Shown: positions 1 through 64,000, counted from the stretch's first letter. The stretch is DNA of 64,000 bases from Gammaproteobacteria bacterium (GCA_011375345.1 DRLM01000017.1:675-64674); one strand, 5' to 3'. Numbers and translations are program-made. Notes: generated from the letters alone by a model not told the origin.

Positions 1-2146
1 TCTACTTCCACCAGGAAGGTCAGGGTGCTGTAGCGGCCATCGCGCTCGTCCATGTTAACGTTGTCGATGTTGGCGCCCATTTCAGCGATGGCGGCAGCCA
101 CGGTGGCCAGGGCGCCCCGCTGGTTGGCCACCTCCACCCGGATTTCCACCGGGAACTCGCCTTTGATTTCGCTCTCCCAGTCCACGTCGATCCATTTTTC
201 CGGACGGTCGCGGTATTCGCTGAGGTTTTTGCAGTTGACGCCGTGGATGACCAGGCCTCTGCCGGCGCTGATAAAACCGACGATGGGATCGCCGGGAATG
301 GGACGGCAGCAGCGGGCAAAGTTGACCACCATGCCTTCGGTGCCTTTGATGACCAGCGGCTGCCTGCTGGATCCGTCTTTTCCACCGCCGCGCAGCCAGG
401 CGGGCACGTAGCGGGTCAAGGCTTTTTTGAAACCACCTGGGGTTCGGTCCGGATCCACGCTGGCCAGGCGCCGCGCCACCAAGGTGGCCATGCGGTTGCC
501 CAGGCCGATTTGTTCCAGCAACTGGTTGAGGTCGCTGAGTTTCAGCTCTTCCAGCAACGCCAAAATGCGTTCGGCGGGCACGCGCTCCAGGCTGGAAGAA
601 TGTGCGGCCAAAGCGCGCTCCAACAGGCGACGGCCCAGGTTTACCGCCTCGTCGTGCTTCATGTTTTTCAAATAGTGACGGATATTGGCCCGTGCTTTGC
701 CGGTCATTACAAAGCTCAGCCAGGCGGGATTGGGTTTGGATCCCGGCGCGGTGATGATTTCCACCGTCTGACCATTGGCCAAGGCGGTGCGCAGGGGTGC
801 CAGGTAACGGTCGATTTTCACCGCCACGCAGGTGTTGCCGATATCGGTGTGCACGGCGTAGGCGAAATCCACCGCCGTGGCGCCCCGCGGCAGTTTCATG
901 ATTTCCCCTTTGGGCGTAAACACATAAACCTCGTCCGGGAACAGGTCTATTTTAACGTTTTCCAGAAATTCCAATGAGTTGCCAGCGCTTTTTTGCATTT
1001 CCAGCAAACCCCGCAACCACTCGCGGGCGCGCACCGAGGCGCTGGGGCCGCCTTCCTCCCCGGATTTGTAGAGCCAGTGGGCGGCAATGCCCGCTTCCGC
1101 CACCCGGTCCATTTCCTCGGTGCGAATCTGTACTTCGATGGGCATGCCGCCGTAGGGGCCAAACAAGACCGTGTGCAGGGACTGATAGCCGTTGGCTTTG
1201 GGAATGGCGATGTAGTCTTTGAACCGGCCGGGTACGGGCTTGTAGAGGTTGTGCACCGCCCCCAGCACCCGGTAGCAGCTGTCCACCTTGTCCACCACGA
1301 TGCGGAAGGCGTAGACGTCGAACACGTCGTTAAAGGACAGGCCCTTCTGCTTCATCTTGCAGTATATGCTGTAGAGGTGCTTTTCCCGCCCCATGACGCG
1401 GCTGGGCAGCGCCTCGTCGTACAGGCGCTGTTCGATGGCCCCCTGGATTTTGTTCAGCACTTCCTTGCGGTTGCCGCGCGCTTTTTTGACAGCGGCGGAC
1501 AGAATCTTGTGGCGCCCGGGGTAGAGGCCGGCGAAACCCAGGTCTTCCAGCTCGGCACGTACCGTGTTCATGCCCAGCCGGTTGGCGATGGGCACGTAGA
1601 TGTCCAGGGTTTCGCGGGAAATGCGCCGCCGCCGGGGAGGGTCAAGTACCTGACAGGTGCGCATATTGTGGAGACGGTCCGCCAGCTTCACCAGAATCAC
1701 GCGGATGTCGCGCACCATGGCCAGCATCATTTTGCGGAAATTTTCCGCCTGGGCTTCGGCTTTGCTGGAGAATTTGATCTGGGTGAGTTTGCTGACCCCG
1801 TCCACCAGTTCGGCCACTTCGCCGCCAAACTCGGCGGCCAGCTGGTCCTTGCCGGTGGCGGTGTCTTCGATCACATCGTGGAGCACCGCCGCCATGATGC
1901 TGTGGTGGTCCATGCGCATGTCAGCCAGAATGCGGGCCACCGCCAGGGGATGGTGAAAGTAGGGTTCGCCGGAGACGCGGCGCTGACCCTGGTGGGCAAG
2001 AGCGCCAAACTCACAGGCGTGCTCCACCTCGCCCACCTGCTCGGGGCTGAGGTAGCCGTAAAGTTCGGCGCAAAGGTCGGAGATCAGCGCGCGGGTGGCG
2101 TCATTGTCGGGCGCGGTGGGTAAGACGGCAAGGTCTGAGGCGTTCA
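1..2146 (-). CDS. spoT: Bifunctional (p)ppGpp synthetase/hydrolase SpoT/RelA family, 3'-truncated by window edge (C-terminus lies beyond position 1)
   Basis: Minus-strand translation from ~2146 gives LLNASDLAV...LSPEQVGEVEHA...GEPYFHHPLAVARILADMRMDHHSIMAAVLHDVIEDT, matching the SpoT N-terminal HD domain. Position downstream of gmk-rpoZ matches the gamma-proteobacterial spoT locus. Not in the ORF track because it has no in-window stop. Start codon uncertain: TTG at 2146 is the nearest in-frame candidate. Confidence 0.85.
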
Positions 2147-2169
2147 AAAGGGTATCCGCCGCGACATGA

Positions 2170-2487
2170 TTACTCTTCGGCAGCCGTTCCCGCTGCTTTG
2201 CCTTCTTCTGCAACGATGGCGGCCTCTTCCATCATTTCCATCGCCGCTGCGGCTTCTTCTTCCGGGCTGGGGGGGGTGCCGGGCTCCACCTGGTCGAGCA
2301 CCGATTCGTCGATGGTCCCCGCTGCGATTTCCCGCAACGCGATGACGGTGGGTTTGTCATTTTCCCTCGGCACGGTGGGCTCTTCGCCGCTGCGCTCCAG
2401 ATAACGGGCACGGCGCGACGCCACCAGCACGAGTTGAAAACGGTTATCGATTTTGTTGAGGCAGTCTTCGACGGTTACGCGCGCCAT
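2170..2487 (-). CDS. rpoZ: DNA-directed RNA polymerase subunit omega
   Basis: The 105-aa product begins [57 protein letters not shown] and has an acidic tail. This is a classic RpoZ N-terminus. The internal ATG at 2487 of ORF 2170..2574 was chosen as start. Confidence 0.9.
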
Positions 2488-2570
2488 GATGCAGTGCTCC
2501 TGGAGTAAAGAAAAAGACCAGAGGAAAAGTATACTACCGACAGGCGGCCGGGCGGAATGCCAGACAACGC

Positions 2571-3191
2571 TCAATCGCGTTGAGTCAGGCCCGCCAGCAG
2601 TTCCCGCAAGTGGACGATCTGCCGGTGGGCGGCCAGGCGGCCGCTGCGGACAATGGCCCGCAAGTCCGCCACGGCGGTGTCAAAATCGTCGTTGACCACC
2701 AGATAATCGTATTCGCCGTAGTGGGACATCTCGGTCACCGCCCCGGCCAGGCGGCGCTGAATCACCGCCTCGCTGTCCTGGGCGCGGGAACGCAGGCGTT
2801 GTTCCAACGCCGTACGGGAAGGGGGCAGAATGAAAATGCTCACCACCCCGGGGAAAGCCGCCCGCACCTGTTGAGCGCCCTGCCAGTCGATTTCCAGCAC
2901 CACGTCACGGCCTTGCTCCAACTGCCGCAGTACTGCGGCACGGGAGGTGCCATAGTAGTTGTCGAACACCCGGGCGTATTCCAGGAATGCCCCCTCGGCG
3001 ATCATCGCCTCAAAGCGGGCATGATCGACGAAATAATAGTGTGTCCCGCTGCGCTCGCCGGGACGCGGTGCCCGGGTGGTGTGGGACACGGACAAGACCA
3101 GCTCCGGCGTGTCCGCCAGCACTCGCGCCAACAGCGACGTTTTGCCTGCCCCGGACGGCGCGGAGACGATGTAGAGCGTGCCTTGGCTCAT
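2571..3191 (-). CDS. gmk: Guanylate kinase
   Basis: [21 protein letters not shown] (P-loop)...[10 protein letters not shown]...YYF. Sits in the gmk-rpoZ-spoT order. The ATG at 3191 is preferred over the TTG at 3206, which would overlap the yicC stop. Confidence 0.9.
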
Positions 3192-3198
3192 CGCTGCA

Positions 3199-4065
3199 TC
3201 ACTCAATGTTTTGAACCTGTTCCCGCATTTGCTCGATCAGCACTTTCATGTCAACCGCGCTGCGGGTGGTGTCCACGTCGGCTGATTTGGACGCCAGGGT
3301 GTTGGCCTCGCGGTTCAGTTCCTGCATCAAAAAATCCAGACGCCGGCCCGCGGCGCCACCTTCGGCCAGCACCCGCCGGACTTCGTCGATGTGGGCGGCA
3401 AGGCGGTCCATCTCTTCTGCCACGTCCACGCGTTGGGCGATCAGGGCGAGCTCCTGTTCGAGGCGGCCGGGATCGGCCTGTTCGGTCAGTTCGGCCAGGC
3501 GGCTTAAAAGCTTTTCCCGCACCCGCGCCGCCACCTCGGGCAGGCGCCGTTTCACCTTCGCCACCTCAGCCACCAAGGACACGCAGCGTTGTTCCACCAT
3601 CTCGCGCAGTGCGGCCCCCTCCCGTTCCCGCGCCGCCACAAGCCGGGCGAGCACAACATCGAAGGCGTCGAGAATCTCCCGGGCCAGCGCCTCCTGATCG
3701 GGTCTGGCGGACTCCATCACGCCCGGCCAGCGCAGCACATCCAGGGGGTTAACCGGCGCGGCCTGCCCGGCGCGTGCCGCCACCTCTTCGGCGGCGGCCA
3801 GCAGCTCGCCCACCAGTTGCGCATTGACAGAAAACGAGTCGGCCGTCCCGGCAGCAGCTTGAAATTTCAGGGTGCATTCCACTTTTCCGCGGGCCAGTTT
3901 GGCGCCGGCGCGCGCGCGCAGTTGAGCTTCAATAAAACGGAAGTCTTCGGGCAGGCGCAAAGACACGTCCAGATAGCGGTGATTCACGGAGCGCAGCTCC
4001 CAGATGATGGCACCGAAAGAGGTGTCTTTCTCCTCCCGCGCGAAGGCGGTCATGCTGCGGATCAT
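3199..4065 (-). CDS. yicC: YicC-family stress-induced protein (DUF1732/YicC N- and C-terminal regions)
   Basis: [40 protein letters not shown]... and a C-terminal coiled coil, typical of YicC. Lies adjacent to gmk as in many gammaproteobacteria. Confidence 0.85.
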
Positions 4066-4091
4066 GCTGGTGGGGTGCCCCTGCCGGCCCG

Positions 4092-4274
4092 TTACGAGGT
4101 AAGTTGTTTTTGCTTTTCCGCCACTTCCACAAATGTTTCTATGCGCACCAGGCGGCGGTCGATCTGGCGCACATCGTCATCCAGGCGTTCGATGCGCTGC
4201 GCCAGGGCCAGCACCCGCTCGTTGAGCACAATGCCGGATTGCAGGGCTTTGAGCAGTTTTTCACTCAGCGCCAT
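4092..4274 (-). CDS. Small coiled-coil protein (61 aa), function unknown. Overlaps the 3' end of the upstream RHH-like gene by 14 nt
   Basis: ATG at 4274. Product is [62 protein letters not shown]3-rich codon usage. Start lies inside the stop region of the upstream ORF (ATGGCGCTGAGTGA), suggesting translational coupling. Confidence 0.4.
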
Positions 4275-4575
4275 GACGGTGCTTTTCCAGTTCGCGGTGG
4301 GTGGTGTCCAGCTTTTGCTCCAGTTTGTCCAGGTAGTCGCCGGTCTCGCGGATGGATTGCAGCAGCGCGTCCGCCAGGGCTTCCAGCGTGCTGTCATTCT
4401 CCGCCTGCTTGCCGGGATCGTAATCCCACAGAGCCCGCCGCACAATTTCCGCGAAGGAAACTTTGGCCTCTTGGGCCAGGCGCTCGGTTTTGCGAATGAG
4501 ATCAGGCGGCATCAAGACAGGCTTGCGCTCCATCCGTTCATCCAGCGCGGCGATTTTTTCGGCCTGGATCTTCAT
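4261..4575 (-). CDS. Ribbon-helix-helix (CopG/Arc/MetJ-like) domain protein, 104 aa, with C-terminal coiled coil
   Basis: Internal ATG at 4575 of ORF 4261..4818. Sequence [53 protein letters not shown] has the beta-strand ([12 protein letters not shown]) and helix pattern of an RHH DNA-binding fold. AGGGTG lies 6 nt upstream. Divergent from rph. Confidence 0.45.
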
Positions 4576-4749
4576 GCTGACACCCTGCGTAAATTGACAC
4601 CCGCCTTTATAGCACATGTGCCGCACATGCACAACAATCCCAAGGTGAGGCAAAAAGGCTATAATCCACGCAGTTTTTGGCCCGGCGGCCGGTCTCGCCG
4701 CAACCGCCGAAGCCAATATTATTCCAATTATTACAAAAGGATAACGCCT

Positions 4750-5466
4750 ATGCGCCCCAGCGGCCGCCAGCCTGACGAGCTTCGTGACATCTCCCTCGAC
4801 CGCCACTACACCAAACACGCCGAAGGCTCGGTGCTGGTGGAGTTCGGCGACACCCGTGTGCTATGCAACGCCACGGTGGACGAGCGCGTGCCGCGCTGGC
4901 TGAAGGGCTCGGGCAAGGGCTGGGTCACGGCGGAATACGGCATGCTGCCGCGTTCCACCGGCGAGCGCATGACGCGGGAGGCGGCCCAGGGCCGCCAGGG
5001 CGGGCGCACCCAGGAAATCCAGCGCTTGATCGGCCGTTCCCTGCGCGCTGTGGTGGATCTCGCCGCCCTGGGCGAGCGCATGGTGACGGTGGACTGCGAC
5101 GTGATTCAGGCAGACGGCGGCACCCGCACGGCCTCCATTACCGGCGGCTTCGTTGCCCTGGCTGACGCGGTGCAGCACCTGCTGCGCCACGGCACGCTGA
5201 AAAAAAACCCCATCTACGGCGCGGTTGCTTCGGTTTCCGTGGGCATCTACAAAGGCGTGCCCGTGCTGGACCTGGACTACGCCGAGGATTCCAACGCCGA
5301 AACGGACATGAATGTGGTGATGAACGACGCCGGGGCTTTCGTTGAAATCCAGGGTACCGCCGAGGGTCACGCCTTCCGCATGGACGAACTCAACGCTATG
5401 CTGGAACTGGCCCGCGGCGGCATCACCGAACTCATTGAAAAGCAGCGGGCGGCCTTGGCGGAGTGA
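4750..5466 (+). CDS. rph: Ribonuclease PH
   Basis: [43 protein letters not shown]...TGERMTREA...[18 protein letters not shown] is canonical RNase PH. The ATG at 4750 follows a TATAAT-like box at ~4657. Confidence 0.92.
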
Positions 5467-5647
5467 GTGTTGATCTGAGGACAAGGCAGGGAGTTGTTTG
5501 GGCAGAGGCATACTCTGCGCCCTCACTTGCAATGGCGGCCGGGCGGCGCGCCCCCTTGCGACGGTCACGGCGGGAATCAGAATGCCGGAGCGCTGCAAAA
5601 ATTTATTGAATTCCGGCCGAACTTTTTCGGCAGACTATACTCTTATC

Positions 5648-5790
5648 CGATGAGTGCGGATTTTAGCTTTCTGGCCCGTGCTCATCCCGCTCTCCTCCCT
5701 GAGCGGGAACCCCTCTAAGCCTGGCTTCCCCAAGCCGGGTCTGTCCAGGCCCCGGTCTCTCCTCCCTCTTAATGACCGGGGCCTTTTTTC
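5648..5790 (+). ncRNA. Candidate small RNA or structured 3' region ending in an intrinsic terminator (family unknown)
   Basis: A TATACT -10-like hexamer sits at 5636..5641. Downstream are about 140 nt containing hairpins (CCCGCTCTCCTCCCTGAGCGGG) and a strong terminator. No credible ORF (only low-complexity 67-74 aa frames). Confidence 0.25.
5748..5789 (+). terminator. Rho-independent terminator
   Basis: The stem GGCCCCGGTC/GACCGGGGCC, with a 16-nt loop, is followed by TTTTTT (5784..5789). Confidence 0.7.
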
Positions 5791-5861
5791 GCGCCTGTGC
5801 CTCTCCCGTACACTGCTGATCCGCCCGGGCATGGCGTCAGAATCAGGGGCAGCCTGAACAG

Positions 5862-6497
5862 TTACGCTCCCTGACAGCCGAACCAATTGTCCAACCGCGC
5901 GTGCAAGTCTTCCACGCCGGTGCGTTTCAGGGCCGAGAAGATTTGCACTGTGTTGGGCAGGTCTTGTTTCTTAAGTTGGGCCTGGATCTGGTGAAGGCTG
6001 GCCTGGGCGCGGCTGCGGCTGAGTTTGTCGGCTTTGGTGAGCAGGATGTGCACCGCCAGTGCGCGTTCGCGGGACCAGGCCAGCATGTGTTGGTCGAACT
6101 CGGTGAGGGGGTGGCGGATGTCCATCACCAACACCACCCCCCGCAGGCTGCGGCGCTGGTGAAAATAACTTTCCATCAGACGCCCCCAGGCCGCCTTGAC
6201 GGCGGCGGGGACTTGGGCGAATCCGTAGCCGGGCAGGTCCGCGAAACGTCGTCCGGCGTCAATTTGGAAGAAATTGATTTCCCGCGTGCGCCCCGGTGTT
6301 TTGCTCACCCGCGCCAGGGCGCGGCGGCCGCTGAGGGCGTTGAGCACGCTGGATTTGCCGGCGTTGGAGCGGCCGGCGAAAGCCACTTCCATGCCTTCAT
6401 CAGGCGGAAACTGCCACGGCGCGGCCGCGCCCAGGAGAAAGGCCGCCCGCTGGTAGGCAGGATTGAGGCGCGGCGCAGCCGCGGTGGAGGCGGCCAA
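5862..6497 (-). CDS. engB: Ribosome biogenesis GTP-binding protein EngB/YihA
   Basis: AYQRAAFLLGAAAPWQFPPDEGMEVAFAGRSNAGKSSVLNAL...DLPGYGFA...TKADKL closely matches E. coli YihA. The TTG start at 6497 gives about 212 aa, similar to E. coli (210 aa), and avoids a 53-nt overlap with the downstream gene. The ORF-track start is ATG 6554. Confidence 0.8.
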   Translation of the reverse strand: MAASTAAAPRLNPAYQRAAFLLGAAAPWQFPPDEGMEVAFAGRSNAGKSSVLNALSGRRALARVSKTPGRTREINFFQIDAGRRFADLPGYGFAQVPAAVKAAWGRLMESYFHQRRSLRGVVLVMDIRHPLTEFDQHMLAWSRERALAVHILLTKADKLSRSRAQASLHQIQAQLKKQDLPNTVQIFSALKRTGVEDLHARLDNWFGCQGA

Positions 6498-6501
6498 GGC
6501 G

Positions 6502-7101
6502 CTATTTCTTGCCGGGGCCGTAAATGTAGCGCGCCAGGGTGGCTTCCTGCTCACTGACCTGGCGCACCAGATGATCCAGGCTGACGATGGCGTGTTCGAG
6601 CAGGTTCACGGCGATGTAGGGGTGCTCAACCCGCAGGCGCTTGTACATGGCGCGGGTGAGTTTCAGCAACCGGGTGGCGTTGCTCCGGGCACGCATGCGC
6701 AGTGAGCGGGGGCGGCGGTCAAAAAAGGACATCTCGCCCATCAGCTCACCCTGGTCCATGTGACCCACCTCGATCTCGCGACCGTTGTCATCGTGGTACA
6801 GGGTCGCTGCACCGCTGACCACGAAAAACAGCGCCTCCCCCACTTCGCCGATATCGGCAATGATCTCGTCCTTGCCGAATTCCACCACTTCGGTGTACTC
6901 CAGCAAGGTTTCCACTTCTTTGACGGTGAGAGACTCACACAAATACTGTTGGCTCAGAAACTGAACCAGCTTGGCTTTTTGTTCTTCGGTGGTCACGGGG
7001 ACACTCCTTGCATTGGGAATCACGGCCGGCGGGTGTTGCGCTGGGCGCGGGACTTGCATAGGCTTAGTGAAAACAGAACCATTGGCCCGCCGGCACGTCA
7101 T
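6502..7101 (-). CDS. Cyclic-nucleotide-binding (cNMP/CAP effector) domain protein
   Basis: FGKDEIIADIGEVGEALFFVVSGAATLYHDDNGREIEVGHMDQGELMGEMSFFDRRPRSLRMRA is a cNMP-binding beta-roll with the G-E-x-(A/G) and RxA phosphate-binding motifs. No DNA-binding HTH is apparent. The start may be ATG 7059 (MQVPRPAQ...). Confidence 0.7.
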   Translation of the reverse strand: MTCRRANGSVFTKPMQVPRPAQHPPAVIPNARSVPVTTEEQKAKLVQFLSQQYLCESLTVKEVETLLEYTEVVEFGKDEIIADIGEVGEALFFVVSGAATLYHDDNGREIEVGHMDQGELMGEMSFFDRRPRSLRMRARSNATRLLKLTRAMYKRLRVEHPYIAVNLLEHAIVSLDHLVRQVSEQEATLARYIYGPGKK

Positions 7102-7182
7102 TATCCTTGTTTACCGGAGCGGAGCAAGTGCCCGCCGCGGCTCCTGCAACTTTCAAGCAAAGCAATGTGAAAGAGGAGATTT

Positions 7183-7821
7183 ATGAAAAGCTTCGCGCGT
7201 TGGTGTTTCCTACTGTGTCTGCTTCCCCTGGCGGCAACAGCCGCGCCCTTGCTGGAAGGCCGCGACTATCAGCGGATCATCCCGGCCCAGCCTACCGACA
7301 GCCCCCCCGGCAAGGTGGAAGTGGTGGAGCTGTTCTGGTACGGCTGTCCCCATTGCCATCGCTTCCAGCCGTACATGGAGCGCTGGGTGAAAAGGCAGGG
7401 CGGCAAAATCAGCTACCGGCGCATGCCCGCCATTTTGGCGCCCCACTGGGCCATCCACGCCCGTGCTTATTATACGGCCCAGGCCCTGGGCGCGCTGGAG
7501 CAAACCCACCGGGCCCTGTTCGATGCCATTCATATCCACAAGCGGCGCCTGGACACTGAGGAGCGTCTGGCCGGTTTTTACGCGGAACACGGGGTGGACA
7601 AGGAAGAGTTCAAGAAGGTGTTTCATTCCTTCACCGTGGAGACCCAGTTCCGGCGCGCCCAGGAAATGAGCCGCCGCTACCAGGTTCACGCCACCCCCTC
7701 GGTGGTCATCAACGGCAAATACATCCTCAACAGCGAGGTTCCCGGCGGCTTCAACGGCATGCTGCGGATCATGGACAAGCTGGTCAAAGAAGAACTCAAT
7801 GCCCGGGCGGGCGGCGCTTAG
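7183..7821 (+). CDS. dsbA: Thiol:disulfide interchange protein DsbA (periplasmic, CPHC active site)
   Basis: Signal peptide MKSFARWCFLLCLLPLAATAAP, then ...VELFWYGCPHCHRFQP...HATPSVVINGKY. A GAGGAG RBS precedes the ATG. Confidence 0.9.
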   Translation: MKSFARWCFLLCLLPLAATAAPLLEGRDYQRIIPAQPTDSPPGKVEVVELFWYGCPHCHRFQPYMERWVKRQGGKISYRRMPAILAPHWAIHARAYYTAQALGALEQTHRALFDAIHIHKRRLDTEERLAGFYAEHGVDKEEFKKVFHSFTVETQFRRAQEMSRRYQVHATPSVVINGKYILNSEVPGGFNGMLRIMDKLVKEELNARAGGA

Positions 7822-7833
7822 AAGCCCGCCACT

Positions 7834-9465
7834 GTGAACGCCGCCCAGCTGTTTCTGCGCTGTCTCGAAGCAGAAGGGGTGCAATACCTGTTCGGCATCC
7901 CCGGCGAGGAAAATCTCGCCGTGATGGATGCCCTGCTGGACTCCCCCATCCGGTTCGTCACCACCCGCCACGAGCAGGGGGCGGCTTTTATGGCCGATGT
8001 CTACGGCCGGCTCACCGCCCGGGCGGGGGTGTGCCTGGCCACCCTGGGGCCGGGGGCCACCAATCTGGTCACCGGGGTGGCCGACGCCAATATGGATCAT
8101 GCCCCCCTGGTGGCCGTCGCCGGCCAGGCCGACACCAGCCGCTTGCACAAAGAGTCCCACCAGGTGCTGGATTTGACCGCCCTGTTTGCGCCCATCACCA
8201 AGTATTCCTCGCGCATTCTGGAAGCGGACGTGGTGCCAGAGGTGGTGCGCAAGGCCTTCAAGCTGGCCCAGACGGAAAAATCCGGCGCCTGTTTCATTGA
8301 GTTTCCCGAAAACATCGCCGGTTTCGAGACCCGCGCGAGCCCCCTCGCCCCCCGCCAAAGCACCCTGCCCGAACCGGCGGCGGAGCGGGTGGCCGCCGCC
8401 GCAGCGCTCATCAACGGGGCCCGCCATCCCATCATCCTGGCGGGCAACGGCGTGATCCGGGCCCGGGCCTGGAAGCAACTGGCCGAGTTTGCCGGCCGGC
8501 TTAACATTCCCGTGGCCAACACCTTCATGGCCAAGGGGGTGATCCCCTTCAGGCATCCCATGGCCCTGGGCAGCGTGGGTCTGCAGGCTCACGATTATGT
8601 GAATGTGGGCTTCGACCGGGCCGATGTGATCTTGTGCGTGGGCTACGACCTGGTGGAGTACCATCCCCGCTTGTGGCACCCCACCCGGGACCGTCACCTC
8701 ATCCACATCGACGCCACCCCGGCCGAGGTGGATGCCTGCTACGAGGTGGACGTGGGCGTGGTGGGGGACATCGGTCACAGCCTGGCGCGCATCGCCGACT
8801 TGTGCGGGCCCAAGGACGGTCACACCCTGCGGCCCCTGCGCGAGGCCCTGGTACGGGACATGGACCAGCACAAGGACGACCGCCATTTTCCCATCAGGCC
8901 GCAAAAAATCATCTGGGATCTGCGCACCGCCATGGACCTGGAAGACATCGTGATCTGCGATGTGGGCGCCCACAAAATGTGGATGGCGCGCATGTTCCGC
9001 TGTGAACACCCCAACACCTGCCTCATTTCCAACGGCTTCGCCAGCATGGGCATTGCCCTGCCCGGCGCCATCGCCGCCAAACTGGCGCGGCCGGAGCGCA
9101 AAGTGGTGGCCGTGACCGGTGATGCCGGTTTTTTGATGAACGTGCAGGAGGTGGAAACCGCCGTGCGCCTGGGGCTGCCGCTGGTGGTGCTGGTGTGGAA
9201 CGATGGCGGCTACGGCCTGATCGAGTGGAAACAGATGACCACCTTCGGCCGGACGGGGTTTTGCCGCTTCGGCAACCCCGATTTCGTCAAGCTGGCCGGG
9301 GCCTTCGGCGCCCGGGGCTACCGGGTGGGCGAGGCCGGGGAGCTGTTGCCCCTCTTGAAAAAGGCCCTCGCGGACGACACAGTAAGCATTATCGACTGTC
9401 CCGTCGATTACACGGAAAATCTCAAACTGACCGCCAAACTTGGAGAGGCGATTTTTCAGCTATGA
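7834..9465 (+). CDS. Thiamine-pyrophosphate-dependent enzyme, acetolactate synthase large-subunit-like
   Basis: GVQYLFGIPGEENLAVMDAL...TLGPGATNLVTGVADANMDHAPLVAV has N-terminal pyrimidine-binding, central and C-terminal TPP (GDAGFLMNVQE...NDGGYG) domains. GTG start. The specific substrate cannot be inferred. Confidence 0.85.
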   Translation: MNAAQLFLRCLEAEGVQYLFGIPGEENLAVMDALLDSPIRFVTTRHEQGAAFMADVYGRLTARAGVCLATLGPGATNLVTGVADANMDHAPLVAVAGQADTSRLHKESHQVLDLTALFAPITKYSSRILEADVVPEVVRKAFKLAQTEKSGACFIEFPENIAGFETRASPLAPRQSTLPEPAAERVAAAAALINGARHPIILAGNGVIRARAWKQLAEFAGRLNIPVANTFMAKGVIPFRHPMALGSVGLQAHDYVNVGFDRADVILCVGYDLVEYHPRLWHPTRDRHLIHIDATPAEVDACYEVDVGVVGDIGHSLARIADLCGPKDGHTLRPLREALVRDMDQHKDDRHFPIRPQKIIWDLRTAMDLEDIVICDVGAHKMWMARMFRCEHPNTCLISNGFASMGIALPGAIAAKLARPERKVVAVTGDAGFLMNVQEVETAVRLGLPLVVLVWNDGGYGLIEWKQMTTFGRTGFCRFGNPDFVKLAGAFGARGYRVGEAGELLPLLKKALADDTVSIIDCPVDYTENLKLTAKLGEAIFQL

Positions 9466-10304
9466 CTCCATCCGCATCACTGGCCCTGGATGCCCGCATC
9501 GCGCCGCGCCGCCGGTGCGCCCATGATTCATCCACGGCGCCCACCCGCTTGCGCCTGCTGAGCTACAACATTCAGACGGCCGTGGCCTCGGTCCGCCCCC
9601 ACCACTATCTGACCCGGGGCTGGAAGCATGTGCTGCCGCATTCGTCCACCTTCGACAACCTGGACCGCATTGCCAGACTGATCGGCCAGTACGACATTGT
9701 CGCGCTGCAGGAAGCCGATGCCGGCAGTTTGCGCAGTTACTTCATCAACCAGGTGGAATACCTGGCCCGGCGGGGGCAGTTCGCGCACTGGTTTCACCAG
9801 ACCAACCGGGACTTCGGCAAGCTCGCCCAGCAAAGTAACGGGCTGCTCAGCAAACTGCCTCCGGGAAATATCTCCCAACACCGTCTGCCCGGCCTGATCC
9901 CCGGCCGCGGCGCCATGGTGGTGAACTATGGTCACCGGCACACCCGGCTCGCCCTGATACTGGTCCATCTGGCCCTGGGCCGGCGCGCGCGGCAACAGCA
10001 GTTGGCTTATATCGCCGAGCTGCTGGGGGATTACCGTCATGCCGTGGTGATGGGAGACTTCAACTGCCCCTCACACAGCCCCGAGATGGAGGCGTTTTTG
10101 GATCAAACAGAACTGTGCGCGCCGGCGGAACAACTGCACACGTTCCCAAGCTGGCGGCCGATGCGCAATATCGACCATATCCTGGTCACCCCCAGCCTGC
10201 CCGTCACCCGCATGCAGGTGCTCAATCATGTGATTTCAGATCACCTGCCCATTGCCATGGAGCTGGAAATTCCCGCAGAGGTGGGGCTGGGGTATCACGC
10301 CTGA
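9462..10304 (+). CDS. Endonuclease/exonuclease/phosphatase (EEP) family protein
   Basis: LLSYNIQTA...IVALQEADAGSL...VVMGDFNCPSHSPEM...IDHILVT...ISDHLPIAMEL carries EEP catalytic motifs. ATG 9462 overlaps the upstream stop (ATGA). Confidence 0.8.
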   Translation: MTPSASLALDARIAPRRRCAHDSSTAPTRLRLLSYNIQTAVASVRPHHYLTRGWKHVLPHSSTFDNLDRIARLIGQYDIVALQEADAGSLRSYFINQVEYLARRGQFAHWFHQTNRDFGKLAQQSNGLLSKLPPGNISQHRLPGLIPGRGAMVVNYGHRHTRLALILVHLALGRRARQQQLAYIAELLGDYRHAVVMGDFNCPSHSPEMEAFLDQTELCAPAEQLHTFPSWRPMRNIDHILVTPSLPVTRMQVLNHVISDHLPIAMELEIPAEVGLGYHA

Positions 10305-10310
10305 GCGGTG

Positions 10311-10442
10311 TCAGTCCCGCTCAATGTGCTGACGTGCCCGCGCGGCGTCCATTCGGCGATGACGCAGATCGTCCCAGGCAAAGAGCGCCAGAACGCCGAC
10401 CACGAGAATCAGAATTACGATTTGAAAGATGATAGGTCCCAC
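10311..10442 (-). CDS. Possible small membrane protein (43 aa)
   Basis: GTG at 10442 is preceded by AAGGAAAAGACC (SD 8 nt upstream). Product is VGPIIFQIVILILVVGVLALFAWDDLRHRRMDAARARQHIERD, one TM helix plus a basic tail. Only sequence-level support. Confidence 0.3.
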   Translation of the reverse strand: MGPIIFQIVILILVVGVLALFAWDDLRHRRMDAARARQHIERD

Positions 10443-10759
10443 GGTCTTTTCCTTAGTTTGCGACAAACCGATTAGCAGTATAGCCTCCCCGGCATTGAAA
10501 ATCCGATAGTCCCGCTCAGTTTTGATCGGGCAGGAACCAGGATCACCCCCGCCGCCACAGAATGCAGCGTGCGGATTTCCCGCACTGCACGCTTGAGGAA
10601 GGGCTTCACAGCCCAGCGAATGACTGGAAAACGCAACTGATGCAGTTTCAGTCCTGAACGCTGTAACGGAAAACCCTCCGTGCACCAGATGCGCCTCTCT
10701 CCGTAATCGGGCTTTGACGGCCCGCTCGAACCAAAATCAAGCACCTAATGCAGATACCG

Positions 10760-10893
10760 CTTGCTCAGCAACAAGCTGTGCCCGGTGCACGGAAGCACCG
10801 TCATTCATCAAATGATATAAGACAGCCGGATACCGCGTGGGCAGCGGCCAGACTTGAAAAAGGCCAGAAAAGCCTTTTCCAACATCCTGTTAA
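10760..10893 (+). repeat. Intergenic repeat element, copy C (partial: core + 3' hairpin). Same family as 57073..57274 and 59016..59232
   Basis: It shares ...GTGCACGGAAGCACCGTCATTCATCAAATGAT... and ...GGCCAGACTTGAAAAAGGCCAGAAAAGCCTTTTCCAACATCCTGTTA with the other copies (TGCACCGTCA core; CAACATCCTGTTA end). The hairpin is TTGAAAAAGGC/GCCTTTTCCAA. Confidence 0.6.
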
Positions 10894-10974
10894 GGAACAG
10901 TTCAGCTTGACGGGATATTGTGCCCCAAACCATGGATGTTGCCATGGCAGGTTCCAGGAAAAGGAGGCACGATC

Positions 10975-12624
10975 ATGACCATTCGAACCATTGTACTTGC
11001 CGGCGCCGTCATCATGCTGGGCGCTTGCAACAGCGGAAACGTATCATCCCCCCCCGGCAAGCCCGGAAACAATGCGTCCGGGCAGCCCGCTTCCACCGCG
11101 GCCTCGTCGGCACCAGTGTCGGCGATGATCACCGACGATCTGAGCACCGCCTACGACGAAGTGTGGGTCACCGTGATTCAGGTCACCGCTGTGAGTGGCG
11201 ACGGTGGGGAATATGTGTTGTTTGACGCCCCTGACGGCGCGGTCTTCAATCTGCGTGAGCTGGCCGATGTGGCCACTTTGCTGGATACCGCAGACCTGCC
11301 CGCCGGTCATTACCCGCAACTCCGGGTGACTTTGGGTGGCGATCTCACCCTGGTGGATCCCCGGGGCCAGGTGCTGCAGGCCCGTTTCACTCCGGGCGGT
11401 GGTCCGAAAGTGCTGACCGTGGCGGCGGATCTTTCGGTCCGGGACGGCCAGCCGGCCAGCTTTGCCCTGGACTTCGACCTCAAGCAATTCAACTATGACC
11501 CCGCCACCGGCCTGGCCACGGCGACCATTGTCTATCGCGACGAGCGCAGCCTGCGCACCCTTCCGGCCCTCAGGGCCGAGTTGTCCGGGCAGGTGACGGC
11601 GGTCACCGACAGCCAACACTTCACCGTCTCGCCCGCGCACAGCGCCGGCGCCGTGGCCGTGACCCTGGCCGCCCAGGCAGTGGTGGTGGACCGCGCCAGC
11701 GACGCGGTGAAGAACGACACCGCTGCCCTGGCCAGCGGCCGGCGGGTGGAGATCTACGGCAACTACGATCCCACGGCGCTGACCATGGAGGCGCTGCGCG
11801 TGACGATCAAGGCCGCCGCTGGCGATGACCTGAACACCCGCGACGAAGCCGAGGGCCGGGTCGTCAGCTTCGACGGCAGCAGCCTGGTGCTGGATGTCAA
11901 AGAGGCCAGCTTCGTGCCCCCCGCCGACTTTCTCACCGTGGCCAATGTCAGCAACGCCCGTTTCACCAAAGGCCGGATGGAGCTGCTGCAAAGCGGCCAG
12001 GAGGTGGTGATCAAAGGGAGCCGGGACGGCAGCCTGCTGTTGGCGGACACGGTGGAAATAGACGGGGCGGCGGCTCCCTCCAGCCAGCGCCCCTTTGAGG
12101 TGGAATACGCCGAGCTGAGCGGCCGGATCAAAGCGCAGGACGGCGACCGGCTCACCGTCACCGTGGGGAAGGCGGAGCATTTTGCTGTCCCGGTGGGCGC
12201 CGAGATGGACGTGGACATCAGCAGCGCCTGGTTCAAGCGGGGGGAGCGGCGCTGCCTTACCGTCGGTGCGCACGCCGAATTCAAGGGCGCAGTGGAAAAC
12301 GGGGCCTTCGTCGCCCGCGCAGTCAAGGTGGAAAGTGGCTGCGGCGTGGGGGCGGCCGATGACGGGCACGGTACAGCCACCAGCGACGAGGGTTCCAGCG
12401 ACGGTGACCGTCAGCGCTCCCGGACCGACGACAGTTCATCGCCGGACGACCGGGCCGGTGCCAGTGACAAGGCGGGAGACGACCATTCCAGCAGCGCCGG
12501 CAGCGCGTCCGATGACCGTTCCAGCGCCCGCGATGGCGCGCGGGATGATCGTTTCGACCGCGGAGACGAGGCGGAGGATGACCCTTCCGGTGACCGGGAC
12601 AGCACCTCAGCCGACGCTCATTAA
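10975..12624 (+). CDS. DUF4382-like lipoprotein with an acidic Ser/Asp-rich C-terminal tail
   Basis: AAGGAGG RBS, 7-nt spacer, ATG 10975. Lipoprotein signal MTIRTIVLAGAVIMLGAC (lipobox LGAC). ITDDLSTAYDEVWVTVIQVTAV...FDAPDGAVFNL matches the DUF4382 N-terminal pattern. The last ~95 aa are D/S/G-rich. Paralogous to 15210..17141. Confidence 0.75.
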   Translation: MTIRTIVLAGAVIMLGACNSGNVSSPPGKPGNNASGQPASTAASSAPVSAMITDDLSTAYDEVWVTVIQVTAVSGDGGEYVLFDAPDGAVFNLRELADVATLLDTADLPAGHYPQLRVTLGGDLTLVDPRGQVLQARFTPGGGPKVLTVAADLSVRDGQPASFALDFDLKQFNYDPATGLATATIVYRDERSLRTLPALRAELSGQVTAVTDSQHFTVSPAHSAGAVAVTLAAQAVVVDRASDAVKNDTAALASGRRVEIYGNYDPTALTMEALRVTIKAAAGDDLNTRDEAEGRVVSFDGSSLVLDVKEASFVPPADFLTVANVSNARFTKGRMELLQSGQEVVIKGSRDGSLLLADTVEIDGAAAPSSQRPFEVEYAELSGRIKAQDGDRLTVTVGKAEHFAVPVGAEMDVDISSAWFKRGERRCLTVGAHAEFKGAVENGAFVARAVKVESGCGVGAADDGHGTATSDEGSSDGDRQRSRTDDSSSPDDRAGASDKAGDDHSSSAGSASDDRSSARDGARDDRFDRGDEAEDDPSGDRDSTSADAH

Positions 12625-12896
12625 GCCGCCCGCCCAGACGCCGCCCCCCGGGCGGCGCTGATTTCGTGGCTGCGCCAGGCTTGGCGCGTAGCGCTGTGAC
12701 TGGCGCTACTCCCCGGACTGCGGTGGCGAGGGGCGGACGTGGGGGTGTTCCTGCAAGGGGTGGGGATGTTGCCGCGGGATTGCGCTCTGATCCAAGCGTT
12801 TGGTGGTGCACGGCGCTCTGCCTGAACCGCCGCGCGCCGCACACATTGTCGCCCGGCATCGCGGGGGAATAAGCCGCCAGCGGGCTTGAACCGCCC

Positions 12897-13889
12897 TCAG
12901 CCCGCGTCCCGCGCACAGCGAAAGCCGACGTCTTCCGAACGCAGCTCCGGCTCCGCGTACTGGCGGGCGGCGCCGCGGAAGAACAGGCTCAAGGCATAGT
13001 GGCCTATGCCGCCGCCACCGCCGCGGATCACTTTGTATTTTTCACCAAAGTTGGCGCTGCTGTAGTCACTGCCGGGATAGGGCTGGTACCAGTCGGCGGT
13101 CCACTCCCACACATTGCCGGCCATGTCGTAGGCGCCGTAGGGGGACCGGTTGCCGGGATAGGCGCCCACGGGGGCGATGCCTTCTTCCCAGTCTTCGTTG
13201 TCGCCGGTGTTGGTGACGGTGGGATCCCACTCGTTGCCCCAGGGATATTCCAGGCCAGCGGGACCGCGGGCGGCTTTTTCCCATTCCGCTTCCGTGGGCA
13301 GGCGTTTGCCGCGCCATTGGCAATAGGCCTGGGCTTCGGCCCAGGTCATGCCGGTGGCGGGGTAGGGGTCCATCGCTTTTTGCGCCGCCTCCATGGCGGT
13401 CATCAGGGCTTTGCGGCTCATGGTGCGGGTGTCCATGTCGAAGCGGAAATGCTCGGCGGCGATGATGCGCAGGATTTTCATGTCCAGGCGTGCCGCTTCT
13501 TCCATGGTGAGGCCGTAGCCGTTGTAGTTCCAGGGCACGGGCAGGGGGCGCTCGGTTTTGAAGATGAAGGCCTTGAACTCAGCGTTGCTGACTTCGTATT
13601 TGTCGATGTAAAAGGCGGGCAGGGTGACGCGGTGCCGGGGGTGTTCGTCCAGGTACAAAGGGGCGGGAAAACCGTAGCGGCTGCTCAAATTCTCCTTGTC
13701 CTCTTTGTTGCTGCCCATGATGAAGTCGCCGGCGGAAACGAGGACCATTTCTTCGGTGACTGTATCGGGGGCGGCTGGGGGCGGGGAGGGGGGGGCCGCG
13801 GCGCCGCTGTTTTTGTCACAGGCGGTGAGCAGCGCGGTGAGGGCACCAACCAGCAGCGGAATGCGTTTTTTCGGAAAGAGCGGTATCAA
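12897..13889 (-). CDS. FGE-sulfatase/SUMF1 (PvdO/EgtB-like C-type-lectin fold) family lipoprotein lacking the FGE catalytic Cys pair
   Basis: TTG 13889 gives MIPLFPKKRIPLLVGALTALLTAC (lipobox). The alternative ATG 13997 would add 36 non-signal residues. Conserved FGE-fold motifs are YIDKYEVSNAEF, AQAYCQWRGKRLPTEAEWEKAARG, GNVWEWTADWY and GFRCARD. No C-x4-C pair precedes GFRC. Confidence 0.8.
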   Translation of the reverse strand: MIPLFPKKRIPLLVGALTALLTACDKNSGAAAPPSPPPAAPDTVTEEMVLVSAGDFIMGSNKEDKENLSSRYGFPAPLYLDEHPRHRVTLPAFYIDKYEVSNAEFKAFIFKTERPLPVPWNYNGYGLTMEEAARLDMKILRIIAAEHFRFDMDTRTMSRKALMTAMEAAQKAMDPYPATGMTWAEAQAYCQWRGKRLPTEAEWEKAARGPAGLEYPWGNEWDPTVTNTGDNEDWEEGIAPVGAYPGNRSPYGAYDMAGNVWEWTADWYQPYPGSDYSSANFGEKYKVIRGGGGGIGHYALSLFFRGAARQYAEPELRSEDVGFRCARDAG

Positions 13890-13944
13890 GGTTGCAGTCT
13901 CTGGCAATGGGTGTCGCTTTCTCTCATCATGCAAAAGGGGCCGG

Positions 13945-14997
13945 TTATTTTTTTTCTCCCTGACTCCTTTTTGCCGACGGGGTGGATGAGAGGGCATGCT
14001 CTGCTGCGGCGTCTTTGGCGCAGCGGAAACCGAAGGTATCGTTTTTGGTTTTGCGGGAGAAGAAGGCGCGGTTGTACACCGGCGCGGAGATGCCGCATTT
14101 GTAGAACGAACAGTCGAACCAGGAGCCGCCTTTCAGCGTCTTGTAGCGCTTGCCGTAATTTTCCGAGGGGGTGTGGTTGCCGGGATAGGCTTCATACCAG
14201 CTCGCCGTCCATTCCCACACATTGCCGGCCATGTCGTAGACACCGTAGGGGCTCTGGCCGCTTTCGAAGGCACCCACGGGGGTGGTGTCCCCGGGCTGGC
14301 CGATGGCGGCCCAGCGCACGGGGGTGTTGGCGCGGGGAAGGCCGAATTCATTACCCCAGGGGAAGCGGCGGCCGTCAGTGCCGCGGGCGGCTTTTTCCCA
14401 TTCCGCATCGGTGGGCAGGCGCTTGCCGGCCCATTGGCAATAGTTCCTGGCGTCGTACCAGTTGACGAAGGTGACGGGATGATCGGCCTTGCCGCGGGGG
14501 TAGGTGCGGTTGACGAAGTGGCGCGGCGAGCGGCGGCCGGCTTCGTCGATGTATTTTTTGTATTGGAGGTTGGTGACCTCATAGCGGTCGATCCAAAACG
14601 CCGGCAGGTCCACCACGTGCTGGGGGCCTTCGTCGGACAGGCGCTCGTCGGTGCCCATGATGAAGGGCCCGGCAGGGATGCGGACCATGGAATTGGGCTC
14701 TGCCCCCAGGCGGCTGTCCTCGTAGTAGAGGGGCAGGGACATGCCGGCGTCGGCCGCCAGGGTGCCCGCCTCCATTTCCGGCTCTTCGCCGGGGGCGACG
14801 GATACCGCCGGCGCGGCCCCGCCGGCGCGGTGGCAGCGCTGACAGCCGGCCCGACTGTCAGCAATGAGTCTGGCCGTGTCCATGCCCTCGCTGTGGCAGC
14901 GGATGCAGCCCTGCTCGCTGTGCAGATGATCAGCAGGCCGCGGCCCGGCCGCGGCGGCCAGGGCGGCGCTTAAAAACAGGGTGAAACTCAAAGCCAT
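13945..14997 (-). CDS. Secreted FGE-sulfatase/SUMF1 family protein with two N-terminal CxxCH (c-type haem binding) motifs and a conserved FGE-like Cys-x4-Cys pair
   Basis: Signal peptide MALSFTLFLSAALAAAAG. CIRCH (14889..14906) and CQRCH (14828..14849). FGE-fold motifs WIDRYEVTNLQY, ARNYCQWAGKRLPTDAEWEKAARG and GNVWEWTASWY. GGSWFDCSFYKCG (14086..14120) aligns with the human FGE catalytic region. Ends GFRCAKD. Confidence 0.8.
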   Translation of the reverse strand: MALSFTLFLSAALAAAAGPRPADHLHSEQGCIRCHSEGMDTARLIADSRAGCQRCHRAGGAAPAVSVAPGEEPEMEAGTLAADAGMSLPLYYEDSRLGAEPNSMVRIPAGPFIMGTDERLSDEGPQHVVDLPAFWIDRYEVTNLQYKKYIDEAGRRSPRHFVNRTYPRGKADHPVTFVNWYDARNYCQWAGKRLPTDAEWEKAARGTDGRRFPWGNEFGLPRANTPVRWAAIGQPGDTTPVGAFESGQSPYGVYDMAGNVWEWTASWYEAYPGNHTPSENYGKRYKTLKGGSWFDCSFYKCGISAPVYNRAFFSRKTKNDTFGFRCAKDAAAEHALSSTPSAKRSQGEKK

Positions 14998-15209
14998 GGT
15001 GTGGCGTTCCTGAAAGCGGAGCGGCGCCCCCCGCGGACGCGCCCGATCGAACCCAGTGCCGTCAAAGGGCAGGCATTATAAAGCATTGCCGGCGGCGGCG
15101 CCGAAGCCGTGTCAACCGATCCCGGCTGCGGCACGTTGAACCAGACACCTACACACGACACCGGCTTGCACCGGGTTTGACAACACTGAAACAAAACTGG
15201 AGGAGAACC

Positions 15210-17141
15210 ATGACACCATTTGCACCGGATTCATTTACATGGCGCGCTTTGCGCCGGGGTGCCGCGGGCTTGCTGCTGGTGCCGGCATTGCTGCTGGGGG
15301 CCTGCGGCGGGGGTTCCGACAGCAATGACCGCACTCTGACCAGCCAGAGCGAAGGCGAGGTGGTCATCGGCCTCACCGACGCCGCGGGCGATTTCCTGGC
15401 CTACGGCGTGGACGTGCTGTCCTTGTCCCTGACCCGTGCCGACGGCACGGAGGTGAATACCCTGCCGGCCACCACCCGCATCGACTTCGCCCAGTACACG
15501 GAGATGACGGAGTTTCTGACCGCTGCCACCATCCCCAACGGGCGCTACGTCAAGGCCACAATGAAACTGAAATATGACGGCGATCCGCCCGCTGATATTC
15601 AGGTGGAGGACGCTGACGGCAAGGCTGTGGCCGCCACCACCATCCTGGACGAAGACGGCAATCCCGCCACCGAACTGAGCGTGGACGTGCAGCTGGAAAA
15701 CGACCGGCCGTTGATCGTCGCCCCCGGAGTGCCCGCCCACATGACCCTGGATTTTGACCTGGCCGCCTCCCACAGCGTGGATTTGAGCGACCCGGCCAAC
15801 CCCGTGGTCACCGTGCAGCCTTTCCTGGTGGCGGATGTGGATCTGGACGAGCCCAAGCCCCACCGCTTGCGGGGCCGCCTAGCGGAAGTGGATCAGGCCA
15901 ATGAGGTCATCACCATTCAGATCCGCCCGGTGTTCCATGTCGGTGATCACGAGTTCGGCCGCTTCAAGGCCTATGTCAGCGACAGCACCGTGTACGAAGT
16001 GGACGGGGAAAGCTACACTGGTGCCGCCGGTCTGGCCGCCCTGGCTTTGCAGGATCCCACCTCCATTGTCGTCGCCATCGGCGAGCTGGATGCGGACCGC
16101 AAATTCAACGCCAGCGAAGTCTATGGTGGTACCTCGGTGGCGGCCAACACCGTTGACGTGGTGCAGGGCCACGTCATCGCCCGCAGTGGGGATGAACTCA
16201 GCGTGCGCGGCGCCACGGTGGTGCGCAAAGACGGCAGCGTCATCTTTCACGACACGGTGGCGGTGACGGTGTGCGACAGCCAGTCGGCGCAGCCCACCAA
16301 GGTCACCAAGCAGGGTGGCGGCAGCGAAACACTGGATATCGACGCCATCTCCGTGGGCCAGCGCATCCGCTTAGGGGGCACCCTGAGCGAGGACGCCTCC
16401 GCCGGCAATCTGTCCCTGGATGCTTGCGGCGGTCATGCCCGGCTGCTGTGGACCCAGATGAGCGGCGAAGTGGTGGCCGTGGCCGACGGCCTGCTCACCC
16501 TGGAGCTGCAACACATCGGTGGCCGGCCGCTTAGCCTGTTCGACTTCAGCGGCACCGGCCTGACGTCGGCGCAGGATGCCGATCCGGCCAGCTATGAAGT
16601 CGATACCGGCACTTTGGACCTCAGCGACAGCGATGATGTCAGCACCATCGCAGTGGGCAGCGCGGTGAAAGTGCGCGGCTTCGTCACCGCCTTCGGTATG
16701 GCGCCGCCGGATTTCAGTGCCCGCACCGTCATCGACCTGGACAAGGCGCCGGCCCACCTGGGCGTGACCTGGCGGCCCGCCACCAATGAGGCCTTTGTCA
16801 GCACCAGCAGCGATCTGCTCATGCTGGACCTCACCCAGCCTCTGGGCAGCCGCCATCACATCTGGCGCCGCGGGGTTCTCACCGACCTGCTGGACTTCCA
16901 GCCCACCGCACCGGGTATCACCCCCAAAGCGACAAGCGGCCGGGGCCTTTACGGGCTGTTGCAGGACGGCACGGCCCAGGTGTTCACCGACTTCGCCAGC
17001 TTTGAGGCGGAGCTGGAGAACCGCTTGAGCGCCGGCGGTCTGGTGGCGGCCACCCACGGGAAGGGGACTTTTGACGATAGCAGCGTGACCTTCAGTGCCA
17101 ACCGCCTGATGGTGCGTCTGCGGGCACCGGCCGGGTCCTGA
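15210..17141 (+). CDS. DUF4382-like lipoprotein (paralogue of 10975..12624)
   Basis: GGAGGA RBS, then ATG 15210. MTPFAPDSFTWRALRRGAAGLLLVPALLLGAC has lipobox LGAC. GLTDAAGDFLAYGVDVLSLSLTRADGTEV...TTRIDF parallels the N-terminal region of the other DUF4382-like protein. The ORF-track start 15177 is upstream and in frame. Confidence 0.75.
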   Translation: MTPFAPDSFTWRALRRGAAGLLLVPALLLGACGGGSDSNDRTLTSQSEGEVVIGLTDAAGDFLAYGVDVLSLSLTRADGTEVNTLPATTRIDFAQYTEMTEFLTAATIPNGRYVKATMKLKYDGDPPADIQVEDADGKAVAATTILDEDGNPATELSVDVQLENDRPLIVAPGVPAHMTLDFDLAASHSVDLSDPANPVVTVQPFLVADVDLDEPKPHRLRGRLAEVDQANEVITIQIRPVFHVGDHEFGRFKAYVSDSTVYEVDGESYTGAAGLAALALQDPTSIVVAIGELDADRKFNASEVYGGTSVAANTVDVVQGHVIARSGDELSVRGATVVRKDGSVIFHDTVAVTVCDSQSAQPTKVTKQGGGSETLDIDAISVGQRIRLGGTLSEDASAGNLSLDACGGHARLLWTQMSGEVVAVADGLLTLELQHIGGRPLSLFDFSGTGLTSAQDADPASYEVDTGTLDLSDSDDVSTIAVGSAVKVRGFVTAFGMAPPDFSARTVIDLDKAPAHLGVTWRPATNEAFVSTSSDLLMLDLTQPLGSRHHIWRRGVLTDLLDFQPTAPGITPKATSGRGLYGLLQDGTAQVFTDFASFEAELENRLSAGGLVAATHGKGTFDDSSVTFSANRLMVRLRAPAGS

Positions 17142-17166
17142 CAGGCCTGGTGCGTATAGCCCCGCT

Positions 17167-17195
17167 TGGGCGGCCTTCGGGCCGCCCTTTTTTAT
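17167..17195 (+). terminator. Rho-independent terminator (convergent gene ends)
   Basis: GGGCGGCC-TTCG-GGCCGCCC followed by TTTTTTATT. Lies between the 15210..17141 (+) stop and the 17231 (-) stop. Confidence 0.75.
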
Positions 17196-17230
17196 TGACT
17201 CGTCCAATCAATATGTGGCCGGGTGTGACA

Positions 17231-18166
17231 TCACGGCCGCCCCGACCCCACCAGTTTGATCAACAGTTCCCGCGGATTGCGCTCCGGGCGGAACAGTTCC
17301 CGTTGCGCAATGGTGCCGAAGCGGGGGCTCAGTTGGTCCGCGATGAACCGGGCCTGAAACCGGGCCTCGGGGTGATAGTAGATAATCTCAGTGGTGTTCA
17401 CGCTGACATTGGCCACGTCCACGCCGCCCAGCGTAAAACCGCTTTCAGCCAGGGTGCGCACAATCCAGTCGCGGTCCCGCGACCAGGCTGTCGCGGCCGG
17501 ATCCAGGTGGATGGTGAGTTTGAACAACGAGTTTTGCAGACGCCTGGCGTCGTTGCGCGCCGCAGAGGCTTGCACGATGAGCTGCCGGGCCTGCGCCAGG
17601 CCGGCTTCCAGGCTTTGTTTCATTTGCGCCAGTTCCTCTTGCGCACTTTCGGGGTTCAGGCGGCGCAGCGCATCGCGCAGCGCTTCGAGGTTTTCTTTCT
17701 CCTGGCGCAGCGCCTTGTTCACGTCTTCGGCTTGCTGTCTGAACCGCTCAAAATCCCGTTCGAACTGTTCCGTTTTTGCTTTGACATCGGCCACGGAGGT
17801 TTCCGCCTCTTGCGCCACTGCCGCCACTTTGTTTTGCAGGCTCTGCATCCCTGCTTTAAAGTCGCCCGCCTGCCGGATGCCGAAAAACGCCAGCAAGGCC
17901 ATGCCCACACCCAGCAGCCAAAGCTGGCGCTTGGCCCAGGCCATGATCTTGACCTGGATGGTTTCCTGGGTTTCGGCCGCGACCAGGCGGGCCTCCCGTT
18001 TGAACTGGTCTGTGGCCTGGCGGGCAAGCTCATCGGCCAGCTTGGCCGCGGCACCCGGGTTTGCAAGCTGGCCGGCCGTGGCGGGCAGGGCTGCACCGCA
18101 CTGGCTGCAGTAGCGCTGGGTGGCGCTGATTTCCGCGTGGCAGTCGGGGCACTCCATGGGACGCAT
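17231..18166 (-). CDS. Zinc-ribbon / single-TM / coiled-coil protein with a C-terminal LytR_C-like domain
   Basis: N-terminal MECPDCHAEISATQRYCSQCG (CxxC...CxxC). TM helix LWLLGVGMALLAFFGI. Long coiled coil (QEAETSVADVKAKTEQFERDFERFRQQAEDVNKALRQEKENLEALRDAL). C-terminal ESGFTLGGVDVANVSVNTTEIIYYHPEARFQARFIADQL resembles LytR_C. Confidence 0.7.
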   Translation of the reverse strand: MRPMECPDCHAEISATQRYCSQCGAALPATAGQLANPGAAAKLADELARQATDQFKREARLVAAETQETIQVKIMAWAKRQLWLLGVGMALLAFFGIRQAGDFKAGMQSLQNKVAAVAQEAETSVADVKAKTEQFERDFERFRQQAEDVNKALRQEKENLEALRDALRRLNPESAQEELAQMKQSLEAGLAQARQLIVQASAARNDARRLQNSLFKLTIHLDPAATAWSRDRDWIVRTLAESGFTLGGVDVANVSVNTTEIIYYHPEARFQARFIADQLSPRFGTIAQRELFRPERNPRELLIKLVGSGRP

Positions 18167-18170
18167 TCCG

Positions 18171-19004
18171 TCAGCGGCTCAAGGCGCGCCGGCGCCCCTC
18201 GTGCACGATGGCGTCGTAGTCGTTTTTCAAGTATCCGATGCCGCGCAAATCCAGCAGCTTGGCCTCATGGCCGTGCCTGTCCAGCAGCATGTAGGCAACC
18301 GGCTGGGTGCTGACTTCGTTGGCTTTCTCGGTGGCTTGCGCAAGATAGACAAAGTGGTTCTTGTCGTAGTCCACCGAATAAACCGCGTGTTCTCTCATGC
18401 TGGTGTCCACAAAGATTTTGTATTTGACGGCGGACTCGCTGAGATGGGTCACCTGATTGGGCATGCGGCTCACAAACAAGTCAACGCGCACGACGATATG
18501 ACCCTGATCCAGCTCGGACAAGGTGTGCGGGTCCGCGGGCACCCAAAAATCGCCGGACAGCAGTATGGCCCCGGTTTTCTCCCGAATGAGGAAATAACGG
18601 CCAAAGCCCTCCAGCACAAACAGGTCCTGTTGCACGGGATCAATGTAAATGGTGAAGTTGATGAAGCCTTTGATATAGATGCGCTGCTGGATCAGTTCCT
18701 CGCGCAGCTCGTTGACGCCGTACAGATCTTTCAGCTGTTGCCAGTTCTGCGCCCCCATCATGCGGGAAAACACCTCGTCCATGCGGGCGTTTTGTTGGGC
18801 GATGCTGGGCAGCGGCAGATCCGGACTGACCGGGCCCGCTTCATCGCGGGGGGGCTCGAGAAACAAAAACACCTGCTTGTAAGACTCGGTCTGCGACACG
18901 CGTGCGATTTGTATGGGCACGAGTTTGGTCACAGCACACGCCGTCAACATGCATGGCAAGGCGAAGGCAACCAAAAGGGGAAGTCGTTTTGTGAATGGTC
19001 CCAC
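18171..19004 (-). CDS. Lipoprotein of unknown function, first gene of a two-gene operon with the Zn-ribbon protein
   Basis: GTG start. MGPFTKRLPLLVAFALPCMLTAC has lipobox LTAC. Its stop (18171) lies 5 nt from the downstream start at 18166. No recognisable domain. Confidence 0.65.
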   Translation of the reverse strand: MGPFTKRLPLLVAFALPCMLTACAVTKLVPIQIARVSQTESYKQVFLFLEPPRDEAGPVSPDLPLPSIAQQNARMDEVFSRMMGAQNWQQLKDLYGVNELREELIQQRIYIKGFINFTIYIDPVQQDLFVLEGFGRYFLIREKTGAILLSGDFWVPADPHTLSELDQGHIVVRVDLFVSRMPNQVTHLSESAVKYKIFVDTSMREHAVYSVDYDKNHFVYLAQATEKANEVSTQPVAYMLLDRHGHEAKLLDLRGIGYLKNDYDAIVHEGRRRALSR

Positions 19005-19230
19005 GATGTGCGCGCTCCGTGCCGCCTGGACGCATGGGTCGGAGTCACACCACGGCTGATGCCAGCGGCGCTGCCCTTGAACACTCAGGGGGAACTTAAC
19101 TTTTATTGCGAAAGGAAATCAAGCGCCCCCCGGGGGCTGGACCATCGCGCAGGGCGGTGAGGGAAGTGCGCACGCTGGGGAGATGGGGATGAGGGCGCGG
19201 TAGATCTAAGGCGCGGGAGACAGCAGGTGA

Positions 19231-20043
19231 CTATGGCGGCCTGTTGGTGTTGTACGTCCAGGGGTTGCCCTGCGTGGCGTCGAAATAATCTTCCCAACGC
19301 ACGGCCTTGGCGTCGAAGCCACCGTCGAAATAGGTGTAGGTGCCATCCGAGCCGCCGGGCCCGCTGCCTGCGGTGTAGGTGTAGCGGCCACCGGTGACGG
19401 TGGAGTTCTGGACATCGCTGGCCATGTCGAAGCTGGCCGAACCGTCGGGCAGACTCATGGTGTTGGTGACGGTGCCGGCGGTGCTCATGTCGCTGTAGCT
19501 GCTGTTGCTCATGTCGATTTCGAACAGGGCCGTCACGTCTGGTGCATTGAGCATTTGGCTGATACGGGGTTTGGCATCGAATTTCCCTTTGTAAAACTCC
19601 ATCGCCACCTCGCCGTCGTTGAGAATCTGCCGGATCAACACCCGCTGCGGGTTGCCTTCGGCGTTGGCGGTGTTCACGCCGGTGCTGATATCCAGCGGGT
19701 CTGTGCCATTGCCGCCGCTGCCCCCCCCGTCACCGCCCACTGCGGAACCGGATCCTCCCTGAAAGCTGCCAAAGCCGTTTTGGATGTACACCTCCTGGAT
19801 GAAGCCTTCGGCGGGATCGCCGACGATCAGGTGATAGTAATTCAACCCGGTGTCAGGGTCCGTTACCACTTCCGGTGTCACCGTCACGGTGTCGTATAAA
19901 AAACGGGTGCCGTCACTGTCGATAAAAGCGCCGGTATTGTCGGGCATGAAGTTCAGGGTAAATTCCGCCGCGGCGGGTGGGAGACAGGTCAGTGTGACCA
20001 CCAGACAGGTACAACAGGGAAAAAGCGCAGTGCATGTCTTCAT
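19231..20043 (-). CDS. Secreted Gly/Ser/Thr/Asp-rich protein of unknown function
   Basis: Internal ATG 20043 gives MKTCTALFPCCTCLVVTLTCLPPAAA-EF (signal peptide). Mature protein is rich in G/S/T/D/N/Y (GGSGSAVGGDGGGSGGNGTD; TGGRYTYTAGSGPGGSDGTYTYFDGGFD). Divergent from the giant gene. Confidence 0.55.
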   Translation of the reverse strand: MKTCTALFPCCTCLVVTLTCLPPAAAEFTLNFMPDNTGAFIDSDGTRFLYDTVTVTPEVVTDPDTGLNYYHLIVGDPAEGFIQEVYIQNGFGSFQGGSGSAVGGDGGGSGGNGTDPLDISTGVNTANAEGNPQRVLIRQILNDGEVAMEFYKGKFDAKPRISQMLNAPDVTALFEIDMSNSSYSDMSTAGTVTNTMSLPDGSASFDMASDVQNSTVTGGRYTYTAGSGPGGSDGTYTYFDGGFDAKAVRWEDYFDATQGNPWTYNTNRPP

Positions 20044-20099
20044 ATGAGGGGGCTTGCCCATGGCCGAGTGCAACGACTGGGTTATCGGCAATTTATGCA

Positions 20100-20250
20100 A
20101 TCCCTTTAAGAACCCCTCTTCAGCTTTTGAATTTTCTCTAAATTTTTATAGATGCCGTCCGATATTCTCGGTACCGGCCGCGCCCCCTGGCGCGTTTGCC
20201 TGTCGCCACGGAGGGTTGATTTCCCAGTCGCTGACACCGAGGTGAAGTTA
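20100..20250. promoter_or_regulatory. AT-rich divergent promoter region for the giant surface-protein gene and the 19231..20043 gene
   Basis: A local GC drop (TTATGCAATCCCTTTAAGAACCCCTCTTCAGCTTTTGAATTTTCTCTAAATTTTTATAGATGCC) contains TTGAAT and TATAGA/TAGATG-like hexamers. It lies upstream of the GAGGTGA SD and ATG 20251. Confidence 0.35.
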
Positions 20251-23200
20251 ATGACGCGTGGCGCGCTTCGATTCCGTACACTGTCGATCCAAGACCCGCC
20301 TTCCCCCTGCCCCGCCTCCTCCACCTCCGGCACCCTCCGGATTGTTGCGCCGGCCCTGCTGTGCCTGCTCTTGCTTTGGAGCAGCGCCGCCGTGCGCGCC
20401 GGCGATTTTGTTCAAAGCGACTGGTCTGCTGGTATCCCCACCGACACCACGGCCTGCAGCGCTGCCGGTGGCACGTGGACGGGCAGCGAATGCGCCGCCG
20501 TGCATCCGGGCAATCAGACGGGCTGGAGTGCCTACAGCACCAAGGACAGCCTGCTCAATGTGACGGGCGGCGGCGCCGATTTGCAGCTGGGAACCACCGG
20601 TGACAAGGTGCAGGATGGAAGTGAAAGCGATTTCACTTTCAGCCGCAACACCGCAGCGCAGCACACCAGCAATTACGATTTTTCCGTAGGCGGCACGCTC
20701 TCCGCCACCACGGTCCGCAGCGGCGCCGTGCGCTTGAGCGAAACGGGGCACACGCCCTCCTGGGTCGCCAACAGCGCCTGGAACGCGCCCGACGTGGGCA
20801 GCTACAGCAAACCGGCCTTGGCCGATCTGGACAACGACGGTGACTACGATCTGATGCTGGGTTCCTCCAACGGCATTGTGTACGGCTACCGCAACACCGG
20901 CACTGATGCCACGCCCAGCTGGACTTCCCAGAGCAGCTGGAACGCGCCGGACATCGGCAGCTACGTGGCACCGGCCCTGGCGGACCTGGACGGTGACGGC
21001 GATCTCGACCTGATGATCGGCGAATCGGCGGGGCTGACCTTCGCCTACGAAAATACCGGCACCCTCAGCAACCCGGTGTGGAGCGCCAAACCGGAATGGA
21101 ATCTCAGCACCGATGTGGGGAGCTGGGCCGCCCCTGCCCTGGCGGATCTGGACGCTGACGGGGATTTCGATTTGCTGGTGGGCAACGTCGACGGGGTGAG
21201 CTATGCTTTTGAAAACACGGGCAACGCCTCGGCGCCCGTGTGGACCGCCAAGACCGCCTGGAACGCCCCCGACATCGGCGGCTATTCCGGCCCTGCCGCG
21301 GCCGATCTGGACGGTGACGGCGACGTCGACCTGATCATCGGCAGCTCCGGCGGGATCAGCTACGGCTATGCCAACAACGGCGACAACACCTGGACGGCCA
21401 ACACCGCCTGGGACACTCCCGATGCCGGCAGTTACGTGTATCCCGCCCTGGCGGATCTGGACGCCGACGGCGATCTGGACTTCCTCGCCGGCAACATAGG
21501 GGGTAACGCCACCGGCTACCGCAACGACGGCAGCAGCACTTATGCCGCTTCAGGCACGATGACCTCCCCGGTGATCGACACTGTCAGCCAGCTGGGCTTC
21601 ACCACGCTGGATTACAGCGCCACTGTGCCCGCCAACACCACCCTGAGCCTGGATGTGCGCGCCGGGGATACGGCCACCCCCGACGGGAGCTGGACCGCCT
21701 GGCTGACGGGCGTCGCCAACGGTGGCGACATTTCCACGCTGGGGACGCGGCGCTATGTGCAGTACCGGGCTGTGTTCGCCACCACCGACAGCAGCGCCAC
21801 CCCAACCCTCAAGGACATTACCTTCAACTACGCCAACTATCCCCTGGCCAGTGCCGTGGCCCGCTCGGGGGCCGGCAGCGCGGCGGCCGTGACGCTGGGA
21901 ATCAATTTCGCGCCGTCCATCACCGGCACCTACAACAGCCCCTATTCGGTGGTCAGCGTTCATGTCTCCGGCAATTACGCCTTCATCGCCGATGATTCCG
22001 GCAACTCGTTCTCGGCTCACCGCATCGTGGATATCTCCGACCCCGCCAGCCCCGTCCAGGTGGCCTACACTCAGCACGGCGCGCGCATCTGGGATGTGTT
22101 CGTGGCCGGCAGCTACGCCTACGTGGCTGCCACCGACAAGGGCCTGGCAGTGGTGGATATCTCCACCCCCAGTGCCCCGGTAACGGTGGGCACCGTGGAT
22201 ACTCCGGGCTGGGCCTGGGGGGTCTACGTGGAAGGCAGTTATGCTTATGTGGGGGATTACACCACCGGCGGCCTGCAGATCATTGATGTCAGCGACCCGG
22301 CCAACCCCACCATTGTCGGCAGCCTGGACACGCCGGGAGACGCACACCGGATTCATGTTTCCGGCAACTATGCCTATCTCACCGACGGCAGCTCCGGTTT
22401 GCAAATCATCGACGTGTCGGACAAGGCCAACCCCACCCTGGTGGCCACTTATTCCGATACCGTCAACGGCGTCTACGTCAAAGGCAACTACGCCTACATC
22501 ACCGGCACCGGCTTCAAGGTGCTGGACATTTCCAACCCGGCCTCCCCCACGCTGGTGGGAACGGCGGGGGGGGCCAGCGCCGGCCAGGGGGTGATCGTGG
22601 CGGGGGATTATGCCTACATGGCGGACACCAACTATTTGCGGGTGTTTGACATCAGCGAACCCACCACCCCCACCCAGGTAAGCAGTACCGCCGTGACGTA
22701 TATCAACGATGTGTACGTGGTGGGGAATCAGGCCTATGCCTCTGCGGCCAGCGCCGGCATCCACGCCATGTCCCTGGGCCCGTACAGCAACTCGGGATCA
22801 TTCACGTCCCAAATACTGGACGCCGGCCAGCATCTGGGCTGGACCACCCTGTCCGCCACCGCCGCGGTGCCGGCAGGCACCAGCTTGAGCTACGATGTGC
22901 GCGCCGGCGCCAGCGCCACTCCCGACGGCAGCTGGACAGCGTGGATCACCGGCGTGGCGGACGGTGGCGATATTTCCGCCCTGGGCACCCTCCGCTACAT
23001 CCAGTACCGCGCCAACTTCGCCACGAGCGACACCAGCGTCACACCGTCGCTGGATGCCATGGCGCTGAACTTCAACCACTACGCTTACAGTGCCAGCCTC
23101 ATTTCCTCGCCCTTCAACACCACTGCTGCCGGCAATCTGCTGGACGGCCTGGTCTGGACCGAAACGCTGCCCCCAGGCACCGATGTACGCATCGAGCTGC

Positions 23201-26200
23201 GTACCACCCCTGACAGCAGCGGCGCCCCCGGCACCTGGAGCGCCTGGCTGGGTCCCGATGATGCCGCCGGCAGCTACTGGAACTCCGGCAACACCAGTGC
23301 CGGCGGCTGCAGTGGCAGCGGCAGCGTGGTCTGCACGGTCATGGCCGACAGCCAGCGGGACGGCCTGGCGGACCAGTGGTTTCAGTACCGCGTCACGCTC
23401 ACTTCCGATGGCAGCGCCACCCCCACCCTGGCCAGCCTCACCAGCAGCTACGGCAGCAGCGGCAGCAGCGGCATCACGGTGACCCCCACCGGCGGCCTGG
23501 CCACCTCGGAAAGCGGGGGCACAGCCAGTTTCACCGTGGTGCTGGACAGCGCCCCCGGTGCCGATGTCACCCTCGGCATGTACAGCAGCGACACCACCGA
23601 GGGCACGGTCGCGCCCTCTTCGCTGACGTTCACCCCGGCCGACTGGAGCACACCCCAGACCGTTACCATCACCGGAGTCGACGACTTTTTCGACGATGGC
23701 GACGTTGCCTATTCCATCGTCACCGCCGCCAGCGTCAGCAGCGACCCCGCGTTCGACGACATCAACGCCGCCGATGTCAGCATCAGCAACGTGGACAACG
23801 ACACTGCCGGCATCAATGTCTCCCCCACCTCGGGTCTAATCACGACGGAAGCCGGGGCCAGCGCCAGCTTCACCGTGGTGCTGAACACCCAGCCCACGGC
23901 GGACGTGACCCTGGCCCTGTCCAGCTCCAACACGGCCGAGGGCACGGTTGCGCCCGGCTCGCTGACCTTCACCCCGGCCGACTGGAGCACGCCCCAGACC
24001 GTTACCGTCACCGGGGTGGATGAAAACGTCATTGACGGCGATCAGGCCTATACTGTCGTCACTGCCGCCGCCACCAGCGGCGACAGCCAATACAGCGGCT
24101 TCAACGCTGCTGACGTGGCCGTGACCAACAGCGATGACGACACCGCCGCCGTCACCGTGAGCCCCGCCACGCTGACGGTGAGCGAGGCGGGCGCCTTCGC
24201 CCCTTTCACGGTGACCCTCACCAGCCAGCCCACGGCCAATGTCACCATGATGCTGTCCAGCTCCGACAGCAGCGAGGGCATGGTGCTGCCCTTTGCCATG
24301 ACCTTCACCCCCAGCAACTGGAACACACCCCAGACGGCGACGGTGTTCGGGGTAAACGACCAACTGACAGACGGCGACCAGACTTTCGCCATTGTCACCT
24401 CCGCCTTCACCAGCGCTGACAGCAACTTCAACGGCGTCAACCCCGCCGACATCACCGTCACCAACACCGACGACGATACGTATTCCATCATCGTCACCCC
24501 CAGTTCGGGCCTGGTCACCACCGAGAACGGCGGCAGCGCGGAATTTAAAATCGCCCTGGGCACCCAGCCCACGGCGGATGTAACCATCAACCTCAGCAGC
24601 AGCGATACCAGCGAAGGCTATGTCACCCCGTCGTCCATCACCTTCAGCCCCAGCGATATCGTCAGCCGGGGCAAGCCGGTGAAAGTCATCGGCGTAAATG
24701 ACGCCCAGACCGACGGTGACCAAAGCTACTCGGTGATCACCGCCCCCGCGGTCAGCGCCGACAGCAATTTCAACGGCCTGGACGGCGCCGATGTGACGGT
24801 CACCAACCTGGACAATGCCCGCGACCTCATTCGGCTGGAAGGCAACCAGTACGGCGCGTTGTTTGGCTACAGCGCGGCGGCCGCTGATGTCAACGGCGAC
24901 GGTTATCAGGATCTGCTGGTCGGGGCTTACGGCAGCAATACCGTTTATGCGTACCTGGGCTCTCCCAGCGGTTATTCCCTGACCCCCGACTGGAAGGCGG
25001 TGGGCAGCGGCAGTTTCGGTTATGCCGTGGCCAGCGCCGGGGACATCAATAATGACGGCTATGACGATCTGCTGGTGGGCGCGCTGCAATATTACAACGG
25101 CCAGTCCACCGAAGGCGCCGCTTTTCTGTTCCTCGGATCCGCCGCCGGCCTGCCTGATGCAGACAGCGACGGCACTGCCCAATTGTCCGACGCCGCCTGG
25201 GCCTTCGAAAGCGACCAGACCGGTGCCAACGCCGGCGCCGCGGTTGCGGGAGCGGGGGATGTCAACGGCGACGGCTACGACGACATCCTCATCGGGGCCC
25301 AGTACTACGACAACGGCGAATCCAACGAAGGCGCCGCCTTTTTCTTCTATGGCAGCGCCACCGGTCCGGCCGATGCCGACAGCGACGGCATCGCTCGCCC
25401 CGGCGACGCCAACTGGACCTTTGAGAGCGACTATGCCAACGGCTATGCCGGCGCCGCCCTTGCCGGCGCTGGCGATCTCAACAACGACGGCAAGGCCGAT
25501 ATCATCATCGGCATTCAACGCTACAGCAACGGCCAGACCTACGAGGGCCGCGCTGTGGTCTTCTATGGCAGCGCCACCGGCCTCGCGGACGCTGACAGCG
25601 ATGGTACCGCCCGCATGAGCGATGCCGACTGGGCGGCGGAAATCGACCAAACCAGCGCCTACTTCGGTTATGCCGTGGCCGGCGCTGGTGATGTCAACGG
25701 CGACAACTACGACGACATTATCGTGGGAGCATATCTCTGGGATGCCGGTACCACCAATGAGGGCGGGGCCTTCGTCTTCCACGGTTCCGCCAGCGGCCTG
25801 CCCGACGGCGATGGCGATGGCCTGGCCAGGTTCAGCGATGCCAACTGGTCCGCCAGCAGCAGCCAACTCTATGCTGAACTGGGCCGCGCCGTGGCCACCG
25901 TCGGCGACTTCAACGGCGACGGCTACAGCGACGTCATCGTGGCCACCCCCGACTACGATGAAAGCTACGCCAGCGTCAATATCGACGAGGGCCGTGCCGC
26001 CGTTTACCTGGGCGCCGCGTCGGGCCTGGCCGGCAGCGCCTCCTGGACCGTTGCCGGTGAGCAGGCCAGTGCGCTCATGGGCTACGCCCTCGGTGGCCTG
26101 GGCGATCTCAACAGCGACGGCCAGGACGATGTTTTCGTGAGTGCATACCAATGGGAGTCCACCAGCGCCGAGAGCAATGAAGGGGCCGTCTTTGTCTACC

Positions 26201-29196
26201 TGAGCAAACCCCAGTCACCCGCCATCACCGTCACCCCCACCTCCGGTCTGCAAACCTCGGAGAGCGGCACCAGCGCCACCTTTACCGTGGCCCTGAACCT
26301 GCCGCCCACGGGCGATGTCACCATCGGCTTGTCCAGCTCCGACACCGGCGAAGGCACGGTCTCCCCCGGCGCGCTCACCTTTACCCCCACCGACTGGTAT
26401 CTGCCCCAGACGGTCACCGTCACCGGCGTGGATGACAGCGCTTTCGACGATGCTGTGGCCTACACTATCGTCACCGCCGCCGCCAGCAGCACCGACACCC
26501 GCTACAACGGCATCAACCCCAGCGACGTGGCGGTGACCAACAGCGACGACGAGCAGGCCGTCGTCAGCGTGAGCGCCACCGACGGAAGCGCGGCCGAAGA
26601 GGATTTGAGCACTGCCACCTTCACCCTTTCCCGCACCGGCCCCACCAGCGCGCCGCTGACGGTGAATTACACCGTGGGCGGCGATGCCACCCCAGGGAGC
26701 GATTATGTGGCCTTGGGCGGCAGCGTCACCATCCCGGCCGGGAGCGCCTCGGCCACCGTGACCGTCACGCCCCTGGACGACGCCATCGCCGAAGGCAGCG
26801 AGGACGTGTGGCTCAACATCAGCACCGCCGCCGCCTATGCCCGGGGCAGCACCTGGAGCACCAAGGTCACCATCACCGATGACGAGACCGGCGGTATCAC
26901 CGTCACCCCCACTTCCGGCCTGCAAACCCATGAAAGCGGTGGCACGGCCACCTTCACGGTGGTGTTGGACCAGCCGCCCGCGGCCGACGTGACTCTGGCC
27001 TTGCAGAGTTCCGATACCACCGAAGGCGCGGTGGTGCCCACTTCCCTTACGTTCACCCCGGCCAACTGGAACGTGGCCCAGACTGTCACCGTGGTGGGCG
27101 TGGACGACACCGGTTTGGACGGCGACGTGGCCTATACGGTCTACACCGGCGCCGCGGTGAGCACGGTGAGCGTCTACAACGGTCTGAACCCCGCCGATGT
27201 GGCGCTGACCAATCTGGACAACGAGGCCATCAACACCGTGAGCGTCACCGCCGCCACCGCCAGTCTGGCCGAAGCGGGAGCGCCAGCGGTGGCCTTCGTC
27301 GTGAGCCGCAGCGGCGATACCGGCGCCGCCCTGACGGTAAACTACAGCACCGGCGGCACGGCCACCTCCGGTGGCGATTACACCGCCTTAAGCGGCAGCG
27401 TGACCCTGGGCGCCGGCAACGACAGCGCCACCCTCACCCTGACGCCCCTGGACGACGGTACGGTCGAAGGCAATGAAACGGTGGTGCTCAGCTTAAGCAG
27501 CGCCGCCGCCTACCTGGTGGGTAAACCGGCATCGGCCACCGTGACGCTGGTGGACGACGAACAGAACACTCCCCCGGTGGTGAACTTCGGGCTGGATCAA
27601 ACCGTGGCGGAAGGCACCACTGCCACCGTCACCGCCGTGCTCAGCGGCCCGGCCCTGGCCTATCCGGTGACGGTGCCCTACACCGTCGGCGGCACGGCCA
27701 CCAACCCCGCTGACCACGACGCGGCCAACGGCAGCATCACCATCAGTTCGGGACTCAGTGGCAGCACCAGCTTCACCGTGGTGGACGACGGCGCCGGGGA
27801 AGCCGACGAAACGGTCATTTTCACCATGGGCACACCCACCAATGCCGCCGCCGGCGGGCGCACCACCCACACCGTCACCCTGACGGAACTCAATGTGGCC
27901 CCCAAGGTGAAGCTGGCCGCCGCCCAGGGCGGGGCGGGCACGCGGCTGGTGGTCAGCGGCGGCGGCAATGTGACCGTCACCGCCACGGTGAGCGATCCCA
28001 ACCCGGCGGACAGCCACAGCTACGACTGGAGCCGCAGCAACAACAATCTGGTGGACATTACCGACGGTGATCCGGCCACTTTTGTATTCGACCCCACCAG
28101 TCTCTCCCCGGGCTTTTACGCCGTGCGGGTGGACGTGACCGACGACGGCTCCCCTGCCCAGACCGGCCAGGCAGAGCTGCTGCTGCAAGTGGCGGCCAGC
28201 GCACCGGCCTTGTCTGCCGGCACCGACAGCGACGGCGACGGCATCATGGACGACGCCGAATCCTTCGACGACAGCGACGGCGACGGCATCCCCGATTACC
28301 TGGACGCCGCCACATTGGCCTCCCACGAGCTGCAGGTGCTGTCCGGCGAGGCGGCCAGCTACGTCATGCGCACGGAGCCGGGCCTGAGCCTGCGCCTCGG
28401 CGAGGTGTCCTTTGCGGCAGCCGCCGACGGGGCCGAGGTGAGCAGCACCGATATCGCCAGCTACGGTGGCGGTGAAGGCCAGCCGGGCAGCGCCCCGGCC
28501 ACCGACACGGTGGCCAATGTGGGCGGTTATTTCGACTTCGAAATCGGCGGCCTGACCCAGGCGGGGCAGTCGGCGCGGGTGGTCATTCCCCTGCTGGCGG
28601 CCATTCCCGAAGGGGGCACGTACCGCAAATACGACCCGGTCACCGGCTGGGCGGACTTCACCGTGGACAGCGCCAACGCCGTGGCCTCCGCCCCCGGCGC
28701 TCCCGGTGCCTGCCCCCTGCCGGGGGATGCGGCCTACACCAGCGGCCTCGGCAGCGGCCACTACTGTCTGCAGCTCACCCTTCAGGATGGCGGCCCCAAC
28801 GACGCCGACGGCGCGGCCAACTACGTCATTGCTGATCCGGGCGAACTGGCCCTCAAAGCCGTGACGGAGGACGCAGGACCGCTCGCCGCAGATGACAACA
28901 GTGCAGTGGACAATGGCACTGGGGGCACCGGGGGCACCGGGGGCACCGGGGGCACCGGGAGTGACAATACCCCGGCCCAAGACAACCGCCCCGACGCCGC
29001 CGCAACGGGCCGCACCGGCGGTGGCGCGCTTGGTCTCTTCGGCCTGCTCCTGCTGGCCATGGGTGGGCTGTGGACCCGGCAGGCTCCCAGGGCTGAGCCA
29101 GGTGGGGCCACCGCTGGGCCCCGCCTGGAAAAGCCTCTATACTTGGGCGCTGCTTGTTGGGGGAAGGGAGCCGGGAACGATGCGACTGAACAATAA
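20251..29196 (+). CDS. Giant (2981 aa) secreted/cell-surface multidomain protein with FG-GAP propeller x2, LVIVD propeller, Calx-beta and Ig/cadherin-like repeats, TSP3 repeats and a C-terminal hydrophobic sorting-like segment
   Basis: GAGGTGA SD, then ATG 20251 (the ORF-track start 20152 is an upstream in-frame extension). Long signal peptide ...IVAPALLCLLLLWSSAAVRA-GD. Repeated WNAPD(I/V)GSY..PALADLD(G/A)DGD(L/F)DL(M/L)(I/V)G units are FG-GAP. LQIIDVSDPANPTIVGSLDTPG units are LVIVD. TVNYTVGGDATPGSDYVALGGSVTIPAGSASATVTVTPLDD is Calx-beta. TDSDGDGIMDDAESFDDSDGDGIPDYLD is TSP3-like. The C-terminus is GRTGGGALGLFGLLLLAMGGLWTRQ. Confidence 0.85.
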   Translation: MTRGALRFRTLSIQDPPSPCPASSTSGTLRIVAPALLCLLLLWSSAAVRAGDFVQSDWSAGIPTDTTACSAAGGTWTGSECAAVHPGNQTGWSAYSTKDSLLNVTGGGADLQLGTTGDKVQDGSESDFTFSRNTAAQHTSNYDFSVGGTLSATTVRSGAVRLSETGHTPSWVANSAWNAPDVGSYSKPALADLDNDGDYDLMLGSSNGIVYGYRNTGTDATPSWTSQSSWNAPDIGSYVAPALADLDGDGDLDLMIGESAGLTFAYENTGTLSNPVWSAKPEWNLSTDVGSWAAPALADLDADGDFDLLVGNVDGVSYAFENTGNASAPVWTAKTAWNAPDIGGYSGPAAADLDGDGDVDLIIGSSGGISYGYANNGDNTWTANTAWDTPDAGSYVYPALADLDADGDLDFLAGNIGGNATGYRNDGSSTYAASGTMTSPVIDTVSQLGFTTLDYSATVPANTTLSLDVRAGDTATPDGSWTAWLTGVANGGDISTLGTRRYVQYRAVFATTDSSATPTLKDITFNYANYPLASAVARSGAGSAAAVTLGINFAPSITGTYNSPYSVVSVHVSGNYAFIADDSGNSFSAHRIVDISDPASPVQVAYTQHGARIWDVFVAGSYAYVAATDKGLAVVDISTPSAPVTVGTVDTPGWAWGVYVEGSYAYVGDYTTGGLQIIDVSDPANPTIVGSLDTPGDAHRIHVSGNYAYLTDGSSGLQIIDVSDKANPTLVATYSDTVNGVYVKGNYAYITGTGFKVLDISNPASPTLVGTAGGASAGQGVIVAGDYAYMADTNYLRVFDISEPTTPTQVSSTAVTYINDVYVVGNQAYASAASAGIHAMSLGPYSNSGSFTSQILDAGQHLGWTTLSATAAVPAGTSLSYDVRAGASATPDGSWTAWITGVADGGDISALGTLRYIQYRANFATSDTSVTPSLDAMALNFNHYAYSASLISSPFNTTAAGNLLDGLVWTETLPPGTDVRIELRTTPDSSGAPGTWSAWLGPDDAAGSYWNSGNTSAGGCSGSGSVVCTVMADSQRDGLADQWFQYRVTLTSDGSATPTLASLTSSYGSSGSSGITVTPTGGLATSESGGTASFTVVLDSAPGADVTLGMYSSDTTEGTVAPSSLTFTPADWSTPQTVTITGVDDFFDDGDVAYSIVTAASVSSDPAFDDINAADVSISNVDNDTAGINVSPTSGLITTEAGASASFTVVLNTQPTADVTLALSSSNTAEGTVAPGSLTFTPADWSTPQTVTVTGVDENVIDGDQAYTVVTAAATSGDSQYSGFNAADVAVTNSDDDTAAVTVSPATLTVSEAGAFAPFTVTLTSQPTANVTMMLSSSDSSEGMVLPFAMTFTPSNWNTPQTATVFGVNDQLTDGDQTFAIVTSAFTSADSNFNGVNPADITVTNTDDDTYSIIVTPSSGLVTTENGGSAEFKIALGTQPTADVTINLSSSDTSEGYVTPSSITFSPSDIVSRGKPVKVIGVNDAQTDGDQSYSVITAPAVSADSNFNGLDGADVTVTNLDNARDLIRLEGNQYGALFGYSAAAADVNGDGYQDLLVGAYGSNTVYAYLGSPSGYSLTPDWKAVGSGSFGYAVASAGDINNDGYDDLLVGALQYYNGQSTEGAAFLFLGSAAGLPDADSDGTAQLSDAAWAFESDQTGANAGAAVAGAGDVNGDGYDDILIGAQYYDNGESNEGAAFFFYGSATGPADADSDGIARPGDANWTFESDYANGYAGAALAGAGDLNNDGKADIIIGIQRYSNGQTYEGRAVVFYGSATGLADADSDGTARMSDADWAAEIDQTSAYFGYAVAGAGDVNGDNYDDIIVGAYLWDAGTTNEGGAFVFHGSASGLPDGDGDGLARFSDANWSASSSQLYAELGRAVATVGDFNGDGYSDVIVATPDYDESYASVNIDEGRAAVYLGAASGLAGSASWTVAGEQASALMGYALGGLGDLNSDGQDDVFVSAYQWESTSAESNEGAVFVYLSKPQSPAITVTPTSGLQTSESGTSATFTVALNLPPTGDVTIGLSSSDTGEGTVSPGALTFTPTDWYLPQTVTVTGVDDSAFDDAVAYTIVTAAASSTDTRYNGINPSDVAVTNSDDEQAVVSVSATDGSAAEEDLSTATFTLSRTGPTSAPLTVNYTVGGDATPGSDYVALGGSVTIPAGSASATVTVTPLDDAIAEGSEDVWLNISTAAAYARGSTWSTKVTITDDETGGITVTPTSGLQTHESGGTATFTVVLDQPPAADVTLALQSSDTTEGAVVPTSLTFTPANWNVAQTVTVVGVDDTGLDGDVAYTVYTGAAVSTVSVYNGLNPADVALTNLDNEAINTVSVTAATASLAEAGAPAVAFVVSRSGDTGAALTVNYSTGGTATSGGDYTALSGSVTLGAGNDSATLTLTPLDDGTVEGNETVVLSLSSAAAYLVGKPASATVTLVDDEQNTPPVVNFGLDQTVAEGTTATVTAVLSGPALAYPVTVPYTVGGTATNPADHDAANGSITISSGLSGSTSFTVVDDGAGEADETVIFTMGTPTNAAAGGRTTHTVTLTELNVAPKVKLAAAQGGAGTRLVVSGGGNVTVTATVSDPNPADSHSYDWSRSNNNLVDITDGDPATFVFDPTSLSPGFYAVRVDVTDDGSPAQTGQAELLLQVAASAPALSAGTDSDGDGIMDDAESFDDSDGDGIPDYLDAATLASHELQVLSGEAASYVMRTEPGLSLRLGEVSFAAAADGAEVSSTDIASYGGGEGQPGSAPATDTVANVGGYFDFEIGGLTQAGQSARVVIPLLAAIPEGGTYRKYDPVTGWADFTVDSANAVASAPGAPGACPLPGDAAYTSGLGSGHYCLQLTLQDGGPNDADGAANYVIADPGELALKAVTEDAGPLAADDNSAVDNGTGGTGGTGGTGGTGSDNTPAQDNRPDAAATGRTGGGALGLFGLLLLAMGGLWTRQAPRAEPGGATAGPRLEKPLYLGAACWGKGAGNDATEQ
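20750..21540 (+). other. Domain region: N-terminal FG-GAP (integrin-alpha-like) beta-propeller, about six blades with DxDxDG calcium-binding loops
   Basis: About six tandem units, e.g. SWNAPDIGSYVAPALADLDGDGDLDLMIGES, each of ~60 aa. Confidence 0.7.
21940..22780 (+). other. Domain region: LVIVD-repeat beta-propeller
   Basis: Repeats such as HVSGNYAFIADDSGN...RIVDISDPASP, GLAVVDISTPSAP, GGLQIIDVSDPANP, SGLQIIDVSDKANP and FKVLDISNPASP. Confidence 0.7.
24830..26180 (+). other. Domain region: second FG-GAP beta-propeller (about seven blades)
   Basis: Repeats like FGYSAAAADVNGDGYQDLLVGAYG and GAAVAGAGDVNGDGYDDILIGAQYYDNGESNEGAAFFFYGSATG, a classic integrin-alpha FG-GAP/Ca-loop pattern. Confidence 0.75.
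26560..27890 (+). other. Domain region: tandem Calx-beta-like domains interleaved with ~100-aa Ig/cadherin-like repeats
   Basis: LTVNYTVGGDATPGSDYVALGGSVTIPAGSASATVTVTPLDDAIAEGSEDVWL and ALTVNYSTGGTATSGGDYTALSGSVTLGAGNDSATLTLTPLDDGTVEGNETVVL are Calx-beta. The GITVTPTSGLQTxESGGTATFTVVLDxxP...TFTPxxWxxPQTVTVxGVDD repeats (also 23470..24830) are Ig/cadherin-like. Confidence 0.7.
28915..28959 (+). repeat. Perfect 9-bp tandem repeat (GGCAC[C/T]GGG)x5 encoding (GTG)5 linker
   Basis: ggcactggg ggcaccggg ggcaccggg ggcaccggg ggcaccggg read directly from the sequence. In frame (9 bp) within the giant gene, just upstream of the C-terminal hydrophobic segment. Confidence 0.9.
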
Positions 29197-29659
29197 CACC
29201 CTGGGACTGGCCTTGGCGGCACTGGTATCAAGCCTGCCGGCAATGGCTATTGGGGCGCCGGACGATCAAAATGACGGACGGAGCTGGCACTACAGTTTCG
29301 ACCACACTTACAGTCACGGCATGCCTTCTTCACGGATACCCCCCCAGCCCAGCTGGTTCAGCGGCCGTTTCGGTCTCGCCCGGGGCGTGGGCGAAGCGAT
29401 CCGCCTCCACCGCCTGACCCAGTGGGACAATGGCGAGCGCAGCTATGCCTATTACATCGGCGATGTCCTGTATGCCTGGTACGACCCCTGGGGCCTGGAG
29501 TTGAGCATCCGCGACCTGCAAGACACCACCCGGCCGGTGTGCCACTGGGATCCCCTCAGCCGCTTCCAGCGCGACAGCAGCGCGCCCCGGGAACACTGCG
29601 AAACACTGCTGCACAAGCTGGCAGCAACGCTGGCCAGAAGCGGGCCTGCGCCGCTTTGA
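29180..29659 (+). CDS. Small secreted protein (159 aa) of unknown function, overlapping the 3' end of the giant gene (likely co-transcribed)
   Basis: GGGAAGGGAG SD, then ATG 29180. Signal peptide MRLNNNTLGLALAALVSSLPAMA-IG. Its start lies 17 nt inside the giant ORF. No recognisable domain. Confidence 0.55.
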   Translation: MRLNNNTLGLALAALVSSLPAMAIGAPDDQNDGRSWHYSFDHTYSHGMPSSRIPPQPSWFSGRFGLARGVGEAIRLHRLTQWDNGERSYAYYIGDVLYAWYDPWGLELSIRDLQDTTRPVCHWDPLSRFQRDSSAPREHCETLLHKLAATLARSGPAPL

Positions 29660-29726
29660 TTCCCCGCCAAGCGCGCCGGACCGACCTGCAGACTGTGGGT
29701 TCTTTCAACAACTGAAGGCGGCCGCC

Positions 29727-30050
29727 TCAATCATCCCAGCGGTCATCGCGCAACTGCACCACGCCGTTTTCCACCCGCACGGGAAACGTGTGGATGGGCT
29801 CGAAGGCGGGGGGCGTCAGGGCGGCGCCGGTTTTGATGGAAAAGCGCGCGCCGTGGCGGGGGCAGATGATCTGGTCACCTTCTAACCTGCCGCAGGCGAT
29901 CTCAGCGTAATCGTGGGTACACATGTCTTCGATGGCGTAGTACCCGCCGTCCAGCCCGTATACCGCCACCCGGGTGTCCTCCAGGGCCACCACGCGGTGG
30001 CCACCAGGTGGAAGCTCGGCCGCCGGGCACACATCGATCCAGTCTGACAT
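29727..30050 (-). CDS. Rieske [2Fe-2S] domain ferredoxin-like protein, last gene of the suf operon
   Basis: MCTHDYAEIACG...ICPRHGARF has Rieske CxH...CxxH ligands. Followed by a palindromic terminator TGAGGCGGCCGCCTCA at ~29706..29722. Confidence 0.8.
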   Translation of the reverse strand: MSDWIDVCPAAELPPGGHRVVALEDTRVAVYGLDGGYYAIEDMCTHDYAEIACGRLEGDQIICPRHGARFSIKTGAALTPPAFEPIHTFPVRVENGVVQLRDDRWDD

Positions 30051-30608
30051 TTACAATAAACCCGATTGCAATTTGGCCGCCTCCGACATGCGGCTTTGGT
30101 CCCAGGCCGGCTCGAACACCAGCTCCACCCGCACTTCACTCACCCCGGGCACAGCGCGGGCTTTTTCTTCCACTTCCTGCTGCAGGATGGGGCCCATGCC
30201 GCAGCCGGGGGCGGTGAGGGTCATCTGGATGTCCACCCGGTAGCCGCCCTCGTCGCGGGGGCTGATTTGCAGCCCGTAAATCAAACCCAGCTCGACAATG
30301 TTGATGGGGATTTCCGGGTCATAGCAGGTCTTGAGCTGGTCCCAGATGGCGTTCTCATCGGGTGGCCCTGCATGGGCGGGCGCCGGTTTTTCCGGTGCGG
30401 CGCCGGCCTGCTTGCCCAGGGCGTCGGCGTCCTGGGCGGCGATGCGCACCAGACTGCCTTCCACATAGCAGGTGTAGCTGCCGCCCAGGGATTGGGTGAT
30501 GGTCACGGCCTGCCCGGCGGGCAGGGTGATTTCATTGCCAAAGGGTATCAACACCGCCTTGCAGTCGCGGCTGAGAGTGACGATTTCATTGCTACGCATG
30601 GTGGTCAT
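30051..30608 (-). CDS. sufT: SufT-like Fe-S assembly protein (DUF59/MIP18 family) with an N-terminal extra domain
   Basis: The C-terminal half IWDQLKTCYDPEIPINIVELGLIY...MTLTAPGCGMG...VELVFEPAWD is DUF59. Confidence 0.7.
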   Translation of the reverse strand: MTTMRSNEIVTLSRDCKAVLIPFGNEITLPAGQAVTITQSLGGSYTCYVEGSLVRIAAQDADALGKQAGAAPEKPAPAHAGPPDENAIWDQLKTCYDPEIPINIVELGLIYGLQISPRDEGGYRVDIQMTLTAPGCGMGPILQQEVEEKARAVPGVSEVRVELVFEPAWDQSRMSEAAKLQSGLL

Positions 30609-31045
30609 TCCGTCGTCACCGTCTCACCGGTGTTTTTCAGCGCCGCTTCCAGAGTGTGCCAGGCCAGGGTGGCGCATTTGACCCGCGCCGGGTAGTCACG
30701 CACGCCGGCCAGCACGCTGAGCTTGCCCAGCCCGCCCACATCCCCGTCCTGGGTCACGGCCCGGTGGAAACGATGAAACAGGGCTTCGGCGTCTTTGATG
30801 TTCATGCCCTTGAGGCGTTCGCTCATGAGCGAGGCCGAGGCGGTGGAAATGGCGCAGCCCTGCCCTTCGAACTTCACGTCTTCAATCACATCGCCGTCCA
30901 CCTTGAGATACAAAACAATGTCGTCGCCACACAGGGGGTTGTGACCCACGGCGCGGCGATTGGCGTCCTCCATGCGGCCGCGGTTGCGGGGGTTGCGGTT
31001 GTGGTCGAAGATGACCTCCTGGTAGAGTTCGCGCAAGTCGGACAT
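30605..31045 (-). CDS. sufU: SUF-system NifU/IscU-like Fe-S scaffold (SufU-type)
   Basis: NPLCGDDIVLYLKV...GQGCAISTASASLMSE...VKCATLAWHTL shows the conserved Cys triad of SufU/IscU. Confidence 0.8.
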   Translation of the reverse strand: MSDLRELYQEVIFDHNRNPRNRGRMEDANRRAVGHNPLCGDDIVLYLKVDGDVIEDVKFEGQGCAISTASASLMSERLKGMNIKDAEALFHRFHRAVTQDGDVGGLGKLSVLAGVRDYPARVKCATLAWHTLEAALKNTGETVTTE

Positions 31046-32298
31046 CAGCCAAACACCTTGATGACCTTGCGCACGGCGGCAAACAATCGGTCCACGTCCG
31101 CGCGGGTGTTGTACAAGCCGAACGAGGCGCGGGCGGTGGCGGGCACCTGGAAATGCTGCATCACCGGCATGGCACAGTGATGGCCGGTACGGATGGCCAC
31201 CCCTTCGTGGTCGAGGATGGTGCCGATGTCGTGGGGATGCACTGTCTCCAGCACGAAAGACAAAATCCCCGCTTTTTGCGCCGCCGTGCCAATAAGTTTC
31301 AAACCGGGAATTTCCCGCGCCTGCCCGGTGGCGTAGCAGAGCAACTCGTCTTCGTGAGCGGCGATGTTGCTCAGGCCGATGTTGTCCAGATAGTCGATGG
31401 CCACCCCTAAGCCGATGGCACCGCTGATGTGGGGCGTGCCCGCTTCGAATTTATAGGGCAGGCTGTTGTATTCGGTTTTCTCGAACGTGACCAGCCGGAT
31501 CATGTCGCCGCCCCCCTGGTAAGGGGGCATGGCCTCCAGCAAGCCGGTTTTGCCATAGAGCACGCCGATGCCAGTGGGGCCATACATCTTGTGACCGGAA
31601 AAAGTGTAAAAATCGCAGCCCAGGGCCTGCACGTCCACCATGGTGTGCGGCACCGCCTGGGCGCCATCGACCAGCACCGGCACAGCCATCGCGTGCGCAG
31701 CCTCGATGATCTCCGCCACGGGGTTGACGGTGCCCAGGGAATTGGACACCTGCACCACGGCAACGAGCCTGGTGCGCGGCGACAGCAGGCGGTGAAAGTC
31801 GTCCAGCACCAGCTCGCCCTTGTCATTGATGGGCACCACCTGCAAACGGGCACCGGTCTGCTCGCACACCATTTGCCAGGGCACGATGTTGGCGTGGTGT
31901 TCCATTTCGGTGATGAGGATTTCATCGCCTGCTTGCAGCCGCGGCCGGGCATAGCTTTGCGCCACCAAATTGATGGCCTCGGTAGCGCTGCGCACGAAGA
32001 TGATTTCTTTGTCACTCTCGGCATTGATAAAACGCCGCACTTTCTCCCGCGCATCCTCGAAGGCGTCGGTGGCACGCTGGCTCAAGGTGTGCACGCCGCG
32101 GTGGATGTTGGCGTTGTCTTTGCGATAGTACTCGGCCATCGCTTCAATCACCGCCACGGGTTTTTGCGTGGTTGCCCCGTTGTCCAGATACACCAGCGGC
32201 TGGCCGTGCACGGATTGGTGCAGAATGGGAAAATCCTCGCGCAGGCGCGTCACGTCATAAGTGTGTCCGGCCAGGGGGCGGGTGGATGCGCTGCTCAT
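31045..32298 (-). CDS. sufS: Cysteine desulfurase SufS (class II aminotransferase, PLP)
   Basis: ...HHANIVPWQ...FSGHKMYGPTGIGVLYGK...RTGHHCAMP matches SufS/CsdA. Confidence 0.9.
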   Translation of the reverse strand: MSSASTRPLAGHTYDVTRLREDFPILHQSVHGQPLVYLDNGATTQKPVAVIEAMAEYYRKDNANIHRGVHTLSQRATDAFEDAREKVRRFINAESDKEIIFVRSATEAINLVAQSYARPRLQAGDEILITEMEHHANIVPWQMVCEQTGARLQVVPINDKGELVLDDFHRLLSPRTRLVAVVQVSNSLGTVNPVAEIIEAAHAMAVPVLVDGAQAVPHTMVDVQALGCDFYTFSGHKMYGPTGIGVLYGKTGLLEAMPPYQGGGDMIRLVTFEKTEYNSLPYKFEAGTPHISGAIGLGVAIDYLDNIGLSNIAAHEDELLCYATGQAREIPGLKLIGTAAQKAGILSFVLETVHPHDIGTILDHEGVAIRTGHHCAMPVMQHFQVPATARASFGLYNTRADVDRLFAAVRKVIKVFG

Positions 32299-33629
32299 GA
32301 TTCTTCCTCGATGCGGGCCTCACCCGGCAGGCGGGCCAGGACGATTTTGCGCCAGTGGTCGCGCAGGGCCGGCAATTCCACGGTATCGACAATCTCGCGG
32401 CAGAACCCGTAGGTCAGCGCGGCGCGGGCATCGTCCAGTGACAGGCCGCGGGCGCGCAAATAAAACAAAGCGTCGCCGTTCAGCTGACCGACGGTGGCAC
32501 CGTGGGCGCATTTCACATCGTCGGCGTAGATTTCCAGCTCGGGCCTGGTGTCCGCTTCGGCGTGCTCGGACAAAAGCAGGTTGTGGTTGGCCTGACGCGC
32601 ATCGCTTTTTTGCGCCTGCGGATGAACAATGGTCTTGCCGTTGAACACGCCGCGGCCATGGCCGTCCAGCACACCTTTGTACAACTCATTGCTGCGGCAA
32701 TGGGGCTGCAAATGATCGACCCGGGTGTGATGATCCATGTGCTGGCGGCCGCCCGCCAGATACAAACCGTTCAAAGTACATTCGGCGCCGGGAGCATTCA
32801 GGCGCACATCCACATCGCTGCGGGCCAGCAGGCCGCCGGCGGTGAAGGTGCAGGCGTCGTAGCGGCTGTCGCGGGCCTGGTCCACATGCACGCCGGCCGT
32901 GTGAAAGGCCTTGGCGCTTTCATCTTCGAACCGGTAGTGTTTCAAGCAGGCCTTGTCCTGCAAGCGGATTTCGGTGACGGTGTTGGTCCAGCTCGCCACG
33001 GTGCTGTCGGCAGCGTATGTTTCGATCAACGTGGCTTCGCTGCGCGTGCCTGCGTCCACAACAATGCGCGGATGACTCACTTTGCCGCCGTGCTCGGGGG
33101 TGACAAGCAACAGCACATGGATGGCCATGCCGAGCACAACGCCCGGTGCCACTTGTATGACAACACCGTCGGCGTTAAAGGCATTGTTCAGCGCCACGAA
33201 AGGATGGCGCCGGGCGTCAGCGATGCATCCCAGGGTTGCTGCCACCTGGTCCGGCCGGGTCGCCAGAGCCTCGGCCAGGCCGCACACGCTCACCCCTCCG
33301 GACAGGCCGCTGAGATCAGACAGCTCGGGACGCCAGCGGCCGTTGACGAAAACCACCCGGTGGCACGGCATCTCCGCTGGCAACAGCGAGTCCAGCCGCG
33401 CCACGTCCAAAGTACCGCCGGCCTCGGGATCAAACACGAAACCGCGCCGCGCCAAGACCTGGGTGCGGGTGTACTTCCAGTCTTCATCCTGCGGTGTGGG
33501 AAAACGAAAAGCGGCCAGACCTTCTTCGCGCAGCCGCACCAGCCATGGCAGGCTTGCGCCCGGCAAGCCGGCGGCGACGCGGTGGTATTCTGCCGTGAAA
33601 TGGTCAGCGGCCTGGTCTAGGGCATTCAT
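32295..33629 (-). CDS. sufD: Fe-S cluster assembly protein SufD
   Basis: The product has the SufB/SufD-family beta-helix C-terminal region, and the gene sits between sufC and sufS. Confidence 0.85.
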
Positions 33630-34378
33630 GCGGCAGCCCCGGACTCGATCCAGCCGTAACCGTTTTGCTCCAGTTCATGGGCGAGGTCGGCACCACCGGA
33701 CTTAACGATGCGGCCGCCCGCCAAAACGTGCACGTGATCGGGCTCGATGTAACTGAGCAGGCGTTGGTAGTGGGTGACCAGCACAAAGGCACGTCCGGGG
33801 CTGCGCAGGGCGTTGATGCCCTCGGAGACGATTTTCAAGGCGTCGATGTCCAGCCCCGAATCGGTCTCGTCCAGAATCGCCAGGGATGGCTCCAGCAGGG
33901 CCATTTGCAGGATCTCGTTGCGTTTTTTTTCGCCGCCGGAGAAGCCTTCGTTCACCGCGCGGTGCAAAAATTGCTCGTTCATTTCCACCAGTTTGATCTT
34001 CTCCCGCACCAGAGCAAGAAAATCCATGGCGTCCAGCTCCGCCTCCCCCCGGTGTTTGCGCACGGCGTTGACCGCGGCCTTGAGCAAATAAATGTTGCTT
34101 ACCCCGGGAATCTCCACGGGATATTGGAAGGCCAGAAAAATCCCTTCCCGCGCCCGCTCTTCCGGTGCCAGGTCCAACAGATTCGCACCTTTGTAAATGA
34201 CTTCGCCGGCGGTGATCTCATAGCCCTCACGCCCCGCCAGCACATTGGACAGTGTGCTTTTGCCAGAGCCGTTGGGTCCCATGATGGCGTGCACCTCGCC
34301 GGCGTTTACTTCCAGATTGATGCCTTTGAGTATGGGCTTGCCGTCTACCGCGGCGTGAAGATCTTTAATGCTCAACAT
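33626..34378 (-). CDS. sufC: Fe-S cluster assembly ATPase SufC
   Basis: [49 protein letters not shown]...[32 protein letters not shown] carries Walker A, signature and Walker B motifs. Confidence 0.92.
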
Positions 34379-34486
34379 GATATTTGCTCGTGCTAGTAAT
34401 TGATGCGGTTTGAAAGGGCGCGCGTCCTCGGCCTCCCCCTTCGGGAAAGGGGGCCCGAGGCCTGCGGCTTGCGACGCGGCTTGTTG

Positions 34487-35932
34487 TCATCCCACGCTGC
34501 CTTCCAGACTCACTCCCAAGAGGTTCTGCGCTTCCACCGCGAATTCCATGGGCAGTTCTTTGATGACTTCCTTGCAAAAGCCGTTGACGATCAGGGACAC
34601 GGCGTCTTCCGCGGACAAGCCCCGCTGCCTGCAGTAGAACAACTGGTCTGCGCTGATTTTGGAGGTGGTGGCTTCGTGCTCCACTTTCGCCGTGGGGTTT
34701 TTCACTTCCACGTAGGGAAAGGTGTGGGCGCCGCATTGGTCGCCCATGAGCAGAGAGTCGCACTGGGTGTGATTGCGTGCACCCGCCGCAGAGGGCAGGA
34801 TTTTCACCAAACCGCGATAAGCGTTCTGGCCGTGGCCGGCGGAGATACCTTTGGAGACAATGGTCGAGCGGGTGTTCCTGCCGATGTGAATCATCTTGGT
34901 GCCGGTGTCGGCCTGCTGATAATTGTTGGCCAGGGCCACCGAGTAGAATTCGCCCACGGAGCCGTCGCCTTCCAAAATGCAACTGGGGTATTTCCAGGTG
35001 ATGGCGGAGCCGGTCTCCACCTGGGTCCAGGAAATTTTGGCGCGCGCGCCTTTGCAGTGGCCGCGTTTGGTGACGAAGTTGTAAATGCCGCCGCGGCCGT
35101 TTTCGTCGCCGGGATACCAGTTTTGCACCGTGGAATATTTGATCTGCGCCCCTGCCATGGCCACCAGCTCCACCACCGCGGCATGCAACTGGTTTTCATC
35201 GCGCATGGGTGCGGTGCAGCCTTCGAGATAACTCACATAGCTGCCCTCGTCGGCCACGATCAAAGTGCGTTCAAACTGGCCCGTGCTGGCAGCGTTGATG
35301 CGAAAATAAGTGGACAACTCCATGGGACAGCGCACGCCCTTGGGGACGTACACAAACGAACCGTCGGAGAACACCGCGGAATTGAGCGCAGCGAAGAAAT
35401 TGTCACCCGGGGGCACCACTGTGCCCAGGTATTTCTCGATCAGCTCAGGGTAGTGGCGCACGGCCTCGGAGAAGGGGCAGAAAATCACGCCTTTTTCCGC
35501 CAGCTTGTCTTTGAATGTGGTTGCCACGGATACGGAGTCGAACACCGCATCCACCGCCACCCCCGCCAGGCGTTCGCGTTCGTGCAGGGGAATGCCCAGT
35601 TTCTCATAGGTTTTGAGCAACTCAGGGTCCACTTCGTCCAGGCTTTTGGGACCGTCTTTTTTGCTTTTGGGTGCGGAGTAATAGCTCAGCGCCTGATAGT
35701 CGATGGGCGGATAGTGCAGGTGGGCCCAGTGGGGTTCGCGCATTTCCAGCCAGTGGTGATAAGCCTTCAGCCGCCACTGCAGCAAAAATTCCGGTTCATT
35801 TTTCTTGGCCGAGAGGGCGCGGATCACGTCTTCATCGAGGCCGGGGGGGAAGGTGTCGGACTCGATGTCGGTGACAAAACCGGCGTCATATTCACGCCCC
35901 ACCAGGGCGTCGATGGGTTGGTTTTTGGTCAT
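34487..35932 (-). CDS. sufB: Fe-S cluster assembly protein SufB
   Basis: 481-aa product with a typical SufB sequence (…[35 protein letters not shown]…). Confidence 0.92.
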
Positions 35933-35964
35933 GGGTTAACCTGTACGTCGCGTGGAATCAAGGT

Positions 35965-36411
35965 TCAAACCGGGCTTCCGCCTGGGCGCATGAAACGCAG
36001 CGGTTGCACCCCGGGCTCCGCCAGTTCGGCCAGCGTCACCCCTTCCAATGCCGCGCTGACGGCACGGTTGATGCGCTGCCAGTTGCCGCGCACGGAACAG
36101 CCACGCTCCTGGTCGCACAGGCCGTCACTGTCGCTGCATTCGGTAAGGGCGATGGGGCCTTCGATGGCGGCGATGATGGCGGCCACGGAAATCTCCGCCG
36201 GGGGCCGCGCCAGGGTGTAGCCGCCCTTGGCGCCGCGGTGCGACACCAACAGACCGTGTTGCAACAGGGCTTTTAGGATCTTGCTCACCGTGGGCAGGGC
36301 CAGCCCCAGCTCGGTGGCAATCTCGGCGGCGCTTTGCAGGCGCGCAGGATCGCACGCGAGATGCGTCATCACCACCGTGGCGTAATCTGTCAATTTACCT
36401 ACGCGCAACAT
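35965..36411 (-). CDS. Rrf2-family transcriptional regulator (IscR/SufR-type), first gene of the suf operon
   Basis: MLRVGKLTDYATVVMTHLA...EIATELGLALPTVSKILKALLQHGLLVSHRGAKGGYTLAR is an Rrf2 wHTH. ECSDSDGLCDQERGCS provides the Cys ligands. Confidence 0.85.
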   Translation of the reverse strand: MLRVGKLTDYATVVMTHLACDPARLQSAAEIATELGLALPTVSKILKALLQHGLLVSHRGAKGGYTLARPPAEISVAAIIAAIEGPIALTECSDSDGLCDQERGCSVRGNWQRINRAVSAALEGVTLAELAEPGVQPLRFMRPGGSPV

Positions 36412-36543
36412 TTACTTAAGAGCCCTATGGCATATTTCGGACTATTTTGGTACTAATTGGTTTCGGCGTCAACGGCGGATATGTTAGGGGAATTGCCGCC
36501 CGGCGCTTGCCGTTCCCCGCGACAGGGGTTAGCGTATCCGTTC

Positions 36544-37374
36544 ATGAACGCCGCCAAGCCACTGCCCCTGCGGGGGCGCACCATTGCGCTGCCGGAAAAG
36601 CGCGAGCTGGATTTGTTCGCCCGCATGCTGGAGGAGCGGGGGGCCACCACGCTGCGCTGCCCTTTGATCAGCATTCACGACGCCCCCGACGCTGCGCCCG
36701 TCAATGCCTGGCTGGAGCGCTTCAATGCCGGCGGAATGGACGATTTGATTCTGCTCACCGGTGAGGGGCTGCGGCGCCTGCTGGGCTTTGCGGAACGCTT
36801 GGGCGCGAAGGAGGCATTTGTTGAGCGCCTGGCCCGGGTGCGCACCATCACCCGCGGTCCCAAGCCTGCGCGCGAGTTGCGCAAACTGGGCCTGAAGCCT
36901 GCTCTCAGCGCCACCGCCCCCACCACTGCCGGGGTGATCGAGGCGCTGCGGCAGGACGATCTCCGCAGCCGCCGGATCGGTGTGCAGTGCTACGGCAGCG
37001 ATCCGAACCCGGCGCTGATGACGTTTTTGTCGGAGGCGGGTGCCCAGTGTGACCCGGTGGCGCCTTATGTCTATGCGTCCGAGGCGGAAGACCGGCAGGT
37101 CATCCACCTCATCGAAGCCCTGGGTGCCGGAAACATCGACGTCATCGCCTTTACCAGCGGCCCCCAGGTCAAGCGGGTATGGCAGCTGGCGCAAGAGGCG
37201 GGTTTGCAGGACGCACTGGCCAGCGGCATGGCCAGAACCCGGGTGGCGGCGGTGGGGCCGGTGGTGGCCCGGGCGCTTGAGAGCAGGGGCGTGACGGTTG
37301 CGATGATGCCACAGTCCAGCTTCTTCATGAAACCGCTGGTCAAGGCCATCGTGGCGGCACTTGCGCGGGACTGA
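36544..37374 (+). CDS. Uroporphyrinogen-III synthase (HemD) family protein
   Basis: ATG 36544. PLRGRTIALPEKRELDLFARMLEERGATTLRCPLISI...LILLTGEGLRRLL...AFTSGPQVKRVWQL shows the repeated HemD-fold pattern. Low sequence conservation in this family limits confidence. Confidence 0.55.
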   Translation: MNAAKPLPLRGRTIALPEKRELDLFARMLEERGATTLRCPLISIHDAPDAAPVNAWLERFNAGGMDDLILLTGEGLRRLLGFAERLGAKEAFVERLARVRTITRGPKPARELRKLGLKPALSATAPTTAGVIEALRQDDLRSRRIGVQCYGSDPNPALMTFLSEAGAQCDPVAPYVYASEAEDRQVIHLIEALGAGNIDVIAFTSGPQVKRVWQLAQEAGLQDALASGMARTRVAAVGPVVARALESRGVTVAMMPQSSFFMKPLVKAIVAALARD

Positions 37375-37547
37375 ACCTGCACGGCCTTTTTTTGAGGATG
37401 CCTGTCTCACAGCAAGCCCTCATTTGCTGTAATATCGCCTCTTTGCTTTCGACATTAAGGTGGACATGGGGCAGCCAGGCGCCAGCTTCAAAGACGTGGG
37501 GCCCGGTGTGATGACTGCCCGACCGCAACGCTGACCGAACGGCCTCT

Positions 37548-38396
37548 ATGGGCAGAGTGAAAATCCTTTTGATCGCAGCCGTGCTGCTGTCGGTGGGGGC
37601 GTGCACGTCCCTGTCGGAACGCCTGGCCCACAATCTGGGGGCGGCCATTCTCAATGAAGACGACCCCGAAACCGTGCGCAGCGGCGCCCCCGCTTTTTTG
37701 CTGCTGCTGGACTCCCTGGTGATGGACGCGCCCGATGACGTGGCCCTGCTGCGCGCCGGGGCCGACCTGAACGGCGCCTACGCCACCGCCTTTGCCGAAG
37801 ATTCCGAGCGGGCGGCGCGCCTGACGGAAAAAGCGCGGGACTACGGCCGCCGCGCCCTGTGCGAAGATTATCCCGAGGTGTGCGCAAAGGAACACGGCGC
37901 TTTCGAGGACTACGTCCCCACCCTGGCCCGGATCGACGAAGACGATGTGGCCACTCTGTATACTTACGGCGCCGCCTGGGCGGCCTGGGTGGACACCCAC
38001 AGTGATGATTGGAACGCGGTGGCCGACCTGGCGAAAATCGAGGCGGTCATGGAGCGGGTCATCGAACTGGACGAGGACTTCGAATGGGGCCGGGCGCATC
38101 TTTATCTTGCCGTGATCAACAGCCAGCTCCCCCCCAGCCTGGGCGGCCGGCCGGACAAGGCCCGCGCCCACTTCCGCCTGGCCATTTCGATTTCCCAGGG
38201 CAAAGATCTGATTGCCAAAGTGGAATACGCCCGCCGCTATGCCCGCCTGATGTTCGATCAGGCCCTGCACGACCGGCTGCTGCAAGAAGTACTCGCCGCC
38301 GATCCCCACAGCCCCGACCTGGTACTCAGCAACGTGTTGGCGCAGCGCGCAGCCCGGTCGCTGCTGGCAGGTTCGGCGGACTATTTCGAGGACTAA
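37548..38396 (+). CDS. TRAP-transporter TatT-component family lipoprotein (helical/TPR-like)
   Basis: Lipoprotein signal MGRVKILLIAAVLLSVGAC. All-helical product. Lies immediately upstream of dctP/Q/M-like genes, as in TatT-type TRAP (TPAT) systems. Confidence 0.65.
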   Translation: MGRVKILLIAAVLLSVGACTSLSERLAHNLGAAILNEDDPETVRSGAPAFLLLLDSLVMDAPDDVALLRAGADLNGAYATAFAEDSERAARLTEKARDYGRRALCEDYPEVCAKEHGAFEDYVPTLARIDEDDVATLYTYGAAWAAWVDTHSDDWNAVADLAKIEAVMERVIELDEDFEWGRAHLYLAVINSQLPPSLGGRPDKARAHFRLAISISQGKDLIAKVEYARRYARLMFDQALHDRLLQEVLAADPHSPDLVLSNVLAQRAARSLLAGSADYFED

Positions 38397-38418
38397 CCCG
38401 CAAAGGACAAAAACAACC

Positions 38419-39414
38419 ATGAGAACGTTCGCTGTTGCCTTGTGCTGTCTGCTGCTGCCCCTGGGCGCCGTGCAGGCCAAAACCTTCAAAATCGCCACCA
38501 TTGTCCCGGACGGCACCCGCTGGATGAAGGAAATGAAGGCTGGGGCGGAGGACATCAAAATGCGCACCCATGGCCGGGTCAGGTTTCGCTTCTATCCCGG
38601 CGGCGTCATGGGCAACGACAAGGCCGTGGTGCGCAAAATGCGGGTGGGTCAGCTTAGCGGCGGGGCCCTCACCGGCGGCGGGCTGGCGCTGATTTATCCC
38701 GACGCCCAGGTGTACAGCCTGCCCATGGCTTTCACCTCGCACGAGGAAGTGGACTATGTGCGCGGCAAAATGGATGCCCGGCTCATCGATGCCCTGTATC
38801 AGGCCGGCTATGTCAGTTTCGGCTTCAGCGACGGCGGTTTCGCCTACCTCATGTCCAACGCGCCGCTGACCACCATCGCCGATCTGGCCGGCCACAAGGT
38901 GTGGGTACCTGAGGGTGATGTGTTCAGCCAGGCCGCCTTCGAGGCGGTTCACGTCTCACCCATCCCCCTGCCCCTGGCCGATGTGCTTACCGGCCTGCAG
39001 ACCGGCCTGATCGACACCGTGGCGTCCTCCCCCATTGGCGCCCTTGCGCTGCAATGGCACACCAAGGTGAAGTACGCCACGGACATGCCCCTGATGTATC
39101 TGATTGGCACCATCGTGCTCAAGCGCAGGGATTTCGACCGCCTCAGCCCGGCCGACCAAATGGTGGTGCGGGAGGTGATGAGCAAGGTGTTCAGACGCCT
39201 GGACCGTCTCAACCGGGAGGACAACGGCCGGGCCCTGGCGGCCCTGAAAGCGCAGGGCATCACCTTCGTGGAGCCCACGCCGCAAGCCCGGCAGGCCTGG
39301 CGAGAGGCCGTCGGCGCTGCGGTGGACAAGCTGGTGCGTCAGGGCACGATCAGCAGACGTATCACTGACACCTTTTACAGCTATCTGAACGCTTACCGCC
39401 ATGGCCAGCGTTAG
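38419..39414 (+). CDS. TRAP transporter substrate-binding protein (DctP family)
   Basis: Signal peptide MRTFAVALCCLLLPLGAVQA. KTFKIATIVPDGTRWMKEM... and its length fit a DctP-type SBP. Confidence 0.85.
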   Translation: MRTFAVALCCLLLPLGAVQAKTFKIATIVPDGTRWMKEMKAGAEDIKMRTHGRVRFRFYPGGVMGNDKAVVRKMRVGQLSGGALTGGGLALIYPDAQVYSLPMAFTSHEEVDYVRGKMDARLIDALYQAGYVSFGFSDGGFAYLMSNAPLTTIADLAGHKVWVPEGDVFSQAAFEAVHVSPIPLPLADVLTGLQTGLIDTVASSPIGALALQWHTKVKYATDMPLMYLIGTIVLKRRDFDRLSPADQMVVREVMSKVFRRLDRLNREDNGRALAALKAQGITFVEPTPQARQAWREAVGAAVDKLVRQGTISRRITDTFYSYLNAYRHGQR

Positions 39415-39958
39415 GCAGCGCCGCCTGAGCCGCCTCACCCGCCTCAGCACCTGGCTGGAAAACGCGCTGATCACACTGCTGCTGATCGCCGTCATTGTGG
39501 TCGCCACCGGGCAAATCGTGATGCGAAACGCCTGGGATGCGGGCACGGCCTGGAGCGAACCCTTCCTGCGCGTCACCGTGTTGTGGTTGGGAATGATCGG
39601 CGCCCTGGCGGCCACCCGCGGCGGAAACCACATCCGTATCGACGTTTTGTCCCGCTTCCTGCCGGATGGCGGCAAACGCGCCGCCGTCTTGATCACCAAC
39701 TTGTTCAGCGCCCTGGTCTGCGGCCTGATCGCCTGGCACGCGGCCCGCTTCGTGTTCATGGAAAAGGCCGACGGCGTTATCGCCTTTGCCGGCGTGCCCG
39801 CCTGGGTGTGCGAAGCCATCATTCCCATCGGCTTCGCCCTCATGGGGGTGCGCTACGCGGGGTTTTTCCTGTTGGGTGTGTGCTGCCCTGTCCACTGCCA
39901 GAACGTGGAAGCGGCGGACCGCGAGGCCGGTCAGGGTGGTGACGGTCAGCGCCGGTGA
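39401..39958 (+). CDS. TRAP transporter small permease (DctQ family)
   Basis: Four predicted TM helices. NALITLLLIAVIVVATGQIVMRN is a typical DctQ N-terminus. Overlaps the neighbouring genes. Confidence 0.8.
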   Translation: MASVRQRRLSRLTRLSTWLENALITLLLIAVIVVATGQIVMRNAWDAGTAWSEPFLRVTVLWLGMIGALAATRGGNHIRIDVLSRFLPDGGKRAAVLITNLFSALVCGLIAWHAARFVFMEKADGVIAFAGVPAWVCEAIIPIGFALMGVRYAGFFLLGVCCPVHCQNVEAADREAGQGGDGQRR

Positions 39959-41241
39959 ACACTGACATGCTGATCGCTTCGCTCGCCCTGCTGGTGGCGG
40001 CCCTGTTGGGCGCGCCCTTGTTTGCCGTGATCGGCGCCAGTGCCCTGCTGGGTTTTTATTCCGCCGGTATCGACCTTTCCGTGGTCGCCATCGAAATCTA
40101 CCGCCTGGCGGAGATGCCGGTGTTGCTGGCCATTCCCTTGTTCACCTTCGCCGGCTATGTGCTGAGCGAAAGCGGTGCGCCGCACCGCCTGGTGCGGCTC
40201 ACCCAGGCTCTGCTCGGCTGGCTGCCGGGAGGGCTGGCCATGGTGGCCCTGGTGGCCTGCGCCTTGTTCACCGCCTTTACCGGCGCTTCCGGCGTCACCA
40301 TCGTCGCCTTGGGCGCGCTGCTCTTTCCCGCCTTGATGCAGACCGGCTACCGCGAACGCTTCAGCCTGGGTTTGATCACCACCTCGGGCAGCCTGGGTGT
40401 GCTGTTCGCACCGTCCCTGCCCTTGATTCTCTACGGGGTGGTGGCGCAGCAACTGGGCACCGGCGAGCCTTTCACCATCGACGATTTGTTTCTCGCGGGC
40501 CTGTTGCCGGGCATCTTGATGATTGCCCTGCTCAGCGCCTGGAGCTACTGGCAGGGCCGGCGCCTGCCCCTGCCGGACCGGTCCCTGCTGGAAGCCAAAG
40601 AAGCCGTCATCGAGGCGCGCTGGGAACTGCCTCTCCCGTTCATTGTGCTCGGCGGCATCTACAGCGGTTATTTCGCCGTCTCGGAAGCGGCGGCCGTGAC
40701 CGCCCTTTACGTGCTGGTGGTGGAATTCCTGGTCTACCGGGACATTCCGCTGAAGCGCCTGCCCCACATCATTCGCCAGTCCATGATCCTGGTGGGTGCC
40801 GTGTTGGTGATACTGGGCGTGTCCCTGGCTTCCACCAATTACCTCATCGACGCCGAGGTGCCCACCCGCCTGTTTGAAACCATCAAGGCACACATCAGCA
40901 GTCCTTTGACCTTTCTGCTGCTGCTGAATGTGTTTCTGCTGGTACTGGGGATGATGCTGGATATATTTTCGGCCCTGATGATCATGGTGCCATTGCTGTT
41001 GCCTGTCGCTGTGGGCTACGGCATCGACCCGGTGCATCTCGGCGTCATCTTTCTGGCCAATATGCAGATCGGCTACTTCACCCCCCCCGTGGGCATGAAC
41101 TTGTTTATCGCGAGCTACCGCTTTGAAAAATCCATCCTCACCCTGTACCGCGCCACCCTGCCTTTTTTTGTCATTCTGTTGCTGGCCGTACTCATCATCA
41201 CCTACTGGCCGGCCTTGAGCCTGACGCTGCCGGGGCGGTGA
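39955..41241 (+). CDS. TRAP transporter large permease (DctM family)
   Basis: 428-aa polytopic membrane protein with DctM-like sequence throughout. Confidence 0.9.
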   Translation: MNTDMLIASLALLVAALLGAPLFAVIGASALLGFYSAGIDLSVVAIEIYRLAEMPVLLAIPLFTFAGYVLSESGAPHRLVRLTQALLGWLPGGLAMVALVACALFTAFTGASGVTIVALGALLFPALMQTGYRERFSLGLITTSGSLGVLFAPSLPLILYGVVAQQLGTGEPFTIDDLFLAGLLPGILMIALLSAWSYWQGRRLPLPDRSLLEAKEAVIEARWELPLPFIVLGGIYSGYFAVSEAAAVTALYVLVVEFLVYRDIPLKRLPHIIRQSMILVGAVLVILGVSLASTNYLIDAEVPTRLFETIKAHISSPLTFLLLLNVFLLVLGMMLDIFSALMIMVPLLLPVAVGYGIDPVHLGVIFLANMQIGYFTPPVGMNLFIASYRFEKSILTLYRATLPFFVILLLAVLIITYWPALSLTLPGR

Positions 41242-41290
41242 CACCCGGCCTAAGGACTCGGTCCGGCGTACGTTTGAGGGGGGGGGGAGC

Positions 41291-42148
41291 TCAGTGGTCA
41301 AGCAGGCGGCGCAGCGACGGCAGATTGTCCCGCACGACGCGCGCGCCCCTGGCCACGCACAGCCGCTTGTGGCGAAAATCCAGCGCATCGATAAGGCAGG
41401 GAAAATTGGGAACGAGTACGAAGTCGGCCTCTTTGAGGTGGACCTGGGCCTGCGCCGAAAGGCTGATATCTTCAGCCCGCCGCATGGCCTCAAAGCCGTT
41501 GTGCACACTGTGAGGCAGGTGCACCTGACTGGGGTAGATCACCATCACCCGCTCGGTCCCGAAGGAGCGTGCCACATCCACGGGAATGGCGCCGGCGTAA
41601 CTGCCGTCCGCCAGCAGGTGCTGGCCGCAGACAAAGGGGGGCAGCACGCCCGCCAGCGCCGCGCTGGCATAGACCAGATCGGCGGCCCGCCCATGCTCCA
41701 GCACCATCCGCCGGCCGGAGATGAGATCAGTGGCCACCGCCACCACGGGGATGCGGCCGTCCTCCAGATTCTTGTCCTGCGTCAGCGCTGTGAGCAGGCG
41801 CCGCCCCTGCTCCAGGCTGGCACTCCCCACGCCCCAGCCGAGCAGCATTTCGGCAAAAGCGCGTTCCGAGGCCAGCAGGTTGCGGATTCGCCCGCGCAGG
41901 GTGCGGTGGGAGCGGGCCACCGGCTTGGGAAAACCGCTGGTGTTCAGATTGGCCAGCGCGCCGTACCAGCCCTCGTTCAGACTGTAGGTGGCCCCCACAA
42001 TGGCCCCCATGGAAACCCCCACAATGGCCTGGGGCCGCCAGCCATAGTGCTCCAGCGCCCGCAGCGCCCCCGCATGGGCCAGGCCCCGGACCCCACCACC
42101 GGCCAGGACCAGGGCAAAACTCCGGTGACGCGCCGCCCCGCCCCTCAT
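41291..42148 (-). CDS. Patatin-like phospholipase
   Basis: ALVLAGGGVRGLAHAGAL (oxyanion GGGxRG), GVSMGAIVGA (GxSxG nucleophile) and LADGSYAGAIP (catalytic Asp region). Start chosen at ATG 42148. The ORF-track start 42295 adds a low-complexity N-terminus. Confidence 0.75.
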   Translation of the reverse strand: MRGGAARHRSFALVLAGGGVRGLAHAGALRALEHYGWRPQAIVGVSMGAIVGATYSLNEGWYGALANLNTSGFPKPVARSHRTLRGRIRNLLASERAFAEMLLGWGVGSASLEQGRRLLTALTQDKNLEDGRIPVVAVATDLISGRRMVLEHGRAADLVYASAALAGVLPPFVCGQHLLADGSYAGAIPVDVARSFGTERVMVIYPSQVHLPHSVHNGFEAMRRAEDISLSAQAQVHLKEADFVLVPNFPCLIDALDFRHKRLCVARGARVVRDNLPSLRRLLDH

Positions 42149-42411
42149 GAGAAGATCCCGGTCCGGTGCCCGCCGGCGTCCAAAGAAACAGCTTTTTTCA
42201 TTTTGCGGAAAGACAGGGGCGGGGCGCGCATTTCCAAAACACCGGTGACTTGACACCAGGGCCATGATAGCAAAACAGCTCACAGCCCCTCGCAAGAGGC
42301 GGCAATGTCCGTCGGCGCCCGGCCGCTTTGCATTTCCGTTCCGCCCCGTTTAAGCTCCCGGACCCGGTTTCGGCACCGGCCGGCTGGCTGTTTCCCACAC
42401 TTTGGTTGCCC

Positions 42412-44415
42412 ATGCCCCCACTCAATCCCCAACAACGCGCGGCGGTGCGCTATCTGGACGGCCCCCTGCTGGTGCTGGCCGGCGCCGGCAGCGGCAAGAC
42501 CCGGGTGATCACCCACAAGATCGCCTACCTGATTCGCGAATGCGGCACAGCGCCGCGGCACATCGCCGCGGTAACCTTTACCAACAAGGCGGCGCGGGAG
42601 ATGAAGGCGCGGGTGGGGGAGTTGCTGGGGGCTGAGGCCAAGGGCCTGAAAATCTCCACCTTTCACACCCTGGGGCTGAACATGTTGCGCCAGGAGCTGC
42701 AAACGGCAGGGTTGCGCGCGGGCTTTTCCATTTTCGACGCCGAAGACAGTGCCGGGCTCATCAAAGAGCTGCTGCGCAAAGAATCCCTGGACGACGGCCG
42801 CGTGAAAGAGGCGCAGTGGCAGATTTCCCGCTGGAAGAGCGCCCTGCTCGATCCCGGCCGGGCGGTGAACGAGGCTGCCACCGACGTGGAGCTGCTGGCC
42901 GCCACCCTGTACGCCGGATACCAGCGCCATCTGCGCGCTTACAATGCGGTGGATTTCGACGATCTCATCGCCCTGCCGGTGCAACTCCTGCGGGACGATG
43001 TGGCGCTGCGCGAACGCTGGCAGAACCGCCTGCGCTATCTGCTGGTGGACGAGTACCAGGACACCAACGGCGCGCAGTACCAACTGGTGCGGCTGCTGAG
43101 TGGCGTGCGCGGCGCGCTGACGGTGGTGGGGGACGACGACCAGTCCATCTACGCCTGGCGCGGCGCCCAGCCGGAGAATCTGGCCCAGCTGCAGCAGGAC
43201 TATCCAAAGCTCAAAGTGATCAAGCTGGAACAGAACTACCGCTCCAGCGGCCGGATTTTGAATGCGGCCAATGCGCTCATCGCCAACAATCCCCACGTGT
43301 TCACCAAGCGCCTGTGGAGCGGGCGCGGCCCCGGCGACGCCCTGCGGGTCATCCAGTACCGGGACGAAGAGCACGAGGCCGAGAGCGTGGTGGCAGAGAT
43401 CCTCGCCCACCAGTTCCGCCACCGCACGGACTTTGGCGACTACGCCATTTTGTATCGCGGCAACCACCAGGCCCGTCTGTTCGAGCGGGCCCTGCGGGAT
43501 CAGCGCATCCCCTACTATCTGAGCGGTGGCACTTCCTTTTTCAGCCACGCCGAGGTGCGCGACGTGATGGCCTATTTGCGCCTGCTGGTGAATCCCGACG
43601 ACGACGCGGCCTTTTTGCGGGTGGTGAACACCCCGCGGCGGGAAATCGGCCCGGCCACCCTGGAAAAGCTGGCCGAGTACGCCGGCGGCCGCCACATCTC
43701 GCTGTTTGCCGCCTGCTTTGAACTGGGGCTCAAACAACATCTGCCGGAGCGGGCCGTGACCCGGCTCGGCCGCTTTGCCCAATGGCTGGTGGACCTGGGC
43801 GACCGCGGCAGGCGGGGCGACCCCATCGCCGTGGTCAAAGACATGATCCACGGTGCGGACTACGAACTGTGGCTGCGTGACAACGCCAGAGACGACAAAG
43901 TCGCAGAGCGTCGCATTAACAACGTGTGGGAGCTGGTCGCCTGGATGCAGCGCCTCACCGAAAAGGACGCAGCGGACAAAACCCTGGCGGATCTGGTCGC
44001 CCACATGAGCCTGATGGATATCCTGGAACGGGGCGAAGAGGAACACACCGGCGGCCGGGTGCACCTGATGACCCTGCACGCCGCCAAGGGCCTGGAATTC
44101 CCCCACGTGTTTCTGGTGGGCATGGAAGAAGAGCTGCTGCCCCACCGCAACAGCCTGGAAGCCGGCACCATCGAGGAAGAACGGCGCCTGTGTTACGTGG
44201 GTCTGACCCGGGCCCGGAAAACCCTGGCGCTGACCCTGGCGGCCAGGCGCAAACGGGGCGGGGAGCGGATCGGACGGGAGCCCAGCCGTTTTCTCAAAGA
44301 ACTGCCGCAGGACGATGTGGTGTGGGAAGGCGTGGGCCAGGTGGCGGATCCGGTCCAACGCCGGAAAAAGGGCCAGGCCCACATGGCCAGTCTGCGCAGC
44401 CTGTTGACAAATTGA
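42412..44415 (+). CDS. rep: ATP-dependent DNA helicase Rep (UvrD/Rep superfamily 1)
   Basis: ATG 42412. MPPLNPQQRAAVRYLDGPLLVLAGAGSGKTRVITHKIAYLI (motif I)...TFTNKAAREMKAR...VDEYQDTN...LEQNYRS. The 667-aa length is Rep-like. Confidence 0.88.
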   Translation: MPPLNPQQRAAVRYLDGPLLVLAGAGSGKTRVITHKIAYLIRECGTAPRHIAAVTFTNKAAREMKARVGELLGAEAKGLKISTFHTLGLNMLRQELQTAGLRAGFSIFDAEDSAGLIKELLRKESLDDGRVKEAQWQISRWKSALLDPGRAVNEAATDVELLAATLYAGYQRHLRAYNAVDFDDLIALPVQLLRDDVALRERWQNRLRYLLVDEYQDTNGAQYQLVRLLSGVRGALTVVGDDDQSIYAWRGAQPENLAQLQQDYPKLKVIKLEQNYRSSGRILNAANALIANNPHVFTKRLWSGRGPGDALRVIQYRDEEHEAESVVAEILAHQFRHRTDFGDYAILYRGNHQARLFERALRDQRIPYYLSGGTSFFSHAEVRDVMAYLRLLVNPDDDAAFLRVVNTPRREIGPATLEKLAEYAGGRHISLFAACFELGLKQHLPERAVTRLGRFAQWLVDLGDRGRRGDPIAVVKDMIHGADYELWLRDNARDDKVAERRINNVWELVAWMQRLTEKDAADKTLADLVAHMSLMDILERGEEEHTGGRVHLMTLHAAKGLEFPHVFLVGMEEELLPHRNSLEAGTIEEERRLCYVGLTRARKTLALTLAARRKRGGERIGREPSRFLKELPQDDVVWEGVGQVADPVQRRKKGQAHMASLRSLLTN

Positions 44416-44511
44416 GCCGCCCTGGCCCGGCGCCGACTGTGCTGGTGAGCTGTGCGGGACAGTCCCCCGGCGAAACAAATCTTCTATAATCCCGCCTCCT
44501 TGCCACGTTGA

Positions 44512-46407
44512 GTGCCGCTGATGAATGCACCGCCGCCGCCCTGGGATTTGGACCGCGCCCGCCGCCGCTACAACATCAGCCACTGGAGCTACGGCTATGT
44601 GGACGTGAACGCCCACGGCCACGTCACCGTGCAGCCCCGTGCCGGCCGGCAGGCCATCGACCTGGTGGAACTCAGCGCCGAGATCCACCGGGCGGGCCTG
44701 GCCCTGCCGGTACTGGTGCGCTTCACCGATATTTTGCGCGACCGGGTGGACACCCTGGTGGCGGCCTTCGATGCCGCCGCCGCCAGCCACGGCTACGGCG
44801 GCCGCTACACGGCGGTCTATCCCATCAAAGTCAACCAACAGCGCACGGTGGTGGAGGCCATTTTGTCCCACGGCGGTGCGCGGGTGGGACTGGAGGCGGG
44901 CAGCAAACCGGAGCTGATGGCGGTACTGGCCCTGGCGCCGCCGGGGGGGGTCATCGTCTGCAACGGCTACAAAGACCGCGAATACCTGCGCCTGGCCCTG
45001 ATCGGGCGGGCCCTGGGCCAGCGCGTCTACATCGTCATCGAAAAACTCTCGGAGCTGGACCACGTCATCAACGAGGCGGCGGATTTGGGCATCACACCGC
45101 TGTTGGGCCTGCGGGTGCGGCTGGCCTCCGTCGGCGCCGGCAAGTGGCAGAACACCGGCGGGGAGAAATCCAAATTCGGCCTTTCCGCCAGCCAGGTGCT
45201 GGAGGCGCTCGCGCACCTAAAGCAAGCTGGCCTGACGGCCTCGCTGGAACTGTTGCATTTTCACCTGGGGTCACAGATCGCCAATATCCGCGACATCCAA
45301 AAGGGCCTGCGGGAAGCAGCCCGCTACTACGCTGAGCTGCACACTGCCGGCGCCCCCATCAAGGTCATGGACGTGGGTGGCGGCCTGGGGGTGGATTACG
45401 AAGGCACCCGCTCGCGCAGTTTTTGCTCCATGAACTACAGCGTCCCCGAATACGCCCACAACGTGGTGCACACCCTGTGGGAGTGCTGCGAGCAAAGCGG
45501 CCTGCCCCACCCCGACCTCTTCACCGAGGCCGGTCGCGCCATGACCGCCCACCACGCGGTGCTGATCACGGACGTTGTCGATCACGAACCTTTTCCTGCC
45601 GCCGAACCCGGTTCTCCCGCTGCGGACGCGCCCTTGATCCTGCACGATTTGTGGCGGGCCCTGGAGCATTGGGGGGAACGCAGTGTGCTGGAGGTCTATC
45701 ACGATGCCGTGCACTGGCTCAGCGAGGCACAAAGCATGTACACCCACGGCGTGTTGAATCTGGCGCAGCGGGCCCACGCGGAGCAACTCTACTTTGCCAT
45801 CTGCCGCAAAGTGCGGGCGGCGCTGAAACCCGCCACCCGCGCCCACCGGGAAGCGCTGGACGAACTCAGCGAGAAAATGGCGGATAAATATTTCTGCAAT
45901 TTCTCCGTCTTCCAATCCGCTCCGGATGTGTGGGCCATCGAACAAATATTCCCCATCCTGCCTCTGCAGGGCCTGGACAAGCCGCCGCTGCGGCGCGCCG
46001 TCCTGGAAGACCTGACCTGCGATTCCGACGGCCGGATCGAGCACTACGTGGACGAGGACGGCGTCGAGACCACCCTGCCGGTGCATGAACTGAAAGCCGG
46101 GGAACAATACTTGCTGGGCCTGTTTCTGGTGGGTGCTTACCAGGAAATCCTGGGTGACATGCACAACCTGTTCGGCGACACGGCCTCGGTGAATGTGGAA
46201 CTCACCGCCGAGGGCCACCGCCTCACCCAGCCCGAGCAGGGCGACACGGTGGACGCCCTGCTGCGCTATGTGCATTATGCCCCGGAAGATCTGCGCCGGG
46301 CCTATCGCCAGAAGCTCGCCGCCGCAAGCGTGAGCCGGGCAGCGCGCAAACAATACAGCCGGGAACTGGACGCGGGACTGAGCGGCTACACGTATTTGGA
46401 AGAGTAG
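44512..46407 (+). CDS. speA: Biosynthetic arginine decarboxylase
   Basis: YPIKVNQQRTVVEAI...LEAGSKPELMAVLA...VIVCNGYKDREYLRLALIG...GEKSKFGL...LLHFHLGSQIANI... is near-collinear with E. coli SpeA, including the C-terminal GYTYLEE. The start may be ATG 44521. Confidence 0.9.
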   Translation: MPLMNAPPPPWDLDRARRRYNISHWSYGYVDVNAHGHVTVQPRAGRQAIDLVELSAEIHRAGLALPVLVRFTDILRDRVDTLVAAFDAAAASHGYGGRYTAVYPIKVNQQRTVVEAILSHGGARVGLEAGSKPELMAVLALAPPGGVIVCNGYKDREYLRLALIGRALGQRVYIVIEKLSELDHVINEAADLGITPLLGLRVRLASVGAGKWQNTGGEKSKFGLSASQVLEALAHLKQAGLTASLELLHFHLGSQIANIRDIQKGLREAARYYAELHTAGAPIKVMDVGGGLGVDYEGTRSRSFCSMNYSVPEYAHNVVHTLWECCEQSGLPHPDLFTEAGRAMTAHHAVLITDVVDHEPFPAAEPGSPAADAPLILHDLWRALEHWGERSVLEVYHDAVHWLSEAQSMYTHGVLNLAQRAHAEQLYFAICRKVRAALKPATRAHREALDELSEKMADKYFCNFSVFQSAPDVWAIEQIFPILPLQGLDKPPLRRAVLEDLTCDSDGRIEHYVDEDGVETTLPVHELKAGEQYLLGLFLVGAYQEILGDMHNLFGDTASVNVELTAEGHRLTQPEQGDTVDALLRYVHYAPEDLRRAYRQKLAAASVSRAARKQYSRELDAGLSGYTYLEE

Positions 46408-46417
46408 GGGGATCAAA

Positions 46418-46693
46418 ATGGCGAACATCAAAATCGAACGGGGCGCAACGCCTGGGCGGCTCGCGGAACTGGGCGTGGCGGACTGGCCCATCTGGACCAA
46501 AGACGTGTCCACCTTCCCCTGGGAATACGACAGCCGCGAGACCTGCTACCTGCTGGAAGGTGAGGTGGTGGTCACCCCGGAACAGGGCCAAGCGGTCCGT
46601 TTTGGGGCAGGCGATGTGGTCACCTTTGGCGCCGGCCTGCGCTGCACCTGGGATGTTCGCGCAGCGGTGCGCAAGCACTACCACTTCGGCTGA
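46418..46693 (+). CDS. Small cupin-domain protein (91 aa)
   Basis: DWPIWTKDVSTFPWEYDSRETCYLLEGEVVVTPEQGQAVRFGAGDVVTFGAGLRCTWDV has a cupin beta-barrel pattern. Confidence 0.55.
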   Translation: MANIKIERGATPGRLAELGVADWPIWTKDVSTFPWEYDSRETCYLLEGEVVVTPEQGQAVRFGAGDVVTFGAGLRCTWDVRAAVRKHYHFG

Positions 46694-46774
46694 ACAGGGC
46701 CTGTTTTTTTGACAAAGGGGGCGCGGGCCACTTATGATCCGCCCGCCCCGCGGGAGCGCCCGTCAGCCAGACAC

Positions 46775-47495
46775 TGGAGACTGCATGGATATACTCGGCA
46801 CCGATCACTTCATCGAGCCAGGACGATCCCGCCGCGAGCGCGCCCTGGTGCTGGACGGTCCGGCAGGCGAGCTGGAAGCGGTGCTCAGCCATCCGCCGGT
46901 GGGCGCCACGTCCCAGGCGCTCGCGGTCGTGTGCCATCCCCACCCCTTGCATCAGGGCAGCCTGCACAACAAAGTCACCCTGACCCTGGCGCGGGCCTTG
47001 AGCCAGATGGGCGTGCCCGCCCTGCGTTTCAACTTCCGCGGGGTGGGCCAAAGCGCCGGATCCTACGGCGGTGGCGCGGGTGAAGTGGACGATCTGCTGA
47101 GTATTCTGGAACAACTGCGCGAGCGTTATCCGGACCGGGCGCTGTGGGTGGCGGGTTTTTCTTTCGGCGCCTACGTCGCCTTGCGGGCGGCGCAGGCCTT
47201 TGCCGTGGACCGGCTCATTACCGTCGCGCCCCCCATCAACCTGTTCGACTTCTCCACCCTGGAGCCCCCCGGCTGCCCCTGGCTGGTGGTGCAGGGCACC
47301 GACGATGAGTTGGTGCCCGCAAAGGCAGTGCTGCGCTGGTCAGCCCGGACTTACCCGGCGCCGGAGGTGGCGTTTATGGACGGCGCCTGCCACTATTTCC
47401 ACCGCCGTTTGCAGGATTTGCGCACCCTGGTGGAAGAACGGGTGGCCACCGACCCCGCCCTGTGTGCCCTGCCGGCGCAGCGGGTCTCATCATAA
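46775..47495 (+). CDS. Alpha/beta-hydrolase fold protein
   Basis: GGAGA RBS, then ATG 46775. ...[18 protein letters not shown]...[12 protein letters not shown] (GxSxG)...[11 protein letters not shown]. Confidence 0.7.
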
Positions 47496-47990
47496 GGTCC
47501 GCCGGCGCAGCTTCTCCATTTTCTTCCCGATGCGGCGGCGCTTGAGCGGGGAGAGGTAATCCACAAACAGCTTGCCGTCCAGGTGGTCCACCTCGTGCTG
47601 GATACATACCGACAGCAGGCCGTCGGCCTCCATCTCAAAAGGCTTGCCGTCGCGTCCCAGCGCCTTCACCCGGATGCGTTCGGCCCGCTCCACTTTTTCA
47701 TAGACACCGGGCACGGAAAGACAACCCTCTTCCAGATCCGAGACGTCCTCGCGGGAGGCGATTTCGGGGTTGACGAAGTAGTGGGGGTCATTGCCGGCTT
47801 CGCTCACATCCACCACAATCACCCGCTTCGGCACATTCACCTGGGGTGCCGCCAAACCCACGCCCGGGGCCGCGTACATGGTCTCCAGCATATCGTCCAG
47901 CAGGCCACGGATGTCAGCGTCCACCGCGGCCACCGGTTTGGACACCAAGCGCAGGCGGGGATCGGGAAAATGAAGAATGGGCAGGATCAT
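47490..47990 (-). CDS. def: Peptide deformylase
   Basis: [17 protein letters not shown] and QHEVDHLDG are the three PDF signature motifs. Confidence 0.92.
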
Positions 47991-48169
47991 GTGAATTCCG
48001 TCAAGGTCTGGGGTAAATTGCCGTATATACTGCTAGCGGTGGATGGCCGCGTATTGCACGCGCAGCCAATCCGACGAATAGTATCGAATCAGGGACCGGT
48101 ACTCCAAGCCAGGCGTGCTTTTCTGCATCCTCGCCGGGGTATCCGCCACGCTACCCAGGGAGTCATACC

Positions 48170-49297
48170 GTGCCGCGGCATCATTTGGACAGACCACCAC
48201 GCTCTCCGTTCGCCCTTGTGCTCCGCCCCGCATTGCTGGCCCTGATGTTGGCGGCTTTGGCGGGCCCGGCGCGGGCCGACACTGTGGTACTCAACCCTGA
48301 TCACCCCGGCCGCTACGTGGTGGTTCCGGGTGATACGCTTTGGGGTATCGCGGCGCGCTTTCTCCGCAATCCCTGGAAATGGCCGGACATCTGGTATATC
48401 AACCCCGCCATTGAAAACCCCCATTTGATCTATCCCGGCGATGTGATCTCCCTGGTCATGCGCAACGGCGAGCCGGTGTTGATGCTGGAACGGGCGCCGG
48501 AAAACGCCCGGCCGGCATTCAAAATGTCACCGGCCCTGAATACCGAGAAACTGTCCCCCCAGGTGCGCATCGAAAAGCTGGAGCGCGCCATCCCCACTTT
48601 ACCCATGGACGCCATCCAGCAGTTTCTCCTGGACGTATATGTGGTGGGCAAACAAGAAGTCGACCACGCCCCCTATATTGTCGCCATGGAAGAGGGCCAT
48701 CTGGTGGCCGCCGCCAACGATACTGTCTATGCCCGCGGCATGATGGACAAGTCCACCGCCCGCTACCAGGCCTTCCGCACCGGCCGGGTTTACCGGGATC
48801 CGGACACCGAGGATGATGAAATCATCGGCTACGAAGCGCTCCGGGTGGGGACAGCCCGGGTGGAGGCCTTTGGCGACCCCACCACGCTGACTTTCCTGGA
48901 TTCCTCGCGGGAAGTGCTGATCGGCGACCGGCTGCTGCCCTTCCCGGAGAATTCAACCCTCGATACGCATTTCATCCCCCGCGCCCCGGAAACGGACATC
49001 CACGGCCGCATCATCGCCATGTTTGATGCCGTCGCGAGGGTGGGCCAATTCCAGGTGGTGGTGCTCAACCGCGGCCACGCCGACGGCGTGCGGCCCGGTC
49101 ACGTGTTTGCGGCCTTTCGCTCCGGCGACAAGGTGCGGGATTTGATCACCGCCAGGAAAAAAGGCCAAACCGTCACGCTGCCCGATGCCCGCTCCGGCCT
49201 TATCATGGTATTTCGGACCTTCGACAGGGTAAGCTATGGCCTGGTCACACAGGCCAGCCGCGACATCCGATTGCACGACACCGTCGGCAACCCCTGA
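48170..49297 (+). CDS. LysM-domain peptidoglycan-binding protein (secreted)
   Basis: Signal peptide ...LLALMLAALAGPARA. YVVVPGDTLWGIAARFLRNPWKWPDIWYINPAIENPHLIYPGDVISL is a LysM domain. Conserved position between def and dprA. Confidence 0.8.
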   Translation: MPRHHLDRPPRSPFALVLRPALLALMLAALAGPARADTVVLNPDHPGRYVVVPGDTLWGIAARFLRNPWKWPDIWYINPAIENPHLIYPGDVISLVMRNGEPVLMLERAPENARPAFKMSPALNTEKLSPQVRIEKLERAIPTLPMDAIQQFLLDVYVVGKQEVDHAPYIVAMEEGHLVAAANDTVYARGMMDKSTARYQAFRTGRVYRDPDTEDDEIIGYEALRVGTARVEAFGDPTTLTFLDSSREVLIGDRLLPFPENSTLDTHFIPRAPETDIHGRIIAMFDAVARVGQFQVVVLNRGHADGVRPGHVFAAFRSGDKVRDLITARKKGQTVTLPDARSGLIMVFRTFDRVSYGLVTQASRDIRLHDTVGNP

Positions 49298-49337
49298 CCT
49301 TATCAGCCGTCGCGGCGGCCACCTGGAGGCACCCGGG

Positions 49338-50462
49338 ATGGCGCAGCGTCCTGACAATAACAACAAACTCGCCCACTGGCTGGCCCTGGTGCGCACCCCA
49401 CACCTGGGGCCGCAGGGTGTTCAGCGCCTGCTGGAACGCTGTGGGAACCCCATCGCCATTTTCGACGCCGCCGCCCGGCCGGGGGAACTCCCCGAACGGG
49501 TGCGGACCGCGCTGACGCGCTTCGATCGGTCCGGTGTGGACCAGGATCTGCGCTGGGCGGAACAACCCGCTCATCATTTGATCACCCTGGACGACGCCCG
49601 CTACCCCGCCCTGCTGAAAGAACTCAAAGACCCGCCGCCGGTGCTGTTCGTGCAGGGCGAGCCCGCCTGCCTCAGCCATCCCCAGGTGGCCGTGGTGGGC
49701 AGCCGCAACCCCAGCCCCGCCGGGCTGGACAATGCCCGCGCTTTCAGCCGTGAGCTGGCCCGGCAGGGGCTGGCCATCACCAGCGGGCTGGCCGTGGGTA
49801 TAGACGGTGCCGCCCACGCCGGTGCCCTCGCAGGCGGCGGGATCACCCTGGCCGTCATCGGCACGGGGCCCGACCGGATCTATCCCTCGGCACACCGCGA
49901 GCTGGCCGAAGCCATCGCCCGGCAGGGCGCGCTGGTGTCGGAGTTTCCACTGGGCACCCCGCCCCGTCCCGCGCACTTCCCCCGCCGCAACCGGCTTATC
50001 AGCGGCCTGAGTCTTGGCACCTTGGTGGTGGAAGCCTCACCGCAAAGCGGTTCGCTGATTACCGCGCGCCTGGCGGCGGAGCAAGGGCGGGACGTGTTCG
50101 CCATTCCCGGCTCCATTCACAACCCCCTGGCGCGGGGCTGCCACGCGCTCATCCGGCAGGGCGCAAAACTCATCGAATCGGCTGAAGACATCGTCGGGGA
50201 ACTGGGCAGCATCGCCCAGTTTGTCCGGAACGCGGCTGCGGCGGCGCCCCGCTCCGATGCCGCCCAGGCAGCCGCCATCCCCCACCAGGACTTGCTCGAT
50301 TGCATGGGTTATGAGCCTGTGCCCCTGGACCTGGTGGTGGAGCGCAGTGGATTGACGGCGGAGCGGGTTTCCTCCATTCTTTTGGAACTGGAATTGCATG
50401 GACTCGTTGCCGCAGCGCCCGGCGGATTCTATTCCCGGCTCGAACCAGAGACCTCAAAATGA
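49338..50462 (+). CDS. dprA: DNA-processing protein DprA/Smf
   Basis: ATG 49338 follows GGAGG. ...VAVVGSRNPSPAGLDNARAFSRELARQGLAITSGLAVGIDGAAHAGAL...IAVIGTG is a Rossmann-like DprA core. Confidence 0.88.
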   Translation: MAQRPDNNNKLAHWLALVRTPHLGPQGVQRLLERCGNPIAIFDAAARPGELPERVRTALTRFDRSGVDQDLRWAEQPAHHLITLDDARYPALLKELKDPPPVLFVQGEPACLSHPQVAVVGSRNPSPAGLDNARAFSRELARQGLAITSGLAVGIDGAAHAGALAGGGITLAVIGTGPDRIYPSAHRELAEAIARQGALVSEFPLGTPPRPAHFPRRNRLISGLSLGTLVVEASPQSGSLITARLAAEQGRDVFAIPGSIHNPLARGCHALIRQGAKLIESAEDIVGELGSIAQFVRNAAAAAPRSDAAQAAAIPHQDLLDCMGYEPVPLDLVVERSGLTAERVSSILLELELHGLVAAAPGGFYSRLEPETSK

Positions 50463-50938
50463 AAGAAAACGTGTTGGACATCCTGATGTATCTGCTTGAA
50501 AACTACATGTACGGAGACATGGACGAGGAGGCGGACCAGGCCTCCCTGAAGGCAGAATTGCAGCGGGCGGGTTTCCCCGGGGGGGAAATCGACAAGGCCT
50601 TCGCCTGGCTGGAGGAACTGGCCAGCCTGCGCGAGAGCGCCGCCACCTCGCCCCTCACCACCCGCCATGCGGTCAGGATCTATACCGCGGAAGAGTGCGA
50701 AAGGCTGGACGTGGAGTGCCGCGGCTTTTTGACCTTTCTCGAGCACTTGGGTGTACTGGATCCCGCCAACCGCGAGATGGTCATTGATCGCGTCATGGCG
50801 CTGGGGGAGGAAGACACTGACCTCACCGACCTCAAATGGGTCATCCTCATGGTGCTGTTCAACCAGCCCGGCAAGGAAGCGGCCTTCGCCTGGATGGAGG
50901 ACCTGGTGTTCGAAGGCACCCCCGGCGCGCTGCACTAA
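50459..50938 (+). CDS. smg: Smg protein (DUF494)
   Basis: MKENVLDILMYLLENYMYGDMDEE... is a typical Smg N-terminus, in the conserved dprA-smg-topA arrangement. Confidence 0.85.
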   Translation: MKENVLDILMYLLENYMYGDMDEEADQASLKAELQRAGFPGGEIDKAFAWLEELASLRESAATSPLTTRHAVRIYTAEECERLDVECRGFLTFLEHLGVLDPANREMVIDRVMALGEEDTDLTDLKWVILMVLFNQPGKEAAFAWMEDLVFEGTPGALH

Positions 50939-51041
50939 ACTAATTCTCCTGGCGTGGCGATACAGGGCTGCGGCGCGACGGCTGCAGCACGGCACCTGAC
51001 CGCGTCACCTATTGACCCCGTTAACCAACCCCTTAAGGCTG

Positions 51042-53345
51042 ATGAGTAAAAATCTGGTCATTGTGGAATCGCCGGCCAAGGCGAAAACCATCAAGAAATA
51101 CCTGGGCAAGGACTTTGAAGTACTCGCTTCCTATGGGCATGTGCGCGACCTGCTGCCCAAGGAGGGCGCAGTCGATCCCGAGCACGATTTCGCCATGAAG
51201 TATCAGCCCATAGAAAAAAATGAAAAGCATGTGGCCGCCATTGCCAAGGCGCTGAAAAAGGCCGATGCCCTCTACCTTGCCACCGACCCGGACCGGGAAG
51301 GCGAAGCCATTTCCTGGCATCTGTGTGAACTGCTGCGGGAAAAAGGTGTGCTCAGGGACAAACCGGTCAAACGGGTGGTGTTTCACGAGATCACCAAGCG
51401 CGCCATCCAGGAGGCCATGGCCCAACCCCGCGATTTGGGCCTGGCCCTGATCAACGCCCAGCAGGCCCGCCGGGCTCTGGATTACCTGGTGGGCTTCAAT
51501 CTTTCGCCCCTGCTATGGAAAAAAATCCGCCCGTCCCTGTCCGCCGGACGCGTGCAAAGCCCGGCTCTGCGCTTGATCGTGGAGCGCGAGGAAGAGATCG
51601 AGAAATTCACTCCGCGCGAGTACTGGACCATCGAAGCGGACTCGGCCAGGGGCAAAGACAAGTTCGTCGCCAAACTACAGCAGTACGCGGGCAAGAAGCT
51701 GACCCAGTTCAGCGTCACCAGGGCCGAACAGGCCGCTGAAATCGAAAAAACCCTCACTGCTGCCGCCAAGGGCCAGCTCACCGTCGCCAAGGTGGAGAAG
51801 AAGTCCCGCAAGCGCAACCCCGCACCGCCCTTTATCACCTCCACCTTGCAACAGGAAGCCTCCCGCAAACTGGGCTTTTCCGCCCAGCGCACCATGCGCA
51901 TCGCCCAGCAGCTCTACGAAGGGGTGGACATCAATGGCGCCGCCGTGGGCCTGATCACCTACATGCGGACCGACTCGGTGAATCTGGCGCAAGAAGCCGT
52001 GGCGGCGCTGCGGGAATTTATCGCCGGACGCTACGGCGCCAAAGCGGTGCCGAAAAAACCCAATGTTTACAAAACCAAGTCCAAAAACGCGCAAGAGGCC
52101 CATGAAGCCATCCGGCCGACCACCGCCAGCCAGACGCCGGACTCGGTCAAAGCCCACTTGAGCGCCGATCAGTTCAAACTCTACGATCTGATCTGGAAGC
52201 GCACCGTCGCCTGCCAGATGATCCACGCCACTTTGCACACGGTGAGCGTGGATCTAAACCCCGGCACCGACGGCGCCCACGTTTTCCGGGCTACCGGTTC
52301 CACCATTGCCGAGCCGGGTTTCATGGCCGTCTACCAGGAAGGGGTGGACGACGCCAAAACCGGCGACGAAGAGAAAATGCTGCCGCCTTTGCAAGAGGGC
52401 GACAAAGTGAAGCTGGTGAAACTGCGTTCAGAACAGCATTTCACCGAGCCACCACCGCGCTTCAGCGAAGCCACCCTGGTGCGGGCCCTGGAAGAGCACG
52501 GCATCGGCCGGCCCTCCACCTATGCCGCCATCATTTCCACGCTGCAGCAGCGCGAATACGTTACCCTGGAAAAACGCCGCTTCCATCCCACCGATGTGGG
52601 GCGGGTGGTCAACCGTTTTCTGACCACCTACTTCACCCAATACGTGGACTACGACTTCACCGCCCGCATGGAAGACGAGCTGGACGCCATTTCCCGCGGT
52701 GAAGAGGACTGGCACCCGGTACTGCGCAAGTTCTGGGAACCGTTCCGGGACAAGGTCAAAGACATCGACGAGAACGTCGCGCGCAAAGACGTCACCCAGG
52801 AGATAACGGACGAGAAGTGCCCCGAGTGTGGCAAAGCCTTGAGTATCCGCCTGGGCAAGCGCGGACGCTTCATCGGCTGCAGCGGTTATCCCGAATGCAA
52901 CTATACCCGCAGCCTGGGCGGCGAAGAGCGTCCCTCTGAACCTGAGAAAGTGGAAGGACGCGAGTGCCCCAAATGCGGCGCCGATTTATACATCCGCACA
53001 GGGCGCTACGGGAAATTCATCGGCTGCAGCGCCTATCCCAAATGCAAGCACATCGAGCCACTGGAAAAACCCCAGGACACCGGCGTGACCTGTCCGGCAT
53101 GCGGCAAGGGCACGCTGCTGCAGCGAAAATCCCGCTACGGCAAGATTTTCTATTCCTGCTCCACCTACCCTGAGTGCAAGTACGCCGTGTGGAATCTTCC
53201 GGTGAAAGAGCCCTGCCCCAAATGCAACTGGCCCATTCTCACCATCAAAACCACCAAGCGGCGGGGCACGGAGAAAGTCTGCCCCCAAAAAGAATGCGAT
53301 TATGCCGTGCCCGCTGAAAATGCGGAGCAGGCCGCTGCAAGCTGA
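51042..53345 (+). CDS. topA: DNA topoisomerase I
   Basis: MSKNLVIVESPAKAKTIKKYLGKDFEVLASYGHVRDL (Toprim). Three C-terminal C4 zinc ribbons (CPECGKAL...GCSGYPEC; CPKCGADL; CPACGKG...CSTYPEC). Confidence 0.92.
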   Translation: MSKNLVIVESPAKAKTIKKYLGKDFEVLASYGHVRDLLPKEGAVDPEHDFAMKYQPIEKNEKHVAAIAKALKKADALYLATDPDREGEAISWHLCELLREKGVLRDKPVKRVVFHEITKRAIQEAMAQPRDLGLALINAQQARRALDYLVGFNLSPLLWKKIRPSLSAGRVQSPALRLIVEREEEIEKFTPREYWTIEADSARGKDKFVAKLQQYAGKKLTQFSVTRAEQAAEIEKTLTAAAKGQLTVAKVEKKSRKRNPAPPFITSTLQQEASRKLGFSAQRTMRIAQQLYEGVDINGAAVGLITYMRTDSVNLAQEAVAALREFIAGRYGAKAVPKKPNVYKTKSKNAQEAHEAIRPTTASQTPDSVKAHLSADQFKLYDLIWKRTVACQMIHATLHTVSVDLNPGTDGAHVFRATGSTIAEPGFMAVYQEGVDDAKTGDEEKMLPPLQEGDKVKLVKLRSEQHFTEPPPRFSEATLVRALEEHGIGRPSTYAAIISTLQQREYVTLEKRRFHPTDVGRVVNRFLTTYFTQYVDYDFTARMEDELDAISRGEEDWHPVLRKFWEPFRDKVKDIDENVARKDVTQEITDEKCPECGKALSIRLGKRGRFIGCSGYPECNYTRSLGGEERPSEPEKVEGRECPKCGADLYIRTGRYGKFIGCSAYPKCKHIEPLEKPQDTGVTCPACGKGTLLQRKSRYGKIFYSCSTYPECKYAVWNLPVKEPCPKCNWPILTIKTTKRRGTEKVCPQKECDYAVPAENAEQAAAS

Positions 53346-53356
53346 GCGCGTCCGGC

Positions 53357-54277
53357 CTATTGTTGCAAGGCCGCCACTATGGCATCGCGATCCAGATGGG
53401 GCGCGAAAAGATGGATGAACTCGAAGGCGTAGGCACGCAGGAAGCGCCCCCGGCGGATGCCGATACGGGTGGTGCTGGGCTCGAACAGGTGGGCCGCATC
53501 CAGCGCCACCAGGTGGGCATCCCGGCTCGGGTCGTAGGCCATTTTCGCCAGTATTCCCACCCCCAGCCCCAGTTCCACATAAGTTTTGATCACATCGGAA
53601 TCGATGGCCGTCAGCACCACATTGGGCTGCAAACCCCTGGCCTCGAAGGCGCTGTTGATCTTTGATCGCCCGGTGAAGGCGAAATCGTAGGTGACGACGG
53701 GATAGCGGGCGATGGCCTCCAAGGTGAGCGGCTTCACCTCCGTCAGGGGATGTCCCGGTGGTACCACCACACAGCGGTTCCACTGGTAGCAGGGCAGCAT
53801 CACCAACTCGGCAAACTGCTCAATGGCCTCCGTGGCGATGGCAAAATCAACGCTGCCCGTGGCGGCCATCTCCGACACCTGGGCCGGATTGCCCTGATGG
53901 ATGTCCAGGCGCACTTCGGGGTATCGCTGCGTGAATGCTCGAATCACCGCCGGCAGGGCATAGCGGGCCTGGGTATGCGTGGTGGCAATGGACAAGGTGC
54001 CCCGGGTCTCGCTGGAAAACTCATCCCCCACCCGCTTGATGTTATCCACCTCTCCCAGCACCCGTTCGGCAATCTCCACCACCGCCCGGCCGGGGTGGGT
54101 GAGCCCCATCAAACGCTTGCCTTTGCGCTCGAAGATCTGCACCTTGAGTTCATCCTCAAGAAGCTGGATCTGATGGCTCACGCCGGGCTGGGCGGTGTGC
54201 AGGCTGGCCGCGGCCTGGGATACATTGAAGCCGTTTTTGACCACTTCCACGATGTAACGCAATTGGCGCAGGGTCAT
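53357..54277 (-). CDS. cysB: LysR-family transcriptional regulator, CysB-like
   Basis: MTLRQLRYIVEVVKNGFNVSQAAASLHTAQPGVSHQIQLLEDELKVQIFERKGKR closely matches the CysB HTH. Divergent from a sulfite-reductase gene. Confidence 0.8.
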   Translation of the reverse strand: MTLRQLRYIVEVVKNGFNVSQAAASLHTAQPGVSHQIQLLEDELKVQIFERKGKRLMGLTHPGRAVVEIAERVLGEVDNIKRVGDEFSSETRGTLSIATTHTQARYALPAVIRAFTQRYPEVRLDIHQGNPAQVSEMAATGSVDFAIATEAIEQFAELVMLPCYQWNRCVVVPPGHPLTEVKPLTLEAIARYPVVTYDFAFTGRSKINSAFEARGLQPNVVLTAIDSDVIKTYVELGLGVGILAKMAYDPSRDAHLVALDAAHLFEPSTTRIGIRRGRFLRAYAFEFIHLFAPHLDRDAIVAALQQ

Positions 54278-54728
54278 GGCAAAATATACCCAATTGTGAT
54301 TAAACTATAAGATTATATTATTTTTCATACTATACAAGCCTTGTTACTGTGACCGGCTCAATGGGCGTATTGTCTTTTCCGGCATGTCCGACAGACCGCT
54401 TTCCCTTGCGGGGCAAAGCCTGAGGCTTTGGGCAGCAGCCGCCTGTGAATTACAATTTCCGGCTCGCACCACGGCCCGCACGCTGTCCAGCGGCGTTTTC
54501 AAGCCGGCAACACAACCATTGTCGGGTGAACGTCGCGGCACAGGGAGGTGCCGCCATTGGGGCCAGCCACTGGGAGCCCGCGAAACACCCGCCATGTTGC
54601 CAAACGGCGGGCGGATTCGCAGGTGACCATCAAACAGCCCAGGACGAGCTGTTTGATTGCCGGGTCAATAATCTGCGTTGTGGCAACAAGATCCAGATGA
54701 AGATGAAGGAGAGTAACGCCCCTGGGGC

Positions 54729-57050
54729 GTGAACAACATTATGAACGCGAACACCAACCTGGTTGATGACGAAGAAATCAGCCGCTATGAAGAGTCGGTC
54801 GAGGCATTTATGGACGGGCGCATGGACGGCGACCGTTTCATGTCCTACCGTTTGCAGCACGGCATTTACGGCCAGCGTCAGGACGGCGTGCACATGGTGC
54901 GTATCAAAGTGCCCGGCGGTGGCCTGAACGCGGCGCAGCTTGGCGTGATCGGCGATTGCCTGGAGCGCTACTCCCAACACGACTGCGCCCACGTCACCAC
55001 GCGCCAGGATATCCAAATCCACCATGTCCCCATACGGGAGACTGCAGTGGTCATGCGCGCCCTGGGTGAAGCGGGGCTCACCACCCGCGAGGCCTGCAAC
55101 AACACCGTCCGCAACATCACCGCCTGTCCCCTGGCCGGGGTGTGCCCCAGGGAACACACCGACATCACCACCCACCTCATGGGCGCTGTGCAACGCTTTT
55201 TGCGATACCCCCTCACCCAGCAGATGCCACGTAAGTTCAAAATCAGCTTCTCCGGCTGCGAGACCGATTGCGCCCAGGGCCTGATGCACGACCTGGGCGT
55301 GGTGGCAGTGAACAACAACGGCCGCTTCGGCTTCAAAATCCTCGCCGGAGGGGGCCTGGGTCACAAACCCCGGCACGCCATCACCGTGGAAGAATTCATC
55401 GAAGAGCGCGATCTGCTGGCCTCCATGGAAGCCCTGCTGACCCTGCACAACAAATATTCCGACCGCAAGCGCCGCGCCCGCGCCCGAATCAAATTCCTGG
55501 TAGACAAATTCGGCGCCGAAGGCTTTTTGGAGAAATACCGCGAGGAACTGGCCCGTACCAAGGTGGCCTATGCCGACTACGATACTCCCAAGGGCCAGTG
55601 GCAGGCCGGCGCCACCACCGGTGAGCTGCCCCTGCCCGGCGCGCCCCGCCACACTCTGGAGCAAAAGCAGGCGGGCCTGTTCGTGCTCCCCATCAGCCTG
55701 CCCACCGGCGATATCACGGCGCCGCAGCTCAGGGGCATTGCCCAACTGATGACGGACCACGGCATCAAGGAAATCCGCACCAGCCAAGACCAACAGCTCA
55801 TGCTGGTGGGGGTGGCGAAAATCAAACTGGATCCCTTGCGCCAGGGCCTGACCGCGCTGGGTCTGGGCGAGCCGAAAACGGGCGACAACATCGTTGCCTG
55901 CCCCGGCACGTCCACCTGCCGTCTGGGTATTACGTCGTCGAAAGTGATCGCCCCCAAACTCAGCGCTGGTCCCCTGGATTTGCGCATTCGCGTCAGCGGC
56001 TGCCAAAACGGCTGCGCCCAGCCGGAAACCGGGGACATCGGCATTTACGGCGAGGGCAAACGCCTGCACGGCAAACTCGTCCCTCATTATCAAATGTACC
56101 TGGGTGGCGACGGCCGCAGTGGAGGGGGGCTGGCGCTGAAGGGCCCCTCCATTCCGGTCATGCGCATCGAGCAGGCCGTGGCACGCCTGAGCAGCCACTA
56201 CCGCGAAGACCGCAACGGTGAGGAAAGCTTCTATCACTGGCTGCGCCGCCGCGGCATGGATCACGTGACCGAACTCCTGGCCGATCTCAAAACCGTGGCA
56301 GAGAGCGAGGTCACCGTCCTGGCCCGCGATCACGGCGAAGAAGAGCAGTTCCGCGTCCTGCAACTGGGTGGCGGCGAGTGTGCCGGCGCAGCGCAGAGCC
56401 TGGTATCCGCCAATTTTGCCGAGGCCGCCCATGAGCGCAGCTACCGCGACGCCTTCCGCCTCCAGCGCCAGCCCGAGGACGCTATCGAGTGCGCCGAGCA
56501 GATGCTGCGCCTGCTGGCCCAGTCGGTGCTGTTCTTGGCCGGCCGGGAAGCGCCCGGGAGCCTGGCGGAAATGGCCACCTTGCTCGCCGAAGCCCTGCCC
56601 GACAACTCTCTGGGTGCTCAGCTGGCCGAACTCGTCTCCGCCCTGAACGCGCAGCGCCAGCATTTCGAGGACCACGCCATGAAAGCCCTGTCCGTCCGCA
56701 TGGACCAGTGGATGCTGGACGCCGCGGCCACTTGCCAGGCGGTGGACCAGCAACTGGACCTTTCCGCCTCCCTGCCGACCCTGGACACCGGTGGCCCTGC
56801 CACCGCGCCGGTGATTGACCTTACCGGCTATGGTTGTCCGCTGCACTACATCAAGGCGCGCAACGCCTTGCGCGACCACCGCTCGGGTGAAGAAGTGGAA
56901 TTCCTGTTCGTCTCAGGTGACCCGTCGGAGCAGGTGAAATCCAGCCTGGCCAGCGACGGCCACACCGTGGTAAGCGTAACGGAAGAGGCAACGGCCACCC
57001 GCATACGGGTACGCAAGGGAGAAGGACAGGCCCAGGCCTCGGCTTCTTGA
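54729..57050 (+). CDS. Sulfite/nitrite reductase haemoprotein (siroheme-[4Fe-4S], CysI/Sir-like) fused to a C-terminal TusA-like (CPxP) sulfur-carrier domain
   Basis: Two nitrite/sulfite-reductase ferredoxin-like half-domains. Cluster Cys: ACPGTSTCRLG (55897..55930) and SGCQNGCAQP (~55993..56022). C-terminal LTGYGCPLHYIKARNALRDHRSGEEVEFLFVSGDP (56820..) matches the TusA CPxP motif and fold pattern. Confidence 0.8.
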   Translation: MNNIMNANTNLVDDEEISRYEESVEAFMDGRMDGDRFMSYRLQHGIYGQRQDGVHMVRIKVPGGGLNAAQLGVIGDCLERYSQHDCAHVTTRQDIQIHHVPIRETAVVMRALGEAGLTTREACNNTVRNITACPLAGVCPREHTDITTHLMGAVQRFLRYPLTQQMPRKFKISFSGCETDCAQGLMHDLGVVAVNNNGRFGFKILAGGGLGHKPRHAITVEEFIEERDLLASMEALLTLHNKYSDRKRRARARIKFLVDKFGAEGFLEKYREELARTKVAYADYDTPKGQWQAGATTGELPLPGAPRHTLEQKQAGLFVLPISLPTGDITAPQLRGIAQLMTDHGIKEIRTSQDQQLMLVGVAKIKLDPLRQGLTALGLGEPKTGDNIVACPGTSTCRLGITSSKVIAPKLSAGPLDLRIRVSGCQNGCAQPETGDIGIYGEGKRLHGKLVPHYQMYLGGDGRSGGGLALKGPSIPVMRIEQAVARLSSHYREDRNGEESFYHWLRRRGMDHVTELLADLKTVAESEVTVLARDHGEEEQFRVLQLGGGECAGAAQSLVSANFAEAAHERSYRDAFRLQRQPEDAIECAEQMLRLLAQSVLFLAGREAPGSLAEMATLLAEALPDNSLGAQLAELVSALNAQRQHFEDHAMKALSVRMDQWMLDAAATCQAVDQQLDLSASLPTLDTGGPATAPVIDLTGYGCPLHYIKARNALRDHRSGEEVEFLFVSGDPSEQVKSSLASDGHTVVSVTEEATATRIRVRKGEGQAQASAS

Positions 57051-57072
57051 ACAACGAGGGGAAAACAACAGA

Positions 57073-57274
57073 ACCGGGCGGTGCCGCAAGCGGGTCCGTT
57101 CCCTGTGCTTTGGCAGTTTGTTGAAAAGCTCCGTTGTTCAACCAGCGGTGTGGTGCAGGGTTGCACCGTCACGTGCAATGACGGCAAGTCAGTGAACAGT
57201 GAGGCGGCCGCAAACCGCGTACGCGGCGGCCGGCCTTGCAAAAGGCCAGGAGGCCTTTTGCAGCACCCTGTTAG
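57073..57274 (+). repeat. Intergenic repeat element, copy A (full length), between convergent gene ends. Terminal hairpin GCAAAAGGCC-AGGA-GGCCTTTTGC
   Basis: About 80% similar to the reverse complement of 59016..59232. Shared blocks are TTGGCAGTTTGTTGAAAAGCTCCGTTGTTCAACCAGCGGTGTGGTGCAGGGTTGCACCGTCACGTGCAATGACGGCAAGTCA and GGCGGCCGGCCTTGCAAAAGGCC. It ends CAGCACCCTGTTA, where TTA is the TAA stop of the minus-strand gene 57271..57795. Confidence 0.7.
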
Positions 57275-57795
57275 AGAGTGGAAAGCAGCGCGTTGTGCGG
57301 CACGCCGCTGGCGCGCATGTTTTCCGCCAGTGTTTTCGCGGTGAAGCGGTCCACTGAGCGGGCTTTGAAGAACACCCCGCGGAACTCCCCATTGATCGGC
57401 TCAACGACGATGAAATACGTTCCCCCCCCCTCAAAGGTGAAGGGATAGCGTTTTTTCATCACTGCTGTCTTCCAAAAGGGCCCGACCTCGGTTTTATTCT
57501 CCAGCTCCACAGACACCTCCACCCGGGGGTGCATGTAGATCAGGGTGTAATCCCCTTTGGCCAGATCGAGCAGATGATCGCCGTCCACCGCGATTTTCAG
57601 GGCATTGTCGGAAAAGCCCATGGCCCGCTCGGTTTGGGGACGGAGAAAATAGACCGTCGCAACGGCCGGCGCCGCCGGGCCGCTGACCAGATGGTGGCGC
57701 ACATTGACGGACGTGCCACTCAAAGAGCAGCCTGCCACCAGCAAGACCACCCACAAGGCCACGCCTGTTGTTTTGATTGTGCGACGATCGCGCAT
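57271..57795 (-). CDS. Lipoprotein of unknown function (DUF2846-like) containing an in-CDS G9 homopolymer
   Basis: Internal ATG 57795 gives MRDRRTIKTTGVALWVVLLVAGCS (lipobox). G9 (plus-strand C9 at 57422..57430) encodes E-G-G-G. Stop codon lies inside repeat copy A. Confidence 0.6.
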   Translation of the reverse strand: MRDRRTIKTTGVALWVVLLVAGCSLSGTSVNVRHHLVSGPAAPAVATVYFLRPQTERAMGFSDNALKIAVDGDHLLDLAKGDYTLIYMHPRVEVSVELENKTEVGPFWKTAVMKKRYPFTFEGGGTYFIVVEPINGEFRGVFFKARSVDRFTAKTLAENMRASGVPHNALLSTL

Positions 57796-58145
57796 TTCTG
57801 GTCCCCCTCCCGCAGCACGCGAATCCTTTAAGAGTCGGAATGATGGCACCGGAAGCGGGGAGAGATCAAGCATGCGGCCCCGTCATGCTACTTTGCCCGG
57901 CCTCAGCGAGGAAAAAGCCCGCTGAGTCGCGTATACTTGCCGGCTCTGCCGCCACCGCGCGTCCTGAGGTTTCAGCGCCGCCTGACAAGGCGGGAGCGCT
58001 GCAGCGCCTGGCACAATAGAATGAGCGCGCGGCTCTCAGGCGCATCGGTTTTCTGTATGTCAGTGCCAAGCCGGCGATGGCCGACATCCCGCCGGGCTTG
58101 GACCTTAAGTCCAGCGATTTTTCTGAGATAGAGAGGGCACAGCCA

Positions 58146-59018
58146 ATGTCAAAAAAGCATCCCATTATCGCCGTGACCGGTTCCTCCGGCGCCGGCACCA
58201 CCACTGTCAAGAACGCCTTCGAACACATTTTCCGCCGCGAGGGCATCAAACCGGAAGTGGTGGAAGGGGACAGCTTCCACCGCTTTGACCGTGCCGCCAT
58301 GAAAAAAGCCGTCGAAGAAGCGGCCAAAGAAAACAAAACCATCAGCCACTTCGGCCCCGAAGCCAATGTGTTCGACAAGCTGGAAGAATTGTTCCGTACC
58401 TACGGCGAAACCGGCGGCGGGAAAAAACGCTACTATGTGCACAATGAAACAGAAGCGGCCCTGCGCGGCGCGGCGCCCGGCACTTTCACCGACTGGCAGC
58501 CGCTGGAAGCCGGTTCCGATCTCCTGTTTTACGAGGGGCTGCACGGTGGGGTGGTGCATGAGGGCGTGGACGTGGCCCAGTGGGTGGACCTCTTGATCGG
58601 CGTGGTGCCCATCGTCAACCTGGAGTGGATTCAGAAAATCCACCGCGACAGTGCCGAACGTGGCTACTCCGCCGAAGCCATCGTGGACACCATTTTGCGC
58701 CGCATGCCCGACTACGTGCAGTTCATCACCCCGCAGTTTTCCCGCACGGACATCAACTTTCAGCGGGTGCCGGTGGTGGACACCTCCAACCCCTTCATCG
58801 CGCGGGACATCCCCACGCCCGATGAGAGTTTCATCGTCATCCGCTTCCGCTATCCGCAAAAGCAGGACTTCCCTTACTACCTGAACATGATCCAGGATTC
58901 CTGGATGTCCCGTCCCAACACCCTGGTGGTGCCCGGCGGCAAAATGGGCTTTGCCATGGAGTTGATTCTCACCCCCATCATCCATGACATGATGGAGCAG
59001 AAACGCAAGCTGGGCTAA
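58146..59018 (+). CDS. prk: Phosphoribulokinase
   Basis: MSKKHPIIAVTGSSGAGTTTVKNAFEHIFRREGI...VEGDSFHRFDR...LLFYEGLHGG...EWIQKIHRD is a classic bacterial (CbbP/PrkB) PRK. Confidence 0.9.
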   Translation: MSKKHPIIAVTGSSGAGTTTVKNAFEHIFRREGIKPEVVEGDSFHRFDRAAMKKAVEEAAKENKTISHFGPEANVFDKLEELFRTYGETGGGKKRYYVHNETEAALRGAAPGTFTDWQPLEAGSDLLFYEGLHGGVVHEGVDVAQWVDLLIGVVPIVNLEWIQKIHRDSAERGYSAEAIVDTILRRMPDYVQFITPQFSRTDINFQRVPVVDTSNPFIARDIPTPDESFIVIRFRYPQKQDFPYYLNMIQDSWMSRPNTLVVPGGKMGFAMELILTPIIHDMMEQKRKLG

Positions 59019-59232
59019 CAGGATGTTGAAAAAGGCCTTCCTGGTTCCTGGCCTTTTTCAAGGCCGGCCGCCGCCAACACGCTTTGCGGCGGCCCCACCT
59101 GTGCAATGACTTGTCATCATTGCACATGACGGTGCAGCTCTGCACCGCACCCAGCTGGTTGAAAAACGGGGTTTTTCGACCAGTTGCCAAGTCACCGCGT
59201 CACCCGGTGCCGCCACAAGCGGGCGGCACCGG
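59016..59232 (-). repeat. Intergenic repeat element, copy B (inverted relative to A and C). Supplies the prk stop codon and the last ~13 codons of the PAP2 gene
   Basis: The plus strand reads TAA-CAGGATGTTGAAAAAGGCC...GGCCTTTTTCAA directly after prk. The reverse complement aligns with copy A across ~200 bp, including the TGCACCGTCATGTGCAATGATGACAAGTCA core and the CCGGTGCCGCC-CGCTTGT-GGCGGCACCGG hairpin. Confidence 0.7.
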
Positions 59233-60148
59233 GAAGACCCAGGCTCAGCGCCACCCCGGCCACAATGAACTCCAGCAGGGCCGCCTGTGGGTAGCGGCTG
59301 TCGTAAAGCAGCAGCAGGTATACGGTGGCTGAAACCAACAAGGCCGCCAGTACCTGCTGCCCGGCGCGGGTCATTCCAAAGCGCCAGTGTCCCGCCAGAC
59401 ACATTCCCGCCAGCGCGCCCCACCAGCCCACCGCGGCGCCGACCAATACGTCCAGCGGCCAGTGCACACCGACCATAATGCGGGACACACCGACACCGGC
59501 TGCCATGATCAGCAAGGCGATGCGCAAGCCCCGCGAGGGAAAACAGGCGCTCATCACTGCCGCAAACATGAAGGCAGTGGCGGTGTGTCCCGAAGGGAAG
59601 GCTTTGGAAGACAACACCGGTCCCACGGAAAAGAAGCTCTCCGGCGGCAACACCGCTGGCGGCCGGGGCACATTGAACACGATTTTGCCTGTTTGAATCA
59701 GAACCGCCGTCACCACGGCCGCGCAAAACATCTTCCATACCAGCCCGGGACGCCGGCCCACCCACGGCAATGTCAGGGCAAGGACCAGCAGGGCGTCGCC
59801 CAATACCGTCCAGTTGGCCCAAAAGCCCGGGAAGGCATAAACACTTAGACGGTTTATCGTATAAAACCATTCCTGATTGGCGCCGGACAAGGCCACAAGG
59901 CCGGCCAGGGCCAATGCACTTAGTGGTACCAGATGTACACGTTTAAAGAGGTGTTGCGCTGATGTGCAAGACAACAAAAAGGACGCCTCGGAAAATTTGA
60001 GGATAAGAAGTCTAACACGTCCGTCACCGCGTACCCTTGGCCAAATATTTGGTGTATGCTGTTGCCGCGACCTGGATAGCATTCCTTCCAGCGCGCTGAC
60101 AAACGCGACGTCGCAAGGGTAAGCCAAACGCCCCCGTGTCGGGAACAA
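59192..60148 (-). CDS. PAP2-superfamily phosphatase (membrane)
   Basis: KIVFNVPRPP (KxxxxxxRP), FPSGHTATAF (PSGH) and SRIMVGVHWPLDV (SRxxxxxHxxxD) are the PAP2 signature motifs. Start uncertain (TTG/GTG candidates near 59940). The ORF-track start 60148 lies in an AT-rich stretch. Confidence 0.6.
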   Translation of the reverse strand: MFPTRGRLAYPCDVAFVSALEGMLSRSRQQHTPNIWPRVRGDGRVRLLILKFSEASFLLSCTSAQHLFKRVHLVPLSALALAGLVALSGANQEWFYTINRLSVYAFPGFWANWTVLGDALLVLALTLPWVGRRPGLVWKMFCAAVVTAVLIQTGKIVFNVPRPPAVLPPESFFSVGPVLSSKAFPSGHTATAFMFAAVMSACFPSRGLRIALLIMAAGVGVSRIMVGVHWPLDVLVGAAVGWWGALAGMCLAGHWRFGMTRAGQQVLAALLVSATVYLLLLYDSRYPQAALLEFIVAGVALSLGLPGAARLWRHRVTR

Positions 60149-60785
60149 TTACTATTAGAACAGGCCATGATCCCTTTGGCAGGACGCCACACTAATAGCT
60201 TCAATGCACCTCTTCCCCGCGCGGCTTGCAGCGCGGCGGACAGTGATACGGCGCTTACGCCCGGGCGATGCCCGCGGCACGAACGTCATCAGGGCGCCTG
60301 TCCACGGTTCACGACAGCGCCTGCCGCTTGTCCGCGACAAGCGCTCAAACCCACCGCCGGTTTCTCTGTAGGCCGCAGGCCTGATGATTTGTCCGGCCGC
60401 TTTCGCCGTTCCCTCCCTGCTCCCATAGCGCAGTCGCCACGCCCGCGGGCCGTGGGCCATCCCGGCGCCGGGCGCTGCCGTCGCATGCGCTTATGTCGTC
60501 CGCCGCCGGCGTCGATAACAATGGCACCAAGGATTCACTTGTCAGAGTTTCAAGGATATGTTGCGAAGTACAAGTCATCATCGAACCAACGCCGCCCCGT
60601 GACGGGCGCGGCCGTTTAAGCGGGCCTGACGGCGCCAAAGACGCCGACGGCCAGGTTGAAGCACATTGGGGGAGCCTTTAAAAAACCGCGCAGCGGAAAC
60701 GGACAACCGTGCCGCGCCGGTCGCGTCGATCCACCCGCCGTCGAAGCATGCGAACCTGAATACAGCTGAGCATCGAGGTATCACC

Positions 60786-61343
60786 GTGAGAAAGTTAATC
60801 GTCCTGTTACTGACGCTGGCCCTGCTGCCCCTGGCCGGCGCCGCCGAATCGCCAAAGGGAAACATTCCGGACCGCTTCACCCTCACACCTGATCCGGAAT
60901 TCCGCAGCCTCGAGGACAAAGTGAAGTCCTTGAAACAAGACGTTATCGATCTCAGCACTGATCTTTACAAACTGCAGGAATCACTTCTGACCCCGTCTTC
61001 CACCCAGGTGAACTTTTACGTGTCGGTGGACGGACTGAGCGACCTGTCCCTGGACAGCGTGGAGCTGAAAGTGGACAACCGCACGGTGAAAAATTACATC
61101 TATACCGCCCGCGAGCAGGCCGCCCTGCGCCGCGGCGGCGTGCAGCAGCTCTTTGCCGGCAACCTTCCCATTGGCACGCACCGGTTTGCGGCCACCTTCG
61201 CCAGCACCAATGCCGCCGGCAAAGTCAGCCGGGGCAGCGTCAGCGGCCAGTTCGACAAGGAACTGGCACCCAAACACATCGAAATGAAGTTCGTCGCCGA
61301 CAAAGGCGGTGAACCCCGCGTCGAACTCAAAGAATGGGAATAG
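60786..61343 (+). CDS. Secreted protein of unknown function (~185 aa)
   Basis: GTG 60786 gives VRKLIVLLLTLALLPLAGAA-ESP (signal peptide). An amphipathic/coiled segment (LEDKVKSLKQDVIDLSTDLYKLQESL) is followed by a beta-rich region. Followed 13 nt later by the TPR gene. Confidence 0.5.
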   Translation: MRKLIVLLLTLALLPLAGAAESPKGNIPDRFTLTPDPEFRSLEDKVKSLKQDVIDLSTDLYKLQESLLTPSSTQVNFYVSVDGLSDLSLDSVELKVDNRTVKNYIYTAREQAALRRGGVQQLFAGNLPIGTHRFAATFASTNAAGKVSRGSVSGQFDKELAPKHIEMKFVADKGGEPRVELKEWE

Positions 61344-61356
61344 TCGCGGTCCTGTC

Positions 61357-64000
61357 ATGATCAAGCTCCATAACAACAAGCGCTGGTGCGCCGCCGTACT
61401 GTGCATTGCCAGTGCATTGCCGGCAGCGGCTGCCAAAGCGCCTCCCGCGGCGTCTTCCCTGGCGGATCTCAAGCGCCGGGAGGCGGCTTTCGATCTCTAC
61501 CGTCAGCATTACCTCAGCGCCATCTCACGGCTGTCCACGCAGGCGGCCGATGACCCCTGGGTCGCCCTCAACCTCGCCACCTTGTACGAAGCCTGGGGCT
61601 TGCCGCAGGCTGCCGTGGAACAACTGGAACGGGCCGCCCGCCAGGGCGAGCGCATCCCCGCCCGCAGCTGGTTGAGCCTGGCCTGGAACCGTTACTTCGA
61701 ACGCGATCTGGGCGCCGCCCGAGGGGCGCTGCACCATTTGAAAGATCTGCCCCGGGGCAATGACCGGGCCGAGCGGGATTTCTTGCGCGGCCTGCTCATG
61801 CTGGGCAGCGGCCGCTACGGGGACGCCGCCAAGGCTTTCCAGGCGGTGGGCGGGCAAGGTGCCTGGAGCGAACTGGCCCGTTACAACCTGGCGCTGGCCC
61901 GGCTCGGTGCCGGGCGGCAGGAACAGGGGCTGACGCTGCTTGAAAGCCTGGCGCCCGGCGCGAGCTCCGCCCTGGCGGATTACCACGGTCCCTTGAATGC
62001 CGCCCTGGGGTATCGCCTGCTGCGCGCCGGGCAGCCGGACAGCGCCGCATCGTGGCTGGCGCAGGTGGGCAGGGGCGAAACCCGCTATCGCGCGGCCCAG
62101 CTGGCCCTGGGATGGACTGCCTTCCGGCAGCGGGATTATGACGCCGCCCTCAAGCACTGGGACAGCCTGACGACGGGCAACGCCTTCGATGCCGTCACCC
62201 ACGAAGCCCTGCTGGGCAGCGCCCGGGCCCGCTATGAATCCGGCGCCTTTGACCAGGCCGTGAGCCAGTACCGGCGTGCTCTCGACAGTCTGGCCGCCAC
62301 CGACAAGACCCTGTTGGAGCTGGGCACCGACGCCGCCCTGGCCGATTACATCCAGGCCCTGCTGGCCGCCAACCCCGGTGCCGAAGAAGCGGGCCGCTAT
62401 TGGAAGGTGGAGAGACTGCCCCCGGGGCCGCCGAGCATTCTGGCCGTCAACACGCTGCTGGATCCGGTGTTCCAGGCCGCCCTGGGCAGTTACCGGGACA
62501 CACAGTACTTGATCCGGTCCCTGGAAACCTGGGGCGGCGATCTGGTGGCCTACCGCGATCTGGCGGAAGCGCGCCAGGCCGACTACTGGGACCGGGCCCC
62601 CCGCGCCATGGCCCGCGCCCGCACCCTGGATGAGGCAGGTTTCGCCCAGACGGTTAAACGGTACAAAAGAGCGCTGGCGCGGGCCCAGGCCAGCGAAGAC
62701 GTCGCCGCGCTGGCCACCAGCGAACAGATGCAGACCATGAGCCTGCTGGAGCGGGTGGAAATCCGCCTGGCGCGCCTCAAGGGCTACATCGTTGATCATG
62801 AGGAACTGGCCCAAAAATACGAATTCCTGCGCGGTCGGTTCATCTGGCAGCTACACCAGCAATTCCCCGAGCGCGTGGCCCAGACCCGGGCGGCTATCGA
62901 AGAGCTTGAAAAAGCCCTGGCGGAAGCCGGCCGCAACCAGGCCCGCTTGCAACGCAGCGCCCAGGCCGCAACCCGCGGCTTCAAGGGCTTCGACAAAAAC
63001 TTCTCCCGCTTAAAGGCGCGTCAGGATGCATTGCTTGAGCGCGCCCGGGACCTGGCGGAGGAACAACTGGACTATCTGGTCACACGCCTGCGGCAGACCC
63101 TGAACAAGCAAAGGGAGCGGACCCGGCAACGGCTGGCCCAGGCCCAGCTCGGCCTGGCGCAATCTCTGGACCGCCAGGCCCAAAACGCCGGGGACAAGGC
63201 GGACTACAATCCAGCCATCGCCGCTTACGAGGCTTTTCTGGCCTACCCCGGCGACAGCACCCTGAAGAACGCCACGCGGCGGCGCATCGCCGATCTGGCC
63301 ATGATCCGCGCCGAATTCCGCTTCAACCGCTTTCTGGACAAATCCTCGCCCAACACCACGGCGGCCTTTGTCATATACGAACCGGTCACCGCCAAATACG
63401 AGCGACTGCTGCAGACGCTGCCGGACAGCCCCGGCAACGACCGGGTGCTGTACCAGTTGGCCAAAGCGCACGACCGCGGAGGCGAGCTGGAAAAATCCCT
63501 GGCCGCCCTGACCCGCCTGACCCGCGATTATCCCGACAGCGGCTACCACGACGAAGCACAGTTCCGCCGGGGTGAACTGCTGTTCACTTTCAACCTGCCC
63601 AAACAGGCGGCGGAAGCCTACGGCGCGGTGGTGGTGCGCGGCCCTGAATCAGCTTATTACGAGAAATCCCTCTACAAACACGGCTGGGCGCTGTACAAGG
63701 CCAATCACCTGGAAGCCGCCTTGCAATCCTTCATGGTGATGCTGGACGCCAAGCTGGGCGAGGGACAGGAAGCGCTGGACGAAGGCGACCGGGAACTCGT
63801 CTCCGACGTGCTGCGCGTAAGCAGCCTGAGCCTGGCCCAGCTCGGTGGCGTCAGTGTCCTGGAGCGCCTTTTTGAAAAACTGGGACCACGTCCGTACGAA
63901 CACCGGTTGTACACTGATCTGGCGGCGCTGTATCTCAAACAGGAGCGCATCGAAGACGCCGCCGAGACCTATCGCGCCTTTGTGGAGCGCCATCCCAACC
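61357..64000 (+). CDS. Large secreted TPR-repeat/coiled-coil protein, 3'-truncated by the window edge
   Basis: ATG 61357 gives MIKLHNNKRWCAAVLCIASALPAAAA (signal peptide). Frame 1 stays open to position 64000. TPR-like AxxxY/LG repeats (ALNLATLYEAWG; AELYLKQERIEDAAETYRAFVERHP; LYKHGWALYKANHLEAALQSF) flank a central Q/R/A-rich coiled coil. Not in the ORF track because it has no in-window stop. Confidence 0.7.
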   Translation, partial: MIKLHNNKRWCAAVLCIASALPAAAAKAPPAASSLADLKRREAAFDLYRQHYLSAISRLSTQAADDPWVALNLATLYEAWGLPQAAVEQLERAARQGERIPARSWLSLAWNRYFERDLGAARGALHHLKDLPRGNDRAERDFLRGLLMLGSGRYGDAAKAFQAVGGQGAWSELARYNLALARLGAGRQEQGLTLLESLAPGASSALADYHGPLNAALGYRLLRAGQPDSAASWLAQVGRGETRYRAAQLALGWTAFRQRDYDAALKHWDSLTTGNAFDAVTHEALLGSARARYESGAFDQAVSQYRRALDSLAATDKTLLELGTDAALADYIQALLAANPGAEEAGRYWKVERLPPGPPSILAVNTLLDPVFQAALGSYRDTQYLIRSLETWGGDLVAYRDLAEARQADYWDRAPRAMARARTLDEAGFAQTVKRYKRALARAQASEDVAALATSEQMQTMSLLERVEIRLARLKGYIVDHEELAQKYEFLRGRFIWQLHQQFPERVAQTRAAIEELEKALAEAGRNQARLQRSAQAATRGFKGFDKNFSRLKARQDALLERARDLAEEQLDYLVTRLRQTLNKQRERTRQRLAQAQLGLAQSLDRQAQNAGDKADYNPAIAAYEAFLAYPGDSTLKNATRRRIADLAMIRAEFRFNRFLDKSSPNTTAAFVIYEPVTAKYERLLQTLPDSPGNDRVLYQLAKAHDRGGELEKSLAALTRLTRDYPDSGYHDEAQFRRGELLFTFNLPKQAAEAYGAVVVRGPESAYYEKSLYKHGWALYKANHLEAALQSFMVMLDAKLGEGQEALDEGDRELVSDVLRVSSLSLAQLGGVSVLERLFEKLGPRPYEHRLYTDLAALYLKQERIEDAAETYRAFVERHPN

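Follow-up and report, generated by a model that had tools for sequence, protein, structure and literature searches.

Small, non-coding elements that are bounded by inverted repeats and lie between genes include the Correia elements (CREE) of Neisseria, ERIC/IRU, RUP and Nezha, all of which are MITEs. Those of the Correia type generate a short A/T-rich target duplication, which for Correia itself is TA, are often co-transcribed with their neighbours and can contribute terminators. In plants, the Tourist-like MITEs derive from PIF/Harbinger, eukaryotic relatives of IS5. The REP/BIME repeats of enterobacteria and pseudomonads are palindromic intergenic sequences found at 3' ends and between convergent genes, where their reported roles are in mRNA stability and termination. 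REPs are only 20–40 nt long, are mobilised by RAYT and have neither an inverted-repeat pair nor a target duplication.

Here, we analysed a 64-kb stretch of DNA from an uncultured vent gammaproteobacterium (the window refers to this whole stretch), which contains three copies, A, B and C, of an intergenic repeat. Comparison with relatives and with full-length ISs leads us to conclude that these are very probably copies of a MITE, a non-coding derivative of approximately 140–170 bp of ISRssp10-like IS5-family ISs. This is an ordinary kind of element, and the finding leaves the current understanding of mobile elements unchallenged and will not surprise a specialist. The family itself seems to be undescribed, and a literature search for its end sequences and IS names found nothing relevant. 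Like Correia, ERIC, RUP and Nezha, the copies are small, non-coding, intergenic and bounded by inverted repeats, with a short A/T-rich duplication, but they differ in the sequence of the inverted repeats and the parent IS family, in their 4-bp YTAR target, and in having several independent perfect hairpins where those elements have a single long one. With the Tourist-like MITEs they share the status of non-autonomous derivatives of an IS5-superfamily DDE transposon and a duplicated target of the TAA/TTA type; however, the Tourist-like elements are eukaryotic and have no sequence relation to the window family.

An earlier note on the window, made from its sequence, had likened the repeat to both REP/BIME and Correia-like elements, and had left open whether it was a mobile or miniature element or a family of terminator-associated sRNAs. 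The terminal inverted repeats, target-site duplications and cognate full-length IS5-family elements described below uphold the first option, and with it the Correia analogy. The likeness to REP/BIME was not sustained: the units are 140–180 bp, have inverted repeats and a 4-bp target-site duplication, and their ends match those of DDE elements of the IS5 family.

Extent of the three copies

The homology of the three copies proposed previously was borne out by nhmmer (E of 1e-50 to 1e-67). A profile built from the three recovered them in the 64-kb window at E = 6e-67, 7e-65 and 1e-49, and nhmmer E-values, with single-sequence searches included, ranged from 1e-28 to 1e-67. Neither the profile nor single-sequence searches revealed a fourth copy in the window. 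The units range from 141 to 176 bp (Table 1). A and B are identical at 140/176 aligned positions (79.5%), which agrees with the identity of roughly 80% given in the earlier note but not with the span of approximately 200 bp claimed there, and C is approximately 65% identical to each of them. The shared motifs that had been quoted are present in the copies, and A and B do bracket the lipoprotein and prk genes in inverted orientation.

The limits of A and B were set by their metagenome relatives, whose alignments span exactly 57110/57114 to 57273/57274 in A and run from 59190 to 59015 in B. The left limits proposed previously were therefore wrong, with homology beginning at 57110 (A) and 59190 (B), the latter 1 nt past the TGA stop of PAP2. 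Local alignment of the two 59-nt upstream flanks with each other gave a score of 10, and random 59-nt pieces of the window scored 7.6±1.8 against the A flank and 8.3±2.3 against the B flank. As 11–22% of the random pieces reached the flank score, the extension over 57073–57109 is no better than chance. Because homology is absent from the upstream flank, the perfect 5' hairpin that had been assigned to B, which lies inside the PAP2 gene, and the last ~13 PAP2 codons are not part of the repeat, and B encodes none of that gene.

Table 1. Positions of the repeat copies and their component parts in the window
Feature	Position	Strand	Evidence or remark
A, whole unit with both flanking 4-mers (165 bp)	57110..57274	+	alignments of relatives; 79.5% identity to B
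A, left flanking 4-mer TTGG	57110..57113	+	read as a decayed TTAG target duplication; right partner TTAG; TTGG on the left in 5/30 copies
A, left terminal inverted repeat CAGTTTGTTGAAAAG	57114..57128	+	3 mismatches to family consensus CAGGCTGTTGAAAAA
A, internal hairpin H2, GGTGCA-GGGT-TGCACC	57152..57167	+	folds; compensatory changes in family
A, 3' hairpin H5, GCAAAAGGCC-AGGA-GGCCTTTTGC	57238..57261	+	folds; overlaps right inverted repeat; candidate bidirectional terminator
A, right terminal inverted repeat, reverse complement CAGGGTGCTGCAAAA	57256..57270	+	
A, right target-site duplication TTAG	57271..57274	+	reverse complement CTAA contains TAA stop of minus-strand lipoprotein gene
B, whole unit with both flanking 4-mers (176 bp)	59015..59190	-	occupies prk–PAP2 spacer bar 1 nt
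B, left flanking 4-mer TTGG	59187..59190	-	1 nt past PAP2 TGA stop (59192-59194)
B, left terminal inverted repeat CAACTGGTCGAAAAA	59172..59186	-	probably decayed; pairs with 59152-59166 as hairpin H1
B, 3' hairpin H5, TTGAAAAAGGCC-N12-GGCCTTTTTCAA	59026..59061	-	folds
B, right terminal inverted repeat	59019..59033	-	+ strand reads CAGGATGTTGAAAAA; 1 mismatch to consensus
B, right target-site duplication TTAG	59015..59018	-	+ strand CTAA contains prk TAA stop (59016-59018)
C, unit in tandem-gene spacer	10753..10893	+	apparently older copy; left inverted repeat degenerate, left limit uncertain (10745-10757)
C, right inverted repeat	10875..10889	+	
C, right 4-mer TTAA	10890..10893	+	

The duplications that flank the window copies are imperfect. 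A and B are each flanked by TTGG and TTAG, in which 3 of 4 bases match, the left end of C is unrecognisable, and the left inverted repeats of A and B match the consensus only in part. Given these decayed ends (TTGG for TTAG, and mismatched inverted repeats) and identities of 65–80%, the window copies are probably immobile remnants, or fossils, of the element. No gene was called within A or B. A small conserved ORF was considered and rejected: A and B have a single frame in common, of ~19 codons, in which their differences fall on all codon positions and are not concentrated at the third, C has a stop in this frame, and the frame crosses hairpins.

Relatives in metagenomes and cognate IS5-family elements

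When JGI metagenomes were scanned with the 3'-end pattern AAGGCC..GCCTT...CA.CA.CCTGTTA, 35 loci were returned, many of them from three samples, and approximately 12 match most of the three-copy profile beyond the pattern. The repeat family occurs in several environmental metagenomes. We tabulated 30 full elements of 48–185 bp, which have no coding capacity. Their terminal inverted repeats are 15–16 nt, with the consensus CAGGNTGTTGAAAAA at both ends, and the general layout is [TTAG/TTAA] CAGG(C/G)TGTTGAAAAAC ... GTTGAAAAAGGCC-loop-GGCCTTTTTCAACATCCTG [TTAG/TTAA]. Although the pattern did not require a left end, the 5' end of each relative is the inverted complement of its own 3' end. Two copies were found in each of four contigs (L046, L052, L019 and L040), compared with three in the 64-kb window. 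A scan of species-representative genomes with a second pattern (GGTGCA-N5-GCACCGTCA...AAAGGCC) gave 10 matches, all due to chance and with no homology outside the pattern, and two scans of viral contigs gave none.

The sequences outside the flanking 4-mers are unrelated among loci, and the 4-mers are direct, not inverted, repeats. On the left, the 4-mer is TTAG in 11 of the 30 elements, TTGG in five, TTAA in four, and CTAG and CTAA in two each. The left and right 4-mers are the same in 13/30 elements and their fourth bases agree in 24/30 (Fisher p = 4e-4); because TTA was built into the right side of the pattern, unbiased evidence of duplication comes only from the left end and the fourth base. 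Judged on these, the 4-mers behave as a target-site duplication of TTAR/YTAR. The earlier note had suggested looking among relatives for further copies, for a preferred insertion site and for duplications, and this search produced the approximately 30 relatives with their YTAR flanks.

Variation among the copies was also seen. The five with TTGG on the left (A, B, L028, L032 and L047) have TTAG or TTAA on the right, and the same A-to-G change thus recurs across independent insertions. The smallest form, a 52-bp minimal element (L052:8916-8967), consists of only the two inverted repeats and one hairpin between TTAG and TTAA flanks, and sits on the TAA stop of a convergent ORF of 443 codons. In L046:1367-2174, a 166-bp and a 144-bp copy from the closest subfamily, separated by 490 bp and oriented alike, differ by a clean deletion of hairpin H3, indicating that each hairpin module is gained or lost as a whole.

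The 64-kb window contains neither a transposase nor a full-length IS of the matching type, and ISs with matching ends are known from other organisms and metagenomes (L038, L055–L063). Three independent sets of elements connect the ends of the repeat to transposase genes: L038, the annotated plasmid ISs, and the IS that encodes P0121. The L038 element is 1.35 kb and encodes a 374-aa DDE transposase with DUF772 and DDE_Tnp_1 domains. With flanks and ends separated by hyphens, it reads TTAA-CAGGTTGCTGACAAAGGCC...CAGCAGCCTG-TTAG or, in detail, TTAA-CAGGTTGCTGACAAAGGCC-GCGATCCGAC-GGCCTT ... CTTTGTCAGCAGCCTG-TTAG. An AAGGCC-loop-GGCCTT hairpin just inside its inverted repeat, downstream of the transposase gene, is in the position of the 3' hairpin of the MITE. 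The L038 transposase scores below the cut-off on two models, IS1182 (244, cut-off 270) and IS5_4 (117, cut-off 140).

The nearest annotated plasmid relatives are IS5-family elements. The ends of ISRssp10 are TTAA-CAGGCTGCTGAAAAAGTC...GACTTCTTCAGCAGCCTG-TTAA, and ISRssp10 and its plasmid relatives begin TTAA-CAGGCTGCTGAAAAAG and are flanked by TTAA/TTAA three times and TTAG/TTAG twice, the other flanks being CTAA/TTAA and TCAA/TTAA. An IS in Thauera reads CTAA-CAGGTTGTTGATTT...TTTTCAACACCCTG-CTAG. In L050, CAGGGTGTTGAAAAAGG is followed by the beginning of a second transposase, which shares 41.6% identity with that of L038. The complete version of this second transposase, P0121 (361 aa), occurs abundantly in metagenomes and lies in a 1499-bp IS that is flanked by CTAG, CTAA or TTAA and has a left end, CAGGGTGTTGAAAAA, identical at 15/15 positions to several MITE left ends. 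Both P0121 (285 bits) and the ISRssp10 transposase (267 bits) exceed the cut-off (140) of the NCBIfam IS5-family model NF033581, and IS5 has been reported to duplicate 5'-YTAR-3' (PMC5009759). The ends of the ISRssp10/ISRsp13-like ISs and the P0121 IS (CAGGCTGCTGAAAAA and CAGGGTGTTGAAAAA) are the same as the MITE consensus CAGGNTGTTGAAAAA, and their flanking 4-mers are YTAR, as in the MITE. However, the window elements are only 140–170 bp and have no transposase gene, and their interior, a chain of hairpins, is unrelated to the IS interior. The 1.5-kb IS5-family element whose ends are identical to those of the MITE carries a second ORF of 114 aa (L063:2583-2927, also in L064–L068), which begins within the transposase gene, with a 4-nt overlap at the stop, and for which no Pfam hit is recorded.

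From these features, a DDE transposase produced by a full-length IS would act in trans, recognising the 15–16 nt terminal inverted repeats, and insertion would occur at a YTAR tetranucleotide (here TTAG or TTAA) that would then be duplicated on both sides. Tolerated insertions would often land on a stop codon, because YTAR holds TAA or TAG and is rare in a genome with 63% G+C, and the duplication would keep the reading frame. The body is a chain of near-perfect hairpins, of which the last, with the order A-tract, GGCC, loop, GGCC and T-tract, extends into the right inverted repeat.

Insertion at native stop codons

As the earlier note had observed, the right end of A falls on the TAA stop of the lipoprotein gene, and that of B on the TAA stop of prk. 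A protein identical to the prk product was found in a hydrothermal-vent metagenome, and the contig there and a Logan contig match window positions 48146–64000 at 99.99% and 100%. In four loci from relatives (L013, L014, L017 and L018), the arrangement sulfite reductase–lipoprotein–prk–PAP2 is largely retained, and across about 20 kb no copy of the repeat was found in them. The element is therefore lineage-specific at the A and B sites. As the prk genes of these nearest relatives are only 84–85% identical, none of the four provides an exact empty-site sequence.

The claim that the element supplies stop codons did not survive this comparison. PRK ends with KRKLG followed by TAA, and its orthologue in L014, which has no element, is the same length, with ACC TAA at the end of its gene and a 4-nt overlap with PAP2. 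The last residues of the lipoprotein are STL, and those of its orthologues are ANL and SNL at the same position. As the orthologues without the element end at the same residues, the prk and lipoprotein stops are native, and in the window each TAA lies inside the duplicated YTAR. Once B and one copy of TTAG are removed, a single nucleotide separates the TGA of PAP2 from the TAA of prk, in a compact junction like that of L014. These comparisons indicate that the element inserted on native stops and that the duplication preserved them. The position of A and B next to the lipoprotein and prk stops would thus be due to YTAR targeting and duplication. A composite transposon with A and B as its arms and the lipoprotein gene and prk as its cargo was considered and rejected, as relatives without the elements have the same gene order.

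The reverse complement of TTAG is CTAA, and a YTAR target can hold a TAA or TAG stop. In 10/30 elements, the TTA of the right duplication is the stop of a long convergent ORF (148–592 codons), and in 2/30 the stop of an upstream ORF lies inside the left duplication. No orientation bias is claimed from these numbers (10 versus 2), as the CCTGTTA in the pattern excludes copies of opposite orientation flanked by CTAA or CTAG. The window contains only 74 YTAR sites (1.16 per kb), which a rough gene set divides into 36 in coding sequence, six at stop codons and 32 elsewhere in non-coding DNA. Stop codons therefore make up a sizeable share of the targets where insertion is tolerated.

What had appeared to be an odd pattern, repeats that end on stop codons and fill a convergent spacer, would be explained simply by targeting of YTAR in the manner of IS5, with TAA and TAG stops among the few usable sites in a G+C-rich genome. 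The prk–PAP2 and sulfite reductase–lipoprotein junctions of this bacterium would have been remodelled by insertion. For annotators, this defines a repeat family with known ends, target and cognate ISs that could otherwise be mistaken for sRNA genes or terminators.

The spacer between the reductase and lipoprotein genes (window 57051–57109) also differs from those of relatives in other ways. An extra 78-aa ORF is present there in L017 and L018 (L017:8806-9114) and a PAPS-reductase gene in L013 (L013:7987-9097), both of which are missing from the window, and only the first ~25 nt past the reductase stop resemble L017. This spacer has therefore been remodelled apart from the MITE insertion. The reductase gene upstream of A (54729–57050, +) is sulfite/nitrite reductase-like, with Pfam matches to NIR_SIR_ferr, NIR_SIR and TusA, and the fusion to a C-terminal TusA domain is kept in relatives (L011:6596-8905).

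Hairpins and alternative origins

All copies fold as a chain of local, mostly perfect hairpins, here H1 to H5. H1 is formed by the left inverted repeat and its internal complement, and H2 is, for example, GGCGGGGCA-CGGA-TGCCCCGCC. H3 and H4 vary in sequence among subfamilies while retaining the hairpin form, and H5 is the 3' hairpin. RNAalifold recovered H1, H2 and H5 from 16 copies, with compensatory changes in 7/26 pairs, and the covariance analysis that the earlier note had proposed did reveal such changes, in H1 and H2. One covarying pair of H2 (columns 59–70) is UA in five copies, GC in five and CG in four.

In H5, an A-tract precedes a 4-bp GGCC core with its loop and a T-tract of 4–5 T follows, with a predicted stability of approximately -20 kcal/mol on either strand. 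It is the sole hairpin with a T-run between prk and PAP2. A simple terminator scan called no intrinsic terminator at the 3' hairpins of the copies, because the T-run is absorbed into the stem. H5 is a plausible candidate terminator in both directions.

The earlier note had considered that the resemblance might extend only to generic G+C-rich terminator hairpins. Such hairpins would have arisen independently at convergent gene ends. The A-tract/GGCC/T-tract arrangement is indeed a simple motif, but the A–B homology covers the whole unit, E-values reach the levels given above, and the same architecture recurs in about 30 unrelated contexts. On this evidence a chance similarity of terminators can be regarded as excluded, with a negligible probability.

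Hairpins with compensatory changes would also be expected of sibling sRNA genes, or of sRNAs derived from 3' UTRs, each with its own intrinsic terminator. B folds much better than its shuffled sequences (z = -6.8), but A and C fold no better than theirs (z = -2.0 and -1.5). When the two strands are compared as RNA, that of the element is the more stable by a mean of 3.5 kcal/mol; it folds better in 20 copies and the reverse does so in 10 (Wilcoxon p = 0.013), and it forms 100 G.U pairs, compared with 71 for the reverse. This is a weak hint only, as the copies are related and one A+T-rich subfamily contributes much of the difference. GGA was found in 33/122 predicted loops, compared with 16±3.4 after loop shuffling, in a survey of the hairpin loops of A, B and C in the window and of L019–L052. 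The excess is concentrated in H2, as CA-NGGAU-G, and in the 3' hairpin, as AGGA(C/U), and the 12-nt loop of B has two GGA. These loops resemble CsrA/RsmA sites and also the CAGGATG core of the inverted repeat, and could reflect protein binding or simply that core. No Rfam family reached its gathering score, either in the window or across the 10 related loci that were scanned. The best sub-threshold hits, gyrA (27.3 bits, threshold 45) and a weak rsmX hit (19.8 bits, threshold 56) that might have favoured sRNAs, were attributed to the hairpin architecture and discounted. Promoter prediction over 56800–59500 gave no sigma-70-like call. Moreover, the most conserved stretch (CAACATCCTGTTA), the inverted complement of the 5' end, lies past the hairpin and T-run, outside any terminated transcript. 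Flanking direct repeats and ends identical to those of transposase-carrying ISs account for the family without an RNA function, and the sRNA interpretation offered in the earlier note is very unlikely.

A different mobile origin, as a REP/BIME repeat spread by a RAYT (Y1) transposase or as a PATE of the IS200/IS605 family, would fit a body made of local palindromes with hairpins at both ends and a location between convergent genes. IS200/IS605 elements have subterminal hairpins and choose their target tetranucleotide via a guide sequence, as in the guide–target pairing of IS608. The left 4-mer of the present elements is complementary to internal sequence at the foot of H1 in many copies. Its fourth base co-varies with an internal base there (GC 7, AU 5, GU 1 and CG 1 of 16; columns 13 and 49 of alignment A2, for example in L022:1594-1752, L027:1627-1786 and L032:3742-3901), and in several copies the whole 4-mer is complemented (TTAG..CTAA, TTAA..TTAA, CTAG..CTAG and TTGG..CCAG). 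A plain target duplication does not predict this covariation, which counts against the MITE reading; template-switch 'correction' of quasi-palindromes is one possible cause. However, the elements have true terminal inverted repeats, shared with DDE elements that pass the IS5-family model, and the 4-mer is duplicated on both sides. REP and IS200/IS605 elements are not known to make a target duplication. No Y1 transposase or RAYT gene was found next to the copies or in the loci examined, and a REP or IS200/IS605 origin appears highly improbable.

Starting from an IS5-derived MITE, the element could have been co-opted as a 3'-UTR module, with its hairpins kept by selection on RNA and the GGA loops of H2 (CA-NGGAU-G) and the 3' hairpin serving as CsrA/RsmA-type sites or as stabiliser or terminator sites. 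We consider this unlikely; if it were true, the spread of the MITE onto stop codons would rewire the post-transcriptional control of genes such as prk.

Elsewhere in the window, a 3014-codon ORF (20152–29196, +) is rich in D-x-D-G-D motifs and has many families of internal direct repeats, with periods of ~159, 216 and 339 bp. Its product looks like a giant repeat-containing surface or adhesin-type protein. Two adjacent genes (12897–13997 and 13945–14997, both on the minus strand) are paralogous, with direct repeats D12–D14 that are 70–77% identical and spaced at ~1.1 kb.
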